Below the pieces are notes generated by a model that searched no databases, was not told where the DNA came from, and saw nothing but the letters and a program-made list of their open reading frames with translations. From an uncultured Actinomycetes bacterium (lineage in GTDB: Bacteria; Actinomycetota; UBA4738; HRBIN12), in assembly GCA_963704885.1 (NCBI GenBank), contig CAVPIB010000004.1:768001-832000 (forward strand): DNA of 64,000 nucleotides. Reading direction: 5' to 3'. Every line of letters begins with the position of its first letter. Position 1 is the first letter of the stretch. Position numbers and translations under genes: made by a program. Shown in pieces: positions 1-64,000 of the stretch.

Positions 1-72
1 GGCCAGGTGCTCGGCGTGCTGACGCGGAGCGACCTGCTGGACTTCCTGGCCCACCGACAGCGGACGCCTTAG
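1..72 (+). CDS. 3' end of probable cystathionine beta-synthase (C-terminal CBS domain), partial
   Basis: Frame 1 reads GQVLGVLTRSDLLDFLAHRQRTP*, typical of an actinobacterial CBS C-terminus; lies upstream of a cystathionine gamma-synthase/lyase gene. Confidence 0.6.
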   Translation, partial: GQVLGVLTRSDLLDFLAHRQRTP

Positions 73-75
73 CGC

Positions 76-915
76 GTGCGATCGCTCGGCATCGATGTCG
101 GTGTGACCAAGGGCCTGGACCTGGTCCTGATGGACGAACGCCGGGTGCCACTCGCGGTACGGGCGCACGTCGGACCGGGCGAGGTGGGCGCGCTCCTGGA
201 TGAGCTGCGCCCCGACGTGATCGCGATCGACTCCCCGCCGCGATGGGCGGCGAGCGGCCGTTCGCGCCGCACCGAAAGAGAGCTGGCCTCGTGCAACATC
301 CAGTCGTTCAACACGCCGTCTGAGGCCCACGGCCGCGGTAACGCGTTCTTCCGCTGGATGGAGGTGGGGTTCGAGGTCTTCCGGGTGGCGAACGAGCGCG
401 GCTTCTCCACGTACAGCGGCGGCAACCCTAAGGGTCGGGCGCTGGAGGTCTTCCCGCACGCGACTGCCGTGGTGCTGGCGGGGAGTCTTCCGCCGAAGGG
501 CATCTCGAAACACGGCTGGCGTGAACAGGTATTGCGCGCCCAGGGCGTCCGGACCGACGAGCTGACCTCGGGGGACCGGATCGACGCGGCCCTGGCTGCG
601 CTCACGGGCCTGATCGCGCTCGAAGGTAAGCGATTCGCCCCCGGCGATCCGAAGGACGGCGTGATCGTCCTGCCCGTGAGCACGCTGCCGGCAAAGCCGT
701 TCCGCCGGGCGGCGCGCGCGCCGGCGGTGGTGGCGCCGCTCTTCAACTACTGTGCCTGCGGCGATCCGGCGTGCGACGAGTTAGTGCGGAGCCAGTTCGC
801 GCCCGGGCACGACGCCAAGCGCAAGGCCGCGCTCTGGCGGCAGGCGCGAGAAGGCCAGGAAGCGATCGACGAGCTACAGGAGCGAGGATGGAAGCTGCCC
901 CCGGAGATGCGGTAG
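76..915 (+). CDS. DUF429 family protein (RNase H-like fold) with C-terminal Cys/His-rich extension
   Basis: N-terminal LGIDVG, VIAIDSP, RRTEREL, LEVFPHA and DRIDAALAA motifs; tail YCACGDPAC...FAPGHD. Confidence 0.75.
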   Translation: MRSLGIDVGVTKGLDLVLMDERRVPLAVRAHVGPGEVGALLDELRPDVIAIDSPPRWAASGRSRRTERELASCNIQSFNTPSEAHGRGNAFFRWMEVGFEVFRVANERGFSTYSGGNPKGRALEVFPHATAVVLAGSLPPKGISKHGWREQVLRAQGVRTDELTSGDRIDAALAALTGLIALEGKRFAPGDPKDGVIVLPVSTLPAKPFRRAARAPAVVAPLFNYCACGDPACDELVRSQFAPGHDAKRKAALWRQAREGQEAIDELQERGWKLPPEMR

Positions 916-2045
916 ACGGCGAGCACTTCGAGACTCGCGCCATCCACGCGGGTCAGGACCCCGAGGGACTGTACGGCGCGGTGAACGTCCCCATCTATCA
1001 GACGTCGACCTACGCCCAGGATGCCGTGGGCGAGTTCAAGAAGTGGGACTACGGCCGAGGAGGTAACCCGACGCGCGAGGCGTTCCAGGTTGCGCTTGCG
1101 GCCCTGGAGGGTGGTACCGATGGCTTCGCGTTCGCAAGCGGCCTGGGCGCCGAGACCACCCTGTTGCTCACCCTGCAGCCCGGCGACCACGTGGTGCTTG
1201 CGGACGACGTCTACGGCGGCACGTACCGCCTGCTGTCGAAGGTGTTCGCAGGTTGGGGGCTGACGTTCTCGACCGCGGATCTGAGCGACGCGGCGGCGCT
1301 GGGGGCGGCGCTCACGCCACAGACCCGGCTGGTCTGGATCGAGACGCCGTCCAACCCGCTCCTGAAGATCGTAGACATCGCCGCGATCGCCGATGTTGCG
1401 CACGCGGCGGGTGCGCGGGTCGTCGTCGACAATACGTTCGCAACACCTGCGCTGCAGCGGCCCTTGGAGTTCGGCGCCGACGCCGTCGTCCACAGCGTGA
1501 CGAAGTACATCGGCGGCCATTCGGATCTGATCGGCGGCGCGATCGTGACGAGCGATGCCGAGTGGATCGAGCGCCTCGGCTTCCTGGTGAACGCGGTGGG
1601 CGCGGTGCCGGGGCCCATGGACTGCTACCTGGCGCTACGCGGACTGAAGACGCTTGCCGTGCGGATGCGCGCGCACTGCGAGGGCGCGCGCGCGATCGCC
1701 GCGTTCCTCGCGCAACACCCTCGGGTCCAAGCGGTCCACTACCCCGGGCTGGCATCACATCCGGGACACGGCGTAGCGGCCCGTCAGATGTCGGACTTCG
1801 GCGGGATCGTTACGTTCGAGGTCGGCTCGGCAGAGGAGGCCTTGGCGGTCGTGCAGGGCACGCGGCTGTTCTTCCTCGCGGAGTCGCTCGGTGGCGTCGA
1901 GTCCTTGATCGAGGTACCTGGGCCTATGACTCATGCCAGCGTCGCCGGGTCCCCGCTGGAGGTGCCACCGACGTTGATACGACTTTCGGTCGGGATCGAG
2001 CACCCCGACGACCTGATCGCGGACCTGGAGCGAGCGCTCGGGTAG
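888..2045 (+). CDS. metB: Cystathionine gamma-synthase/gamma-lyase (PLP-dependent)
   Basis: FETRAIHAG, PIYQTSTY, YGRGGNPTR, ETPSNP, VVDNTFATP, HSVTKYIGGHSD (PLP lysine), LAESLGGVESL; ATG at 888 with an AGGAG-like RBS. Confidence 0.9.
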   Translation: MEAAPGDAVDGEHFETRAIHAGQDPEGLYGAVNVPIYQTSTYAQDAVGEFKKWDYGRGGNPTREAFQVALAALEGGTDGFAFASGLGAETTLLLTLQPGDHVVLADDVYGGTYRLLSKVFAGWGLTFSTADLSDAAALGAALTPQTRLVWIETPSNPLLKIVDIAAIADVAHAAGARVVVDNTFATPALQRPLEFGADAVVHSVTKYIGGHSDLIGGAIVTSDAEWIERLGFLVNAVGAVPGPMDCYLALRGLKTLAVRMRAHCEGARAIAAFLAQHPRVQAVHYPGLASHPGHGVAARQMSDFGGIVTFEVGSAEEALAVVQGTRLFFLAESLGGVESLIEVPGPMTHASVAGSPLEVPPTLIRLSVGIEHPDDLIADLERALG

Positions 2046-2297
2046 GGGCTACAACACCGAGGCCAGGTCGCGTCGGAGGGACCTCGAACCCGATCGTCGT
2101 CGACCGGCCAAAAGGCTTATAGACCATCCCCCGCTCCCAGGTCTAACATAGGTCATCCGTCCGAGTTCCAATCCTTCGTGGGCGTATAGATCTGAGGAGA
2201 CCACGAACTGAATCCCCCCGATGCTGGCCGGGGCCTACTGTCGATCAGGAGGTCCCGTCCAGCGGCCACTCGCATTTCGCACACGATCACCTGGGTC

Positions 2298-5200
2298 GTG
2301 CTCGCTGGTCTGCTATCGACGACCCTGGCCGTCGCCACGGCCAGACCCGCGCGGGCGTTGTCCCCGGTCCTGCTCGCCGATTGGGAGATGAACGAAGCGC
2401 CGGGTTCGCAAGTGATGACCGACAACAGCGGCAACGACATCAACGGCGCGATCGGGAGCGCGGTCCAGGTCGGCACTTTCCTGGACGGGGCGACCGGCTA
2501 CGCCTGGGACAACGGCAGCCCCACCGCACCGCCGCCCAAGCCTGAGCGCCTCGTGACGGTCTCCGACAGTCGCCTCAATCCGGGGAACCGGGACTTCGCC
2601 ATCACTATCCGCTTCCGTACCACCCGTTCGTACGGGAACATGATCCAGAAGGGCCAGTCGCAGACCCCCGGCGGCTATTTCAAATGGGAGATCCCCAGCG
2701 GGATCCTCATGTGCCTGTTCAGGTCGCGCAGCCAGAACGGCACGCTTCTGGGTGAGAAGTCCGTCAAGTCGCCCGCGAGCATGCCGCTCAACGACGGCGT
2801 GTGGCATACGGTCCGGTGCGAGAAGACGGTCGATCGGGTGACGATGACTATCGACGGAACGACCACCGTGCGATCGTCGCGGGGCACCATCGGGAGCATC
2901 TCGAACACCGTCCCCCTGACCATCGCGGGGAAATCGAACTGCGACCAGGTCGAGATCACGTGTGACTACTTCAGCGGCAACATCGACTACATCCGCATCG
3001 AAGCCGGCAAGACGGGGACCGATCTCCAGCCTCCGACGACGCCGGGGCAGCCGACCGGAGAGAGCCACGGCTACAGCGTGACCGACCTCACCTGGGCGGG
3101 CTCGACCGACAACGTGAGCAGCACCCTCCAGTACCGGGTCTATCGCGATGGCGGCTTGATCGCCATCACGCCCAGCTCAGCGTCAACGGTCCACTACACC
3201 GACACGGGACTGGCTCCCGGATCGACCCACACCTACTCGATCCTCGCATCGGATCTGTCGGGCAACGTCAGTCCGATGAGCCCGGTCTCCGCTCCGATCC
3301 AAACCGAGGTCGCTCCGCTGGGCACGTTCGTCGACGACTTCTCGAGCGGGTTCACGAACTGGAACACAGTGACGGGCATGACGATCGACGGATCGATCGG
3401 CGATGCGGACGCGCCGAGCGCTCGGGTGCAGGTCAACGACGCGGCCGCGACCGCGTCGAAGGTGCTGCCCAGCACGCTCAGCTCGGCGTGCACGAGCTTC
3501 CACATCAACGCGACCGCGCTCGTCTCCAACTCGATCCTGATGCGGCTGCGCACCGCGGTCGACGGGAACATCCTCCGGTTGTTCGTCGATACCGCGGGCA
3601 TGCTTCGGCTTCGCTCGGACGTGTCGAGCACGCAATCGCCCGCGACCGTCCCGCTGGGGACCGGGGCTTGGCACACCCTCGAAGTGTGCGGGACCGTCGG
3701 CACAACCGGTTCGTGGAGTCTGTATCGGGATGGTGCCCTGATCCTCAACCAGTGGGTCGTCAACACGGGCACGGCGCCCATCGGGCGGCTCGAGCTCGGT
3801 GACTTCAACGCCCGGACGTGGACCGCGAACTACGACACGGTGATCGTCGACCAAGCCGCGGGAGAGCAGCTGCCGGACACCGACGGGCCGACGACGCCCG
3901 GTCAGCCGACGGGTACCAGCACGTCGGCGGGCCGCATCGACCTGACGTGGGGCGCTTCGACCGATCAGACCCCGCCGATCACGTACCGGATCTACCGCGA
4001 CGGTGACACTGCCCCGATCGGTCAGACCACCGGTACGACGTTCAGCGACACAGGTCTCGTCGACGGGTCGTCCCACACCTATGCGGTGGACGCGGTGGAC
4101 GCGGTCGGCGGGACGCCCAACGTGAGCCAGCTGAGCCCGTCCTCGGACCCGATCACGGTCTTCACTCCCGTGCCGGACACCGACGGGCCGACGACGCCCG
4201 GTCAGCCGACTGGTACCAGCACGTCGGCGGGCCGCATCGACCTGACATGGGGCGCTTCGACCGATCAGACCCCGCCGATCACATACCGGATCTACCGCGA
4301 CGGTGACACTGCCCCGATCGGTCAGACCACCGGCACGACGTTCAGCGACACCGGTCTCGTCGACGGGTCGTCCCACACCTACGCGGTGGACGCGGTGGAC
4401 GCGGTCGGCGAGACGCCCAACGTGAGCCAGCTGAGCCCGTCCTCGGACCCGATCACGGTCTTCACTCCCGTGCCGGACACCGACGGGCCGACGACGCCCG
4501 GTCAGCCGACTGGTACCAGCACGTCGGCGGGCCGCATCGACCTGACATGGGGCGCTTCGACCGATCAGAGCCCGCCGATCACGTACCGGATCTACCGCGA
4601 CGGTGACACTGCCCCGATCGGTCAGACCACCGGCACGACGTTCAGCGACACAGGTCTCGTCGACGGGTCGTCCCACACCTACGCGGTGGACGCGGTGGAC
4701 GCGGTCGGCGAGACGCCCAACGTGAGCCAACTGAGCCCATCCTCGGACCCGATCACGGTCTTTACGCCGCCACCCTTCATCTTCGCCGACGACTTCTCGA
4801 CGGGGAACTTCGCGAATTGGTCGGGGTAACGAGGCTCACGATCGACGCCACGCAGGGATCCGGCGCCTTGCCGAGCGCCCGGGCGCAGGTGAGCGGCCAG
4901 AGCGCTTGGGCCTACCGGACCCTTTCGGAGACGTACACCTCGGCGTGCATGAGCGTGAACATCAACGCGACGTCGTTCGGCGGCAACGCGGTCGCCTTGT
5001 TGCGGTTGCGGACGTCCACGGATGACCCAATCGTGCGGGTCTACGCGAGCGCGACGGGGGTCCTTTCGACACGCTCGGACGTCTCCGGGGCCACGTTCAG
5101 CTCCGGCGTCACGCTCGGCGCCGGCTGGCACCACCTTGAGCTTTGCGGCGCGGTCGGGAGCACAGGTGCGTGGGACCTCTACCGAGACGGCGTGCAGATC

Positions 5201-5323
5201 GTGAACGGATGGGTCTCGAACACCGGCACGACACCGATCGGCAGGATCCAGATCGGCGACACAGCGGCGAAGTCGTTCACGATCAACTGGGATGACGTGG
5301 TGCTCGATCAGGTCGTGGGGTGA
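2298..5323 (+). CDS. Secreted multidomain protein: LamG/ConA-like domain, FN3 repeats and two related beta-sandwich domains; frameshift near 4825
   Basis: Signal-like N-terminus (PARA); LamG-like NDGVWHTV; FN3 units PTTPGQPT..LTW..STD..YRIYRDG..Y.V.A.D; ORF 4817-5323 continues the protein if one G is restored in the G run at about 4823-4826. Confidence 0.75.
3871..4762 (+). repeat. Intragenic tandem repeat of about three 300-bp units, each encoding a 100-aa FN3 domain
   Basis: Units start at 3871, 4171 and 4471 (tgccggacaccgacgggccg...) and differ at only a few bases. Confidence 0.95.
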
Positions 5324-5673
5324 GTTCCAGACCTGAACGTGCGCAACACCAGAGCTGCCTCCACAAGAGCCAGCTGGAAACAGACCGATTCCCGAGCGGG
5401 TAAATCCTGGGCTGACGCATCACCCAGCTGACCATCCGTGGGCGAGGGCGAAGTCAACGGCGCCCCAACGATCGCTCTTGGATGCAGAATGCTGACGACG
5501 CGTGCAGTAGGGACCGACAGCGACTCCACTGCGACTTCCCAACCTGCTCCCGCTCTGCCGGCGCCACCATCGGTTAGTCCACCAAGCGGTTTCGGGTTGG
5601 AGCTCGAGGGCGACGTCCGCTGTTCAGAAGACCCGACGGATCGCCGTTGGAGGATCGGGCTCCCCCGTAACGA

Positions 5674-5838
5674 CTAGGACTTCGGGCGCTTCATGTAGGC
5701 GACCAGGCTCTTGCCGCCCATCGGGTTCTCGATCTGGGCGACCGAGACAAGCTCCCATCCGTCCTCTCCGAACGTGTTCAGGATCTCGCCGGGGTTGTGC
5801 TCCAGGAGCGGTGCCACGAAGTACTCCCACTTCTGCAT
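5674..5838 (-). CDS. DUF4177-like small protein (54 aa), absent from the ORF track
   Basis: Translated by hand: MQKWEYFVAPLLEHNPGEILNTFGEDGWELVSVAQ...AYMKRPKS*; WEY and GEDGWELV motifs. Confidence 0.8.
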   Translation of the reverse strand: MQKWEYFVAPLLEHNPGEILNTFGEDGWELVSVAQIENPMGGKSLVAYMKRPKS

Positions 5839-5842
5839 CTAC

Positions 5843-6281
5843 TCATCCTTCCGTGTCGAGCCGCTTGATCGTGTTCCGGATGCATACGCCCATGATGACT
5901 TCCAGGCCCGCCTCCGACGCGATCCGATAGGCCTCTTCGTTCACGATCCCGTCCTGCAGCCAGAGCACCTTCGCGCCGATCGCCACTGCGTCGCGCGCCA
6001 CGTCGGGTGTCTGCTCCGCGCGCCGGAACACGTCCACCACGTCGACCTGGATCTCGTCCGGGATGTCACCCAACGAGCGCGTACGCCCGCTCGCCAAGCA
6101 CTTCCGTCTCACGCGGGTTGACCGGAACGATCCGATAGCCGCGCTCCTGCAGGTACTCGGCCACGCCGTACGACGGGCGATCGGGCTTGGACGACAACCC
6201 GACGACGGCGATCGTGTGGGAATCGCCCAGCAGCGCCCGGAGCTCTCGATCCTCGGGCGCGCTCACCGCTGGATCAACCAC
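5843..6281 (-). CDS. CoA-binding protein (YccU-like); frameshift near 6080
   Basis: IAVVGLSSKPDRPSYGVAEYL..GY.IVPVNP in one frame; VDVVDVFRR..LWLQDGI in the adjacent frame. Confidence 0.85.
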
Positions 6282-6850
6282 GATGCCTCCCTCCGTACCA
6301 CCTCGAGCAATGAGTGCAGCATCCACCCGGTCGCTCCCCAGATGGTGTGTCCGTCCAGCTCGTAGGCGAACCCCTGCCAGGCCGTTCCGCCTTCGCGCGC
6401 GATCTCTACCGCGCGCTCCACCGCGGCAAGCCGCGCCACGGGGAACGTCAGCACCTCCTGGATCTCCTCATCGCTCACGGTGAACGCCGGCGGGGCCGCC
6501 AACATGCCCACGAACGGGATCACCAGGATCCCACTCACGAACGTGTGGACAGCCGGGAGCGCCCCGACCAGCTCAAACTCCGCCGGGACCAGGCCTATCT
6601 CCTCGAACGCTTCACGTAGCGCGGTGTCTCGAAGCGTCTCGCCCGGGTCCTGCAGCCCTCCAGGGAACGAGATCTCCCCGGCGTGCCGAGAGAGATCATT
6701 CGAACGGACCGTGAACACTATCGAGGGCTCGGGCGCTTCCACGAACGGCGCGACCACCGCCGCCAACCGGTCGCCCGGGCCGGGCGCCGGGACGGGGTCC
6801 TGGTCGAGCGCAGACCGCAGCGCCTCCCGGAGTTGTTCGACGGGTACCAT
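6263..6850 (-). CDS. NUDIX hydrolase, CoA pyrophosphatase subfamily
   Basis: HAGEISFPGG..ALREAFEEIGL Nudix box; IWGATG motif. Confidence 0.9.
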   Translation of the reverse strand: MVPVEQLREALRSALDQDPVPAPGPGDRLAAVVAPFVEAPEPSIVFTVRSNDLSRHAGEISFPGGLQDPGETLRDTALREAFEEIGLVPAEFELVGALPAVHTFVSGILVIPFVGMLAAPPAFTVSDEEIQEVLTFPVARLAAVERAVEIAREGGTAWQGFAYELDGHTIWGATGWMLHSLLEVVRREASWLIQR

Positions 6851-6858
6851 CGGGCGCC

Positions 6859-8074
6859 ATGGTAGAGGAGGCCGATACCGACTCAGCCGCCGCGGCCGCG
6901 CGGGCGGTCGAGCGCGGATCAGGTCCTTGCGTTCGCGCGGGCCTTGATCGCCGCGCCCAGCGAGAACCCCGGCGGCACCGAGGACGAGGCAGCGGCCGTA
7001 GCGTCGGACATCCTCACCGAGCTAGGTGCCAACCCTCGCACGATCCGTAGTGTTGAGGGCCGGCCGAGCGTCGTCGCCTCGCTCGGGACCGATCCCCGCC
7101 CCTCCCTTGCCTGGAACGGACACCTCGACGTGGTTCCCGCCGGAGACCCGTCCAACTGGTCCCACGATCCGTGGGCCGGCGATGTCGCGGATGGCCGGCT
7201 GATCGGGCGCGGAGCGGCCGACATGAAGGGACCGATCGCGGCGGCGCTCGCGGCGGCGGCGGCCGTCGGCCGGGCCGGCCTGGAGCTGGCCGGCACGCTC
7301 ACCTTCCATCTGGCGGCCGACGAAGAGCTCGCCGGCATCCACGGGACCAAGGTGCTCTGGGAGCAGGGCCTGCTGAACCAGGATGCATGCGTGGTCGGCG
7401 AACCGAGCGATCTGTCGATCGGGCTGGCCGAGCGCGGCGGGGCGTGGATCACCGCCACGGCCCGCGGGAAGGCTGCCCACGGGTCGCAGCCTCACCTGGG
7501 CGTGAACGCGATCACTTCGATGGCGCATCTCCTGCTCCGGCTACCAGAGGTACTGCCGGACATCGAGCATCCACTGGTCGGACGCCCGACGGTGAATGCC
7601 GCCCTGATCGCCGGAGGCAGCGCGCCCAACGTGGTGCCGGACGGCTGCGAGGTGGACATCGACCGCCGGACCATCCCAGGCGAAACCGACCCCGCTCTGG
7701 TACTCGCGCCGTTCGACCGCCTGGGCGCGGCCATCCGATCGGAGCATCCCCAGGTCGACCTGACGTTCAAGATGCGCGAATGGACCGACGCGGCCGAGGC
7801 ACCCAGGGACTCGGCGATCGCCGATGTGGCACGGGCGGCCGTTGCAGCGGAGCGTGGCGCCCCGATCACCGACGTGGGGTTCACGGGCATCACCGACGCG
7901 CGCTTCTACATCAACCAGGCCGCCATCCCCACCGTGATCCTTGGTCCCGGCTCGTTGTCGGTCGCCCACACCGCGAACGAATGGGTCGCGGTGGACGACC
8001 TGGTGAGTGCGGCCCGGATCTACGCACGGATGTTCGTGACCTTCCTCGGGGCTGCCCGCCGGCCGAACGCGTAG
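6859..8074 (+). CDS. M20 family metallopeptidase/deacylase (ArgE/DapE-like); probable frameshift near 6910
   Basis: NGHLDVVP, GRGAADMKG, DEE, GEPS, GKAAHGS and AHTANE motifs; ATG 6859 joins ORF 6944-8074 if one base is removed. Confidence 0.85.
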
Positions 8075-8093
8075 CTGAGGGTATCCTGGTGCC

Positions 8094-8444
8094 ATGGACG
8101 CCATGACCTCCGAGGACGTCATCGCCGTGACGGACAAGGCCGCTCGCAAGGCGCGCCAGCTCGCCGCCAAGGATGGGCGTCCCGACGCGGCACTCCGCGT
8201 GCGGGTCCTGGCCGGCGGATGCTCGGGCTTCACCTACGAGCTGTCGTTCGCCGAGGGCCCCGATCAAGGCGACGCCGTGATCTCCGGACCTGACGGCTTC
8301 CGGGTTCTGGTCGATCCGGTCAGTCAGCCGATCGTGCGTGGTTCCACGCTCGACTTCGACGAAGCCTTGATGGGCGGTGGCCTGAAGATGCTGAACCCGC
8401 AGGCGAAGCACGAGTGCGCCTGTGGCGATTCGTTCAGCATCTAG
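8094..8444 (+). CDS. A-type Fe-S cluster carrier (HesB/IscA/ErpA family)
   Basis: GGCSGFTY and C-terminal CACGDSF motifs. Confidence 0.92.
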   Translation: MDAMTSEDVIAVTDKAARKARQLAAKDGRPDAALRVRVLAGGCSGFTYELSFAEGPDQGDAVISGPDGFRVLVDPVSQPIVRGSTLDFDEALMGGGLKMLNPQAKHECACGDSFSI

Positions 8445-8459
8445 CTTCCGAGCCACGCG

Positions 8460-8820
8460 TCACGAAACCGTCAGGGTCCCCTTCATCGTTTCCGGGTGGT
8501 ACTCGCAGTGGAACCCGATCGTCTCGGTCGCATCGAACGTCAGCGTGGCGGACTCGCCGGCCTCTACGTCCTGACCGGCGCTGTCATCGTCCAGGGTGAA
8601 GCTGTGCTCCACCGCACCAGTGTTGGTGATGGTGATCGTGTGCTCGCCAGACGACACCTCGAGCGTGGCCGGATCGAATGCGAAGTCCTCGACCGTGATC
8701 GCCAGATCCGACGTCGCGCCGTCGCCGCTTCCGGCCTCGTCATCACCGCTCGCAGGCGACGCCCACGAGCGTCAGCGCCAGTAGCGCACCACCGATACCG
8801 ATCCACCGCCGTCCTCGCAT
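8460..8820 (-). CDS. Cupredoxin-domain lipoprotein; frameshift near 8750
   Basis: Lipoprotein-like signal (LVGVAC), DFAFDPATLEV, HSF and FHCEYHPETMKG type-1 copper ligands. Confidence 0.75.
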
Positions 8821-8908
8821 TTCACCCACCCTGGTCTCGTGATCGCCGGTACTACGTGCGGGCGGGCGCTGCGGTTCGCGGATCGGACCCGACATATACT
8901 CAGGCTTG

Positions 8909-10036
8909 ATGCCCTCCTCGGCGGACAAGACTCAGTGGCACGACCTGTACCACGAGGTCGTGATGACCGGGATCTGCACGGGCTGCACGGCATGCATCGT
9001 TGCCTGTCCCTTCCACGTGCTGGACTACGAGAACGACGTCCCGGTCCAGTTGCAGGAGGAGGGCGTGGACCAGTGCTCGCACGGCGAGAAGGGCTGCGAT
9101 ATCTGCACGCGCGCCTGCCCGCGGTTCCGCGATTGGGAGGGCGAGATCGATCAGACCCTCTTCGGCATGACGCGGAAGCCGGAAGACGTGATAGGTCAGT
9201 ACCACGAGATCTGGTTGGCCCGCGCCACCGACGCGCCATCACTCGCGCAAGGACAGGACGGCGGGGTCGTCTCTGCCCTGCTGATCTGGGGTCTCGCCAA
9301 CAACGAGATAGACGGGGCCTGCACATCCAAGCTCTCCGACGACCAGCCGTGGGGCGCGGAGCCGACCGTCGTGACCGACGCGCAAGGAGTGCTGGACACC
9401 GCGGGCTCTCGCTACACCTACTCCGCCAATCCCCTCGCGCTGATCAAGGCGGCCGAGTTCGGCTTGTCCAAGGTGGCGCTCGTTGGGATGAGCTGCCAGG
9501 CGTCGGTCACCGGCGCCATGGAGGCACGCCGTGTGAACAAGTGGCGGAAGAAGATCGCGTGGACCTTCGGCTTGCTCTGCTCGAAGTCGTTCACGTACGA
9601 CGGACTAATGGTCGAGATCGCGCAGAACCAGCTGGGCCTTGACCTGGATCACCTGGCACGCGTGAACGTGAAGGGCAAGCTCTTGTTCTACACGGATACC
9701 GGCGACGAGCACACGTACTCATTGAAGGCTGCGCACGAGTTCACACGACCTGGGTGCCTGCGCTGTCCGGACTTCGCGGCGGAGCACGCCGACATCTCTT
9801 TCGGTGGCCTGGGCCAGTCGGAGGGCTGGACCCTCACGATCGTGCGAACCGACCGAGGGCTCGACATCTGGAACAGGGCGGTCGCCGACGGCGTGGTCGA
9901 GGCCCGGCCGGCCTCGGAGGATCCCAAGGCCGTGGAACTCATGTTCAAGCTGGCCGCCAGGTCCCGCGATCGCTGGCCGGACACGGCCGGAACACGAACG
10001 GACCCCTCCCCCGGCCTGGTCCCCGACCCCGCCTGA
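8909..10036 (+). CDS. F420 hydrogenase/dehydrogenase beta-subunit family protein (FrhB-like) with N-terminal ferredoxin domain
   Basis: CTGCTACIVACP and CDICTRACP clusters; GQDGGVVSALL, AGSRY, VGMSCQ, GLLC and GCLRCPDF..ADISFGG motifs. Confidence 0.88.
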   Translation: MPSSADKTQWHDLYHEVVMTGICTGCTACIVACPFHVLDYENDVPVQLQEEGVDQCSHGEKGCDICTRACPRFRDWEGEIDQTLFGMTRKPEDVIGQYHEIWLARATDAPSLAQGQDGGVVSALLIWGLANNEIDGACTSKLSDDQPWGAEPTVVTDAQGVLDTAGSRYTYSANPLALIKAAEFGLSKVALVGMSCQASVTGAMEARRVNKWRKKIAWTFGLLCSKSFTYDGLMVEIAQNQLGLDLDHLARVNVKGKLLFYTDTGDEHTYSLKAAHEFTRPGCLRCPDFAAEHADISFGGLGQSEGWTLTIVRTDRGLDIWNRAVADGVVEARPASEDPKAVELMFKLAARSRDRWPDTAGTRTDPSPGLVPDPA

Positions 10037-10147
10037 CCAGCGCTTCCGTAGGCAGATTCACGCCCGGCGGTTCCTCGCCGATACAACAGTCAGGACCCGA
10101 ACTCGGGCATGCCTCCGCACGATCGGGGGTCGGGGGAGGAAAGACGA

Positions 10148-13026
10148 GTGGTGGACACAGCTGAAGCGAACACGCCGGGCCTCGGGGCTGCGGCGTGACG
10201 CGATCCTCGAGGCGGTGGCGTTCGCCGCGGAGCAGCTGTTGCTCTCCGCGGACTGGAGTGACGCCGCCGAGGGAGTGCTTGCCCGCTTGGGGGTCTCCGC
10301 GGGCGTCTCTCGCGCCTACATCATGCGCAGCGTCGTTATCGAGGGCCGGGACTGTGTGGAGCAGCTCGCGGAATGGTGCGCGCCCGGCATCTCGTCTCAG
10401 TTCGCGAACCCCGACCTGGCGGGTGGACCGTGGGAGGACCTCGGGTTCGATCGATGGGTGGAGCTGCTACGCCACGGTGAGCTGATCCAGTCGCGCGTGC
10501 AGGATCTCCCGCTCGTGGAGCGAGCCGAACTCCAGAGCCAAGACATCTTGTCGATCGCGGTATTCCCGGTCGCCGTCGACGGCGGATGGTGGGGGCTTAT
10601 CGGGTTCGACGACTGCGAGGAAGCGCGAGACTGGTCGGGAGCCGAACTGGACGCCCTCCGCGCCGCCGCCACGGTGCTCGGCGCCGCGATCCACCGCGAT
10701 CGTGCGGGAGAACGAGCCCTGGCGAACGAGACCGAGTACCGGGCATTCGTGGAACAGATCCCGGCCGTGACATACACGGACGTCTTGATCGACGGCCGGG
10801 CGCAGATCGACTACATCAGCCCGCAGGTCGAGATCCTGCTGGGATACCCGCGCCAGGCGTTCCGAGACGATCCCGACTTCTGGTTCTCGATCGTCCACCC
10901 CGACGACCGCGAACGGATCGAGCGAGCCGCCTCACAGGAACATGCGGAGTTCGACACCGAGTACCGCATGATCGCGGCCGACGGCCGGGTCGTATGGGTC
11001 CACGACATGTCGGCCGCGATAGTCGACGACGGGGGCGAAACCACCGCATGGCAGGGATTCCTGGTGGATGTCACCGCTCGCCGCCAGGCCGAGGAGCGGT
11101 TCATCGAGAGCGAGCAGCGCTACCGGGCTCTGGTCGAGAACATCCCCGTGGTCGTCTACGCGGAGGCTCCCCGCAGCGTGGGGGGGCCGATGTACCTGAG
11201 CCCGCAGGTCGAGCAGGTCTTCGGATACGAGCCGGACACCTGGACCCAGACGCCCGGATTCTGGCGATCCCACGTGCATCCCGACGACCTCGAGCGGGTG
11301 CTCGCGGTGGACGCCGAGACCGACCGCACGCTCGAACCCTACTGCGTCGAGTACCGCTTCCGGGTCGCCGACGGCTCGTACCGCTGGATCCACGACGAAG
11401 CAGCGATGGTCCGCGACGAGGACGGCGCTCCGCTCTTCTGGCAGGGCGTGTTCATGGACATCACGTCGAGGAAGGGAGCCGAGGACCGGCTGCGCTCGGC
11501 CGAGGAACGCTACCGTGTGCTCGTCGAGCACATCCCAGCCGTCGTCTACGTGGAGCGTCAGGACGGTGATCCGGACGCCTTCTACATCAGTCCGCAGGTG
11601 GAACACGCCTTCGGGTACCCGGCCGAGGAATGGCGCCTGACCGACGACTTCTGGATCGATCATGTTCACCCTGATGACCGCCAGATGGTCGAGGCCGCCG
11701 ACGAGCGAACGAACGAGGAGTTGCGGACCTTCTCCCTGGACTACCGGTTCAAGGCGGCCGACGGTACCTGGCGGTGGGTCCACGACGAAGCGCTCGCCCT
11801 GAGGGAGGCAGACGGCACCGGCTACTGGCAGGGATTCATGCTCGACATCACCGAACGCAAGGAGGTCGAGGATCAGCTGCGGGAGGCCGAGCTCAAGTTC
11901 CGTACCATCGTGGAACAGAGCCAGGCCGTCTTCTACACGCGAGAGATCGATCCGAACGACCCAGCGCTGTCCCACACCACGTACATCGCGCCCGGGAACA
12001 CCGAGCTTGGTCGGCTACACCCTCGAGGATATCGAGCAGGATCCGGGTCTATGGCGCAGGATCGTTCACCCCGAGGATCGCGAGCGCGTGCTCGCGGCCG
12101 ACGCCGCCGGCAACACGGACGGTAGCGACGACTTCTCCTTGGAGTTCCGGATGATCCGAAAGGACGGGCGGATCGTGTGGGTCCAGGACGAGGCGACGCT
12201 CGTGCGGATACCCGGGAAGGCGCCTTACTGGCAGGGGTTCATGCTAGACGTGACCGAGCGCAAGCTCGCGGAGGAACAGCTGGCTCGCGCACTCGACGTG
12301 GAACGGGAGGCCGCGCAGCGACTCAGATCCGTCGACGAGCTGAAGAACACGTTCCTCCAGGCGGTCTCCCACGACCTTCGGACCCCGCTCGCAGCGATCC
12401 TGGGCCTGGCGATCACGCTCGAGCGCGGTGACATCCACCTGGCGGAGGACGACGCGCGGGACCTCGCCAGGCGGATCGCCGACAACGCCCGCAAGCTGGA
12501 ACGGATGGTCACCAACCTCCTGGACATGGATCGACTGGCCCGCGGCATCGTCTCGCCCAAGCTGGGCGCCACCGATGTCGGCGAGCTGGTCCGGCGGGTG
12601 GTGGCCGAGTCCGACATGATCGAGCCCTCGCGCGTGACGGTCGATACGGATCCCGTAACGATCGAGGTGGACGCCGCGAAGATCGAGCGGATCGTCGAGA
12701 ACCTGTTGGCGAACACGGCGCGGCACACCCCGTCGAACGCACACGTTTGGGTTAGCGTTCGGCGCTACGAAGGTGGCGCTCTCATCGTCGTTGAGGACAG
12801 CGGTGTGGGAGTGCCCCCCGAGCTACGCGAAACGATCTTCGAGCCGTTCCGGCAGGGTCCCGAGGCGCCCCAGCACTCGCCCGGCGTGGGCGTGGGCCTC
12901 ACGCTGGTGCGGCGATTCGCCGAGCTCCACGGCGGACGCGCGTGGATCGAAGAGCGCGAGGGCGGAGGCGCGTCGTTCAGGGTATTCCTACCCCCTGGCG
13001 GACCCGAGGCAGCTGAGATCGCCTAA
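10148..13026 (+). CDS. Sensor histidine kinase with GAF and four PAS/PAC domains; frameshifts near the start and at about 12007
   Basis: GAF (WWGLIGFDDC), four repeats of Y.SPQ/..HPDD..EYR..W..D..WQG..DIT, HisKA SHDLRTPL, HATPase ENLLAN, DSGVG and GVGLT. Confidence 0.88.
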
Positions 13027-13054
13027 GTGCCAGCGGAGCGAGTGGGGCCAAGTC

Positions 13055-13381
13055 TCAGAGGGCGGCCCAGCCGGCCACGATCGGGTGATCGACCGCAGCG
13101 GGCCCAACCTGGGCGGCACCGCCCGGCGAACCGAGACCGCTGACGTCGTCGTTGAAGAACTCGGCGTTGATCGGAGTGAACTGCTTCCACTCGGCCGGGA
13201 CGTCGTCCTCGTAGAAGATCGCGGTCACCGGGCAGGCCGGCTCGCAGGCGCCGCAGTCGACGCACTCGTCGGGCTGGATGTAGAGCATCCGGGGACCTTC
13301 GTAGATGCAATCGACCGGACACTCGTCGACGCACGCGCGGTCCAACACGTCGATGCAAGGCTCTGCGATCGTGTAGGTCAT
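13055..13381 (-). CDS. Ferredoxin (actinobacterial FdxA/FdxC-type, 7Fe)
   Basis: MTYTIAEPCIDVLDRACVDECPVDCIYEG...ECVDCGACEPACP. Confidence 0.93.
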   Translation of the reverse strand: MTYTIAEPCIDVLDRACVDECPVDCIYEGPRMLYIQPDECVDCGACEPACPVTAIFYEDDVPAEWKQFTPINAEFFNDDVSGLGSPGGAAQVGPAAVDHPIVAGWAAL

Positions 13382-13464
13382 CCGATTTACCCCTTTTCCA
13401 CGGTGTCGGCCTAACAAACCCAAGTGTACGGGATGCGAAGCGTCCTGCAACCTCCCGCCCGCGG

Positions 13465-14415
13465 TCAGTCCGGGGCCAGGGCGCGCAGGGTCTGGGCGGC
13501 AGATCCGGCGGGATCTTCCGACGTCACGACCGGGTACACCACGGGCAGGTCGGCGCCCGCGTCGCGGAACGCCTTCAGGCGCGCCCTGGCGCCGGCGACG
13601 TCACCGCTCAAGCAGATCTGGCGGATCAAAGCCTCGGGAACATCCTCGGGACGCCCTGCCGTGAAGGCGGTGGCGGCGGCTCTCGCCAGATCGCCGAGCC
13701 CCATCGATGCGTACTGCCGCGCGTACGCAGGGAAGGACGCATACTCCCCGATCGCGGCCTGCAAGGCGCCGAACGCGGCAGCCTCGTCGGATCCCAAGCT
13801 GGCGCGAACGTAGACGGCGATCGTGACCCTGGCCGGATCGCGACCGGCGGCCTCGGCGGCCTCACGCACCTCGGCGCGCGCCGTAGCCACGCGTTCGGGG
13901 ATGCAGCAGTTGAGCAGGACCCCGTCGGCGATCTCCCCGGCCAACCTGACGGCTCTGGGCCCGAGTGCCGAGATCCAGATCGAGACCGGGTGCTCCGGCA
14001 CGAGCGACAGCTGCCGCGTCCGGCCATCGATCTGAACCGACTCGCCCGCGAACAGCCTCCGAAGAAGTGCGATCAGCTCCCGCAGGCGACCGAGCGCCCC
14101 TGCCACCGCCGGACCGGTTCCCAAGCCGAGGAGCAGGCGTCCGCCGGAGCGTTCTTGGACGCTCGCGGCCGCCATGGCGCTGAGCATCGGACTCCGGGAG
14201 GTCATGGGGATGATGCCGGAGCCGAGCAGGAGCCGGTCGGTGGACCCGGCCAGAGCGCCCAGGGCAACCAGGGCATCCCGACCGAAGATCTCCGGCAAGA
14301 AGACGGCCGTGTATCCCTTGGACTCACACTCCACCACCAAGCCCTCGAACGTCTCCCAAGGGAGCGGATCGCGGAGCGCGAACCCTGTGTCTCGTAGTTG
14401 TCGAGCGTCTGTCAC
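13465..14415 (-). CDS. LLM-class flavin/F420-dependent oxidoreductase
   Basis: LLLGSGI, SGGRLLLGLGTG and ALGPRAVRLAGEIADG motifs; start GTG 14415 or ATG 14424. Confidence 0.85.
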   Translation of the reverse strand: MTDARQLRDTGFALRDPLPWETFEGLVVECESKGYTAVFLPEIFGRDALVALGALAGSTDRLLLGSGIIPMTSRSPMLSAMAAASVQERSGGRLLLGLGTGPAVAGALGRLRELIALLRRLFAGESVQIDGRTRQLSLVPEHPVSIWISALGPRAVRLAGEIADGVLLNCCIPERVATARAEVREAAEAAGRDPARVTIAVYVRASLGSDEAAAFGALQAAIGEYASFPAYARQYASMGLGDLARAAATAFTAGRPEDVPEALIRQICLSGDVAGARARLKAFRDAGADLPVVYPVVTSEDPAGSAAQTLRALAPD

Positions 14416-14434
14416 GGCTGACATGGTGCCACGT

Positions 14435-15097
14435 GTGGAACCGATCACGTTCTCGACCGCGGATGCCGTTCGGCTGGAGGGAGAGATCCGGCTCCCCGAA
14501 GGCGCCACGCGTGGTTCGGCCGTGGTGTGCCATCCACATCCGCGACACGGCGGGAGCAAGGACCACCCCATCCTGTGGGCCGTCCGCAACGAGCTCTCTC
14601 ACCGAGGTCTCGCGGTGCTCGGGTTCAACTTCCGTGGTGTCATGGGTTCCGAAGGGACGTATGGGGGCGGACATGCCGAGATCCGCGACACGCACGCTGC
14701 CGTAGGGCGGATCAGGCAGGAGGCACCGGATCTGCCGACCGTGGTCTGCGGATGGTCGTTCGGTGCGAACGTGGCGTTGAGGGAGGCGCTCGACGACGAT
14801 CGCGTCGCAGCCCTGGCGTTGATCGGCATGCCGCTGCGGCCCGGTGACGTCGAGCTTCCGGCCCCGCCTCAGGCGGACGCGCTCGGCGCGCTCGGTGTGC
14901 CGGTGCTCCTACTGGCGGGCGAGCGCGATGAGTTCTGTCCGAGCGAGGACCTGCGGGCCTTCGGCGATCGCTTCCGGGCGGCTCGGGTGGAGATCCTCGC
15001 GGACACGGACCATTTCCTGTGGCGTCACGAGCGCAAAGCCGCGGCCCTGATCGGCGGGTTCGTCGACTCCGTTCTTGGCGGACCAGCGTCGGGTTAG
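14435..15097 (+). CDS. Alpha/beta hydrolase
   Basis: CHPHPRHGGSKD, FNFRGVMGSEG, GWSFG nucleophile, GERDEF and DHF. Confidence 0.88.
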   Translation: MEPITFSTADAVRLEGEIRLPEGATRGSAVVCHPHPRHGGSKDHPILWAVRNELSHRGLAVLGFNFRGVMGSEGTYGGGHAEIRDTHAAVGRIRQEAPDLPTVVCGWSFGANVALREALDDDRVAALALIGMPLRPGDVELPAPPQADALGALGVPVLLLAGERDEFCPSEDLRAFGDRFRAARVEILADTDHFLWRHERKAAALIGGFVDSVLGGPASG

Positions 15098-15465
15098 ACC
15101 GGCCCTTCGCGCTTGGCGTGCCCGTTGGAACGAGGATCCATGGTCTGTGGCTTCGATCTGGACCCCCACACGAAAGGCATGAACAGGAGGACGCCGCCGA
15201 AGAACCCGGGCCACACCAGCCAGCCCAGCAGGACGCAAGCTGTTGAGATGCCCACCCAGATCCAGGGAGTGGACCACCAGGGGCGAGGGACGGGCTGGGC
15301 GTCGCGTGGCGGCGTAACGATGTCGGGCTCGACCAGTCGTGCAGCGCGGCGCATCGCCGCTCGGTCCATACGCCATCGGCGACGCAGCAGCAGCACGGAC
15401 CCGATGGACAGCGCCGCCAGGACCACGAAAGGCAGGGCGACGTAGAGCAGATCCCCGCGATCCAC
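15094..15465 (-). CDS. Hypothetical membrane protein
   Basis: Two to three hydrophobic segments; stop overlaps the convergent hydrolase stop. Confidence 0.6.
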   Translation of the reverse strand: MDRGDLLYVALPFVVLAALSIGSVLLLRRRWRMDRAAMRRAARLVEPDIVTPPRDAQPVPRPWWSTPWIWVGISTACVLLGWLVWPGFFGGVLLFMPFVWGSRSKPQTMDPRSNGHAKREGPV

Positions 15466-15492
15466 GACCTCAGCGTACGCCGGGCGTGAGGC

Positions 15493-15609
15493 TCAACGCT
15501 TCCCGGTCTGGCGCCATCGGTCGCCCCAGGTGGACCACGAGCGGACCATCCGGGCGATGGCGAGAACCGCCAGCGCCAGCAACGCGAGGACGCCGAGCCA
15601 GACGGCCAT
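15493..15609 (-). CDS. Putative 38-aa single-TM small protein, absent from the ORF track
   Basis: MAVWLGVLALLALAVLAIARMVRSWSTWGDRWRQTGKR*; starts 4 nt after the aldehyde dehydrogenase stop. Confidence 0.45.
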   Translation of the reverse strand: MAVWLGVLALLALAVLAIARMVRSWSTWGDRWRQTGKR

Positions 15610-15613
15610 CGAT

Positions 15614-17041
15614 CTACAGCGGCACGTGGGACATGACCATGATCCGCTGCTCGGTCATCTCTTCCATCGCGAAGCGCAGACCCTCACGGCCGAAGCCGCT
15701 CTCCTTGGACCCTCCGTAAGGCATCTGGTCCGCACGGAACGCCGAGACATCGTTGATGATCACGCCGCCGACCTCGAGCGTCCGGTGCGCCTCGAACGCG
15801 CGGTTGATGTCGTTCGTGAAGACGCCGGCCTGCAGGCCGTACTTCGAGTCGTTCACGACCGCCAATGCCTCTTCGAACGTCTGGTACGGGCTGATCGTGA
15901 CGACCGGGCCGAAGATCTCTTCCTTGCAGACCTTCATCTCGGGGTTCACCTCTGACAGCAGCGTCGGTGAGAAGAACGGTCCCTCGCCGGTGCCCCCGGT
16001 AAGGAGCTCCGCGCCCTGCGAGACGGCCTCGGAGACCCACTCGCCGATCCGTGTGACCTCGCCTTTGTCGATCACCGGTCCCACGTCCACCGTCGGATCC
16101 ATGGGGTCGCCGACCTTCAGGCTCTCGACCTGCTTGACCAAGCGCGTCGTGAACTCGTCGTAGACCTCGCTCGCGACCAGGACGCGTTGGACGCTGATGC
16201 AGCTCTGCCCGGCCTGGTAGTAGCCGCCGAACGCGATGCGCGCGGCCGCATTGTCCAGGTCGGCGTCGGAGTGCACGATCACGCCGGCGTTGCCGCCGAG
16301 CTCGAGCGTCACCCGCTTCTTCGGGTCCAGGCTCTTCAGGTACCAGCCGATATCTGCAGAACCGGTGAACGAGATCTTCCGATAACGCTCGTCCCGCGCC
16401 ATGCCGTCGGCGACCTTCGAACGAACGGGGAGAACCTGGTACATCCCCTTCGGCAGGTCGGTCTCGGCGAAGAACTCAGCCAGGCGCAACGCGCCCACCG
16501 GCGTGGCGGACGCGGGCTTGACCACGATCGGGGCACCGACCGCGAGCGAGGGCGCCACCTTGTGGGCCACCAGGTTCAGCGGGAAGTTGAACGGGGTGAT
16601 GCCCAGCACCGGGCCGATCGGGAACCGCCGCAGCAGACCGATACGGGACCCGAGCGCGGCCTCGGTATCCAGGCGCATCAGCTCGTCGTCGCCGTGGCGG
16701 ATCACCTCGGATGCCCAGCGGAACGTGGAGACGGCCCGAGTCGCTTCGACCTTCGCCCACTTGAGCGGCTTGCCACCCTCGCGCGCGATCAGCTCGGCGT
16801 TCTCGTCGATCGTCTCGGACAGGCGCTTTGAGATGTGATCGAGAGCCTCTGAGCGCGCGTGCACCGGCAGGTGCTGCGAGGTCTTGAAGGTCTCGTGTGC
16901 CGTGGCCGCGGCCTCCTCGACATCGGCCTCGGTGGGGACGCCGATCTCGGCCACGACGCTGTCGTCGAACGGACTCTTGACCTCGAACGTGCCTTCGCCG
17001 GTCCGCCAGTCGCCGTTCACCAGGAATGGTCTCACCTCCAT
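15614..17041 (-). CDS. Aldehyde dehydrogenase family protein
   Basis: ITPFNFP, KPAS, SFTGS, LELGGN, GQSCIS and EEIFGPV motifs. Confidence 0.92.
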   Translation of the reverse strand: MEVRPFLVNGDWRTGEGTFEVKSPFDDSVVAEIGVPTEADVEEAAATAHETFKTSQHLPVHARSEALDHISKRLSETIDENAELIAREGGKPLKWAKVEATRAVSTFRWASEVIRHGDDELMRLDTEAALGSRIGLLRRFPIGPVLGITPFNFPLNLVAHKVAPSLAVGAPIVVKPASATPVGALRLAEFFAETDLPKGMYQVLPVRSKVADGMARDERYRKISFTGSADIGWYLKSLDPKKRVTLELGGNAGVIVHSDADLDNAAARIAFGGYYQAGQSCISVQRVLVASEVYDEFTTRLVKQVESLKVGDPMDPTVDVGPVIDKGEVTRIGEWVSEAVSQGAELLTGGTGEGPFFSPTLLSEVNPEMKVCKEEIFGPVVTISPYQTFEEALAVVNDSKYGLQAGVFTNDINRAFEAHRTLEVGGVIINDVSAFRADQMPYGGSKESGFGREGLRFAMEEMTEQRIMVMSHVPL

Positions 17042-17092
17042 GCTGCCCTCACACCTCCGTCCGTACGGCCGACTATTCTGGCTCAGACTAGA

Positions 17093-18532
17093 TCAGTCGA
17101 GCGACCACATGACGTGCTTTATCTGCGTGTAGTCCTCGAGCGAATACATCGACATGTCCTTACCGTACCCGCTCTGCTTGTAGCCACCGTGCGGCATCTC
17201 CGGCGAGATCATGAAGTGCGTATTCACCCACACCGCGCCGAACTGGAGGCGCCGCGCTACACGAGCGGCCCTGGCAGCGTCGCGCGTCCAGACCGACGAC
17301 GCGAGGCCGTAGACCACGTCGTTCGCCCACGTCACGGCCTCTTCCTCGTCGTTGAACCGCTGCACCGTGACGACGGGACCGAACACCTCCTGCTGGATGA
17401 TCTCCGCCTTCTGGTCGTCCACGGTCACGACCGTCGGCTTGTAGTAGGCGCCCGGTCCTTCCACCGGTTCGCCGCCCGTCAACACCTTGCCGCCGGCCGT
17501 CTGGGCCCGGTCGACGAACCCCGCGACGCTCTCTCGTTGCTTCGCGGACACGAGCGGCCCCATCTCGACGGACTCGTCGGTGATGTCGCCAACCTTGATC
17601 GACTCCACGGCCGGCACGAGCTCGGCGAGCAGGTCCTCGTAGATCCCGGATCCCGCCACGACCCGGCACGAGGAGGTGCAGTCCTGGCCGGTGTTCGTGT
17701 AGCCGGCGAACTTCAGGGTCTCGACCAGCTTGGATACGTCGGCATCGTCGAACACGACGACCGGAGCCTTGCCGCCCAGCTCGAGGTGGACCCGCTTCAC
17801 CGTGTCCGCGGCGGCGCCCATGATGATCTTGCCTGTGGACGTGTCGCCGGTTACGGAGACGAGACGCACGTCGGGGTTGCGCACGAGCTGGTCCCCGATC
17901 TCCGACCCGTGACCGGTGATCACGTTGATCACTCCCGGCGGGAAGATGTCCGAGGCGAGCTCCCCCAGACGGAGCGCCGTGCGCGGCGTGATCTCGGCGG
18001 GCTTGATGACCGACGTGTTCCCGGCGGCGAGCGCAGGGCCGATCTTCCAAGCCACCATCATCAACGGGTAGTTCCACGGGCAGATGCCGACCGTGACCCC
18101 CAGCGGCTCGCGGCGGATCATGCTCGTGAAGCCACGCTCGTACTCGCCGGTGGACTTGCCCTCCTGCACCCGCGCCGCGCCGGCGAAGAACCGCAGGTTG
18201 TCGGTGATGAAGGGGATGTCGGCCGCCGACACGGAGATCGGCTTGCCCACGTCCTCGGACTCGAGCAGCGCGAGGTTGTCGGCATCGGCGTCCATCGCGT
18301 CCGCGAGCTTCAGCATCATCGCTGCTCGCTCCTTCGGCGGCGTGTCGAACCACACCTCGTCGTAGGCCTTCTGAGCAGCGGCGACGGCGCGATCCGCGTC
18401 TTCCCGGGTCGCCACCTGCACCGTGGCGACGGCTTGGTCGGTCGCGGGGTTGATGTCGGGCTCCGTCTCTCCCCTGCCCGAGTCCACCCACTCGCCGCCG
18501 ATGAGCATCTGCCAGGTCTTTCCGTCGGCCAT
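17093..18532 (-). CDS. patD: Gamma-aminobutyraldehyde dehydrogenase (PatD-like)
   Basis: [42 protein letters not shown] and [23 protein letters not shown]. Confidence 0.8.
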
Positions 18533-18776
18533 GCTTCCCTCACCTCCGTCTCGGAGCACGAACGCCGCATGGAACGGCGCGGACGCCGCCAGTATGCCGC
18601 TTCGGCGCCGAACCAGGATACTCATAGCTCGGTTCTCCTCCTTCACCCGCGAGCGACTTCCTCACTCGAGGCCGAGCCGGATCCCCGCGCCTGCCGAAGC
18701 CATACAGGGGTAGCCTGGAGCCATCGAACTCGACGCCCAGCCGCGTGGACGCGACGCCACGGAGGAGGAGACCCAT

Positions 18777-20114
18777 ATGGACATCCCGCAGGAGCGGAAG
18801 GTTGTCACCGAGATCCCCGGGGCGCGGTCCCTCGAGTGGATCGCTCGCCGGGCGGGGGCCATGCCGTCTGGATTCCCGACGATCCATCAGATCGTGGCCG
18901 CGCGCGCCTCGGGTGCCATCGTGGAGGACGTCGATGGGAACCGGCTGATCGACTTCGCCACCGGCATCGCGGTCCTGAACGTCGGCCACAGCGCGGACGA
19001 CGTGATCACGGCCGTCGAACGTCAGTTGGAGCGCGACACCCACACCTCCGGCGTGACCGCGAACGAGCCATCCATCGAGCTGGCCGAGAGGCTGAACGCT
19101 CTCACTCCCGGCGACTTCCCCAAGAAGACGTTCTTCGCCAACTCCGGCGCGGAGGCGGTGGAGAACGCCGTGAAGATCGCGCGCTACGCGACCGGCAGGC
19201 AGGCGATCATCTGCTTCGACCACGCGTTCCACGGGCGCACCCTCTTGGCGATGTCGCTCACCGCCAAGGTGATGCCGTACAAGCAGGGCTTCGGGCCGTT
19301 CGCGCCCGAGATCTACCGGCTGCCGTTCGCCTACCCGTACCGCTGGCCGGGCGGGGCTGAGCGTTGCGCGGAGGAGGCGCTCGCCTACGCGCTCGACGAG
19401 ATGCACAAGCACATCGGCGAACAGAACATCGCCGCCGTGATCGTGGAGCCTATCCAGGGCGAGGGCGGGTTCATCGTTCCCGCGCCCGGGTTCTTGAAGG
19501 GCCTGTCGGACTTCTGCACGGAGCACGGGATCGTGTTCGTGGCCGACGAGATCCAATGCGGCATGGGGCGGGCCGGACGCTGGTACGCGATCGAGGACGA
19601 GGGCGTCGTGCCGGACCTGGTTACCACCGCCAAGTCCTTGGGCGCGGGCTTCCCGATCTCGGCGGTGACCGGTCGCGCCGAACTGATGGACGCCGTGCAT
19701 CCGGGGGGACTCGGTGGGACGTATTCGACCAACCCGGTGGCCGCTGCCGCCGGCTTGGCCGTGCTGGACAAGATCGAGCGCGAGGGACTCCTGGAACGCT
19801 CTCGGGCGCTCGGCGACACGATCATGGCGCGATTCCGGTCCTTCGCGGACCGCTATCCGGTCGTGGGAGACGTGCGAGGACGCGGGGCCATGTGCGCGAT
19901 CGAGCTGGTGAGCGACCGGGCGACCAAGGAACCGCTCGGCGCCGACGCCATGAACGCGATCACCCGTCGGTGCCTGGAGAACGGCGTCATCGTGATCACC
20001 GCAGGAACCTACGGGAACGTCGTCCGCCTGCTGCCACCCCTCATCATCGACGACGCGCTGCTGGAGGACGGCCTGGACGTGCTGGACGACGCGATCGGGG
20101 CGGTAACGCCCTAG
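18777..20114 (+). CDS. gabT: 4-aminobutyrate aminotransferase (class III)
   Basis: DVDGNRLIDF, NSGAEAVENAVKIAR, FHGRTLL, EPIQGEGG, ADEIQ, TAKSL and GGLGGTY; strong RBS. Confidence 0.88.
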   Translation: MDIPQERKVVTEIPGARSLEWIARRAGAMPSGFPTIHQIVAARASGAIVEDVDGNRLIDFATGIAVLNVGHSADDVITAVERQLERDTHTSGVTANEPSIELAERLNALTPGDFPKKTFFANSGAEAVENAVKIARYATGRQAIICFDHAFHGRTLLAMSLTAKVMPYKQGFGPFAPEIYRLPFAYPYRWPGGAERCAEEALAYALDEMHKHIGEQNIAAVIVEPIQGEGGFIVPAPGFLKGLSDFCTEHGIVFVADEIQCGMGRAGRWYAIEDEGVVPDLVTTAKSLGAGFPISAVTGRAELMDAVHPGGLGGTYSTNPVAAAAGLAVLDKIEREGLLERSRALGDTIMARFRSFADRYPVVGDVRGRGAMCAIELVSDRATKEPLGADAMNAITRRCLENGVIVITAGTYGNVVRLLPPLIIDDALLEDGLDVLDDAIGAVTP

Positions 20115-20156
20115 GGTCGCCGGGACCTGCCCACAGGGAGTTGCTAACGTCCGGGC

Positions 20157-21440
20157 GTGACGGCGCCCGCGGACGGCTCTGACCCCCCAGGTCGCGACTC
20201 CCGGCTGCGCCGGATCACGATCGATCTGACTCCGCTGCGCGTGTCCCGCGACTACCGGCTCCTCCTGGCCGGCAGCTTCACGTCGGAGCTCGGTTACCAG
20301 TTCGCCCGTATCGCTATCTATGTGCAGGTCACCGAGCTGACCGGCTCGGCGGCCGCCGTCGGCCTTGTGGGCCTCATCAGCCTGATCGCGCTCTTCCTCG
20401 GAACGCTGGTAGGAGGGTCGTTCATCGACGTCCACGATCGACGGACGACGCTCGCGTGGGCACAGGTCGCCCAGACCCTCAGCGCCGCGATCCTCCTCGG
20501 TGGCGCGCTCCACGGCCACCCACCCATCGGTCTCATCTACGCCGCTGCGGCGCTGCACGCGTTCGTGGGATCGATCGACCAGCCGACTCGCTCGGCGATG
20601 GCTCCTCGATTGGTAGGCAAAGACCTATTGCCCTCAGCGGTGGCGCTCAACCAGGTGTTGTGGCAGACGATCGGGATCATCGGTCCGGCTCTCGCCGGGA
20701 TCGTGATCGCGAGAGCCGGTTTCGGGCTGGCGTACGGGATCGATCTGGTGACCTACGGCGCTCTCTTCGTGGCCGCCCTCCTGATGCGACCGATGCGACC
20801 GGAGCACGACCCCGAGGCAGCCACCGGATGGGGAGCCGTGAAGGAGGGCTTCCGCTACGTGCGCAAGAACCGGCTGATCAGCTCCACGTTCGTGATCGAC
20901 CTGATCGCGATGATCTTCGGCATGCCGCAGGCGCTGTTCACGTTCCTGGCGGTGTCCCAGTTCCACCGGGGGCCCGAGATCGTGGGACTGCTGTTCGCCG
21001 CACCCGCTGTGGGCGCGCTCGTGCAGGCACTCGCCGCAGGATGGGCGAAGAACTTGCGACGACAGGGAGTGGCGGTGATCTGGTCTGTCGCCGCGTGGGG
21101 GGGCGCGATCGCGGCGTTCGGGCTGGTCGGGTCGAACCTGCCCCTCGCGCTCTTCTTCTTGGCGATCGCCGGCGCTGCCGACGTGATCTCGGCGATCTTC
21201 CGGTCCACGATCACGCAGGTGAACACCCCGGACCGCCTGCGCGGCAGGATGTCCCAGATCTTCATCCTGGTCGTCACCGGCGGCCCACGTCTGGGGGACT
21301 TCGAAGCCGGCCTGGTGGCGACCTGGTTCACGCCGACGGTGTCGGTCATATCGGGCGGCCTGGCGTGCATCGTAGGTGCGGGCTTCGTCGCGGTCGTGTA
21401 CCCGGAGCTCAGACGCTATCGCGCGGACCAGGCCGCCTGA
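20157..21440 (+). CDS. MFS transporter (EntS/Transmembrane-secretion-effector-like)
   Basis: About 12 hydrophobic segments; D..DRR and PDRLRGR loops. Confidence 0.85.
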   Translation: MTAPADGSDPPGRDSRLRRITIDLTPLRVSRDYRLLLAGSFTSELGYQFARIAIYVQVTELTGSAAAVGLVGLISLIALFLGTLVGGSFIDVHDRRTTLAWAQVAQTLSAAILLGGALHGHPPIGLIYAAAALHAFVGSIDQPTRSAMAPRLVGKDLLPSAVALNQVLWQTIGIIGPALAGIVIARAGFGLAYGIDLVTYGALFVAALLMRPMRPEHDPEAATGWGAVKEGFRYVRKNRLISSTFVIDLIAMIFGMPQALFTFLAVSQFHRGPEIVGLLFAAPAVGALVQALAAGWAKNLRRQGVAVIWSVAAWGGAIAAFGLVGSNLPLALFFLAIAGAADVISAIFRSTITQVNTPDRLRGRMSQIFILVVTGGPRLGDFEAGLVATWFTPTVSVISGGLACIVGAGFVAVVYPELRRYRADQAA

Positions 21441-21455
21441 GATACGGTTCCGCCC

Positions 21456-21761
21456 ATGTCCCGGCTCACCGACGGAGAAGTCCGCGCCGCGCTGGCGCAA
21501 GGTCTCGATGGATGGACGTACGACGGTCGCGCGGTCAGCAAGGAGTACGTGTTCAAGGGGTTCATGGCGGCCATCGACTTCATCGATCGACTGGCGGAGC
21601 AGGCCCAGTCGGCGCGTCACCATCCCGACCTAGAGAATCACTACAACCGCGTGCTCGTGTCGCTCACCACACACGACGAAGGGGGCGTGACCGAGCAGGA
21701 CGTCGCGCTCGCACGGGCGATCGAGTCGGTGGCCGAACCCGCGGAGCCGAACCAGACCTGA
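21456..21761 (+). CDS. Pterin-4-alpha-carbinolamine dehydratase
   Basis: HHPDL..HYNRV.V.LTTHDEGGVT..D motif. Confidence 0.9.
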   Translation: MSRLTDGEVRAALAQGLDGWTYDGRAVSKEYVFKGFMAAIDFIDRLAEQAQSARHHPDLENHYNRVLVSLTTHDEGGVTEQDVALARAIESVAEPAEPNQT

Positions 21762-21762
21762 C

Positions 21763-23568
21763 ATGGCCGATCCCGTCCGCCTGGTGGAGCTCCGCGTGCT
21801 CGACGGCCCCAATCTGTACTTCACCCGTCCCGCGATCAAGCTGACGCTCGCCGTTCCCGGCTGGCTGCGCACGACAGAGGAACGGGTGACCGCGATAGTC
21901 GATCGCCTTGGGTTCCCCGCAGGCACCAAGGCTGGACCCCCGGGGAGCGATCAGCGGCGCAGGTTGGTCTCCCGCATCGCCGCGCACCTGGCGCGCCGGA
22001 CGGCGGTCGCCGGCGGCGCGCGACGCCTCTCGGTCCGGGCACGACCTGGGCCTGAGCGTGATCAGATCGTGGTGGCGTTCCCCTGGCGGCGGCGCGCCGC
22101 CGCCGAGTCGCTGGCGAACGAGATCGCCGACGGGATGAGCGCCTTGCTCCGCCGCTCGCCCGACCGGCTGATCGCCGAGGCCGGTAGGCGCCTCGCGGGC
22201 GTCGAGCCGGGTGACGCACCGGCCGTCCCGGACCCCGACGTTCCCGTGATCCAGGTGACGGGGACGAACGGCAAGACGACGACCGTGCGCCTCCTGGCCC
22301 ACCTGGTGCGGGCCGCGGGACTGCGGGTGGCCTACTCCTCGACGGACGGCGTGTACCGCGACGACGACGATCTGGTGGAGGCCGGCGACTACTCGGGGTT
22401 CGGAGGCGCGGCCCGGGCGCTCTCCCAGATCCCCGACATCGCGGTCCTTGAGACGGCGCGTGGCGGGATGCTCTTGCGCGGCGTGGGCGTGCAGCACAAC
22501 GACGTGGCCGTCGTGACCAACGTCAGCGACGATCACCTCGGATTGAACGGCGTGGACACCGTGGATCAGCTGGCCGAGGTGAAGAGCATCGTCACCCGCA
22601 TCACGCGGCCGGATGGTTGGGACGTCCTGAACGCCGACGACCCTCGCGTGCTGGCGATGCGCCGGCATGCGAGCGGACGCCCCTGGCTCTTTACCACCCA
22701 CCCGGATCATCCCGCGATCCGCGAGGTGCTCTCCGAAGGTGGCCGAGCGATCACCGTTCTGGACGACCGGTTGTCCTGGCTCGAGAGGCGACAGACCCAT
22801 CCGCTACTACCGGTCGTCGACGTCCCGGTGACCCTGGCCGGCCTCTCCAAGACGAACCTGCAGAACGCCATGGCCGCCACCGCGGCCGCCCTCGCCATAG
22901 GCCTGCCGGAACGTGCGGTCGTTCGGGGCTTGAGATCGTTCGTGTTGGACCCCGAGCGGAACCCGGGCCGCGCGAACCTGTTCCGGCTCGACGGCCGGAT
23001 CGTGGTTATCGACTACGCCCATAACGAAGCCGGGATGATCGGCCTCACGGAGATCTTGAACGGACTATGTCGCCGTGAGAGCGAGACTTGGCTCGCCATC
23101 TGTACGGCCGGCGACCGGACCGACGCCATCCTGCACTCGTTCGCGTTCAGAGCCGCGGTCGGTTCCGACCACCTGGGAGTGGCGGAGCTCCTCCACTACC
23201 TGCGTGGGCGCACGCGCGAGGACATCGTGGAGCGGCTGCGCGAGGGGGCGCGGGAGGCCGGTGTCGACGACGTGTCGGTCTACGACGACGAGCTCGTGGC
23301 CCTGCGCTCCTTGCTCGAGCGCTCATCTGCAGGTGACGTTGTGAGCGTCACGGCGCTCGGGAAGCGACCCGAGATCTTCGCCTGGCTGGACGGGGCCGGC
23401 GCCACACGGTTGAGCCCGGGCGAAGTCCGACGCCTGGTCCGCGCGGTGCGTCGGTCGCGCGAGACCGATGCCGACGCGGGGGCGACCACCGACCCGGGAC
23501 TAGACTGGATCGGATGCAGGTCGATCCTAAGACGCCTTCCGTCCACGCGATGGAGTCCCCACTCGTGA
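21763..23568 (+). CDS. CphA-like Mur ligase lacking the ATP-grasp domain (degenerate N domain plus Mur ligase domain)
   Basis: N-terminal LRVLDGPNLY resembles CphA QVFRGPNYW; then VTGTNGKTTT, LETARGGMLLRG, NVSDDHLG, LNADDP, NPGRAN, IDYAHN and GDR; true stop may be near 23500. Confidence 0.8.
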   Translation: MADPVRLVELRVLDGPNLYFTRPAIKLTLAVPGWLRTTEERVTAIVDRLGFPAGTKAGPPGSDQRRRLVSRIAAHLARRTAVAGGARRLSVRARPGPERDQIVVAFPWRRRAAAESLANEIADGMSALLRRSPDRLIAEAGRRLAGVEPGDAPAVPDPDVPVIQVTGTNGKTTTVRLLAHLVRAAGLRVAYSSTDGVYRDDDDLVEAGDYSGFGGAARALSQIPDIAVLETARGGMLLRGVGVQHNDVAVVTNVSDDHLGLNGVDTVDQLAEVKSIVTRITRPDGWDVLNADDPRVLAMRRHASGRPWLFTTHPDHPAIREVLSEGGRAITVLDDRLSWLERRQTHPLLPVVDVPVTLAGLSKTNLQNAMAATAAALAIGLPERAVVRGLRSFVLDPERNPGRANLFRLDGRIVVIDYAHNEAGMIGLTEILNGLCRRESETWLAICTAGDRTDAILHSFAFRAAVGSDHLGVAELLHYLRGRTREDIVERLREGAREAGVDDVSVYDDELVALRSLLERSSAGDVVSVTALGKRPEIFAWLDGAGATRLSPGEVRRLVRAVRRSRETDADAGATTDPGLDWIGCRSILRRLPSTRWSPHS

Positions 23569-24992
23569 TCGCGTCGAACCGTGGCCCCCTCAGCTTCGAG
23601 CGCGACGACAGAGGCGAGCTGATCGCCCGTCGCGGCTCCGGGGGTCTCGTCACGGCCCTCTCCAGCGTCTTCTTCCGCGACGACATCACGTGGGTGTCGG
23701 CGGCGATGACCGAGGGTGATAGGGCGATCGCCGACTCCGGTGAGGAGGTGGCCCCCGAGGCCGGGATCCGCGTCCGATTCGTAGGGATCCCGGAGGATCG
23801 GTACGAGGCGTATTACAACCGGATCGCGAACGGCGTGCTGTGGTTCCTCCACCACTACCTCTGGGACATCGCGCGATCGCCCCGGTTCGGCGATGACACC
23901 GTGCGCGACTGGCAGGAGTTCGTCGAGGCCAACCGGAGCTTCGCTACCGTACTCGCGCAGCAAGCCGGCGACGCGCCCGTCTACCTGATCCAGGACTATC
24001 ATCTCGCGCTGGTCCCGGCCATGCTCCGTGAGCTCCGGCCCGACGCGAAGATCGTCCATTTCTCCCACACGCCGTTCGCAGGTCCCACCTACCTACGGAT
24101 CCTCCCGGTAGAGATGCGCTCGGCGCTCCTGCGCGGGATGGCGGGCGCCGACGTCGTCGGGTTCCAGGCCCGCACCTGGGCGGAGAATTTCCTGCTCTCG
24201 TGTCGCGGCCTGGAGGGGATGCGCGTGGACCTGCATCGGTGGCGGGTCTCCGACGACGAGCACCCCACCGTCGTGAGGACCTTCCCGGTAGGCGTGAACG
24301 CAGCCTCGATACGCCAGACGGCGGCGGAGCCCGACGTTCAGGCCACCCGCAAGGAGATCGAGCATGAACGCGGCGAGCGAGCCTTGTTGCTGCGAGTGGA
24401 CCGGCTGGAGCCGTCCAAGAACATCTTGCGCGGGTTCCTTGCCTACGAGCTTTTCCTGCGGCGCAACCCCGCGTGGCTCGGTCGCGTTCGGTTCCTGGCC
24501 CTTCTGAGCCCCTCCCGTGAGGACGTGCCCGAGTACCTGAACTACGGCGAGGAGTGCCTGGCGGAGGTGAAGCGGATCAACGCCGAGCTCGGCCGGGACG
24601 ACTGGGAACCGATCGACGTCCGCGTCCAAGAGGACTACGCGTACGCCGTCGCCGCGTACGGCGTCTACGACGCGATGCTCGTGAACCCCGTCTACGACGG
24701 CATGAACCTGGTCGCGATGGAGGGGCCGCTCATCAACCGCCGACACGGCGTCTTGATCCTGTCGCGCAACGCAGGCGCCTTCGGTCGACTGGGTCGCCAC
24801 GCGCTCTCGATCAACCCTTTCGACCTGGCCGAGACCGCCGAGGCTATCCGAGAAGGTCTCGAGATGCCCGACGAGGAGCGGACCCGACGCGCACGTGGTC
24901 TTTCTCGGATGGTGCAAGCGCATACGCCGGCCACCTGGCTCACCGAACAGCTCGAAGCCGTGGATCAGGTCCGAGGTCCGGCGACCGGCTGA
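23514..24992 (+). CDS. otsA: Trehalose-6-phosphate synthase (GT20)
   Basis: IASNRGP, GGLVTAL, QDYHLALVP, HFSHTPF, RVDRLEPSKNILRG and DGMNLVAMEG. Confidence 0.88.
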   Translation: MQVDPKTPSVHAMESPLVIASNRGPLSFERDDRGELIARRGSGGLVTALSSVFFRDDITWVSAAMTEGDRAIADSGEEVAPEAGIRVRFVGIPEDRYEAYYNRIANGVLWFLHHYLWDIARSPRFGDDTVRDWQEFVEANRSFATVLAQQAGDAPVYLIQDYHLALVPAMLRELRPDAKIVHFSHTPFAGPTYLRILPVEMRSALLRGMAGADVVGFQARTWAENFLLSCRGLEGMRVDLHRWRVSDDEHPTVVRTFPVGVNAASIRQTAAEPDVQATRKEIEHERGERALLLRVDRLEPSKNILRGFLAYELFLRRNPAWLGRVRFLALLSPSREDVPEYLNYGEECLAEVKRINAELGRDDWEPIDVRVQEDYAYAVAAYGVYDAMLVNPVYDGMNLVAMEGPLINRRHGVLILSRNAGAFGRLGRHALSINPFDLAETAEAIREGLEMPDEERTRRARGLSRMVQAHTPATWLTEQLEAVDQVRGPATG

Positions 24993-25002
24993 AGCTCGCG
25001 CT

Positions 25003-25320
25003 TCAGGGCGCGATCGCGCGGAGCAGCTCCCGCATCCCCACGGGTCCGTCTACTACCACGTCGGCCGCGGCGACGACCTCGGGCGGGAGCGACCCGCGTC
25101 ACCGCTCCGACCACGTCGGCCGAGACGGGGACAGCTCCCCCTCGTCGCCTAGACCGTAGAGCCCCGCGATCTGGACCCGGTCGACGCCCACGAGCTCGGC
25201 AACGTGGGCTCTTGGACGTCCCGACACCACAGCCACGAGCGCGTAGGCCAGGGTCAGCTCGCCAAGCACGTCCCTGATGCCTGGGTCGATACGCGCGAGT
25301 TCGGGACGTTCGACGAAATC
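25003..25320 (-). pseudogene. otsB: Trehalose-6-phosphate phosphatase remnant (N-terminal DFDGT motif and central part missing)
   Basis: VERPELAR..VAVVSGRP..GLYGL fragment followed directly by C-terminal PPEVVAAADVVVDGP.G..ELLRAIAP*. Confidence 0.65.
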
Positions 25321-25362
25321 GCTGCGATCACCCCAGATCCCGCTGGGGATGCCCGTCGCCAC

Positions 25363-25535
25363 CATGCTCGCGCCCTCTGCGAGAAGCTGCTCTCCTTGGC
25401 CAGCCCGCTCGGCCTGCACGCCGAGGAGCTCGATCCTGTGAGCGGCCGTCATCTCGGCAACTTCCCGCAGGCGTTCACGCACCTCGCCCTTATCAACGCC
25501 CTGATGCATGTGATCCACGCGGAGTCCGAGCAGGA
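25363..25535 (+). pseudogene. C-terminal fragment of a GH15 glycoside hydrolase (trehalase/glucoamylase-like)
   Basis: ARALCEKLLSLASPLGLHAEELDPVSGRHLGNFPQAFTHLALINA is the conserved GH15 C-terminal motif; no upstream part is present. Confidence 0.75.
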
Positions 25536-25563
25536 GAGGACCGCAGCGTTTCCCGGCGAGGCG

Positions 25564-25905
25564 TCAGTCGGAGATCTGGCGGCTGCAGGCGACGCAGTAC
25601 GGGGTCCAGGGGATGGCCTCCAGACGCTCGGCGGGGATCTCAGAACCGCAGCGGACGCAGGCCCCGTACGCGCCGTCGTCGATCCTAGCCAGAGCGCCGT
25701 CGATGGCGGCGAGCGTTCCAGCGAGCGACCGGGCCGCCGAGGTCTGGTTGATGCGCTCCACCGCCTCCGTCGTTCCGTCGCCGACGCGCTTGCCGAAAGA
25801 AACCGTCGCCGTGGGGTCCCGCCGGACCTCGACGAGCGCTCCGAGTGAGGACCGCAGCTCATCGCGGCGGGCCTCCAGCTCCTGCTTGATCCGCTCCACG
25901 TCCAC
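25564..25905 (-). CDS. TraR/DksA C4 zinc-finger protein
   Basis: ALARIDDGAYGACVRCGSEIPAERLEAIPWTPYCVAC; coiled-coil tip GKRVGDGTTEA. Confidence 0.88.
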   Translation of the reverse strand: MDVERIKQELEARRDELRSSLGALVEVRRDPTATVSFGKRVGDGTTEAVERINQTSAARSLAGTLAAIDGALARIDDGAYGACVRCGSEIPAERLEAIPWTPYCVACSRQISD

Positions 25906-25917
25906 CTGGAGATCGCC

Positions 25918-28767
25918 TCAGACGCTGAGCAGGTCAGGGTCGCCGCCGACCGCCTCGACCTGACCGTCGCCCTCAGAGGCCCTCAGCACCTGAGGGGCAG
26001 CCGAACCCCGTCGCGATTCCAGCTCGTGGTACACCTCGGTGGCGTAGTCCACGCACAGAACGACCAGGTCGCCGGGGCGCGAGCGGTTCAAGGCCATGCG
26101 CGCCGCCTCCATCTCGTCCAGGACGATCTCGGCGTTCCCGACTCGGGCCGTTCCCGTCTCCTGAGCCTCGCGCACGCCTTCCAGGATCAGCTCGGCGGTC
26201 TGCCCCGTCGGCCGCCCACGGCTCTTGCGGTCCTCCCGGATGATCAACTCATCGAAGTACTTAGCGGCGACCCGTCCGAGCTCGCGCATATCTTCGTCGC
26301 GCCTGTCACCCGCCGTGGCGACCACAGCGACCCGCAGGTTGGCGGTCCACGAGGCCTCTCCCGGCTGACCGCCCACCGGTGCGTCCGACGTCATCCGATC
26401 CACGAAGTCCCCCACCATCTCCAATCCAGCGGCGTTGTGGGCGTAGTCGATCAACACCTTGACCCCATCCAGGTCGAACAGGTTCAACCGACCGGGCGCC
26501 TGATAGACGGAGGTGGTGAACGACCGCAGACCTTGCCGGATGTCATGAAGGTGCGCACCGGCTGCATGCGCGGCCGCCGCTGCGGCCATGGCGTTCTGCA
26601 CCATCATCCGTGCCTTGCCCTCGAACGTGGCCGGCAGCGTGTGCACCCACGCGATCGGCATGGTGCGACGCCCCTCGCGTATCACCATCATCTCGCCGCG
26701 CGGGCCGTGCTCCAGCACGACCGCCTTGCGACCACGCCGGATCCAACGTTCGACCAGATCGTGCTTCTCCTTCATGGTGAACAGGATCACGTTCCCGCTG
26801 CAGTGGCGGCGCATCTCGAGCACCAGCGGGTCGTCCGCATTGAGCACCGCGTATCCGTTGCGTGGCACGGCTTCCACCACTACTTGCTTGACCGCAGCCA
26901 GCTGCTCCAGCGTGTCGATCTCCTTCAGACCCAGATGGTCGCCAGTCACGTTCAGGACCACGCCGACGTCGTTGCGTTCGTAACCCAGGCCCTCTCGGAG
27001 GATCCCACCGCGCGCGATCTCGAAGATGGCCATGTCCACGCGGGGGTTCTGCAACACCATGAGCGCCGACTTGGGACCCGATGCGTCGACGCGTTTGACC
27101 AGTCGCTCGTCGATGAAGATGCCGTCGGTCGAGGTGATGCCCACCTGGCGTCCCATCCCCCGGAAGATGTGGGAGATCATGCGCGTGGTGGTGGTCTTCC
27201 CGTTCGAGCCCGTCACCGCCACGATCGGGATCCGGGCCGGGGTGCCAGGCGGGAAGAGCAGATCTACCACGTGTTTCGCCACGTACTGCGGCTCGCCCTC
27301 GGTCGGATTCGTGTGCATGCGGAACCCCGGAGCCGCGTTCACCTCCACGATCGCGCCGCCGGTCTCGCGGACGGGATGTGCGATGTCTGGAGCCAGGAAG
27401 TCGATGCCGGCGACGTCGAGCCCCACCACCCCGGCCGCCTCCTCGGCGATCTCGATGTTGTCCTCGTGGGCGTCCCACGTCCTGTCGATCGAGATGCCTC
27501 CCGTGGACATGTTGCCTGTGGCAGCCAGCAGCACGCGCTCACCCTCGGGCGGCACGTCGTCCAGCCCGTAGCCCTGCTTCTTGACCAGCTCGATAGCCGC
27601 GTCATCGATCTTGATCCTGGTCAGGACCTTCTCGTGACCGAGGCCACGTCTGGGGTCTTGGTTGGTGAGCTCCACCAGCTCGCGGACGGATCGCTTGCCG
27701 TCGCCGATCACGTGCGCCGGGACGCGCTCCGCGATCGCCACAACCCGCCCCCCGATCACGAGGACCCGGTAGTCGTTGCCGGTCACGAAGCCCTCCACGA
27801 CCACCCGGCCGTTCCGCGATTCCTTCACCGCGCGTTTGAACCCGGTGCGGACGCCGCGTTCGGTTCGAAGTTCCAGACCCACCCCGCGCCCATGGTTGCC
27901 GTCGAGCGGCTTGGTGACCACGGGGAACCCGATCCGCTTGGCCGCGGCCACGGCATCGTCTTCGTTGCGTACGACCTCACTGCGCGGAACAGGCAGGCCC
28001 GCCGCGGCCAACAGCTGATTGGTCATCTTCTTGTCGCCCGCGATGTCCACCGCCAGCGCCGACGTGGCCGACGTCATGGTGGCGCGGATGCGTTGCTGAT
28101 ACTTCCCCTGGCCGAGCTGCACCAGAGATTGCTGGTTCAGCCGGATGAACGGGATGTCCCGGCTGGCCGCCTCGTCCAAGATCGCCTGCGTCGAAGGGCC
28201 GAACTGCCGCCTCTCGGCCAGGAGGATCAGGCGCTCGAGCTCCGGCGTGAACTCGAACCCCGGGGCTGGCTTGATCAGCTGGTTCACCAGGCGGACGGCC
28301 AGCTTGCCGGCCTCGACGCCCACCACTTCCTCGGCGTAGCCGTAGATCACGTTGTATCGACCGTGCGCGCCGGCGCTTCGGGTCTTGCCCCTTGAGATCT
28401 GGGCGCCGGACTCGCGTTGCAACTCGAGAGCCACGTGCTCGGCGACGTGTCCGAGCCAGGTACCGTCCTCCAACCGCTCGCGGAAGCCGCCTCGCTTGCC
28501 GAGCGAGCAGGAGTGTTCGCCGACGCCGGGTAGAAGCTCCAGGAGCCTGCCGTTGAAGCCGGGGATCGTGTTGGACGGCCACTCCTCGAGCGAGCCCAGA
28601 TCCACCAGCATCCGGATGCACGGCTCGTAGGACCAGTAGTTCGGACCTCGGAACACCTGCGCCTGCAAGATCTTCAGGTCGGGGCGGAGCCGGGCCTGCT
28701 TCTGGGAGGCGGGCTCGCGCTTCTCCCGCTGCCGGTCGGCGCGGGTCTTGGCCGCCCCCGCGGTCAC
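25918..28767 (-). CDS. cphA: Cyanophycin synthetase (CphA1-type)
   Basis: N domain EHSCS..HVAEH; GPSTQAI; ATP-grasp KPLDGNHGRGV and EVNAAPGFRMH; Mur domain VTGSNGKTTT, EIARGGILREGL and DYAHN. Confidence 0.95.
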   Translation of the reverse strand: MTAGAAKTRADRQREKREPASQKQARLRPDLKILQAQVFRGPNYWSYEPCIRMLVDLGSLEEWPSNTIPGFNGRLLELLPGVGEHSCSLGKRGGFRERLEDGTWLGHVAEHVALELQRESGAQISRGKTRSAGAHGRYNVIYGYAEEVVGVEAGKLAVRLVNQLIKPAPGFEFTPELERLILLAERRQFGPSTQAILDEAASRDIPFIRLNQQSLVQLGQGKYQQRIRATMTSATSALAVDIAGDKKMTNQLLAAAGLPVPRSEVVRNEDDAVAAAKRIGFPVVTKPLDGNHGRGVGLELRTERGVRTGFKRAVKESRNGRVVVEGFVTGNDYRVLVIGGRVVAIAERVPAHVIGDGKRSVRELVELTNQDPRRGLGHEKVLTRIKIDDAAIELVKKQGYGLDDVPPEGERVLLAATGNMSTGGISIDRTWDAHEDNIEIAEEAAGVVGLDVAGIDFLAPDIAHPVRETGGAIVEVNAAPGFRMHTNPTEGEPQYVAKHVVDLLFPPGTPARIPIVAVTGSNGKTTTTRMISHIFRGMGRQVGITSTDGIFIDERLVKRVDASGPKSALMVLQNPRVDMAIFEIARGGILREGLGYERNDVGVVLNVTGDHLGLKEIDTLEQLAAVKQVVVEAVPRNGYAVLNADDPLVLEMRRHCSGNVILFTMKEKHDLVERWIRRGRKAVVLEHGPRGEMMVIREGRRTMPIAWVHTLPATFEGKARMMVQNAMAAAAAAHAAGAHLHDIRQGLRSFTTSVYQAPGRLNLFDLDGVKVLIDYAHNAAGLEMVGDFVDRMTSDAPVGGQPGEASWTANLRVAVVATAGDRRDEDMRELGRVAAKYFDELIIREDRKSRGRPTGQTAELILEGVREAQETGTARVGNAEIVLDEMEAARMALNRSRPGDLVVLCVDYATEVYHELESRRGSAAPQVLRASEGDGQVEAVGGDPDLLSV

Positions 28768-29642
28768 TCCGAGGCCTCCCGCTCGGCTTCGAGCGCCCCC
28801 TCGCCGGCCATGAGCCGGCGCGACCGCAGATCGAACCAGTAGCCGGAAGGGAGCGTGTGCAAGACCGCGCCCGACACCATCAGCGGGCGGTACCCCTTGC
28901 CGCGGTACGAGTCGGTCTTCACGTGCGATCCATCCACGATCGTCACGGCTCCACGGCCGATCACCTGGATCGTCTGGTCGGAATGCACTATCGCGCAGGT
29001 GTCCTCGTCGAGCCCTACTCCCAGGAGGGACGGCGACCCCGCCACGATCGCGAGGAGCCGGCCGATCCGGCCTCGTTGCTCGAAGTGCTGATCGATCACC
29101 ACGCCGTGAAGGATCCCCAAGCCGGCGGAGAGCTGCGCCATCCGGTTCTTGGGGGTGGAACCGGTCCGGCCGAAGGCGACCATATGTGAGGCCATGGCAC
29201 TCGCGCCAGCCGACGTACCGGCCAGCACAGCACCACGGTCGTGGGCCAAGAAGAGGGCGTCTCCCAAGCGCGTCCCGGCCACCACCGAGGCCAGACGCGA
29301 CTGGTTGCCTCCGGTGAGGAACACGCCCGTGGCGGTCTGCACGGTCGCCACGAGCGCCGGATCGTCGGCCTCCTCGCGGTCATCGGGCCGAAGGCCCGTC
29401 ACCGTGCTGATCCCGAGCCCTCCGAAGAGCTCGCGGTAGAGATCGGTGGCGATGTCTCCCAGCGACGAGGCGGTGGAGATCACCACGACGTGCCCCTCGG
29501 GCCCGCCGGCGAACTTCGCGAACCGAGCCAGGATGGCCTTGTCGCGGAACTTGTCCTCGGCGCCCCCTATCACCATGACCGGACCGGCCGTGCCGAGGCC
29601 GGCCACGGACGATAGGGGACCCTTCTCCTTCGCGCGCGCCAC
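28764..29642 (-). CDS. cphB: Cyanophycinase
   Basis: IGGAEDK, TGGNQSRL, GTSAGA (catalytic Ser), IDQHFEQRGRIGRL and GLDEDT; 4-bp overlap with cphA. Confidence 0.93.
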   Translation of the reverse strand: MARAKEKGPLSSVAGLGTAGPVMVIGGAEDKFRDKAILARFAKFAGGPEGHVVVISTASSLGDIATDLYRELFGGLGISTVTGLRPDDREEADDPALVATVQTATGVFLTGGNQSRLASVVAGTRLGDALFLAHDRGAVLAGTSAGASAMASHMVAFGRTGSTPKNRMAQLSAGLGILHGVVIDQHFEQRGRIGRLLAIVAGSPSLLGVGLDEDTCAIVHSDQTIQVIGRGAVTIVDGSHVKTDSYRGKGYRPLMVSGAVLHTLPSGYWFDLRSRRLMAGEGALEAEREASE

Positions 29643-29748
29643 GTCGGTCAGTCTAACGGTGCACCCCCCGCTGGCCGGTTACATCGGGGCAGTCCCGCCC
29701 GTTCGTTGGGTAGGCTGAGCGATCGGCAACCAACGAAAGGAACAGCGC

Positions 29749-30258
29749 ATGCCTTCAGCGACGTTCGTAACCAACCAGGGTTCGTTCACAGTCACGCTGA
29801 TGCCCGAACACGCACCGGTCACGGTGTCCAACTTCGTGGCGCTTGCGACCGGCGCTCGCGAATGGACGGATCCCCGCAACCGCAAGAAGAGCTCCGAGCC
29901 GCTCTACTCGGGCACCATCTTCCACCGCGTGATCGACGGGTTCATGCTCCAGGGTGGCGACCCGGCTGGAACCGGGATGGGCGGCCCGGGCTACAAGTTC
30001 GACGACGAGTGCCCCGCGGACGGCCCGACCTTCAACCAGGTTGGACGCCTCGCCATGGCGAACTCCGGGCCCGGTACCAACGGCTCTCAGTTCTTCGTGA
30101 CTGTCGCCGAGACGCCATGGCTGAACGGCCGCCACACGATCTTCGGACAGGTGACCGATGGCTACGACGTCGTGGAGCGCATCGCGAAGGTTGCCAAGGG
30201 CCCCCAGGATCGCCCGGTGGACGACGTGGTGCTCGAGCGGGTCGAGATCGTGGAGTGA
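29749..30258 (+). CDS. ppiA: Cyclophilin-type peptidyl-prolyl cis-trans isomerase
   Basis: FHRVIDGFMLQGGDP, LAMANSGPGTNGSQFF and WLNGRHTIFG. Confidence 0.93.
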   Translation: MPSATFVTNQGSFTVTLMPEHAPVTVSNFVALATGAREWTDPRNRKKSSEPLYSGTIFHRVIDGFMLQGGDPAGTGMGGPGYKFDDECPADGPTFNQVGRLAMANSGPGTNGSQFFVTVAETPWLNGRHTIFGQVTDGYDVVERIAKVAKGPQDRPVDDVVLERVEIVE

Positions 30259-30259
30259 C

Positions 30260-30889
30260 GTGACCGCGATCCTCTGCTTCGGCGACTCCAACACCTGGGG
30301 CTACGCGGCCTCGACGCAGGATCGGCTGAGCCGATGGGAGCGGTGGCCCGGCGTATCGCAGCGGGAGCTGGGCGAGGACGTCCACGTGATCGAGGAGGGC
30401 CAGAACGGCCGGACCACCGTATTCGAGGTGGCATTCGAGCCCTACAGGAACGGCCTGGCGCACCTGCCTGTGTCGCTGCAGACCCACGCGCCGTTCGATG
30501 CGGTGGTGGTCTCGCTCGGCACGAACGACCTCTTCGTGCCGGGCGTGAACGCCTATCACGCGGCGCACGGGGCGATGAAGCTGGCCGAGGTTGCGCGTCT
30601 CAGCGGCGTAGGTCCCGCGGGCGCCGCACCCATGGTGCTCGTGGTGGTCCCTCCCCCGTTCGCTCCGCTCGGCGCCTGGGGAGGGGAATCGCCCGATGGC
30701 GAGCGGGAGTCGCAGCTGTTCGGCGAGGCCTTCCGCGTGATGGCCGACGACTACGGCGGGGTCCCGCTGCTCGACCTTCGCGACCATGTGATGTCGAGCG
30801 CCCTAGATGGGATCCACTTCGAAGCGGCGGACCACCATGTGATCGGCGTGGCGGTGGCCGGTCGCCTGCGCGAGCTACTGAACCTCTAG
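30260..30889 (+). CDS. SGNH/GDSL hydrolase
   Basis: ILCFGDSNTWG, EEGQNGRTT, LGTND and DGIH blocks. Confidence 0.9.
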   Translation: MTAILCFGDSNTWGYAASTQDRLSRWERWPGVSQRELGEDVHVIEEGQNGRTTVFEVAFEPYRNGLAHLPVSLQTHAPFDAVVVSLGTNDLFVPGVNAYHAAHGAMKLAEVARLSGVGPAGAAPMVLVVVPPPFAPLGAWGGESPDGERESQLFGEAFRVMADDYGGVPLLDLRDHVMSSALDGIHFEAADHHVIGVAVAGRLRELLNL

Positions 30890-31011
30890 CGCTCCGGGAT
30901 CCGGTTCAACCGGTAGACGTGGTGGACCCGGGGCATCAGCGTCCACCAAGCGGGGTGGCGCCCCACATCTCGTTTGCCGCATACTCCCTACCTCTTCCGG
31001 AGGAGCGAGTC

Positions 31012-31998
31012 ATGTCCGAGCGACCTAACGTCCTGGTCACCCGCCCCATCATGGAGGGCCCGACCGAGGTGCTTCAGCAACGATGCGACGTCACGATCCA
31101 CCGCAACGAGTTCGGTATCCCGCGCGAGGAGCTGCTCGAGGTCGTTCGCGACCGCGACGCCATCATCACCATGCTCACCGAGCGCGTCGACGCCGAGCTG
31201 CTGGCTGCGGCCGGCCCACAGCTGAAGGTCGTGGCGAACCACGCCGTGGGGTTCGACAACATCGACGTGCCCGCATGCACAAAGGCCGGCGTCCTGGCCA
31301 CGAACACGCCCGACGTCCTCACCGAGACCACGGCCGACACCGCGTTCGCGCTACTGATGGCCGCGGCGCGGCGAGTCGGTGAGGGAGAACGCCTGCTGCG
31401 AGCGCGGAGGCCGTGGATCTGGGGACCGCTGATGATGCTCGGACAAGACGTCCACCACAAGACGATCGGGATCGTGGGGTTCGGACGGATCGGGCAGGCC
31501 GTCGCTCGGCGCGCGAAGGGCTTCGGCATGCGCGTTATCTACGCGGACGCCCTCCAGCTCCCGCCCGAGGTCGAGGCCGAGACCGGGGCGGAGCGGCGTG
31601 AGCTGGACGATCTTCTGGCCCAGGCCGACTTCGTCTCGATCCACACGAACCTCACGCCTGAGACGCGCCACCTCTTCGACGCGGCGGCGTTCGCGCGGAT
31701 GAAGCCGACCGCCGTCCTCGTGAACACCTCACGCGGCCCGGTGGTCGATGAGTCGGCGCTGGCCGACGCGCTCGCGTCCGGCGAGATCTTCGCCGCCGGG
31801 CTCGACGTCTTCGAACGCGAACCTCAGGTGGAGGAGCGCCTCCTGGAACTCGAGAACGTGGTGATGATCCCGCACCTGGGGAGCGCCACCGTCGACACCC
31901 GCGATGCGATGGGCATGCTGGCGGTCGAGAACGTGTTCGCCGCGCTCGACGGAGCGCGTCCACCGACGTTGTTGAACCCGGACGCGTTCGCGGGATGA
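31012..31998 (+). CDS. D-glycerate dehydrogenase / hydroxypyruvate-glyoxylate reductase
   Basis: AVGFDNIDV, TNTPDVLTETTAD, GFGRIG, VNTSRGPVVDE, GLDVFEREP and PHLGSAT; RBS GGAGGAG. Confidence 0.9.
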   Translation: MSERPNVLVTRPIMEGPTEVLQQRCDVTIHRNEFGIPREELLEVVRDRDAIITMLTERVDAELLAAAGPQLKVVANHAVGFDNIDVPACTKAGVLATNTPDVLTETTADTAFALLMAAARRVGEGERLLRARRPWIWGPLMMLGQDVHHKTIGIVGFGRIGQAVARRAKGFGMRVIYADALQLPPEVEAETGAERRELDDLLAQADFVSIHTNLTPETRHLFDAAAFARMKPTAVLVNTSRGPVVDESALADALASGEIFAAGLDVFEREPQVEERLLELENVVMIPHLGSATVDTRDAMGMLAVENVFAALDGARPPTLLNPDAFAG

Positions 31999-32014
31999 CC
32001 CCGGTGTCCGATCG
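31909..32014 (+). repeat. Copy 1 of a diverged direct repeat of about 105 bp (reductase 3' end plus ppc-like start)
   Basis: atgggcatg...aacccggacgcgttcgcgggatgaccccggtg matches 34995-35101. Confidence 0.85.
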
Positions 32015-32140
32015 CGACGCCGGCCCGTGTTGGCGACCGCTCTCCGCGATCAGCTCGACGTGGATCCGATGATCGTCACGCCGGCTGCCTCGCCATCGAC
32101 GCCTCGTCAACGCGCGCCGGCCGTACGAGTCTGAACCAGA

Positions 32141-33562
32141 CTAGAAGGGGTTCGTTGCCGGTTCGGTTCCCGGCGGCCAGCCCGGATAGTCCTCCGGATA
32201 GTCGAACGCGTCACCGTAGGTCTTCGCTTTCTGGGACGCGATCTCGGGCGCGCGAGGCTTCGCGGAGAAGTCGAACACGTGCTCGAAGTTGTGCGTGTTC
32301 GCGATCCGGGGCGTGAGGTAGCTCAAGCCCCAGTTGTCCGCGATGAACCGCAGGGGGGTCGAGAACTCGCCGACCTCGTCGTCGATCAAGCCTCGCCGCG
32401 CATAGGGGGAGATCGTGAGCAACGGCACCCGGAACCCGAGGCTGACCTCGTTGATCACCGGCGGCATGACGCTGTCGTAGAACCCTCCCCACTCGTCCCA
32501 GGTGATGAAGATCGCGGTGTGCTCCCACATGTCGCTCTTCATCACCGCGTTCACAACGTCCGTCAACCAGTTGTGCGCGAACGACGAGCTCGCCGGTGGA
32601 TGATCGGAGAGCGCGAACTGGGGCGTGACCCAGGTGACGGCCGGTAGCGCGTTCGTCTCGATATCGTCGATCAGCCGATCGACCGAGTTCGCCGCGTGCT
32701 TTCGCCACAGTTCAGTGTGGAAGACGCCGTCGACCGCGTTGAACGCGTTCCAGAAGTAGCCCACCTGGCCGGGGGCCGCCGAGTAGTAGCGCCAGTCCAC
32801 GCCGATCTCGGTGAGCTGTTCGCCCACCGTCTTGAACTGGAAGCACGTGTCGTGCTTCGTGAGGTTCCCTTGGCCGTCCTTGACCATCACGAAGACGTCG
32901 TCACCGAGCGCATCGCACCCCCAGCTCTTGAACTTCTTCGCGCCGTCGACGCGCGCCTCGATGTTCTCTGGGTTGTCGATCACCCCGCCGGACTGCCCGG
33001 CGATGAAGAAGAAGTGGTTCGGATAGGAGGGTCCGAGCGCGGAGGCGAAGAAGTTGTCGGACAGGGCGTATTCGCGCGCCCAGGACCAGTAGTTCGGCAG
33101 CTGCTCCTCCTGGAACTGCGAGTAGGACCACGGGTCGCCGTACGCCCCACCGGCGAACCCGTCCAGCTTGCCGTCGTTCAGGCAGTTCAGCGCGGCCGCG
33201 TAGTCGTGCGGGAGGTCACCCGGGAGCCAGTCGAGGCACCGGATCAGCGGCGTCTCCTGCCCCCACTTCACGCCGACCCTTGCTCCGTTCACGCCGGGGA
33301 AGCGGCCGAAGAGGTTGTCGAAGCTCCGGTTCTCCATCATCACGTAGAGCACGCGTTTGATCGGCCACCGGGTGTCGATCGCCGGGGTCGCGTCGCTCAC
33401 GGCGTGGATCACCTTTCCGCCGGTGCACGAAAAGAGCACGCCACCCGCCACGGCCATGGCGGAACCCTGCAGGAACTTGCGGCGGCTGAGGGCCAGCGGG
33501 TGCGCGTCGCCGCGTTCTTCGTCGTTGGGGTGAACCCGCTCGGGCATGCCCATCAGTTCCAC
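32141..33562 (-). CDS. Tat-exported phosphoesterase / phospholipase C family protein
   Basis: SRRKFLQ twin-arginine signal; MMENRSFDNLFG, DNFF..GPSYPNH, TWDEWGGFYD and GFRVP. Confidence 0.88.
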   Translation of the reverse strand: MELMGMPERVHPNDEERGDAHPLALSRRKFLQGSAMAVAGGVLFSCTGGKVIHAVSDATPAIDTRWPIKRVLYVMMENRSFDNLFGRFPGVNGARVGVKWGQETPLIRCLDWLPGDLPHDYAAALNCLNDGKLDGFAGGAYGDPWSYSQFQEEQLPNYWSWAREYALSDNFFASALGPSYPNHFFFIAGQSGGVIDNPENIEARVDGAKKFKSWGCDALGDDVFVMVKDGQGNLTKHDTCFQFKTVGEQLTEIGVDWRYYSAAPGQVGYFWNAFNAVDGVFHTELWRKHAANSVDRLIDDIETNALPAVTWVTPQFALSDHPPASSSFAHNWLTDVVNAVMKSDMWEHTAIFITWDEWGGFYDSVMPPVINEVSLGFRVPLLTISPYARRGLIDDEVGEFSTPLRFIADNWGLSYLTPRIANTHNFEHVFDFSAKPRAPEIASQKAKTYGDAFDYPEDYPGWPPGTEPATNPF

Positions 33563-33611
33563 CTAGGTTCGGAGTTACCGGTGACCTCGCGCGGTGTCGC
33601 ACCCCCTAGGG

Positions 33612-34742
33612 TCATACGATGGCATCCTCACGCGGGTCGTACGCACAAGCGGGGTCCTCCCCCAACGGATCGCCGGTCGCGGCGAACGCTCGGGCACGCG
33701 ATCCGCCGCACACGTCGGCGAACTCACACGCCCCGCACCGGCCGCTGAACTCCGCGGCCCGGATCGAGCGAAGCAGCGGATGGTCCCGATAGAGGTCGAC
33801 GATGCTGTCCGTTCGCACGTTTCCGAGCCGGTACGGCAGGAAGCCCGCCGGGTAGACATCGCCGTCGTGCGACACGAACAGGATGCCCTTGCCGTCCCTC
33901 GTGCCGACGCTTTGGGCTCGGGAGTCTCCCGGCTCCCCGAGATCTTGCCGCAGGCGCACAGCCAGTCGCCGATAGAGCGCTCCGAGGCCGGCCGCGAAGA
34001 CCGGGTCGGCTGTCGGCTCCAGGTCGCGCCGCTCCGCCACGACGCGTCGGAAGAACGGCCCCTCCACCGTGCGGACGATGAAGCCGTAGCGTGAGGCGTC
34101 ATAGAGGAAGTGGGCGACGTCCTCGTTCTCCCCAGGCGTGAGGTCCTCGAGCTCGGATCCCCGGCCCACCCGGATCAAGAAGAAGACCTCCCAGATGTGG
34201 GCTCCCCAACGGGCAACGAGGGAGGCGATGTCGGCCAGCTGTTCGACGTTGCGCCGCAACACGGTGGTGTTGATCTGAACGGAGATGCCTTCATCGACCA
34301 GCAGCCGCACAGCCGCCTCCGTCTCCCCGAGATGCCCAGCCACTCCACGAACGCCTTCATGCGTTACCGCGTCGGCTCCGTCGAGGCTGATCGATACGGT
34401 CTTGGCACCGACCTCTCGCATCCGCCGTGCCACGTCGCGCGTGAGCAGCGGTGTGACGCTCGGGGCGAAGCCGATCGGCATCCCGTACGCGCGGGCATGG
34501 CGCGCCAGATCGAACAGGTCGCTCCGCATGAACGGGTCACCGCCGGTGAAGACGATCACCGGGGAGCGCGGAGTGAACCCTCGCAGGTCGTCGATCAGCT
34601 TCAGTCCCTGCTCGGGGGTCAACTCACCGGGCTGCGGTTGGGCGATCGCCTCGGCCCGGCAGTGCCGGCATGCCAGGCCGCACGCCTTGGTCGTCTCCCA
34701 GAACAGCAGGATCGGCGCCTGCTCGAAGTTCACCGATGACAC
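33612..34742 (-). CDS. Radical SAM/SPASM protein (TIGR04053/NirJ-AhbD-like)
   Basis: WETTKACGLACRHCRA (CX3CX2C), FTGGDP, SLDGA and C-terminal CGACEFADVCGGSRARA..DPAC. Confidence 0.85.
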   Translation of the reverse strand: MSSVNFEQAPILLFWETTKACGLACRHCRAEAIAQPQPGELTPEQGLKLIDDLRGFTPRSPVIVFTGGDPFMRSDLFDLARHARAYGMPIGFAPSVTPLLTRDVARRMREVGAKTVSISLDGADAVTHEGVRGVAGHLGETEAAVRLLVDEGISVQINTTVLRRNVEQLADIASLVARWGAHIWEVFFLIRVGRGSELEDLTPGENEDVAHFLYDASRYGFIVRTVEGPFFRRVVAERRDLEPTADPVFAAGLGALYRRLAVRLRQDLGEPGDSRAQSVGTRDGKGILFVSHDGDVYPAGFLPYRLGNVRTDSIVDLYRDHPLLRSIRAAEFSGRCGACEFADVCGGSRARAFAATGDPLGEDPACAYDPREDAIV

Positions 34743-34994
34743 GAGCCGATCCTTCCGCGAGGGCGGCGGAGCGTGGAGGAGCGATGTGCCGCGCCACGAT
34801 CCAACGACGTTCGTCATCCTCTCGCTTCAGGGAACTCGCTTCACGGCCGTAGGTCCCGTATCCGTCGGGACCACCGTCGTTGTTGGCCGTGATGCCGGGG
34901 CCACGATCACCTAGGTCGCGGACGATTCCCCTTGCGGACCACGGTCGGTTCGAAGACTATCCGCGGTGCCGGCACCTGTCCCATAATCGATCCC

Positions 34995-35084
34995 ATGGGC
35001 ATGCTCGCCGTGCAGAACGTATTCGCCACGCTCGACGTTGTGCGTCCACCCACCTTGCTCAACCCGGACGCGTTCGCGGGATGA
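34995..35084 (+). repeat. Copy 2 of the direct repeat; an intact 29-aa mini-ORF overlapping the ppc start (ATGA)
   Basis: MGMLAVQNVFATLDVVRPPTLLNPDAFAG* versus reductase C-terminus MGMLAVENVFAALDGARPPTLLNPDAFAG*. Confidence 0.85.
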
Positions 35085-37479
35085 CCCCGGTGGTCCGATC
35101 GACCGGGCCCCGCTCGCTACAGCTGCGGCAGAACGTCCGCCTCTTGACCACCATGCTCGGAGACGCGATCGCCGAGAGCGGGGGCGAGGAGTTGCTCGCC
35201 CGGGTCGAGGCCCTGCGGACGGCGGCGATCGCCCTGCGCGGACGAGCCACAGAGGCACGTCGCGAACGCGTGGCGGCCCTGGTCGCGGAGCTCGACACAC
35301 CACAGGCGGAGGACGTGATCCGGGCCTTCACCTGCTACTTCCAGCTGGTGAACCTGGCCGAGGAGCGGCAACGGGTGCGCACCCTGCGGACGCGGAGCCG
35401 CTCGGGCAAGCCCGTCAAGGACTCGATCGCCGCGCTCGAGGCGGATCCGTCCGCGTACGACGGCCTTCTGATCATGCCCGTGCTCACCGCGCACCCGACC
35501 GAGGCGAAGCGACGTGCCGTGGTCGAGCACCTCTGGCGGATCGGCGCCCTCCTGGAACAGGTGGAGGATCTGCCGATGGGCGCCTCCGATGAGCAGGAGG
35601 TTCGGCGACGCATGCGCGAGGAGATCGCAGGGCTCTGGCGCACGGATCCCATCCGCCGCCACCGCCCCGAGCTGCTCGACGAGGTGCGCGCCGTGCTGGC
35701 CCTCTTCGACCAGACGATCTTCACCGCGCTGCCCTCTGTCTACCGCGAGATGGACCGTAAGCTCGACGCCGAAGGCTGCGGCCGGCGCCCGCCCGCGTTC
35801 CGACCCTTCCTACGGTGGGGCACGTGGGTCGGGGGCGACCGGGATGGGAACCCGCGCGTGACCGCCGAGGTCACTCGCGCAGCCATGGCGATCCAGTCGG
35901 ATCACGTGCTCCGCGGATTGGAGGCCGCGTCGCGGCGGATCGCCAGGACGCTCGCCGTCTCGGACCGGGACGTACCGCCGAGTGTGGCGCTTCGCCGAGC
36001 GCTGGAGCGCGATGCCAAGGCGTTGCCGGCCGAGGCGCGCGAGCTGGGGCGGATCCACCCCGACGCCCCACACCGGCGGAAGCTCGGCCTGGCCGCCCAT
36101 CGCCTTGCCGCCACGCGCACCGGCTCTCACGGCGGCTACGAGGGTCCCGGGACCTTCCTTCGAGATCTCGACGTATTGCAGCACTCGCTCGACACGGCCG
36201 GGGCGCCGCGCCTGGCGTGGGGCGAGCTTCAGCATCTGCGTTGGCAGGTGGAGACGTTCGGTTTCCACCTCGCGGCCATGGAGGTCCGGCAGCATTCGAG
36301 CGTGCTCGAGGCCGCTCGCGCTGAGCTGTCGGCGGCGGAGCCGGGAGGCGCCGCCAAGCCCTCTGCCCGGACGCGTGAGGTGCTCGCCACGTTCCGAGCG
36401 ATCGCCGACATCCAGGCCTGCGGCGCGCCGGTTGTTGAAGCGCCTCGGCGGGGAGCTCGAGGTGATGGTCGGCTACTCGGACTCTGCCAAGGAGGTCGGG
36501 ATGCTCGCCGCGAACCTCGAGCTGTACGCAGCCCAGCGTGCGATGGCGTCGTGGGCGCGGGAACGAAGCGTCCGTCTGACGATCTTCCACGGGCGCGGCG
36601 GCGCGCTCGGGCGGGGCGGCGGACCGGCGAGCCGTGCGATCGAGGCCGAACCCCCCGGATCGGTCGCCGGGGCGGTTCAAGGTGACGGAGCAGGGCGAGG
36701 TGGCGTTCGCGCGGTACGGGAACGCCGCGCTCGCTCGACGGCACCTGGAGCAGCTCACGAGCGCCGTTGTGCGAGCGAGCGCGCACGACATCGTTCACGA
36801 CCCGGCGGATCGCTTCACGGCCGAGACCGAGGCGATGTCCGAAGCGTCACGGCAGCGGTACGAGGATCTGGTGCACGCCGACGGCTTCATCGAGTTCTTC
36901 CGGCGCGTCACGCCGATCGCGCAGATCGGCACGCTCCCGATCGCCTCCCGCCCGGTCGGCCGCGGGATGAGCGCAACGACGGCGCTCGAAGACCTGCGCG
37001 CGATCCCGTGGGTGTTCGCCTGGGGATAGAGCCGGGTGAACCTGACTGGCTGGTACGGGCTCGGGACCGGGCTGAAAGCGGTGGCGTCTCGCCGGGGAGG
37101 GCTGACGCGTCTGCGGACCGTGGCTCGCGAGTGGCCGTTCTTCGCCACGCTCTTGGAGAACGCCGAGCTGTCGCTCGCCAAGGCGGACCCCGCGATCGCC
37201 GAGCTGTACCTGGCGCGCGGCGACCGGCCGGACCTGTCAGCCGCGATCCGCGAGGAGCTCGAACTGACCACCGACCTGGTCCTATCCGTTTCCGGCCACA
37301 CCCGGCTGCTGGACTCCAAGCCCGACCTTCAGCGCGCGATCGAGTACCGCAACCCCTACGTGGACGCGCTGTCGTTCCTACAAGTGCGGTTCTTGGGAGA
37401 GCCCGACGACCTCAAAGCAGAACGCCTGGTCCAGGCCACGATCAGCGGGGTGGCGGCGGGCCTGCAGAACACCGGGTAA
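35081..37479 (+). CDS. ppc: Phosphoenolpyruvate carboxylase; apparent internal deletion and frameshift near 36420, second frameshift near 36670
   Basis: VLTAHPTE, WVGGDRDGNP, VMVGYSDSAKE, FHGRGGALGRGGGP, VTEQGE, LRAIPWVFAW, RNPYVDALS and AAGLQNTG across three frames; conserved PLFET segment not found. Confidence 0.88.
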
Positions 37480-37673
37480 GGAAGCGGCGATCGACTCCTT
37501 GGGTGTTCCGTACGGTGGGATCGTCATCCCGATCTGTGGAACATCACATGCTGAGATCCCCCCGAGGGCGTCGCAGCCCGACGTCGCAGCCCAAGTGGAA
37601 GGTCGAGCGCGTGAGAACTCACTGGCCTGCCGGTCCCCGTTCGCCCGACTATCGCAGGTCAGGGGCGGTCGCC

Positions 37674-37704
37674 TATACTCGGAGGCTCCCTGAACGGCCA
37701 TTCA
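37674..37704 (+). promoter_or_regulatory. Putative -10 box (TATACT) and downstream near-palindromic operator TGAACGGCCATTCA
   Basis: TATACT at 37674-37679 and inverted repeat at 37691-37704, upstream of the aminotransferase-mcl-mtkAB operon. Confidence 0.45.
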
Positions 37705-37750
37705 AACCATCCGGTCGATACAGGCGTTCTTGAGGAAGAAGGAGTCCGTC

Positions 37751-38890
37751 ATGACCGAGCTCAGGACCACTATCCCGCCGATCCACCCCGGAGACCGGCT
37801 CCTCTGCGGGCCCGGGCCATCGAACGTTCACCCGAAGGTGCTCGAGGCGATGCAGCTGCCGATCAACGGCCACCTCGATCCGGACTTCTGGGATCTGCTT
37901 CTCGACCTGGTCGAGGGCATGAAGGCGCTCTGGCGCCGTCCTGACGGGCTCTCGCTCTGTTTCAGCGCCAGCGGCACATCTGGCATGGAGGCCGGGTTGG
38001 CGAACCTCGTGGAGCCCGGTGACCCGGTGATCGTGATACACGCTGGGTTCTTCGGCGCACGCATCGCGGAGATGGCGCGCCGAGCCGGTGCAGAGCTGAT
38101 CGAGCTCACCGCGCCGCTCGGGCAGATCGTGCCGCTCGACCAGGTGGCCGATGCGCTCGCTAAGCACCCCGACACCAAGCTCGTGGGAGTGGTCCACGCC
38201 GAGACCTCGACCGGTGTGCGCTTCCCGGTGAAGGAGCTGGGAGCGGTGATCGCCTCGAGCGGCGCGGACGACGCGCTCCTGATGGCCGACTGCGTCACGT
38301 CGCTCGGCGGAGAAGAGGTCTCGCCCGTCGAGTGGGGCATCGACTACGCCCACTCATGCTCGCAGAAGTCGCTCGGTTGTCCGCCGGGGCTCGCGCCGTT
38401 CAGCCTTTCGCCCCGCGGCCTGGAGCGGATCCGCCACCGCAAGGCGGCCACGTCGTTCAGCTTCGACATCGATCTTCTGGAGAAGTACTGGATCGAACGA
38501 CCGATCACCTACCACCACACCATGCCGATCCTGCAGTACTACGCGCTGTACGAGGGCATCCGGCTGTCGCTCGAAGAGGGCCTAGAGAGCAGGTGGGCTC
38601 GCCACGAGGACGCCGGCCGCTACTTCCAGAACCAGATGCGCGACCGTGGCTACACGTTCCTGTCGGACCCCGACCATCAGCTGTGGGAGCTGTCGGCTAT
38701 CGACGTGCCCGAAGGCGTGGACGGCAAAGAGGTCCAAACGAAGATCCTGCGCGGGTTCGGGATCGAGGTGGGCGGAGGCCTCGGACCCACGGCTCCTCCC
38801 ATCTGGCGCGTCGGCCTGATGGGAGTGAACGCGAACCGCGAGACGGCCGATCGGGTGATCGACGCGTTCGACGCCGTCCTGCCACGGTAA
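37751..38890 (+). CDS. Class V aminotransferase, alanine/serine-glyoxylate family
   Basis: LLCGPGPSNV, SGTSGMEA, VHAETSTGV, DCVTSLGG, CSQKSL (PLP Lys), YHHT and WRVGLMG. Confidence 0.88.
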   Translation: MTELRTTIPPIHPGDRLLCGPGPSNVHPKVLEAMQLPINGHLDPDFWDLLLDLVEGMKALWRRPDGLSLCFSASGTSGMEAGLANLVEPGDPVIVIHAGFFGARIAEMARRAGAELIELTAPLGQIVPLDQVADALAKHPDTKLVGVVHAETSTGVRFPVKELGAVIASSGADDALLMADCVTSLGGEEVSPVEWGIDYAHSCSQKSLGCPPGLAPFSLSPRGLERIRHRKAATSFSFDIDLLEKYWIERPITYHHTMPILQYYALYEGIRLSLEEGLESRWARHEDAGRYFQNQMRDRGYTFLSDPDHQLWELSAIDVPEGVDGKEVQTKILRGFGIEVGGGLGPTAPPIWRVGLMGVNANRETADRVIDAFDAVLPR

Positions 38891-38895
38891 CCGGC

Positions 38896-39861
38896 ATGGC
38901 GCGCAAGGACCGACCGCACCGCAGCGAGCTCGCCGTTCCCGGCACCAACACCAGGGCCATGGCCAAGGCACCCACGCTCGAGGCCGACCTGGTCTTCCTC
39001 GACCTCGAGGACTCGGTGGCGCCCGACGACAAGGAGCAAGCCCGCGCGAACGTGATCGAGTCGCTGCTTGGACAGGACTGGACGCCCTGCGCCGTCAGCG
39101 TCCGCGTGAACGGCCTGGACACCCACTGGTGCTACCGAGACGTGGTCGACGTGGTAGAGCAGGCCGGTGGGGTGCTGGACACGGTGCTCGTCCCCAAGGT
39201 GGGCTCGGCCTCCGACGTGGAGTTCGTGGCCACGCTGCTGGATCAGATCGAGCAGCGCAACGGCTGGGCCCCAGGAGGGATCGGCATCCACATCCTGATC
39301 GAGACCGCGAAAGGCATGGCCAACGTCGAGGCCATCTCGCGCGCCCGGCCAGATCGCCTGGAGGCCATGGTGTTCGGCGTGGCGGACTACGCGGCGAGCG
39401 TCCGCGCCCGCACCACGAACATAGGCGGCGCCAACCCCGACTACGCCGTGCTCACGGACCCCGACGCCGCCGGCGAACGCCAGCTGCACTGGGGCGACCA
39501 GTGGCACTTCGGCATCTCGCGCATGGTCGCGGCCTGCCGCGCCGAAGGGCTCCGTCCGATCGACGGACCCTTCGGCGACTTCGAGGACGCGGAGGGGTTC
39601 CGCGCGGCGGCGCGACGCGCCGCCGCGCTCGGGTGCGAGGGGAAGTGGGCGATCCACCCCTCGCAGGTGGCGCTCGCGAACGAAGTCTTCACGCCATCGG
39701 AGGCCGAGGTCGAGAAGGCCAGGCGGATCTTGGAGGCCATGGAGCAGGCGGCGAAGGAAGGCAAGGGCGCCGTGGCGCTCGACGGCCGGCTGATCGACGC
39801 CGCGTCGATCCGCATGGCAGAGGCGCTGATCGCGAAGGTCGACCAGATCGACGCTCGATGA
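38896..39861 (+). CDS. mcl: L-malyl-CoA/beta-methylmalyl-CoA lyase
   Basis: RSELAVPG, FLDLEDSVAPDDKEQAR, LIETAKG, FGVADYAAS and HWGDQWH..GLRPIDGPFGDF..GKWAIHPSQ match proteobacterial Mcl motifs as recalled. Confidence 0.85.
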   Translation: MARKDRPHRSELAVPGTNTRAMAKAPTLEADLVFLDLEDSVAPDDKEQARANVIESLLGQDWTPCAVSVRVNGLDTHWCYRDVVDVVEQAGGVLDTVLVPKVGSASDVEFVATLLDQIEQRNGWAPGGIGIHILIETAKGMANVEAISRARPDRLEAMVFGVADYAASVRARTTNIGGANPDYAVLTDPDAAGERQLHWGDQWHFGISRMVAACRAEGLRPIDGPFGDFEDAEGFRAAARRAAALGCEGKWAIHPSQVALANEVFTPSEAEVEKARRILEAMEQAAKEGKGAVALDGRLIDAASIRMAEALIAKVDQIDAR

Positions 39862-41033
39862 ACATCCACGAGTACCAGGCGAAGGAGCTGCTCCGGTCCT
39901 ACCGCATCACCACGCCCCGGGGCGAGGTCGTCTACACCGCGAAGGCCGCCGCCCGGGTCGCCGAGGACCTGGGCGGCAGCCGTTGGGTCGTGAAGTCGCA
40001 GATCCATGCCGGCGGACGCGGCAAGGCCGGAGGCGTTCGCATGGCGACCACGCCGGAGCAGACCGCCGAGATCGCCGACCAGATGCTCGGCTCCACCCTC
40101 GTCACCGATCAGACCGGATCGGAGGGACAGCACGTGAGCCGGCTTCTGGTGGAGCGCGCCTCACGGATCGAGCGGGAGTTCTACCTCTCGCTCGTGGTGG
40201 ACCGGGACTCCCAGCGGGTGGTCGTGATCGCGAGTGCCGAGGGCGGCATGGACATCGAACAGGTGGCCGCGAGCGATCCAGACGCGATCCACACCGAGTA
40301 CATCGACCCCGGCGTGGGGCTGCTCGACTTCCAGTGCCGCAAGATCGCCGACGCGATAGGCCTTGGCAACCGCACAACATCGTTCACTCGGCTGCTGAAG
40401 CGCATCTATCGGCTGTTCCGCGACAAAGACTGCCTGCTGCTCGAGATCAACCCGTTCATCGAGGCCGAGGACGGCGAGCTGGTGGCGCTCGACTGCAAGA
40501 TGAGCTTCGACGACAACGCCCTTCACCGCCAGGGCGACGTGGTGGAGCTTCGGGACTTCGACGAGGAGGACCCTAAGGAGGTCGAGGCATCCGGGCATGG
40601 CCTCAACTACATCGCTCTGGACGGCGCCGTGGGCTGCATCGTGAACGGGGCGGGGCTGGCCATGGCGACGATGGACGCGATCGTCCACCACGGCGGGCGC
40701 CCGGCGAACTTCCTGGACGTGGGAGGCGGAGCCAGCCCCGAGAAGATCGCGAACGCGTTCAGGATCGTGCTGAAGGATCCGAACGTGAAGACGATCCTGG
40801 TGAACATCTTCGCCGGCATCAACCGATGCGACTGGATCGCCCAAGGCGTGGTCCAGGCCACGCGCGACCAGGCCGTCGAGGTGCCGGTGATCGTCCGTCT
40901 GGCGGGAACCAACGTCGACGAGGGCCGCGCGATCTTAGATGCGAGCGGCCTGGCACTGGTCCAGGCCGAAGACCTGGACGATGCCGCGCACAAGGCCGTC
41001 GCCGCCGCTTCCTCGGCGGAGGTGCCGGCGTGA
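39858..41033 (+). CDS. mtkA: Malate--CoA ligase beta subunit (SucC-like)
   Basis: MNIHEYQAKE, VKSQIHAGGRGKAGG and NGAGLAMATMD; NIFAGINRCDWIA is MtkA-like rather than SucC NIFGGI.RCD.IA; ATGA overlap with mcl. Confidence 0.78.
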   Translation: MNIHEYQAKELLRSYRITTPRGEVVYTAKAAARVAEDLGGSRWVVKSQIHAGGRGKAGGVRMATTPEQTAEIADQMLGSTLVTDQTGSEGQHVSRLLVERASRIEREFYLSLVVDRDSQRVVVIASAEGGMDIEQVAASDPDAIHTEYIDPGVGLLDFQCRKIADAIGLGNRTTSFTRLLKRIYRLFRDKDCLLLEINPFIEAEDGELVALDCKMSFDDNALHRQGDVVELRDFDEEDPKEVEASGHGLNYIALDGAVGCIVNGAGLAMATMDAIVHHGGRPANFLDVGGGASPEKIANAFRIVLKDPNVKTILVNIFAGINRCDWIAQGVVQATRDQAVEVPVIVRLAGTNVDEGRAILDASGLALVQAEDLDDAAHKAVAAASSAEVPA

Positions 41034-41929
41034 GCGTCTACGTGGACAAGGACTCACGGGTCATCATCCAGGGGTTCACGGGCCAGCACGCCACGTTCCA
41101 CGCCGAGGAAGCCATGTCCTTCGGGACCAAGGTCGTGGGGGGCGTGACGCCCGGCAAAGGGGGCACCACGCACCTAGGCCTGCCGGTCTTCAACAGCGTG
41201 GCCGAGGCCGTCGACGAGACCGGGGCCGACGTCTCCGGCATCTTCGTTCCGCCGGCCCTGGCCACGGACTCGCTCCTTGAGGCCGCGGAGGCCGGCGTCT
41301 ACATCGCGGTGATCATCGCCGACGGTGTCCCCGTGCAGGACATGGTCAAGACGAAGGGCTACCTGACCGGCCGACAGACCACGATCATCGGGCCGAACTC
41401 CCCCGGCGTCATCACTCCGGGCGAATGCAAGGTGGGCATCATGCCGTCACACATCTACTCGAAGGGCCGCATCGGTGTGGTGTCGCGGTCCGGGACGTTG
41501 AACTACGAGGCCGTGTCCCAGATGACCAAGCTGGGGCTGGGGCAGTCGACATGCGTGGGCATCGGCGGCGACCCCGTCAATGGCACCGACTTCAAGTCGG
41601 TCCTGCACGAGTTCGAGAACGACGACGACACCGATGTGGTCGTGATGATCGGTGAGATCGGCGGGCAGCAGGAGGTGGAGGCGGCGCGCTGGGCCCGTCA
41701 GTACATGTCCAAACCGCTGGTGGTGTTCATCGCAGGGGTCTCGGCGCCACGCGGCCGGCGTATGGGCCACGCTGGCGCCGTGATCAGCGGCGAGAGCGAC
41801 ACGGCTACCGCCAAGCTCGACGCGATCGAGGCTCTCGGACATCACACGGTCCGCAACCCGGCGGACATCGGCGACACGGTCTTCCGCGCGATGAAAGAGG
41901 TAGGCGAACACAGCCACCGAGGCGCCTGA
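41030..41929 (+). CDS. mtkB: Malate--CoA ligase alpha subunit (SucD-like)
   Basis: [39 protein letters not shown] and RRMGHAGA (phospho-His); GTGA overlap with mtkA. Confidence 0.75.
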
Positions 41930-41977
41930 GCCGGGCCCTGGGGCTCCGCCCAGGTGCTCCTGGGTAGGATGGGTCGC

Positions 41978-43135
41978 ATGCCCATCCCCGGTTCCCGGGT
42001 TCGCAAGAACCCCACAGCACTGGTCGCGTGCCTCGGAGTCGCAGCCCTGATGGCCGCGACGCTAGCCGGCCCCACCGCCCAAGCCGCGCCGAGGACCCGC
42101 CCCCACGTACGGGTGCTCGCGCCCGGCGTGGCACTCACGACGACCTTCGACCGGCGCGTTCCCCTGCGGACCCACGTGCTGTGGATCGACCCGTCCCAAG
42201 GCGCCTCGATCGGACTGACCATGGCCCAGGGCGGCCTGGGGGCCCTGCAACGGACGAGCGACATGGCGCGCGAGGCCGGAGCGCTAGCCGCGGTGAACGG
42301 CGATCTGCGGGGCGCCACCTCCGCCCGGCCCATCCACCCGTTCGCGCTGAACGGCGAGCTGGTCCAGACCTCACCCGTGCTCGGCGCCATGTTCTCGATC
42401 TCGGCCGACGGCTCCATGCGGATCGGTCGGCCGAACCAATACGTCAGGGTGATACAGATGAGCACGGACGAGACGTGGGCGATCGCCACCTGGAACCACG
42501 GACGACCCACGCCGGGCGAGATCACGGCGCACACAGGTATCGGCGGCGCGGCGGAGGCGCCGCGCCCCTTCACTTGCTCCGCGCGGCTGCTGTCATCGAG
42601 CCCTTCGATCGCGAGCGACGACGGCTCCACCCGCACGTATTCGGTCGATCAGACCGGGTGTTTCTCCGGCCGACTCCAACCGAACGGCGGCGTCGTGCTC
42701 TCGGCGGTCCCCACCACGGAGGAGGCGACCTTCATCCGTTCGCTCATCCCAGGCGAGGACATGAGGATCGACTGGTCGCTCGGCTGGGCGGGTGTGACCG
42801 ACGGCATCGGCGGGAGCCACATCCTGGTGCAGGACGGCGCGAACGCGCTGCACTCGTGCTCGGGCGCGATCTGCTCCCGCAACCCGCGTACCGGCATCGG
42901 CCTCATGCCGGACGGGCGCATCGTGCTCGTGGTGGTCGACGGTCGTCAGCGCGGCTCGGCAGGCATGTCGCTCGCCGAGCTCGCGAGCTTCTTCCTTCGC
43001 CTGGGCGCGACCTCCGCCATGAATCTTGACGGAGGCGGCTCCAGCACCATGGCGATCAAGGGACAGGTGGCGAACAACCCGTCCGACGGCCTCGAGCGAG
43101 CCGTGGCGAACGCGATCCTGATCTACGCGGGCTAG
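41978..43135 (+). CDS. Secreted phosphodiester glycosidase family protein (DUF2233/NAGPA-like)
   Basis: Signal peptide (AQA-A); AAVNG, NPRTGIG, VVVDGRQ, AMNLDGGGSS and ER.VAN. Confidence 0.87.
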   Translation: MPIPGSRVRKNPTALVACLGVAALMAATLAGPTAQAAPRTRPHVRVLAPGVALTTTFDRRVPLRTHVLWIDPSQGASIGLTMAQGGLGALQRTSDMAREAGALAAVNGDLRGATSARPIHPFALNGELVQTSPVLGAMFSISADGSMRIGRPNQYVRVIQMSTDETWAIATWNHGRPTPGEITAHTGIGGAAEAPRPFTCSARLLSSSPSIASDDGSTRTYSVDQTGCFSGRLQPNGGVVLSAVPTTEEATFIRSLIPGEDMRIDWSLGWAGVTDGIGGSHILVQDGANALHSCSGAICSRNPRTGIGLMPDGRIVLVVVDGRQRGSAGMSLAELASFFLRLGATSAMNLDGGGSSTMAIKGQVANNPSDGLERAVANAILIYAG

Positions 43136-43179
43136 CCGCGCACAACGAGTCGCCTGGCGTTCCCCCGTGAACGGGTCGC

Positions 43180-43647
43180 TCACGCGAGCGGCATCTGCAC
43201 CTCGGTCATGGGAACAACGCCCTCCGCGGGCTCGTTCAGGTACAGCTCGCGCGGCGGTCCGCTGACCCGCTCGCCATGCTCCTGCACCCAGCGGGTGAGC
43301 GCCTCGTACGCAGAGCTGAGCCCCTCGTACGGTCCCACGTGCACGGTGCACGCCACGCGACCGCCTTCCAGGGTGCCATGGTGCACGCTTCCTGAATCGA
43401 CCTTCCCCGCGACAGGGATCCCGAGCTCCAGGTCGATGGAACCCGAGGAGGGCATCTCGTGATAGATCGCGAACGGCATGCCCTCCATCGCTACGCCAGC
43501 CGCCTCCGCGGCTCGGGCGACCTCGCCGAAGCCCTCGCCGAACGCTTCACCGATAGTGGCCATCGGAACGCGCTCCCTGATCGTGGCGACGCGCTGGGTG
43601 GGCACCTCACGGATCTCGATCTTGTACGTCGTCGTCGTCATCGTCAT
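43180..43647 (-). CDS. GyrI-like small-molecule-binding protein
   Basis: HVGPYEGL..AYEAL..W..E.G and PPRELYL; RBS AAGGAGG. Confidence 0.85.
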   Translation of the reverse strand: MTMTTTTYKIEIREVPTQRVATIRERVPMATIGEAFGEGFGEVARAAEAAGVAMEGMPFAIYHEMPSSGSIDLELGIPVAGKVDSGSVHHGTLEGGRVACTVHVGPYEGLSSAYEALTRWVQEHGERVSGPPRELYLNEPAEGVVPMTEVQMPLA

Positions 43648-43761
43648 CGCCTCCTTCACCGCCATCCTTGCCGGCGACGGACACGGAGTATGGGGCCGAC
43701 CGTCCCGGCCCGTAGGGGCCCTTGAGGAGGCGTGGCAGGCCCTCGGTGGGGAGACCTGTGG

Positions 43762-45595
43762 TCAGTCCTTCGGCGGACGACCGCGCCTGCCCGCCTTCAC
43801 GCGATCCTGCTGAACCAGCAGGACCTTGCGCAGGCGGACGTGGTTCGGAGTGACCTCCACGCATTCGTCCTCGCGTATGAACTCCAGGGCCTGCTCCAGC
43901 GATAGCTCGCGCTTGGGGATCAGCCGTGTGAACTCCTCCGACGTGGACTGGCGCATGTTCGTGAGCTTCTTCTCCTTCGTGGGGTTCACGTCCATGTCCT
44001 CGCCGCGCGCGTTCTCCCCCACGATCATGCCCTCGTAGACCTCCTCGGTGGGGCCCACGAACATCGAACCGCGTTCCTGGAGCGTCTGGAGCGCGAACCC
44101 GGTGGTCACGCCGGACCGGTCGGCAACGAGCGAGCCGGTCGGACGCGTCCTGAGGTCGCCGTGCCACGGCTCGTACCCCTCGAAGACGTGGTGGAGCTGC
44201 CCCGTCCCCCGCGTCTCGGTCAGGAACTCCGTTCGGAACCCGATCAGACCCCGAGCCGGGACCAGGTGCTCCATGCGGATCCAGCCGGTGCCGTGGTTCA
44301 CCATGTTCTCCAGGCGTCCCCTGCGGAGCGCCAGCATCTGCGATACCACGCCCAGGTACTCCTCGGGCGCGTCGATCGCCACGCGCTCCACCGGCTCGTG
44401 GAGCGCCCCGCTGACCGTGCGCGTCACGACCTGCGGTTTGCCCACGGTCAGCTCGAACCCCTCGCGGCGCATCATCTCGACCAGGACCGCCAGCTGGAGC
44501 TCGCCGCGGCCCTGAACCTCCCAGCGATCAGGCCGGTCGGCCGCCAGCACACGGATGGATACGTTGCCAACGATCTCCTGGTCCAGGCGCCCCTTCACCA
44601 GGCGGGCCGTCATCTTGTCGCCGTCTTGGCCCGACAGCGGCGAGGTGTTGATGCCGATCGTCATGGAGAGGGAGGGCTCATCTACATGCGTGACGGGGAG
44701 CGGCCGCGGGTCGTCCAGGTCTGCGAGCGTCTCGCCGATAGTGATGTCCGCCATACCCGCAACCGCGATGATCTCGCCTGGCCCCGCTTCCTCCGCGTCC
44801 ACTCGATCGAGCGCTTCGGTCACGTAGAGCTCCCCGATCTTGGCCTGCTCGATCGAGCCGTCGGCCCTGCACCAAGCCACGGTCTGCCCGCGGCGGATGG
44901 TTCCGTGCCGCACGCGGCAGAGCGCGAGGCGTCCGAGGTACGGCGACGCGTCCAGGTTGGTCACCAACGCCTGCAGGGGGTGATCGTCGGCGTACTCGGG
45001 CGCGGGGATGTGATCGCGGAGCGCCTGGAACAGCGGCTCCAGGTCCTCGGCCAGATCGTCTGGGTCAGAGCCGCAACGTCCGGCCCTCGCGTTGCAGTAC
45101 AGGATCGGGAACTCGATGTGATGGTCCTCTGCCTCCAGGTCCAGGAACAACTGGTAGACCTCGTCGACCACCTCGGCGATGCGCGCGTCAGGTCGATCGA
45201 CCTTGTTCACCACCAGGATCACCGGCAGATGCGCCTCCAGCGACTTCCGCAGCACGAACCGCGTCTGAGGCAGCGGACCCTCGCTGGCGTCGACCAGGAG
45301 CAGCACACCGTCCACCATGGTCAGGCCCGCGCTCGACCTCACCGCCGAAGTCGGCGTGGCCCGGTGTGTCCACTATGTTGATCTTCAGGTCGCCGTGGCG
45401 AACGGCCGTGTTCTTGGCCAGGATCGTGATGCCCTTCTCACGCTCCAGGTCCATGGAATCCATGACCCGCTCGGCCACGTCCTGGTTCGCTCGGAACGCC
45501 CCAGACTGCCAGAGCATGGCGTCGACCAACGTGGTCTTGCCGTGGTCGACGTGCGCCACGATCGCCACGTTTCGGATGTCGTTGCGGAAGGGCAT
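43762..45595 (-). CDS. typA: Translational GTPase TypA/BipA; single-base frameshift near 45327
   Basis: [57 protein letters not shown] and [10 protein letters not shown]. Confidence 0.95.
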
Positions 45596-45769
45596 GAGCG
45601 CACGGCTTTCCAGTCGAGGAACAGAGAGAGCGGCGCCGAATGGCGACGCAGGGGTCAGTGTACCGACTCCACGGATCGGGGCGGCTGTTCCAATATGGTG
45701 CGTGAGACCGGTAGTCATGAGTGTGGAAGAGTGGTACTCGTCGATGCGGGATAGTGGTACTGTGCTTGG

Positions 45770-47002
45770 GTGACCGGATACCGAAGACGAGCGATCGAGG
45801 ACCTGCTGAGCAGGCTGTTCGAAGAGCTGCCCGCGCTACTCGTCGTCGGCCCTCGAGCTACCGGCAAGACGACTACCTCGATCCGTCACGCAAGAACGGT
45901 GATACGGATGGACCGCCCCGCCGAGTCAGAGGCCATGAGGGCCGATCCCGACGCTGCACTCAGGGGTCTCGACGAGCCGGTGCTCATCGATGAGTGGCAA
46001 CTCGTCCCAGATGTCTTGGGAGCGGTCAAGCGTGCGGTGGATACGGATCCCCACCCAGGCAGGTACCTACTGACGGGATCGGTTCGAGCCGATCTCGATA
46101 CCGACACATGGCCTGGTACCGGTCGGCTCGTTCGGATACCTATGTTCGGGCTGACCATCAGGGAGCAGCTCGGGCGCCTAGACGGCGCTCCCTTACTCGA
46201 TCGGTTGACGGCGGGTCACGAACTCCAGACGCCCCCTGATCCCCCGGACCTCCGCGGGTATATCGAGCTCGCGCTCTCGAGTGGTTTTCCCGAACCGGCC
46301 CTTACGCTCTCGGAGGATGCCGGGATTCGGTGGCTTGAGAGCTACGTCGACCAACTCGTCACCAGGGATGCCGGCCAAGTCGAACAGGGCCGGGACCCTA
46401 CCCGACTCCGACGCTACCTGGAGGCTTTCGCGTTAGGTTCCGCGGGAACCGTCGAGGACAAGACCCTGTTCGAAGCCGCCGGTGTCAACCGGAAGACCGC
46501 GATCGCGTACGAGCGGCTCCTCACGAACCTCCTCGTTATCGAGGGGATCCCCGCCTGGACGTCTAACAGGCTGAAGCGCCTGGTCCTATCACCCAAGCGC
46601 TACCTCGTCGACGCTGGGCTCTTCGCCGGCATCCTTCGCGTCGACGCGCAGGCCGTGCTTCAGGACGGTGACCTTCTGGGACGAGTCCTAGACACATTCG
46701 TGGCCGCACATCTTCGCAGCGAGCTCCCCTTCACCGAGACCCGCCCTAGGTTGTTCCATCTCCGGACGCATCAGGGCCGCCACGAGGTCGACCTCGTCGC
46801 CGAGCTCGCCGGAGGCGGGATAGTGGGGATCGAGGTGAAGGCGAACGCCGCCCCGAAGCGTGAGGCGGCTCGGCACCTGGCGTGGCTCCGCGAAGAGCTG
46901 GGCGACCACTTCATCGCCGGGGTGGTGCTCCATACAGGCCCTCGGGTCTACACGCTCGGCGAACGGATCGTCGCCGCGCCCATCTGCACACTGTGGGCCT
47001 GA
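45770..47002 (+). CDS. AAA_14-type ATPase with C-terminal DUF4143 (PD-(D/E)XK-like) domain
   Basis: Walker [10 protein letters not shown], Walker [20 protein letters not shown] and EVDLV..GIEVK. Confidence 0.85.
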
Positions 47003-47106
47003 GCAAATCTCGACCCCGATCCCGGACTGGTTTGACGCCCCGATGCCCAGGTGGCTACTGTCGGCGTCAGGACCATCGGGATCGGACGAAGGGGAAGGTG
47101 ACGCAG

Positions 47107-48228
47107 ATGCGGCAGGGGATCATCGCCAAGCGGACGTTTACCAGCAGGGTGTTGTCTACGCTCATGGTTGCAGCGGGGTTGATCGCGTGGAGCGCGGGGC
47201 CGGCCGCGGCCACCGTCTTCTCCAACACAGCCGCGATCACGATCCCGTCGACCGCAGCGGCGGCCGCGGCACCGTACCCCTCACCGATCTCTGTCTCCGG
47301 ACTCAACGGAACCATCGTGGATGTGAACGTCACGCTGGCGGGTCTCAGCCATACATTCCCGGACGATATCGACGTCCTTCTCGTCGGCCCCTTGGGCCAG
47401 AACGTGGTCCTGATGGCCGATGTCGGCTCGAGCCTTGACGTGACCTCAATCAACCTCGCTTTCGACGACGCCGCCGCCGCATCCTTGCCTGGCGCTGCGC
47501 AGATCGTCGCCGGTACGTTCAAGCCGACGGTCGACGTCGGCGGCGGATTCATCGGGATCGTGCCGGCTCCGATGCCTCCGTACGGAACGACCCTGTCGGT
47601 GTTCAACGGGACGGCTCCCAACGGCACCTGGAACCTGTTCGTCTACGACGACGCGCACCTCGATGGCGGATCGATATCCGGGGGCTGGAGCCTGGATATC
47701 CTCGCGACACCCACGATCACGTCGACTTCGCCCGCCAGGGGGATGGTCGGCGATGCCGTGGTCATCACGGGAACGAGCTTGACCGGAACGTCGGCGCTGA
47801 GCTTCGACGGGATCCCTGCCGTGTCGTTCACGGTGGACTCCGCGACCCAGGTCACGGCGACGGTTCCGGCCGGCGCCACCACTGGCCCCATCTCATTGAC
47901 GACTCCGGGCGGCACGACGGCGAGCGCCACCGACTTCGTGGTCAAGCATCCGAGGGACGTTTCCCTCGCCTTCGCCGGCAACAAGGCCAAGGGGAAGGTG
48001 AGTGTCACCGACGGGTTCACGGATTGCGGGTCTGGCGTCCCTGTCAAGGTGCAGCGCCTGAAGAAGGGCAACTGGAAGACGGTGGGATCAACGCTCACGA
48101 AGGCGGACGGCACCTACAAGGTTCCCGGCCTGACCGACTCGGGCAAGTACCGCACCGTCGCGAAGAAGACCAAGCTTTCCTCGGGCGACGTGTGCGTGAA
48201 GGACATCTCCCCGAAGGTCAAGAAGTAG
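47107..48228 (+). CDS. Secreted protein: proprotein-convertase P-like domain, IPT/TIG domain and basic C-terminal domain
   Basis: Signal peptide (PAAA); DVNVTL..SHTFPDDIDVLLVGP..NGTWNLFVYD; IPT PTITS.SP..G..V.ITGT. Confidence 0.8.
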   Translation: MRQGIIAKRTFTSRVLSTLMVAAGLIAWSAGPAAATVFSNTAAITIPSTAAAAAAPYPSPISVSGLNGTIVDVNVTLAGLSHTFPDDIDVLLVGPLGQNVVLMADVGSSLDVTSINLAFDDAAAASLPGAAQIVAGTFKPTVDVGGGFIGIVPAPMPPYGTTLSVFNGTAPNGTWNLFVYDDAHLDGGSISGGWSLDILATPTITSTSPARGMVGDAVVITGTSLTGTSALSFDGIPAVSFTVDSATQVTATVPAGATTGPISLTTPGGTTASATDFVVKHPRDVSLAFAGNKAKGKVSVTDGFTDCGSGVPVKVQRLKKGNWKTVGSTLTKADGTYKVPGLTDSGKYRTVAKKTKLSSGDVCVKDISPKVKK

Positions 48229-48264
48229 GAGGAGCCCCGGGGTGGGCTTGGATCCAAGTCCACC

Positions 48265-49479
48265 CTAGGGGCAGCGGAGGGTGAAACCGCCGCCTGCGTC
48301 AACGCTGCAGGTGTCGACGCCTGGTCCGCCTGTGAGCGCGTCGTAGTCGGCGCCTCCCGACAGGACATCGGCGCCGTTGTCGCCCTGCAGGTCGTCGTTG
48401 CCCTCCCCGCCCATGAGGGTGTCGTTGCCGGGACCGCCGATCAGCAGGTCGCTCCCGCCTGCGCCGTCGATCAGATCGTCGCCCCCACGTCCGCAGATGA
48501 CATCGTCCCCGTCCGTGCCGGTCAGCACGTCGGGTCCGCTCGTGCCGGCGATGGTGCAGACGGGCACGGGCTCCCAGCTGGGCGCCAGGTCCGACCCGGG
48601 GTCGTCCGTCACCTGCACCCGCGACGTGCCGTCTGCGTTCATCACGTAGATGTCGCGGTTCCCCCCGCCCGAGGGGAACCCAACGTAGGCGATGCGCGAA
48701 CCATCCGGCGACCACACCGGATGCGACTCGTCATCCGCTGAGAGCGTGATGTTGGTGGCGCCCGAGCCGTCGGCGTTCATCACGAAGACGTCGGAGTTAC
48801 CGCTATCGCAACACCGCTCGAACGCGATCCGCGAGCCGTCCGGCGACCAGGTCGGGCTGCCGTCGATCAGATCGTCGTTGGTCAGACGCTTGAGACCGCT
48901 GCCGTCGGCGGCCACCGTGTAGATGTCGGGGAACCCGCCCGCCCGCGTGCTGGCGAACGCGATCTTCTTGCCGTCAGGCGACCATGCGGGTGACAGGTCG
49001 TCGCCGTTCGGCGGAGCGGTGATCCGTGTGCGATCGGTCCCGTCGGCGTTCATCACGAACAGGTGGAAGGGACCCGCGGACGAAAGTCGGGCGATGAACG
49101 CGATACGGGTGGCGTCGGGCGACCACGCAGGTTGGCGTTCCGCCAGGGTCGAGGTGGTGAGACGCGAGCCCCCCTTCCCGTCGGCGTTCATCACGAAGAC
49201 GTCGGGACGGCCTCCAGGGCGAAGGGCTCGGACGTACGCGATCCGCTCCCCGTCCGGCGACCAGGCGGGATCCATCTCCTGGCTGGCGCTCCGCGAGATG
49301 TTCACGGGCGAGGATCCGTCCGCCTCCACCGAGTAGATCTGAGGGTTGCCGTCCCTGGTGCTGCGGAACGCGATCCTCCCGTCGCTGGCCGGGAACCCTG
49401 CCCACGCCGGAGCCGCCGGGAGCAGGAACCCAGCCGTGACCAGCAAGGCGCACAGCAGGAGCAACGGTCGACGCGGCAT
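48265..49479 (-). CDS. Secreted TolB-like (PD40) beta-propeller with C-terminal RTX-like Ca-binding repeats
   Basis: Repeated P.WSPDG..IAF units; CTIAGT..DVL.GT..DDVICG and GG.G.D repeats. Confidence 0.88.
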   Translation of the reverse strand: MPRRPLLLLCALLVTAGFLLPAAPAWAGFPASDGRIAFRSTRDGNPQIYSVEADGSSPVNISRSASQEMDPAWSPDGERIAYVRALRPGGRPDVFVMNADGKGGSRLTTSTLAERQPAWSPDATRIAFIARLSSAGPFHLFVMNADGTDRTRITAPPNGDDLSPAWSPDGKKIAFASTRAGGFPDIYTVAADGSGLKRLTNDDLIDGSPTWSPDGSRIAFERCCDSGNSDVFVMNADGSGATNITLSADDESHPVWSPDGSRIAYVGFPSGGGNRDIYVMNADGTSRVQVTDDPGSDLAPSWEPVPVCTIAGTSGPDVLTGTDGDDVICGRGGDDLIDGAGGSDLLIGGPGNDTLMGGEGNDDLQGDNGADVLSGGADYDALTGGPGVDTCSVDAGGGFTLRCP

Positions 49480-49634
49480 GGCTCCGACCCTACAAGAACA
49501 ACGTCAGAGGGACTGAGGATTTCGGCCGTTCCGTGCCGATATGGGGGCCGAGGGGCATTCACACGCAGTGAAGCCGAGGGCCGTCGAGCGTTCCCGCGCG
49601 CGGGACCAGCTCGACATGAAGGGAGGAAGCCTCT

Positions 49635-50765
49635 GTGAGGTTCCCAGGTAAGAAGTCACCCGTGCGTGTCACCGCGTCGGCGGTCGCATTGGGCCTGGTG
49701 GCGGTACTGATCACGGCCGCACCGGCTTGGGCGGCCGCAGCCGTCACGTCGTTCACCCCGGTCTGTGGCGTCGTCGGGACCCCCGTCACGCTCACCGGCA
49801 CCGGCTTCACCGGCTCCACCGCAGTGACGTTCCCGGGCGCCATCGACCAGAGCACGCTCACGGGACTCACCGACACCTCCGTAACCGCCGCGGTTCCGGT
49901 TGGGGCCACCGGTAGCGGCACCCTGACGGTCGTGAACGCAGGCGGAGACGGCGTCAGCGCGACATCGTTCACCGTCGCCACCGCTGCGGCCGCGACGATC
50001 ACCTCGTTCGCTCCCACGAGCGGCCTGGTCGGGGCGTCGGTCGTCATCACGGGTACCGGCTTCTGCGGCTCGAGCGTGGTCAAGTTCAACACCACGGATG
50101 CAACGGCGTTCACGGTTAACTCCGACACCCAGATCACGGCGACCGTCCCGGTTGGGGCAGCCACCGGCAAGATCAGCGTGACGAACACGATAGGCACCGT
50201 GATCAGCACGGCGGACTTCTCCGTCGTCGGGATCCCGACGATCACCTCGTTCACGCCGACGATCGGCGACCTGGGAACGGCGGTGACCCTGACGGGCACC
50301 AACTTCACCGGGACCACGTCGGTCAAGTTCAACGGAACGTCCGCGACGTTCACCATCGTCTCGGATACGTCGATCACTACCGCGGTCCCCATCGCGGCGA
50401 CGAGCGGGGCGATCAGCGTGTCCAACCCTGCCGGCACCGCCACGAGCGTGGCCCTATTCACCGTCGGATCCGCGGAACACACCCGCTCGGTCACGTTCTC
50501 CTACAAGAAGACCAAGGCCTCCGGTCATGTCGGCGTAGGTGACTCCGCAACCTCCTGCGTCGCGTTCGTTCCTGTCTACATCCAGATGCGAAAGAACGGG
50601 GCCTGGAGGTTGCTGGACACCACGGCGACCAACGCGAGCGGGAACTACAAGACCTGGGTCCCGAACAAGTCGGGCAAGTTCCGGGCGCAGGTGCAGGCGT
50701 GGGATCTGCCGGACGGCAGCACCTGCCAGGCCGACAACTCCCCCACCGTGAAGCACAAGAAGTAG
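49635..50765 (+). CDS. Secreted protein with three IPT/TIG domains and basic C-terminal domain
   Basis: Signal peptide (PAWA); three TSF.P..G..V..TGT.F units. Confidence 0.82.
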   Translation: MRFPGKKSPVRVTASAVALGLVAVLITAAPAWAAAAVTSFTPVCGVVGTPVTLTGTGFTGSTAVTFPGAIDQSTLTGLTDTSVTAAVPVGATGSGTLTVVNAGGDGVSATSFTVATAAAATITSFAPTSGLVGASVVITGTGFCGSSVVKFNTTDATAFTVNSDTQITATVPVGAATGKISVTNTIGTVISTADFSVVGIPTITSFTPTIGDLGTAVTLTGTNFTGTTSVKFNGTSATFTIVSDTSITTAVPIAATSGAISVSNPAGTATSVALFTVGSAEHTRSVTFSYKKTKASGHVGVGDSATSCVAFVPVYIQMRKNGAWRLLDTTATNASGNYKTWVPNKSGKFRAQVQAWDLPDGSTCQADNSPTVKHKK

Positions 50766-50789
50766 TCGGCAGCGGTTCCTGCGACGAAC

Positions 50790-50818
50790 AGGGCCGGCCC
50801 CTTCGGGGCCGGCCCTTT
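50790..50818. terminator. Rho-independent terminator between convergent genes
   Basis: agggccggcccc-ttcg-gggccggccct hairpin followed by ttt. Confidence 0.8.
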
Positions 50819-50846
50819 CGCGTTCCGTGCGGCTAGGTGCCGTCGC

Positions 50847-53459
50847 TCAACGTTCGCAGCCGAACACGGTGTCGTTCCCGGGCTGCCGGTTGCAGGAGTC
50901 GTTGCCCTTGCCGCCCTTCAGGACGTCGTGCGCCTGGCCACCGTCAAGCGCGTCGTTCCCGTTGTCACCGGTCAACAGGTCCTTCCCCTTACCGCCCTTG
51001 ATGACGTCATTGCCCCCGGCGCCGTGCAGCGTGTCGTTGCCGCCAGCGCCGCTGATCGTGTCATTGCCGCCGCCGGCCCTGATCACGTCGGCTCCCTTGC
51101 CGCCGTTGATCCGGTCCTTGCCGCCGCCGCCGTTCAACGTGTCCCGGCCGTTGACGCCTCTCAACTTGTCGTTGCCGTTCGCACCGACCAACGTGTCGTT
51201 GCCGTCGCCACCCTTGATGGTGTCGTTCCCGGCGCCACCCTTGAGCAGGTTCCGGCCGCCCGATCCGGTGATCGTGTCGTCGTGGCCGCTCCCGATCACG
51301 TTGGCGAACGCCACCACCGTGTCGGAGCCATCGCCGGTCGCCGAGCCGGAACTCAGGTCTACGTTCACCCCTGAACCTGCGCCGGCGAAGGTTACGGTGT
51401 CCTCGCCCCCGCCTCCGGCGAGCGAGTCGTTCCCGGCACCGCCCGAGATGGTGTCGTCGCCGTTGCCACCGTCGATCGAGTTGGCGTTGGCGTCGCCCGT
51501 GAGCGTGTCACCGGACCCCGAACCGATCAGGTTGTCGATCGCCGTCAGCGTGTCGCTGCCCGCGCCGCCCGTGCTCTGCGAGGTGAGGATCGTGAGGTTC
51601 ACGTTCACGCCCGAAGAGGCCGTGGCGTACGAAGCCGTGTCGTTCCCGCCGTTCCCGTTCAGGATGTCGTTCCCGATCCCGCCGATGAGCGTGTTGTCGC
51701 CGGTGCTTCCCGTGAGCGTGTCGTCGAATGAGGACCCCTCGACCTTCTCGAGCGTGGCCAGGGTGTCTGAGCCGAAGCCCCCGGTCGCCGTATTGGCTCC
51801 CAGGTTGACCACTACAGCGGAAGTAGCTCCGGCGTAGGACACGGTGTCGCTGCCGTTGCCGCCTATCAGGTTGTCGTCGCCCAGACGGCCGTTCACCGAG
51901 TCGTCCCCATCGGCGCCGTCCAGGCGGTTAGCCGCCGAGTCACCCAAGAGGGTGTCGGCCGACGCCGAGCCCGTAACGTTCTCGGTCTGGGTGATGGTGT
52001 CGGTTCCGCCGCCGCCCGTGTTCTGACCGGATGTGATCGCCAGGTCGACCGTGACCCCCGACGTGGACCCCGCGTAGCTGGCGGCGTCGGTCCCCACTCC
52101 ACCAGTGATGATGTCGTTGTTGCCCCCGCCGTTCAGCGTGTCGTTGCCCGCGCCCCCGTTCAGGGTGTTGGCATTGGCATCCCCGGTCAGCGTGTCGTCG
52201 AAGTCCGATCCCGTGACGTTCTCGGTCTGGGTGATGGTGTCGGTCCCGGCCCCGCCGGTGTTCTGGGCGGTGGTGACGGCCAGGCTCACGGTGACCGCGC
52301 CTGTGGCCGCGGAGTAGTCCACGGTGTCGGTCCCGGAACCACCATTGATGGCGTCGTTGCCCAGGCCTCCGTCGATCGAGTTGGCGTTTGCATCCCCGGT
52401 CAAGGTGTCGCCGTTGGCGCTGCCCAGCAGGTTCTCGATCTGAGAGATCGTGTCGCTGCCGGCGCCGACGGTGTTCTGCGCGGTGGTAGTCGAGAGGTTG
52501 ACCGTGACCGCCCCGCCGGCGCCGGCGTAGCTTGCCGTGTCGGTGCCGGAGCCACCGTTGATCGCGTCGTTGCCGTCACCGCCCACGATGACGTTGTTGC
52601 TGCTGTCGCCGGTCAGGGTGTCGTTGTAGGCAGAACCCGTCAGGTTCTCGGTCTGGGTGATGGTGTCGGTGCCAGCGCCGAGAGTGTTCTGCCCCGATGA
52701 GGTGGACAGGTTGACCGTGACTGCGCTCGAGGCCCCCGAGTAGCTGACGTTGTCGGTGCCCGCACCACCGTTGATGGTGTCGTCGCCGCCCGCAGCGCTG
52801 TTGTCGCCGTTCAGTCCGTCGTTGCCCGAGCCGCCCAGCAGCGTGTCGTTCCCACCGCCACCGTTCAGGACCACGCGGGAGGCGAACGCCGAGCCCGACC
52901 CCTCCGCGCCGCTGGCGGTCAGGGTGTCGTTCCCATCATTACCCGTGAGGGTGAAGTTCTCGGTGTTCGAGAACGTCACGTCCACGTCGTCGGGACTCTC
53001 AGCACCGTTCAGGTTGATGCCGGTGGTCCCGAGCGCGACGTTCTCGGCGGAACCGTCCCCGGTCACGACCAGCGAATCCGTGCCCGCTGCGAGGTTGACG
53101 GTGAACTCGATCTCGCTGTCCCCGCTCCCCTCGGCGGTGTCTCCGGGCGTGAACGCGGTGCCGATGTCTATCGTCAGCGTGTCATCACCATTGGACCCGG
53201 TCACGTTGATCGTGTCGGTGTTGTTCACGTCGGCCGTATCGCACTGGGCAGCGTCGAACTCGATGTCTGTCCCGTTCACCGACAGGGTGGAGCTGCCTCC
53301 GGTGATAGTCACCGTGAGGACCGCTCCCGCTTGGGTGCACGTGCCGGCGGCCGAGGCCGATCCTGGCATCAGGAATAGCCCCACCAGCGTCAGGATCGTC
53401 GTCATTACCAGGAGCCGGCGCGCGATCGCACGACGGGTGGAGCGGAGATGCCAAGCCAT
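50847..53459 (-). CDS. Secreted RTX-like (hemolysin-type Ca-binding repeat) protein
   Basis: Sec-like signal (ASA-A); many GG.G.D nonapeptides and D..SY....V.V.L..ENL.GS..D.LTG modules; Lys-rich C-terminus. Confidence 0.88.
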   Translation of the reverse strand: MAWHLRSTRRAIARRLLVMTTILTLVGLFLMPGSASAAGTCTQAGAVLTVTITGGSSTLSVNGTDIEFDAAQCDTADVNNTDTINVTGSNGDDTLTIDIGTAFTPGDTAEGSGDSEIEFTVNLAAGTDSLVVTGDGSAENVALGTTGINLNGAESPDDVDVTFSNTENFTLTGNDGNDTLTASGAEGSGSAFASRVVLNGGGGNDTLLGGSGNDGLNGDNSAAGGDDTINGGAGTDNVSYSGASSAVTVNLSTSSGQNTLGAGTDTITQTENLTGSAYNDTLTGDSSNNVIVGGDGNDAINGGSGTDTASYAGAGGAVTVNLSTTTAQNTVGAGSDTISQIENLLGSANGDTLTGDANANSIDGGLGNDAINGGSGTDTVDYSAATGAVTVSLAVTTAQNTGGAGTDTITQTENVTGSDFDDTLTGDANANTLNGGAGNDTLNGGGNNDIITGGVGTDAASYAGSTSGVTVDLAITSGQNTGGGGTDTITQTENVTGSASADTLLGDSAANRLDGADGDDSVNGRLGDDNLIGGNGSDTVSYAGATSAVVVNLGANTATGGFGSDTLATLEKVEGSSFDDTLTGSTGDNTLIGGIGNDILNGNGGNDTASYATASSGVNVNLTILTSQSTGGAGSDTLTAIDNLIGSGSGDTLTGDANANSIDGGNGDDTISGGAGNDSLAGGGGEDTVTFAGAGSGVNVDLSSGSATGDGSDTVVAFANVIGSGHDDTITGSGGRNLLKGGAGNDTIKGGDGNDTLVGANGNDKLRGVNGRDTLNGGGGKDRINGGKGADVIRAGGGNDTISGAGGNDTLHGAGGNDVIKGGKGKDLLTGDNGNDALDGGQAHDVLKGGKGNDSCNRQPGNDTVFGCER

Positions 53460-53558
53460 GGGTACCCTCCCCCTGCTCGGGTGTGGCTGCATCCTACGCA
53501 GACACGCGTTGCCTGCGCAATCGACGCTGCGTTAACCCCTCCGGTTCCCAGGGATCCC

Positions 53559-54173
53559 GGAAAGAAGGAACCGGCCCCCGAAGGGGGCCGGTTCCTGTGG
53601 AGCTTGAGCAGCTGTGAGCTCTAGACGGCGCCGATCTCGACGCCCTTCGTGAACTCGCAGTGCCGGGCACGGTCAACGCCCTGGCCTCCGTAGGCCTTGT
53701 CCTTACCCTGCTGACCGTTCATGTCGTCATCACCGGAACCGCCGCGCATGACGTCGTTACCTTGACCGCCGCGCATGTCGTCGTCTCCGGATCCACCGAT
53801 CATGTTGTCCTTGCCCTTGCCACCGACGAGCTCGTCCTCACCAGAGGCAGCCTTGATGGTGTCGTTGCCCTTACCACCCTTGAGCATCTGGTTGGAGCCG
53901 TCACCGGTGATCTTGTCCTTGAACTTCGAACCGATGACGTTCTCGACGTCGATGACGTTCTCGTCACCGTCGGCCGTCGTGGCGTTGTCCTGAGCGACGT
54001 TGACGTTAACGCCACCGTCCACCTCAGAAGCGAACGACAAGGTGTCGACGTTGTTGCCTCCGTCCAGGTCGTCGTCATCTCCGACGCCGCCGTTCAGGAA
54101 GTCGTTGTCTTCACCACCGTAGAGGTCGTCCTCGCCAGCGTCGCCGAACAGACGGTCCCGGTCCTCTTCACCG
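53559..54173. repeat. Near-identical 615-bp direct repeat, copy 1 (copy 2 at 56273-56887)
   Basis: Constant offset of 2714 bp; only about two mismatches noticed; covers the terminator and the 3' ends of both paralogs. Confidence 0.92.
53566..53596 (-). terminator. Rho-independent terminator
   Basis: aggaaccggcccc..ggggccggttcct hairpin with T-rich tail on the minus strand; identical copy at 56280-56310. Confidence 0.8.
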
Positions 54174-56173
54174 CGGAGCTCGTCGTCGCCGTCGTTGCCG
54201 TGGATCTTGTCGTCTCCGCCGTTGCCGAAGGCCACGTCGTCGCCCGAACCCATGTTGATGACGTCGTCTTCGCCGTCGGTCTCATCGCAGACACCACGGG
54301 TCAACTTGCAGCCACCCGAGTCGCCGAACGCGAGGTCGTCGCCTTCACCGGCGTTGATGGTGTCCTCGCCCCAACCGTGCGGGTCGTTGCCGTCTCCGTA
54401 GATGGTGTCATCGGTGGATTCCGAAACGAGCGAGTCTGCTGCGGTCCCGGAGTCGGTGATGGTGTCATCACCCTCGGCGCCGTAGATGGTGTCGTCGTCG
54501 TTACCGCCCTCGATCGTGTCGTCTCCACCCTCGCCCCAGAGGTCGTCTTCGCCGTTGCCACCGTCGATGGTGTCGTTGCCATCACCGTAGCCGTCCCACC
54601 AGTCATCATCACCGGCGATGGTGTCGTCACCGTTGCCACCGTTGATGGTGTCGTTGCCGCCCAGGACGCCGGGACCATCATCGTCGTAGCCGTCCTCGGT
54701 GAAGCAGTCCCAGTCACCGGTGAGGTAGTCACCGTCAGGAGAGACCTCGTCGCCACCTGAGATGGTGTCGTCGCCGGCGTTGCCGTAGATCTCGTTCTCT
54801 TCGTCGTCACCGGTCAGGGTGTCGTTGCCGGTGGAACCGATCAGCTCCTCGAAGTTGTCGAGGGTGTCGGTGCCCTGGCCCGTAGCGGTGCCGTCTGCGA
54901 GCGATGCGGTCACGCCGGCGCTCGAGTTAGCGAAGCTGGCGGCGTCGTCGTCGCCGGCTCCGTCGAGCGTGTCGTCACCAGGACCGCCCTGGATGACGTT
55001 CTCGTCCCCGTCGCCAGTGAGCGAGTCGTTCCCGCTACCGCCGTAGAGGTTCTCGATCCCGGTCTGGGTGTCGGTCTCCCCGGCCTCACCTGAGGTTCCG
55101 TTGATCGTTCCCGTCACCGGGTTCGTGCGGCCTGAGTAGTCGACCGAGTCGCCGTTGCAGTAGACGCCGTCCTCGGTGCCACCGTTGAGGTCGTCGTCAC
55201 CCTGGTCGAAGGTTGACTGCAGGAACATGTCGTCCCCGGCCTCACCGTTGGCGACGTCGTCGTCGGTGCCGTCGTCGATCACGTCGTCGCCGATGCCGGC
55301 GTCGACCAGGTCCGATCCGGGTCCACCGCCGATCGTGTCGTCGCTGGTCGGATCGTCAACGGTCGAAACACCGTTGTCATCGATCCAGTCGTCGTCGTTG
55401 CCGCCGTTCAGCGTGTCGTCGCCATCCCCGCCGTCGACGTAGTCATTGCCGGAGCCGGCGTTGACGATGTCGTCACCTTCGCCGCCGTAGATCTCGTCTC
55501 CGTCGGCCGGCACCTGCGCACCACCTGTGATGGTGTCGTCGCCGGCATCGCCCCAGAGTTCGATGTCCATGGTGTAGGCACCGCCGGTGCCGTTGCCGCC
55601 GGCAGCTGACAGGACGTCGTCGCCATCGTTGCCAAAGACATTGATGAACGTCGCCGTCGGATCGACCATGGTGATGTCGACGTCGGCATCGGCGTTCAGG
55701 GACGCGCCATTGACGCCGATCGTGACGACGTCATCTCCGGACGCGATGTCGCCGTCGTCGTCACCGATGTCCAGGTTCGCCACGCTGGCGTCCATCGTGA
55801 ACTCGATCTCAGCTTCCCCGGTTGCCTCAGGCGACTCGCCTGGGGCGAACGGGTTGTCGAGGATGATCCCGAAGTAACCCCCATCGCCGAGCACGTCGAT
55901 CCCGTCCGTGTTGTTCACGGTCGGGTTGTTGACGCAGTTGACGAAGGTGTCGTCGTAGTTGTCGTCGTACTGGATCGCCCCGCCGGGGCCGACGCGCATC
56001 TGTCCGTCGTCTCCCGAGATGGTCTGGTCGACCGTGATACGACGACTAACCGCGTTGTAGACGCAGTCAGTGGTAGCGGCCGACGCCGGGATCGCCGTCA
56101 AGACGATGAAGCTCCCGAGCACGAGCACGGATACGAGGGCGCCCGATCCGCGCCTAACGGATGAACCCTTCAT
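53621..56173 (-). CDS. Secreted highly acidic RTX-like Ca-binding protein (paralog A)
   Basis: Signal peptide LVLGSFIVLTAIPASA; dense G..GDD repeats; basic C-terminus ending HCEFTKGVEIGAV. Confidence 0.88.
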   Translation of the reverse strand: MKGSSVRRGSGALVSVLVLGSFIVLTAIPASAATTDCVYNAVSRRITVDQTISGDDGQMRVGPGGAIQYDDNYDDTFVNCVNNPTVNNTDGIDVLGDGGYFGIILDNPFAPGESPEATGEAEIEFTMDASVANLDIGDDDGDIASGDDVVTIGVNGASLNADADVDITMVDPTATFINVFGNDGDDVLSAAGGNGTGGAYTMDIELWGDAGDDTITGGAQVPADGDEIYGGEGDDIVNAGSGNDYVDGGDGDDTLNGGNDDDWIDDNGVSTVDDPTSDDTIGGGPGSDLVDAGIGDDVIDDGTDDDVANGEAGDDMFLQSTFDQGDDDLNGGTEDGVYCNGDSVDYSGRTNPVTGTINGTSGEAGETDTQTGIENLYGGSGNDSLTGDGDENVIQGGPGDDTLDGAGDDDAASFANSSAGVTASLADGTATGQGTDTLDNFEELIGSTGNDTLTGDDEENEIYGNAGDDTISGGDEVSPDGDYLTGDWDCFTEDGYDDDGPGVLGGNDTINGGNGDDTIAGDDDWWDGYGDGNDTIDGGNGEDDLWGEGGDDTIEGGNDDDTIYGAEGDDTITDSGTAADSLVSESTDDTIYGDGNDPHGWGEDTINAGEGDDLAFGDSGGCKLTRGVCDETDGEDDVINMGSGDDVAFGNGGDDKIHGNDGDDELRGEEDRDRLFGDAGEDDLYGGEDNDFLNGGVGDDDDLDGGNNVDTLSFASEVDGGVNVNVAQDNATTADGDENVIDVENVIGSKFKDKITGDGSNQMLKGGKGNDTIKAASGEDELVGGKGKDNMIGGSGDDDMRGGQGNDVMRGGSGDDDMNGQQGKDKAYGGQGVDRARHCEFTKGVEIGAV

Positions 56174-56279
56174 GCGGAACCCCTTCCCCCAGCCGACTCC
56201 ACAGCCGACTCCGGACACATCTCGCGGAGCATACCCTCCGATGGATGGGTGGGGCTGGAGGGAAGGACCTGGGGAAAGA

Positions 56280-56310
56280 AGGAACCGGCCCCCGAAGGGG
56301 GCCGGTTCCT
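56280..56310 (-). terminator. Rho-independent terminator (duplicate)
   Basis: Same hairpin as 53566-53596. Confidence 0.8.
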
Positions 56311-56334
56311 GTGGAGCTTGAGCAGCTGTGAGCT

Positions 56335-58862
56335 CTAGACGGCACCGATCTCGACGCCCTTCGTGAACTCGCAGTGCCGGGCACGGTCAACGCCCTGGCC
56401 TCCGTAGGCCTTGTCCTTACCCTGCTGACCGTTCATGTCGTCATCACCGGAACCGCCGCGCATGACGTCGTTACCTTGACCGCCGCGCATGTCGTCGTCT
56501 CCGGATCCACCGATCATGTTGTCCTTGCCCTTGCCACCGACGAGCTCGTCCTCACCAGAGGCGGCCTTGATGGTGTCGTTGCCCTTACCACCCTTGAGCA
56601 TCTGGTTGGAGCCGTCACCGGTGATCTTGTCCTTGAACTTCGAACCGATGACGTTCTCGACGTCGATGACGTTCTCGTCACCGTCGGCCGTCGTGGCGTT
56701 GTCCTGAGCGACGTTGACGTTAACGCCACCGTCCACCTCAGAAGCGAACGACAAGGTGTCGACGTTGTTGCCTCCGTCCAGGTCGTCGTCATCTCCGACG
56801 CCGCCGTTCAGGAAGTCGTTGTCTTCACCACCGTAGAGGTCGTCCTCGCCAGCGTCGCCGAACAGACGGTCCCGGTCCTCTTCACCGTAGAGCGTGTCGT
56901 CGCCGTCGTTGCCGTGGATCTTGTCGTCGCCACCGTTGCCTTCGGCGTAGTCGTCGCCGGCCCGGCCGTTCATGACATCGTCTTCGCCCTCATCATCGGT
57001 ACCGCTGTCGCCGTAGAGGTCGTCGTCGCCCTCGCCGGCGTTGAGGGTGTCCTCGCCCCAGCCGTTCGGGTCGTTGTTGTCCCCGTACAGCGTGTCATCA
57101 GAGGTGTCCGAAACGAGCGAGTCCGCCACGGTGCCGGAGTCGGTGATGGCGTCGTCGCCCTCGTCACCTTCGAGGTAGTCATCATCGTTGCCGCCCTCGA
57201 TGGTGTCGTTGCCGCCTTCACCGTAGACATCGTCTTCGCCGTTGCCGCCGTCGAGGATGTCGTTGCCATCGCCGTAGCCGTCGAACCAGTCGTCGTCACC
57301 GGTGAGATAGTCGTCACCGTCGCCACCGTTGATGGTGTCGTTGCCACCCAGGACGCCGGGACCATCATCGTCGTAGCCGTCCTCGGTGAAGCAGTCCCAG
57401 TCGCCGTTGAGGTAGTCGCCATCGGGCGAAACCTCGTCGCCACCGTTGATGACGTCGTCGCCGGCGTTGCCGGAGATCCAGTTCTCGTCATCGTCACCGG
57501 TCAGGGTGTCGTTGCCTGTGGAACCGATCAATTCCTCGAAGTCGTCGAGGGTGTCGGTGCCCTGGCCTGTCGCGGTGCCATCGGCGAGCGATGCGGTCAC
57601 GCCGGCGCTCGAGTTCGCGAAGCTGGCAGCGTCGTCGCCACCGGCACCGTCGAGCGTGTCGTCACCAGGACCACCCTGGATGACGTTCTCGTCCCCGTCG
57701 CCGGTGAGCGAGTCGTTGCCGCTACCGCCGTACAGGTTCTCGATCCCGGACTGAGTGTCGGTCTCGCCGGCCTCACCTGAGGTGGTGTTGATCGTTCCCG
57801 TCACCGGGTTGGTGCGACCGCTGTAGTCGACCGTGTCACCGTTGCAGTAGACGCCGTCCTCGGTGCCACCGATCAGCGTGTCGTCACCCTGATCGAAGGT
57901 GGACTGCAGGAACCAGTCGTCCCCAGCCTCACCGTCGGCCGTGTCGTCGTCGGTTCCGTCGTCGATGGAGTCATCGCCGATACCGGCTGTGATCGTCGTC
58001 GACCCCGGGGCCACCGCTGATGGTGTCGTCGGTGGTCGGATCGTCGACCGTCACGGCGCCGTTGTCGTCGATGTCGTCGTCGTCGTTGCCACCGTTCAGG
58101 GTGTCGTTGCCGTCCCCGCCGTCGATGTAGTCATCGCCGGAGAGACCATTGATGGTGTCATTGCCGTCGTCGCCTTCGAGGTCGTCCCTCGGGTGCCGGG
58201 AGGCGCCGCACCACCGGTGATCGTGTCGTTGCCGTCCTCACCGGCGATGAAGAGATCGATGTCCTGACGTATGCCCCACCGGTCCCGTTGCCGCCCGCCG
58301 CAGACAGCGTGTCGTCACCGTCGTCGCCGTAGATCCTCGCCCCCGGAACCGTAGCCAAGTGGTGAGGGGATCAACGATCGTGACGTCCACGTCGTGTCGG
58401 CGTTCAGCGCGACGCCGTTCACGCCGACCGTGATCGTGTCGTCGCCTGAGGAGCCGTGACCTCGAGGTACCGACACGTTGGCATCCATCGTGAACTCGAT
58501 CTCGGCCTCACCTGTCGCCTCAGGCGACTCGCCCGGGGCGAAGGGTCCGTCGGAAAGATCGATGATGAACGTACGGCCGAGTCACCCACGACGTCAACAC
58601 CATCCGTGTTGTTCACGTTCGGGTTGTTGTGCAGGCGACCGCCGTTGTAGTTGTGTGATGGCGCCACCGGGACCGCTCGACCGTCCATGACGTCGCTACC
58701 GGGTCTGCGTCACCGTGATGCGCCGGCTCACCGCGTTGTACACGCAGTCACCGGGCTGTCGGCCGACGCGGGGATCGCCGTCAAGACGATGAAACTCCCG
58801 AGCGTCAGCCCGAATACGAGGGCACCCAATCGGCGCGCCCCGCGAGAGCGTTGTGCTCTCAT
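56335..58862 (-). CDS. Secreted acidic RTX-like Ca-binding protein (paralog B); several frameshifts in 58000-58750
   Basis: Start MRAQRSRGARRLGALVFGLTLGSFIVLTAIPASA with RBS AAGGAG; fragments in several frames align with paralog A. Confidence 0.8.
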
Positions 58863-59068
58863 GCGCTCACTCCTTTCGCTCCACTGCCCAACATATGAGT
58901 CGCCCGCGTGAGGTCCGGGGGGGTAAGACCGACCGGCGTGCCTAACCGCTCCAAACCCGATCCCCTCTCTCCACAACGAGCCAAGCTGGTCCGCCCAGGC
59001 GACCCAACCGCCAGGACCCTATCGTCCCGTTCGGGGGCAGTCAAACAGTTGACTGCCCTACCTTGGAT

Positions 59069-59095
59069 AACGTCGCATCGGAGCCAGGGTTGCTC
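59069..59095 (-). promoter_or_regulatory. Putative ECF-sigma promoter GAGCAACC-N15-CGTT upstream of RTX paralog B
   Basis: Minus strand gagcaacc-ctggctccgatgcga-cgtt; same boxes and spacing at 60674-60700. Confidence 0.65.
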
Positions 59096-59123
59096 TTCGC
59101 GGGTGACTGTTCGGAGCCTGGAG

Positions 59124-60652
59124 TCATCCCAGAGGCTGGACGTGGGACAGATCAGGGTCTGCCCGTCGCTCCAGAACGTGAAGGAAGCCTGGTAGGACCC
59201 GGTCTCCGGGGCCAACATGGCGTCGTCCACGACTTCCTGGGTGCCCCTGAGCTGATAGGCACCAGTGAACGTGTACGTGGTCAGTCCCTGATCGTCCGAA
59301 GTCGCGGACAGCAGGCTCCCGCCGGAGGTCGTGTACGGATACCAGCCCCCCGCCGCCGTTGCGATGTACATGTTGAGGTATCCGAGCGTGCCGGTCTGAC
59401 CGACCACGACGCCTTCGTACTCCATGGTCATGCTCCAGGCCTCGGCGCCGCCGGCGTCGTACCCGGAACCCCCGAGGGTCTGACGGAACGCGACGTCGCC
59501 GTCTTCCTGACGATCGACGTGGCTGGTCTTGACCTTCATCTGGAGGGGGCAATCGCAGGCCGCGAACGCGAACGCCGACTCGAACCCGAACGTCCATGCG
59601 GGGGGCAGGACCACGGGCGGGGGCGAAGGATTGCCGGACGGCTCAGTCACGGGCGAGGGCTCGGGCGTCGAGGTCTCGACGGGCGCCGGAACCGTCACGA
59701 CCGGCACCTCCGGCTGGGCGGCCTTGGGCTTGGGATGCTTGACCACAGGCGGCCCCACCGCGACGGACACCACGGCCGCCTCCTGCACCGGCGCGGGCGC
59801 CACGACGGCCGCCGCCGGGCTCGGCTTGGGGATGTCCTTCGAGTGACGGACCGCGATCGCGCCCACTCCGACCGTCCCCGCGACCATCACGGCGACCGCC
59901 GCCGCGGTCACCTTCTCCGCCGTGGAGGCTGTGGCCTCGGTCGCGACGGGCGAGACGGACGCGCGTGCGGCGAGGTTGTTCAGGCCACCGGACAGTCGCC
60001 GGAGCCCGGCGGGGATCAGGAACCACGGCAGGAACGCCGCGATGCCGCGGTGCTCTTCGCCCCAAGCTCGGCGGAACGTGCCCTTGGCGCGATGGATCAG
60101 AGCCTTCGCCTGCGCGGGAGAGACGCCCATCGTCCCGGCGATCTCTTCGTGGGAGCGACCCTCGAACTCACGGAGCAGCAAGACCTCGCGATGGTGGTCC
60201 GGGATCTCGTGGAGCACTGCACGCACGCGCTCCTGCTCCAGTATGCGGGTCACGATCTCCTCGGGATCCAGGTCGTCGGCGCCGCGCGCGTCCAGCAGGT
60301 CGTTGATCTCCATGCCGTTCTGCGGACGGCGAGCGCGAGCGCGCACCATGTCCACCGAAACGTTGGTGGCGATACGCGCGATCCACGCCTGGAGCTGGTA
60401 TCGACCGTTGAAGACCGGCAAACCTCGCAGGACGCGGAGCATGGTCTCCTGCACGGCCTCCTGCGCGTCTTCGCGGTTGCCCAAGACACGCATGCAGATG
60501 CGCTCGGCGAACGGTTGGTAGCGCGCGAAGATCTCGTCGTAGACCCCGGGCTCGCCCATCTGGAACCGGAGAACCAGCGATTTGTCCACGGGCAGGCCGT
60601 CGACATCGGCTGCCGTCCGGGTGAGCTGCAGATCGGTCAGGGTCGTGGCCAC
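59124..60652 (-). CDS. ECF RNA polymerase sigma factor with C-terminal TM helix, Pro-rich linker and putative extracellular domain
   Basis: Region 2 DAQEAVQET..AWIARIATN; region 4 LREFEGRSHEEIA..GVS..KALIHRAK; TM KVTAAAVAVMVAGTVGVGAIAV; ORF track runs to 58859 but the true end is probably near 59124. Confidence 0.85.
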
Positions 60653-60673
60653 AGATCTCCTCTTATCGCTTGA

Positions 60674-60700
60674 AACGTGGGGAAGAGCGGAAGGTTGCTC
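60674..60700 (-). promoter_or_regulatory. Putative autoregulatory ECF promoter GAGCAACC-N15-CGTT
   Basis: Minus strand gagcaacc-ttccgctcttcccca-cgtt, about 20 nt upstream of the sigma start. Confidence 0.65.
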
Positions 60701-60792
60701 CTCGCTCCTGATACATCGGCCGGAACCCCTTCGCGACTGGAGCCCAGCCTAACACGATGGTGCGTGCGGACGGCCTATGTGTGGCCAGCGCG

Positions 60793-62070
60793 TCAGGCGG
60801 CGCCGTTGCCCACCCTGGCGTACAGCCGGTAGGTGGTGAACCCCGAGGCGGACCCCGCGTAGGACACGATCCGGGTCTGGGCGTCGACCCAGACGACCGA
60901 GCCCCCCTCGTTGATCCGCTGGTCGGCGGCCGTAGCGCCACGGATGACCGATGGGACCGACCACGCGCCGCCGGACGACTGGCTCCACAAGACCTGGACG
61001 CGCGTCAGACCGGAGCCGGTGTCACAGGAGGCCGAGCGGCACCCGCTCCACACGACCCCCATCGCCCCGGTGGCCCCGATCGCGACCTGGGCGTCGTACC
61101 CGCCGGAGGCGAGACCGGATCCGTTCCCGAAGCGCACCACGCGCTTAGCCGGCTGGAACGATCCGTTCCAGGGGCGGACCCAGAGCCCGGCAGACGTGGT
61201 CCACGCGAACGCGAGCCTGCTCCCGCGTCCGTCGACCGAGGGCGAGCCGCCGTTGGCACCACCACCGGCCGGAGCGAGCGTCGTCACGCGTCGCCACTTG
61301 CGTCCGCCGTTCGTGGAGACCGCCGCGCGAACGGCGCCTGCGGGCGTGGCCAGCCAGACCACACCGATGTTCGAGCCCGCGGCACCGACGCTCGTGAGTC
61401 CCAGACGGCCCTCGCCGCCCGTGTCCAGTCCGCGCGCCTTGCCCAGGACGTGGCGCTTCCACGTCTTGCCGTCGTCCCGGCTCACCGCCAGGCGGACCTC
61501 GCCCGTGTTGGCGTCGGTCCACGAGACGTATACCCGTCCCGCGGAGGCGGCCACCGACGGGGAGTCGACCCGGCCCTTCTGCTTGCTGAGCCGCACGACG
61601 GGACCCCAGGCGCCGGCAGCGCCGGCGCCGTCGTTGACTCGGAGATACAGGATCCTGCGCCCCGACGGGTTCTGGTGGTCGTAGCTCGCGCGCGTCGTCC
61701 ACACGGCGTAGAGGATGCTGCGATCGGCGGCGAGCGCAGCGCGCTCGGCGTGCCGCTTCGGTTGGCTGACCCGGACCGGCGAGCCCCAGTTGATGCCCCG
61801 ATCCTGCGAGGAGGTCAGGAACACTCCTTCATAAGGACCGTGGTCCGTGGCGAACGATCCGCCGACGTGGTCAGTGGTGATGAGTTGGTGAACGGCCAGG
61901 CCGGGACCGGATCCGGTCGCCGCGAGCGACGAGCCCGAGCTCCAGGCCCAGTCGGCCAGGGTGCGCTGGGGCCCCCAGGCGACCGCGGCGGACGCCGAAG
62001 GGACCGACCAGAGTGTGACGACGAGAGCCGTCGTCGACACGGCCGACAGGAAGCGGGAGAGAGCACGCAT
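60793..62070 (-). CDS. Secreted BNR/Asp-box (sialidase-like beta-propeller) protein
   Basis: Signal peptide (ASA-A); Asp boxes SQDRGINW, SRDDGKTW and STNGGRKW. Confidence 0.78.
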   Translation of the reverse strand: MRALSRFLSAVSTTALVVTLWSVPSASAAVAWGPQRTLADWAWSSGSSLAATGSGPGLAVHQLITTDHVGGSFATDHGPYEGVFLTSSQDRGINWGSPVRVSQPKRHAERAALAADRSILYAVWTTRASYDHQNPSGRRILYLRVNDGAGAAGAWGPVVRLSKQKGRVDSPSVAASAGRVYVSWTDANTGEVRLAVSRDDGKTWKRHVLGKARGLDTGGEGRLGLTSVGAAGSNIGVVWLATPAGAVRAAVSTNGGRKWRRVTTLAPAGGGANGGSPSVDGRGSRLAFAWTTSAGLWVRPWNGSFQPAKRVVRFGNGSGLASGGYDAQVAIGATGAMGVVWSGCRSASCDTGSGLTRVQVLWSQSSGGAWSVPSVIRGATAADQRINEGGSVVWVDAQTRIVSYAGSASGFTTYRLYARVGNGAA

Positions 62071-62112
62071 GGTTCGGCCACCTTACCGGCCCGACAGATA
62101 GGCTCGGTTCCG

Positions 62113-63423
62113 ATGTCGGATCACAACCCCCCGCCCGAAGCCGGCGAGCCTTCGATCTCCCGGCGGACGTTCCTCGGCGGGTCACTCGTCCTGGCAGGGG
62201 GCGCCGTGGCGATCGCGGGAGACCAGGCAGCCGCCGAGTCGGGGCCGAAGGCGGAGGCCGCGTGCTCGACGGTCGACGAACGAGGCCTGCGGGTGGCCGT
62301 CCTCACCACCGCCCCTGCCCGCGTCCGCGTCGAGGCGTGGCCCTCTGGCGCCCCGAGAGACGTCGTTCGCAGCCGGTGGCGGCACACCAACGCCGCGGAT
62401 GTGGCCAAGGTCCGCTTGCCGGGCACCGATACCCCCGGGCGCGCATGGAGATGGCGAGCGATCGTGACGGCTCCTGGAGGTGGGCGCGAGGTCACCGACA
62501 GGACCCGTCGGATCCCCCGACGCCCTGCCCCCGGCGAGGCATCTGCATTCACCTTCGCGTTCGGGTCATGCATCCTTCAGAAGCACGCCATCCCGGCCCT
62601 ACGCGTCGCGCTGGAAGCTGAGCCGCAGTTCTTCGCGATGCTCGGCGACCTGGGGTACCAGGACGACCCGGAGCTACACCCCTACGCACAGACCTACGAT
62701 CGATACGCGGAGCTGTTCCGACGGATACTTCGCAGGCGGGACGTGGCTCGACTGCTGGCGGTCACTCCGATCTACGCGGTGCAGGATGACCACGACTACG
62801 GGCAGGACAACGCGTGGCGCGACACCGTCAAGTCCTATGCGGCACAGGCGTACGCGGACGTGATACCAGGAGCGAAGTGGCCGGGCGCCAACTACCGCCG
62901 TTGGTCGATCGGTCAGGTGGACTTCTTCCTTACGGACAACCGTCGCTTCAGGGACCCACCGAACCCGCCGTATCAGAACGGCTCCTACCGCAGTGTTCTA
63001 GGCACGGAGCAACGAACATGGCTGATGGATGGCCTTGCGTCGTCCACGGCACCTCTGAAGGTCGTGTTCATCCCGATGACGATGACATGGTACTGGTCCA
63101 AAGGGGAACGAACCGCAGTCTTGGATTCCATCGCCGACCGGGTCGATGGCACGGTGCTGTTCTGTTCCGGCGACAAGCACGCCGGAGCTTTCGTTCGTCA
63201 CACCGAGCGGGTCTGGGAACTCCTCGCCTCCCCGCTCCAGAACCCCACGAAGCACCGGACACCCGCGAGGCCGGGGGTGGTCTGGACGGAGAACGGTACG
63301 GGACGCGCGCTTTGGAACGTGGTCGGATTGGTGGATGTGGACACCCTCACAGCGCAGACGGCCACGCTCCGACTCGTCCGTGAAGACGGCGAGGAGTTGC
63401 ACAGAGAGATCCTGCAGCTCTAA
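62113..63423 (+). CDS. Tat-exported alkaline phosphatase D (PhoD) family protein
   Basis: SRRTFL signal; FAFGSC, LGDLGY, DDHDY, DNRRFRD, LGTEQ..WL and SGDKH. Confidence 0.85.
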   Translation: MSDHNPPPEAGEPSISRRTFLGGSLVLAGGAVAIAGDQAAAESGPKAEAACSTVDERGLRVAVLTTAPARVRVEAWPSGAPRDVVRSRWRHTNAADVAKVRLPGTDTPGRAWRWRAIVTAPGGGREVTDRTRRIPRRPAPGEASAFTFAFGSCILQKHAIPALRVALEAEPQFFAMLGDLGYQDDPELHPYAQTYDRYAELFRRILRRRDVARLLAVTPIYAVQDDHDYGQDNAWRDTVKSYAAQAYADVIPGAKWPGANYRRWSIGQVDFFLTDNRRFRDPPNPPYQNGSYRSVLGTEQRTWLMDGLASSTAPLKVVFIPMTMTWYWSKGERTAVLDSIADRVDGTVLFCSGDKHAGAFVRHTERVWELLASPLQNPTKHRTPARPGVVWTENGTGRALWNVVGLVDVDTLTAQTATLRLVREDGEELHREILQL

Positions 63424-63719
63424 CCGCGCGGGGTGCGGACGAGCAGCGCTTTCGGTCGGGGTGACGCAAGAGCGGGAACGTGTCGATGACTCGGTAGGCG
63501 ACGCTGAGGGTAGATCCACACGGCGGTCACACCGATGCCCATCTGCAAAGCGAACCACCATGTGAGGTACGACATCACGCCTTGAGTCACCAGGGGCACG
63601 AACGCGAGCAGGTACACAAGAGCCAGAACTCCGGCCGCCCACCTTCTGCGTTCCGATCGGGTTCGAGGATCGCTCACTAGATCCACCCACCTCATCTCAG
63701 GCCGAAACGTGAACTCCAA
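63420..63719 (-). CDS. Hypothetical small membrane protein
   Basis: Two hydrophobic segments; start uncertain. Confidence 0.4.
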   Translation of the reverse strand: MEFTFRPEMRWVDLVSDPRTRSERRRWAAGVLALVYLLAFVPLVTQGVMSYLTWWFALQMGIGVTAVWIYPQRRLPSHRHVPALASPRPKALLVRTPRG

Positions 63720-63787
63720 CAGCCTAGACCGGCAAACCCCTCCGGGTCCCGGAAGCTGCCGGACTTGTTGCTATACCCTCGGAGACC

Positions 63788-64000
63788 GTGAGGATCCTCC
63801 ATGTGAACAAGTTCCTGTATCGGCGGGGTGGCGCCGAGGGCTACATGTTGGACGTCGCCTCACTCCAGGAGCGAGCGGGGCACGAGGTGGCGTTCTTCGC
63901 CATGCGGCACCCCGAGAACCTGGAGGCGCGCTATGAACGATGGTTCCCGTCGCAGATGGACTTCGACCCGGCACCTTCCGAACTGGGAGGGCGCCTCCGC
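63788..64000 (+). CDS. Glycosyltransferase family 4 protein, 5' partial
   Basis: MRILHVNKFLYRRGGAEGYMLDVASLQERAGHEVAFFAMRHPEN, a typical GT4 N-terminus. Confidence 0.85.
   Translation, partial: MRILHVNKFLYRRGGAEGYMLDVASLQERAGHEVAFFAMRHPENLEARYERWFPSQMDFDPAPSELGGRLR

Follow-up and report, generated by a model that had tools for sequence, protein, structure and literature searches.

A candidate glyoxylate-node module of serine-cycle type, with a broken PEP carboxylase gene, in a Gaiellales genome

The plus strand of the window (the whole 64,000-nucleotide stretch of DNA that was analysed) holds six genes at positions 31012-41929, in the order hpr-ppc-sga-mcl-mtkA-mtkB (Table 1). We read them as a serine-cycle-type module that is maintained by selection, is resident in a Gaiellales genome and acts at the glyoxylate node; the reading as a whole has a probability of about one half. 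The co-location of the six genes exceeds chance, since genus mates carry the same block at the corresponding chromosomal position and purifying selection acts on the five intact genes (hpr, sga, mcl, mtkA and mtkB), whose dN/dS is 0.06-0.14. The PEP carboxylase gene, to judge from its sequence, is an ancestral operon member lately inactivated in this strain. Because this key gene is freshly broken, the set here is more likely to process glyoxylate than to run a full cycle. We found no published report of the cluster.

Table 1. Features of the cluster and of the insert between hpr and ppc. Positions are those of the window.
Feature	Position	Strand	Length (aa)	Description
hpr	31012..31998	+	328	Intact; glyoxylate/hydroxypyruvate reductase, GRHPR type; Pfam 2-Hacid_dh and 2-Hacid_dh_C
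Direct repeat copy 1	31902..32014	+		hpr 3' end, stop codon and first bases of ancestral ppc
Phosphoesterase family gene	32141..33562	-		Inserted; TAT signal; Pfam PF04185, TIGR01409
Radical SAM/SPASM gene	33612..34817	-		Inserted; TIGR04053 family (471.9 bits; cut-off 395)
Direct repeat copy 2	34988..35101	+		Decayed relic of hpr 3' end, immediately ahead of ppc
ppc pseudogene	35081..37479	+		PEPcase matches in three frames, one TAG; start codon (ATG, 35081) overlapping the relic stop of hpr
sga	37751..38890	+	379	AGXT-type (serine/alanine)-glyoxylate aminotransferase; Pfam Aminotran_5 (class V)
mcl	38896..39861	+		Malyl-CoA lyase; Pfam HpcH_HpaI
mtkA	39858..41033	+	391	Malate-CoA ligase beta subunit candidate, SucC-like; ATG within mcl stop (ATGA)
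mtkB	41030..41929	+	299	Malate-CoA ligase alpha subunit candidate; GTG within mtkA stop (GTGA)

Layout and conservation of the cluster

The cluster comes from an actinobacterium of the order Gaiellales (class Thermoleophilia), an uncultured inhabitant of soil or sediment. Titles of the closest records read Actinomycetes, Actinomycetota or Gaiellales, in agreement with the actinobacterial origin proposed in an earlier note on this DNA. That note described six co-oriented genes; the plus-strand orientation and the enzyme families are borne out, but the genes do not form one uninterrupted run. The hpr and ppc genes are separated by a 3-kb insert that carries two minus-strand genes and has a 114-bp repeat, matching the hpr end, on either side. 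The two repeat copies are identical at 98 of 114 bases (86%, blastn), and copy 2 is 72% identical to hpr residues 290-328 (tblastn). A comparison with 12 loci from genus and family mates (60% identity filter) detected neither inserted gene at this position. The overlapping stop and start codons reported for mcl, mtkA and mtkB are read as ATGA at 39858-39861 and GTGA at 41030-41033.

Synteny in related genomes, a check proposed with the original description, reveals that genus mates retain the block at this chromosomal position; some have lost only ppc and others kept only ppc. G007 and G012 keep hpr-sga-mcl-mtkAB with ppc cleanly gone, so the module can persist without ppc. G001 and G004 have lost hpr, sga, mcl and mtkAB together and kept ppc. 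An orthologous Mcl (at least 70% identity) is present in 17 of 41 genomes.

Hpr scores 371 bits against the NCBIfam glyoxylate reductase model, under its cut-off of 455, and its top solved relatives are the glyoxylate reductases 6bii, 5aov and 2dbq (310-342 bits). The sga ATG is preceded by GAAGGAG. The top solved relative of Sga is an alanine-glyoxylate aminotransferase (1vjo, 328 bits), and it shares just 29-32% identity with Sga from the loci of alphaproteobacterial methylotrophs. Mcl matches 5ugr, a Malyl-CoA lyase/beta-methylmalyl-CoA lyase entry, with 425 bits and 4l9y, a Malyl-CoA lyase entry, with 324.5 bits; the latter is presumably the enzyme that Rhodobacter uses in its ethylmalonyl-CoA pathway. 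Mcl is 65-66% identical to the proteins of Methylobacterium and Methylocystis loci and 72-76% identical to those of Methylococcaceae loci, and the mcl query has a single match across the whole genome. The dN/dS values are 0.11-0.14 for hpr (against genus mates), 0.12-0.13 for sga and 0.09 for mcl.

The ppc pseudogene and the MtkAB ligase

The suspicion that ppc is damaged proved right. DNA alignment with three orthologues reveals three lesions: 194 bp are missing after 36415, one extra nucleotide lies near 36667, and CAG at 37027-37029 has become TAG. Public-run contigs that are 90-99% alike have C at 37027 and lack the extra base at 36669; at 36415/36416 they end or continue unlike. The broken gene is the genome's sole PEPcase match. 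Its fragments still have dN/dS of 0.10-0.21, which indicates a recent loss. The highly conserved typA is 88% identical to its orthologue on both sides of a single frameshift, a likely indel error; given this, the 1-nt insertion in ppc might also be an artefact.

MtkA carries NIFAGINRCDWI at 40803-40838, which locates the MtkA-like NIFAGINRCDW motif that had been noted in the beta subunit. It scores 555.2 bits against NF010647 (malate-CoA ligase beta), under the cut-off of 604, and 543.7 bits against the SucC model NF001913, over the cut-off of 370. The genome's other beta copy has 359.8 and 475 bits, respectively, and so scores as SucC and not as MtkA. MtkB has the CoA_binding and Ligase_CoA domains, and SucD-type models match it as well. 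The pair is not the only SucCD-like copy, an outcome that the earlier note had left open: a separate sucCD lies on another contig of the genome, at C1:848289-850294, with 43% (beta) and 52% (alpha) identity to the window pair. These comparisons mark MtkAB as a paralogue of the housekeeping SucCD. All 20 mcl-linked beta subunits (Alpha-, Beta- and Gammaproteobacteria, Gaiellales) contain NIFAGINRCDW, and none of the 6 second copies or SucC does; in the beta-subunit tree a branch with SH-aLRT support of 78 separates the mcl-linked subunits from the rest. The window beta subunit is 52-54% identical to proteobacterial SucC and 54-55% to alphaproteobacterial MtkA. MtkB is 68-73% identical to mcl-linked alpha subunits of Gamma- and Betaproteobacteria and 48-55% to those of alphaproteobacterial loci.

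Both genes have been weighed against other explanations. The damage to ppc could stem from faulty assembly of a long-read metagenome bin, the cluster being intact apart from the insert. The typA frameshift, the many split genes in several genus-mate assemblies (G009 and G010) and the fact that close relatives' contigs have none of the three lesions speak for this. It is nevertheless quite unlikely: in comparison with locus L011, over a block of GDSL, hpr, ppc, sga, mcl, mtkA, mtkB, NAGPA, GyrI-like and typA genes, there are three lesions in ppc and one frameshift in typA, whereas the eight remaining genes have no lesion, and the 194-bp deletion and the C>T nonsense change are unlike homopolymer-type errors. 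The 3-kb insert severs ppc from hpr, which is a reason for decay, and contigs only 90-99% alike belong to relatives, not to the strain itself. The ligase, for its part, could be simply a second succinyl-CoA synthetase whose mcl neighbourhood has no functional meaning. MtkA does pass the SucC cut-off and fall short of the MtkA one, every solved relative is a succinyl-CoA synthetase, and the beta subunit is about equally close to SucC and to alphaproteobacterial MtkA. This account is highly improbable in view of the canonical sucCD encoded elsewhere, the translational coupling of mcl, mtkA and mtkB, the recurrence of the mcl-mtkA-mtkB order in Gaiellales, Gamma- and Betaproteobacteria, and the clean split of the motif.

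Metabolic context and proposed role

The earlier note placed glyA, glycerate kinase and the THF-pathway genes outside the window, and a genome search finds glyA, ftfL, two folD genes and a GlxK-type glycerate kinase elsewhere; a MOFRL-type kinase was not found in the genome. An NAD-type formate dehydrogenase adjoins ftfL; its alpha subunit has an in-frame TGA and lies beside FdhD and a NuoEF-like subunit. Neither glycerate kinase nor C1 input is thus absent genome-wide, which the same note had considered. Isocitrate lyase (ICL) is present at the equivalog level (757.9 bits, cut-off 562), as is crotonyl-CoA carboxylase/reductase (Ccr; 514 bits, cut-off 378.55). The genome also encodes an ATP-dependent PEP carboxykinase (PEPCK-ATP), three methylmalonyl-CoA-mutase-family large subunits, a thiolase and a propionyl-CoA-carboxylase-like carboxyltransferase. 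Searches of the genome found no malate synthase TIM barrel, PQQ or NDMA methanol dehydrogenase, H4MPT marker (Mch included), RuBisCO, full pyruvate carboxylase, GTP-PEPCK or second CitE-like paralogue (Mcl2).

ICL is found in 17 of 17 Mcl-positive genomes and true malate synthase in 0 of 17. The ICL-positive genomes with malate synthase are G018, G030 and G040, all without an Mcl match. Ccr is present in 36 of the 41 Gaiellales searched, including G014-G017, G019 and G020, all without an Mcl match, and ftfL occurs in 15 of 15 family mates searched, some of them without Mcl. The counts for Mcl, ICL, malate synthase and Ccr take in the unpublished genomes G008, G029 and G037.

The module may have its place at the glyoxylate node of this genome and not in a closed C1 cycle. 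Isocitrate lyase would yield glyoxylate, Mcl would condense it with acetyl-CoA to malyl-CoA, and MtkAB, in the ATP-forming direction, would release malate, so that Mcl and MtkAB would jointly replace the missing malate synthase. In parallel, Sga would convert glyoxylate to glycine and serine to hydroxypyruvate, which would be taken to phosphoglycerate by Hpr and the GlxK-type glycerate kinase. GlyA would bring methylene-THF, which can derive from formate through FtfL and FolD, into serine, and C1 units would be co-assimilated. The direction of the route is probably towards malate. It counts against this role that we know of no organism in which malate thiokinase has been shown to work in reverse as a substitute for malate synthase. 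Of the two options in the earlier note, a serine cycle or a route between malate and acetyl-CoA plus glyoxylate, the second fits this genome better than C1 autotrophy; the C1 cycle is weakened here by the ppc pseudogene by the independent loss of ppc and of the other five genes among genus mates, and by the presence of ICL without malate synthase in all Mcl-positive genomes. Further observations also count against the glyoxylate-node role. Six ICL-positive genomes (G001, G004, G014, G016, G017 and G019; 78-96% completeness) have neither malate synthase nor Mcl, so that ICL can exist in this family without either. The place of ppc in the ancestral operon, overlapping the hpr stop, most simply means a true serine cycle. 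Mcl could also serve an ethylmalonyl-CoA route, since Ccr is present, and MtkA is under the NCBIfam equivalog cut-off for the malate-CoA ligase beta subunit.

A working serine cycle in this strain would draw C1 from formate or methyl-THF-derived units and regenerate glyoxylate by ICL, with PEPCK-ATP in place of ppc, or with ppc intact after all. It is unlikely. There are candidates for every step but ppc (glyA, sga, hpr, glycerate kinase, mtkAB, mcl and ICL), ftfL and folD for C1 entry, the formate dehydrogenase for energy and a reversible PEPCK-ATP, and the ppc of the ancestral operon was lost recently. The three ppc lesions stand against it, the deletion and the nonsense substitution being atypical of consensus indel errors, as do the negative searches of the genome for full pyruvate carboxylase, GTP-PEPCK, PQQ or NDMA methanol dehydrogenase and Mch. 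In addition, ftfL does not track the module, being found in Mcl-less family mates, and, among genus mates, losses of ppc and of the other five genes are independent of each other. A nearly complete serine cycle of the isocitrate-lyase type is encoded by relatives whose hpr-ppc-sga-mcl-mtkAB block is intact, and their gene content makes a full formate-fed serine cycle plausible where ppc is intact. Alternatively, as in Rhodobacter, acetyl-CoA could be assimilated through an ethylmalonyl-CoA pathway, with Mcl acting mainly as its beta-methylmalyl-CoA/malyl-CoA lyase and MtkAB doing no more than salvage malyl-CoA. The equivalog-level Ccr, the mutase-family subunits, thiolase and carboxyltransferase, and the match of Mcl to 4l9y are consistent with this. 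It is very unlikely, however, because Ccr occurs in Mcl-less genomes and so does not track Mcl, the route is unnecessary where ICL is present, and none of the three mutases is assigned as ethylmalonyl-CoA mutase by NCBIfam.

Comparison with known systems

The same six enzyme functions are clustered in the alphaproteobacterial serine-cycle loci of Methylobacterium and Methylocystis (L073, L077, L082, L083 and L086), in the order sga-hpr-...-mtkA-mtkB-ppc-mcl as opposed to hpr-ppc-sga-mcl-mtkA-mtkB in Gaiellales. NIFAGINRCDW is common to both, with identities of 65-66% for Mcl, 54-55% for MtkA and 48-55% for MtkB. Sga, Hpr and Ppc are just 29-37% identical, and thus represent different subfamilies (AGXT type, GRHPR type). 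The Gaiellales genome further differs in its GlxK-type kinase, actinobacterial host and dead ppc, and no PQQ methanol dehydrogenase or H4MPT marker was found in it.

In Methyloversatilis universalis FAM5, Hpr, Sga, GlyA, MtkA, MtkB, Ppc1 and Mcl have consecutive locus tags and Icl expression is very high on C1 substrates (PMC5023235). The logic of glyoxylate regenerated by ICL is alike. The expression table of that paper also lists malate synthase and a second Ppc for FAM5, which grows on methanol or methylamine (PMC5023235), whereas no malate synthase, methanol dehydrogenase or working Ppc was detected in the Gaiellales genome.

The proposed glyoxylate-node role resembles the "apparent malate synthase" of Rhodobacter sphaeroides and M. 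extorquens. There, malyl-CoA lyase joins glyoxylate and acetyl-CoA and a second enzyme, the malyl-CoA thioesterase Mcl2, frees malate, in M. extorquens during growth on acetate (PMC2948502, which cites Erb et al. 2010). In Gaiellales, by contrast, malate release would need MtkAB to run backwards or an unrelated thioesterase, and glyoxylate would come from ICL, instead of or besides the ethylmalonyl-CoA pathway.

The closest relatives outside Thermoleophilia are the mcl-mtkA-mtkB triads of Gamma- and Betaproteobacteria (L025-L045, from Methylococcaceae, Methylolobus, Candidatus Nitrotoga and Ectothiorhodospiraceae). Searches up to 10 kb away in these loci detected no relative of sga, hpr or ppc (E 1e-20, half-length hits). 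The triads have the same gene order, with identities of 69-76% for Mcl, 62-64% for MtkA and 68-73% for MtkB, and their proteins group with those of Gaiellales in both trees.

Layout of the cluster

The window (C4:768001-832000) lies in a Gaiellales genome of 3.0 Mb (20 contigs, 67% G+C, 97% complete), and the module that it carries is real and of serine-cycle type. The earlier note had described six co-oriented genes, with coupled mcl, mtkA and mtkB and a malate thiokinase-like motif in the ligase. Domain matches, the ATGA (mcl/mtkA) and GTGA (mtkA/mtkB) junctions and the motif NIFAGINRCDWI agree with this description. The order and strand of the run also hold; its contiguity does not, since two minus-strand genes lie between hpr and ppc.

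Coordinates of the features discussed (window positions, or contig:position for loci outside the window)
Feature	Position	Strand	Assignment
FrhB/FdhB-like protein	8846-10036		F420-related
Multi-PAS histidine kinase	9726-13026	+	two overlapping frames: PAS array, 9729-12125; further PAS, HisKA and HATPase, 11806-13026
Luciferase-like monooxygenase	13465-14595
Second Mur-ligase-domain protein	21694-23568	+
Cyanophycin synthetase	25918-28767	-
S51 peptidase	28764-29642	-	probably cyanophycinase
hpr	31012-31998	+	2-hydroxyacid dehydrogenase domains; best solved relatives are glyoxylate reductases 6bii, 5aov, 2dbq
Insert gene	32141-33562	-	TAT-signal phosphoesterase
Insert gene	33612-34817	-	TIGR04053 radical SAM/SPASM
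ppc, broken	35081-37479	+	PEPcase pieces
sga	37751-38890	+	class-V aminotransferase; best solved relative is alanine-glyoxylate aminotransferase 1vjo
mcl	38896-39861	+	425 bits against malyl-CoA lyase/beta-methylmalyl-CoA lyase 5ugr
mtkA	39858-41033	+	SucC-like: ATP-grasp_2, Ligase_CoA (Pfam); NCBIfam matches
Ligase motif	40803-40838	+	in mtkA
mtkB	41030-41929	+	SucD-like: CoA_binding, Ligase_CoA (Pfam); NCBIfam matches
typA/bipA	43762-45634	-	one frameshift near 45326
Four large RTX-repeat genes	48265-58050	-	calcium-binding repeats; one also with PD40 beta-propeller repeats
C1/tetrahydrofolate island (locus L128)	C4:52172-62647		two GcvT-family aminomethyltransferase-like proteins, glutamate formimidoyltransferase (FtcD), ftfL (formate-THF ligase), FdhD, molybdopterin formate dehydrogenase alpha with in-frame TGA, fused NuoE/NuoF-like subunit
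Second ligase pair (sucCD)	C1:848289-850294
ccr (crotonyl-CoA carboxylase/reductase)	C1:908545-909726		equivalog level

The mcl product has a PF03328 (HpcH/HpaI-type fold) match, scores 324 bits against 4l9y and at most 129 against citrate lyase beta chains, and is 65-66% identical to Methylobacterium loci. Sga is a candidate serine-glyoxylate aminotransferase and Hpr a candidate hydroxypyruvate reductase, each from the right superfamily; identity to their counterparts in the proteobacterial serine cycle is only 29-37%, and both fall under all NCBIfam equivalog cut-offs. The solved relatives that rank next after 1vjo for Sga bear the names alanine-glyoxylate aminotransferase or serine-pyruvate aminotransferase. 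On contig C4, a further pair resembling hpr and sga consists of serA and another class-V aminotransferase.

Elsewhere in the window, the region 21694-29642 just upstream of the cluster looks like a nitrogen-storage cluster. The histidine kinase is either frameshifted or two genes. The FrhB/FdhB-like and luciferase-like genes hint at F420-dependent chemistry, with no visible tie to the cluster. The RTX genes overlap a stretch, 52-58 kb, in which AT skew is strongly negative (-0.19 to -0.23).

Identity of the ligase

The beta subunit scores 555.2 bits against MtkA and 543.7 against SucC, and the second pair, on contig C1, scores 359.8 and 475, respectively. The two pairs are 43% and 52% identical. 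The window's ligase is thus not the genome's only copy, as the earlier note had allowed that it might be. At 555.2 bits, its beta subunit falls short of the 604 bits that NCBIfam sets as equivalog cut-off for the beta subunit of malate-CoA ligase (NF010647), and membership in MtkAB is therefore not established by curated-threshold standards. Phylogenetic reconstruction used the two copies in each of five named or related genomes and in this genome, together with 15 hand-picked loci of the best 80. When L053, a distant row at 32% identity with a branch length of 7.4, is included, MtkA is not separated from SucC; when it is left out, 20 mcl-linked subunits fall on one side of a branch and six SucC on the other, with an SH-aLRT of only 78. 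All 20 mcl-linked subunits have NIFAGINRCDW[IV] and all six SucC rows have NIFGGI[MVT][RK]CD; in succinyl-CoA synthetase this loop is located where succinate binds. These features suggest that the ligase probably works like MtkAB and that its formal membership is probable, the missed threshold notwithstanding. That it is a plain second SucCD is highly improbable.

The ppc gene and the adjacent insert

The damage to ppc suspected in the earlier note is confirmed. The PEPcase profile matches the gene in three pieces, in three frames and with one TAG, so that no single uninterrupted frame is present. Profile positions 461-549 (about 90) are unmatched in the window and are covered by the genus-mate orthologues. 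Alignment with three orthologues (L011, L013 and L014) reveals a 194-bp deletion after 36415, in which a conserved stretch is lost, one extra base near 36667, and a CAG to TAG change at 37027-37029, within a conserved FAWGQSR stretch. A search of the whole genome with the PEPcase profile gave no match beyond these three pieces.

Contigs from four public sequencing runs of one study (X1-X4), 90-99% alike and derived from close relatives, differ from the window at all three sites. At 37027 the X2 and X3 contigs read C, and the extra base, at 36669, is absent from those of X1, X3 and X4. Exactly at 36415/36416, X2 records 11 and 13 and X4 record 29 stop or run on unlike the window; no contig bridges the junction. 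Because the run contigs differ at all three sites, the lesions look specific to the strain in the window, its close relatives appearing to have an intact ppc. A sequencing-run search with 36000-37300 returned no run holding at least half of the words, the best share being 0.20. Compared with two genus mates, the ppc fragments give a dN/dS of 0.10-0.21, and the decay is therefore recent.

The assembly is not error-free. In typA, the frame of the 103 N-terminal residues differs from that of the rest, and each part shares about 88% identity with the L011 orthologue; this frameshift probably stems from an indel error in the assembly, and as such it bears on the trust to be placed in single-base lesions. 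A break in ppc of the same artefactual origin is nevertheless quite unlikely, a judgement made independently of the other alternatives. Over the block compared with L011, ppc has three lesions, typA one and the other eight genes none, and two of the three in ppc are not indel-type errors. We regard ppc as very probably a real pseudogene.

The insert between hpr and ppc is 2.97 kb long. On either side of it lies one copy of a 114-bp direct repeat (86% identity between the copies), which spans the 3' end of hpr with the stop codon and the first ppc bases. Ancestrally, the ATG of ppc overlaps the stop codon of hpr. Among the 12 loci compared, at hits of at least 60% identity, the insert genes are seen in this window alone.

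Conservation and origin

The same 12 loci, from 11 related genomes and with the same identity limit, were compared between a PPIase/GDSL pair and typA. The cluster occupies this one chromosomal site in genus mates, an arrangement for which the earlier note had proposed a synteny comparison. All six genes are present in G006, G009, G010 and G011 and, in addition to the 12 loci, in G005 (L011), with ppc uninterrupted in G006 and G011 and split in G005, G009 and G010. G007 and G012 have hpr-sga-mcl-mtkA-mtkB with ppc gone, G004 and both copies in G001 have ppc alone, G013 has sga-mcl-mtkAB, and G021 and G022 have mcl-mtkAB. The dN/dS of the five intact genes is 0.06-0.14 in comparisons with L011 and L116 only. 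The cluster thus stands at a fixed site in a Gaiellales genus and under purifying selection. In G001 the PPIase-GDSL-ppc-typA region occurs twice (C4:30569-33106 and C15:1596-4133) with near-identical hit patterns, owing either to duplication or to redundant contigs in the bin.

Among the best 80 loci with an Mcl relative, the top ones are in bins titled uncultured Actinomycetes, Actinomycetota or Gaiellales (77-92% identity), in line with an actinobacterial host. Methylococcaceae, Nitrotoga and other Gamma- and Betaproteobacteria follow (69-76%), and Solirubrobacterales and Thermoleophilaceae (63-68%) and alphaproteobacterial methylotrophs (65-66%) are also present. Gaiellales, Solirubrobacterales and Thermoleophilaceae together account for 32 of the 80. 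In the Mcl tree, several Thermoleophilia clades fall in an unresolved group with Gamma- and Betaproteobacteria, and direction and age therefore cannot be read from it. No support was found for a recent horizontal acquisition of the entire cluster from Proteobacteria; mcl-mtkAB alone has close proteobacterial relatives. Contamination was rejected: the window is on a 1.14-Mb contig that shares the order PPIase, GDSL, cluster, typA with genus mates. One locus labelled Planctomycetaceae (L017, JBLMXP010000045.1, a 5.6-kb contig) has mcl-mtkA-mtkB 80-84% identical to the genes of Gaiellales and nested in their clade; it is probably a mis-binned contig.

Metabolic context

Several genes that the earlier note had missed in the window, or had proposed to look for genome-wide, are present elsewhere in the genome: glyA (serine hydroxymethyltransferase), a GlxK-type glycerate kinase (TIGR00045, 408 bits), ftfL at equivalog level, two copies of folD, formate dehydrogenase and isocitrate lyase (ICL; 757.9 bits against an equivalog cut-off of 562). 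Together with Mtk and Mcl, these provide genes for the corresponding serine-cycle steps, with ICL to regenerate glyoxylate. The in-frame TGA of the formate dehydrogenase alpha subunit is probably selenocysteine, and adjacency of formate dehydrogenase and ftfL recurs in G025 and G026. Of the C1 oxidation enzymes covered, only formate dehydrogenase was found; PQQ- and NDMA-type methanol dehydrogenases, Mch, MOFRL-type glycerate kinase, RuBisCO, GTP-PEPCK and full-length pyruvate carboxylase were not found in the genome with the queries used. For PEP carboxylation the genome has the dead ppc, no full pyruvate carboxylase, and PEPCK-ATP (PEP carboxykinase) only. No match to the malate synthase TIM barrel (PF01274) was found in this 97% complete genome, of which all but 16 kb was covered, so that the classical glyoxylate shunt is represented by ICL and its malate synthase partner was not found.

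Orthologous Mcl (at least 70% identity) occurs in 17 of 41 Gaiellales genomes, a set that takes in the unpublished G008, G029 and G037. Every one of these 17 also has ICL, and a true malate synthase is found in none of them; where PF01274 matches weakly, in G011, G021 and G026, the matching protein is Mcl. G018, G030 and G040 have ICL and malate synthase and are without an Mcl match; six further ICL-positive genomes have neither. The Mcl-positive G007, G012, G021 and G023 are missing ppc.

Possible roles of the module

The classical serine cycle is cut at PEP carboxylation in this strain. The reading that we prefer, with a probability of roughly 0.5, places the module at the glyoxylate node. 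Mcl and MtkAB would convert glyoxylate and acetyl-CoA to malate in place of malate synthase, and Sga, Hpr and glycerate kinase would lead from glyoxylate by way of glycine and serine to phosphoglycerate, with methylene-THF entering en route. A working serine cycle fed by formate could draw on ftfL, formate dehydrogenase and the other genes listed, and is unlikely given the cut at PEP carboxylation. A role for Mcl in the ethylmalonyl-CoA pathway is less likely still: ccr is present, but it is found at equivalog level in 36 of the 41 genomes, some of them without any Mcl match, and NCBIfam models allowed no ethylmalonyl-CoA mutase to be assigned among three methylmalonyl-CoA-mutase-family proteins.

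The glyoxylate-node role and the serine cycle can also be joined, and this we put forward tentatively. Gaiellales, and more widely Thermoleophilia, may run an ICL-type serine cycle, fed by formate or by methyl groups passed to THF, from partly non-orthologous parts, namely the AGXT-type Sga, GRHPR-type Hpr and GlxK-type glycerate kinase. The strain in the window would be just past the loss of its carboxylase and would keep the rest as an ATP-conserving malate synthase. The island at C4:52-63 kb, with ftfL, formate dehydrogenase, GcvT-family proteins and FtcD, is the supporting context. Within one genus, some members have lost ppc only and others all but ppc, a natural experiment for distinguishing a working cycle from the replacement of malate synthase.

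Comparison with known systems

Gaiellales and other Thermoleophilia are abundant, almost uncultured Actinomycetota of soils and sediments. A full-text search of open-licence PubMed Central and bioRxiv, supplements aside, found no paper on these genes in either group; supplements of MAG catalogues may carry annotations of them. Serine-cycle gene sets count as a hallmark of Proteobacteria, and to our knowledge the known actinobacterial methylotrophs use other routes. The joint reading, if true, would be the first case of serine-cycle C1 assimilation in Actinomycetota, and if the cycle works in relatives whose ppc is intact, the consumers of formate and further C1 units would include a large group of uncultured soil bacteria. 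Should Mcl and MtkAB take the place of malate synthase instead, they would form an ATP-saving version of the glyoxylate shunt, of which we know no natural example. A precedent for replacing the enzyme is the 'apparent malate synthase' composed of Mcl and a thioesterase (PMC2948502).
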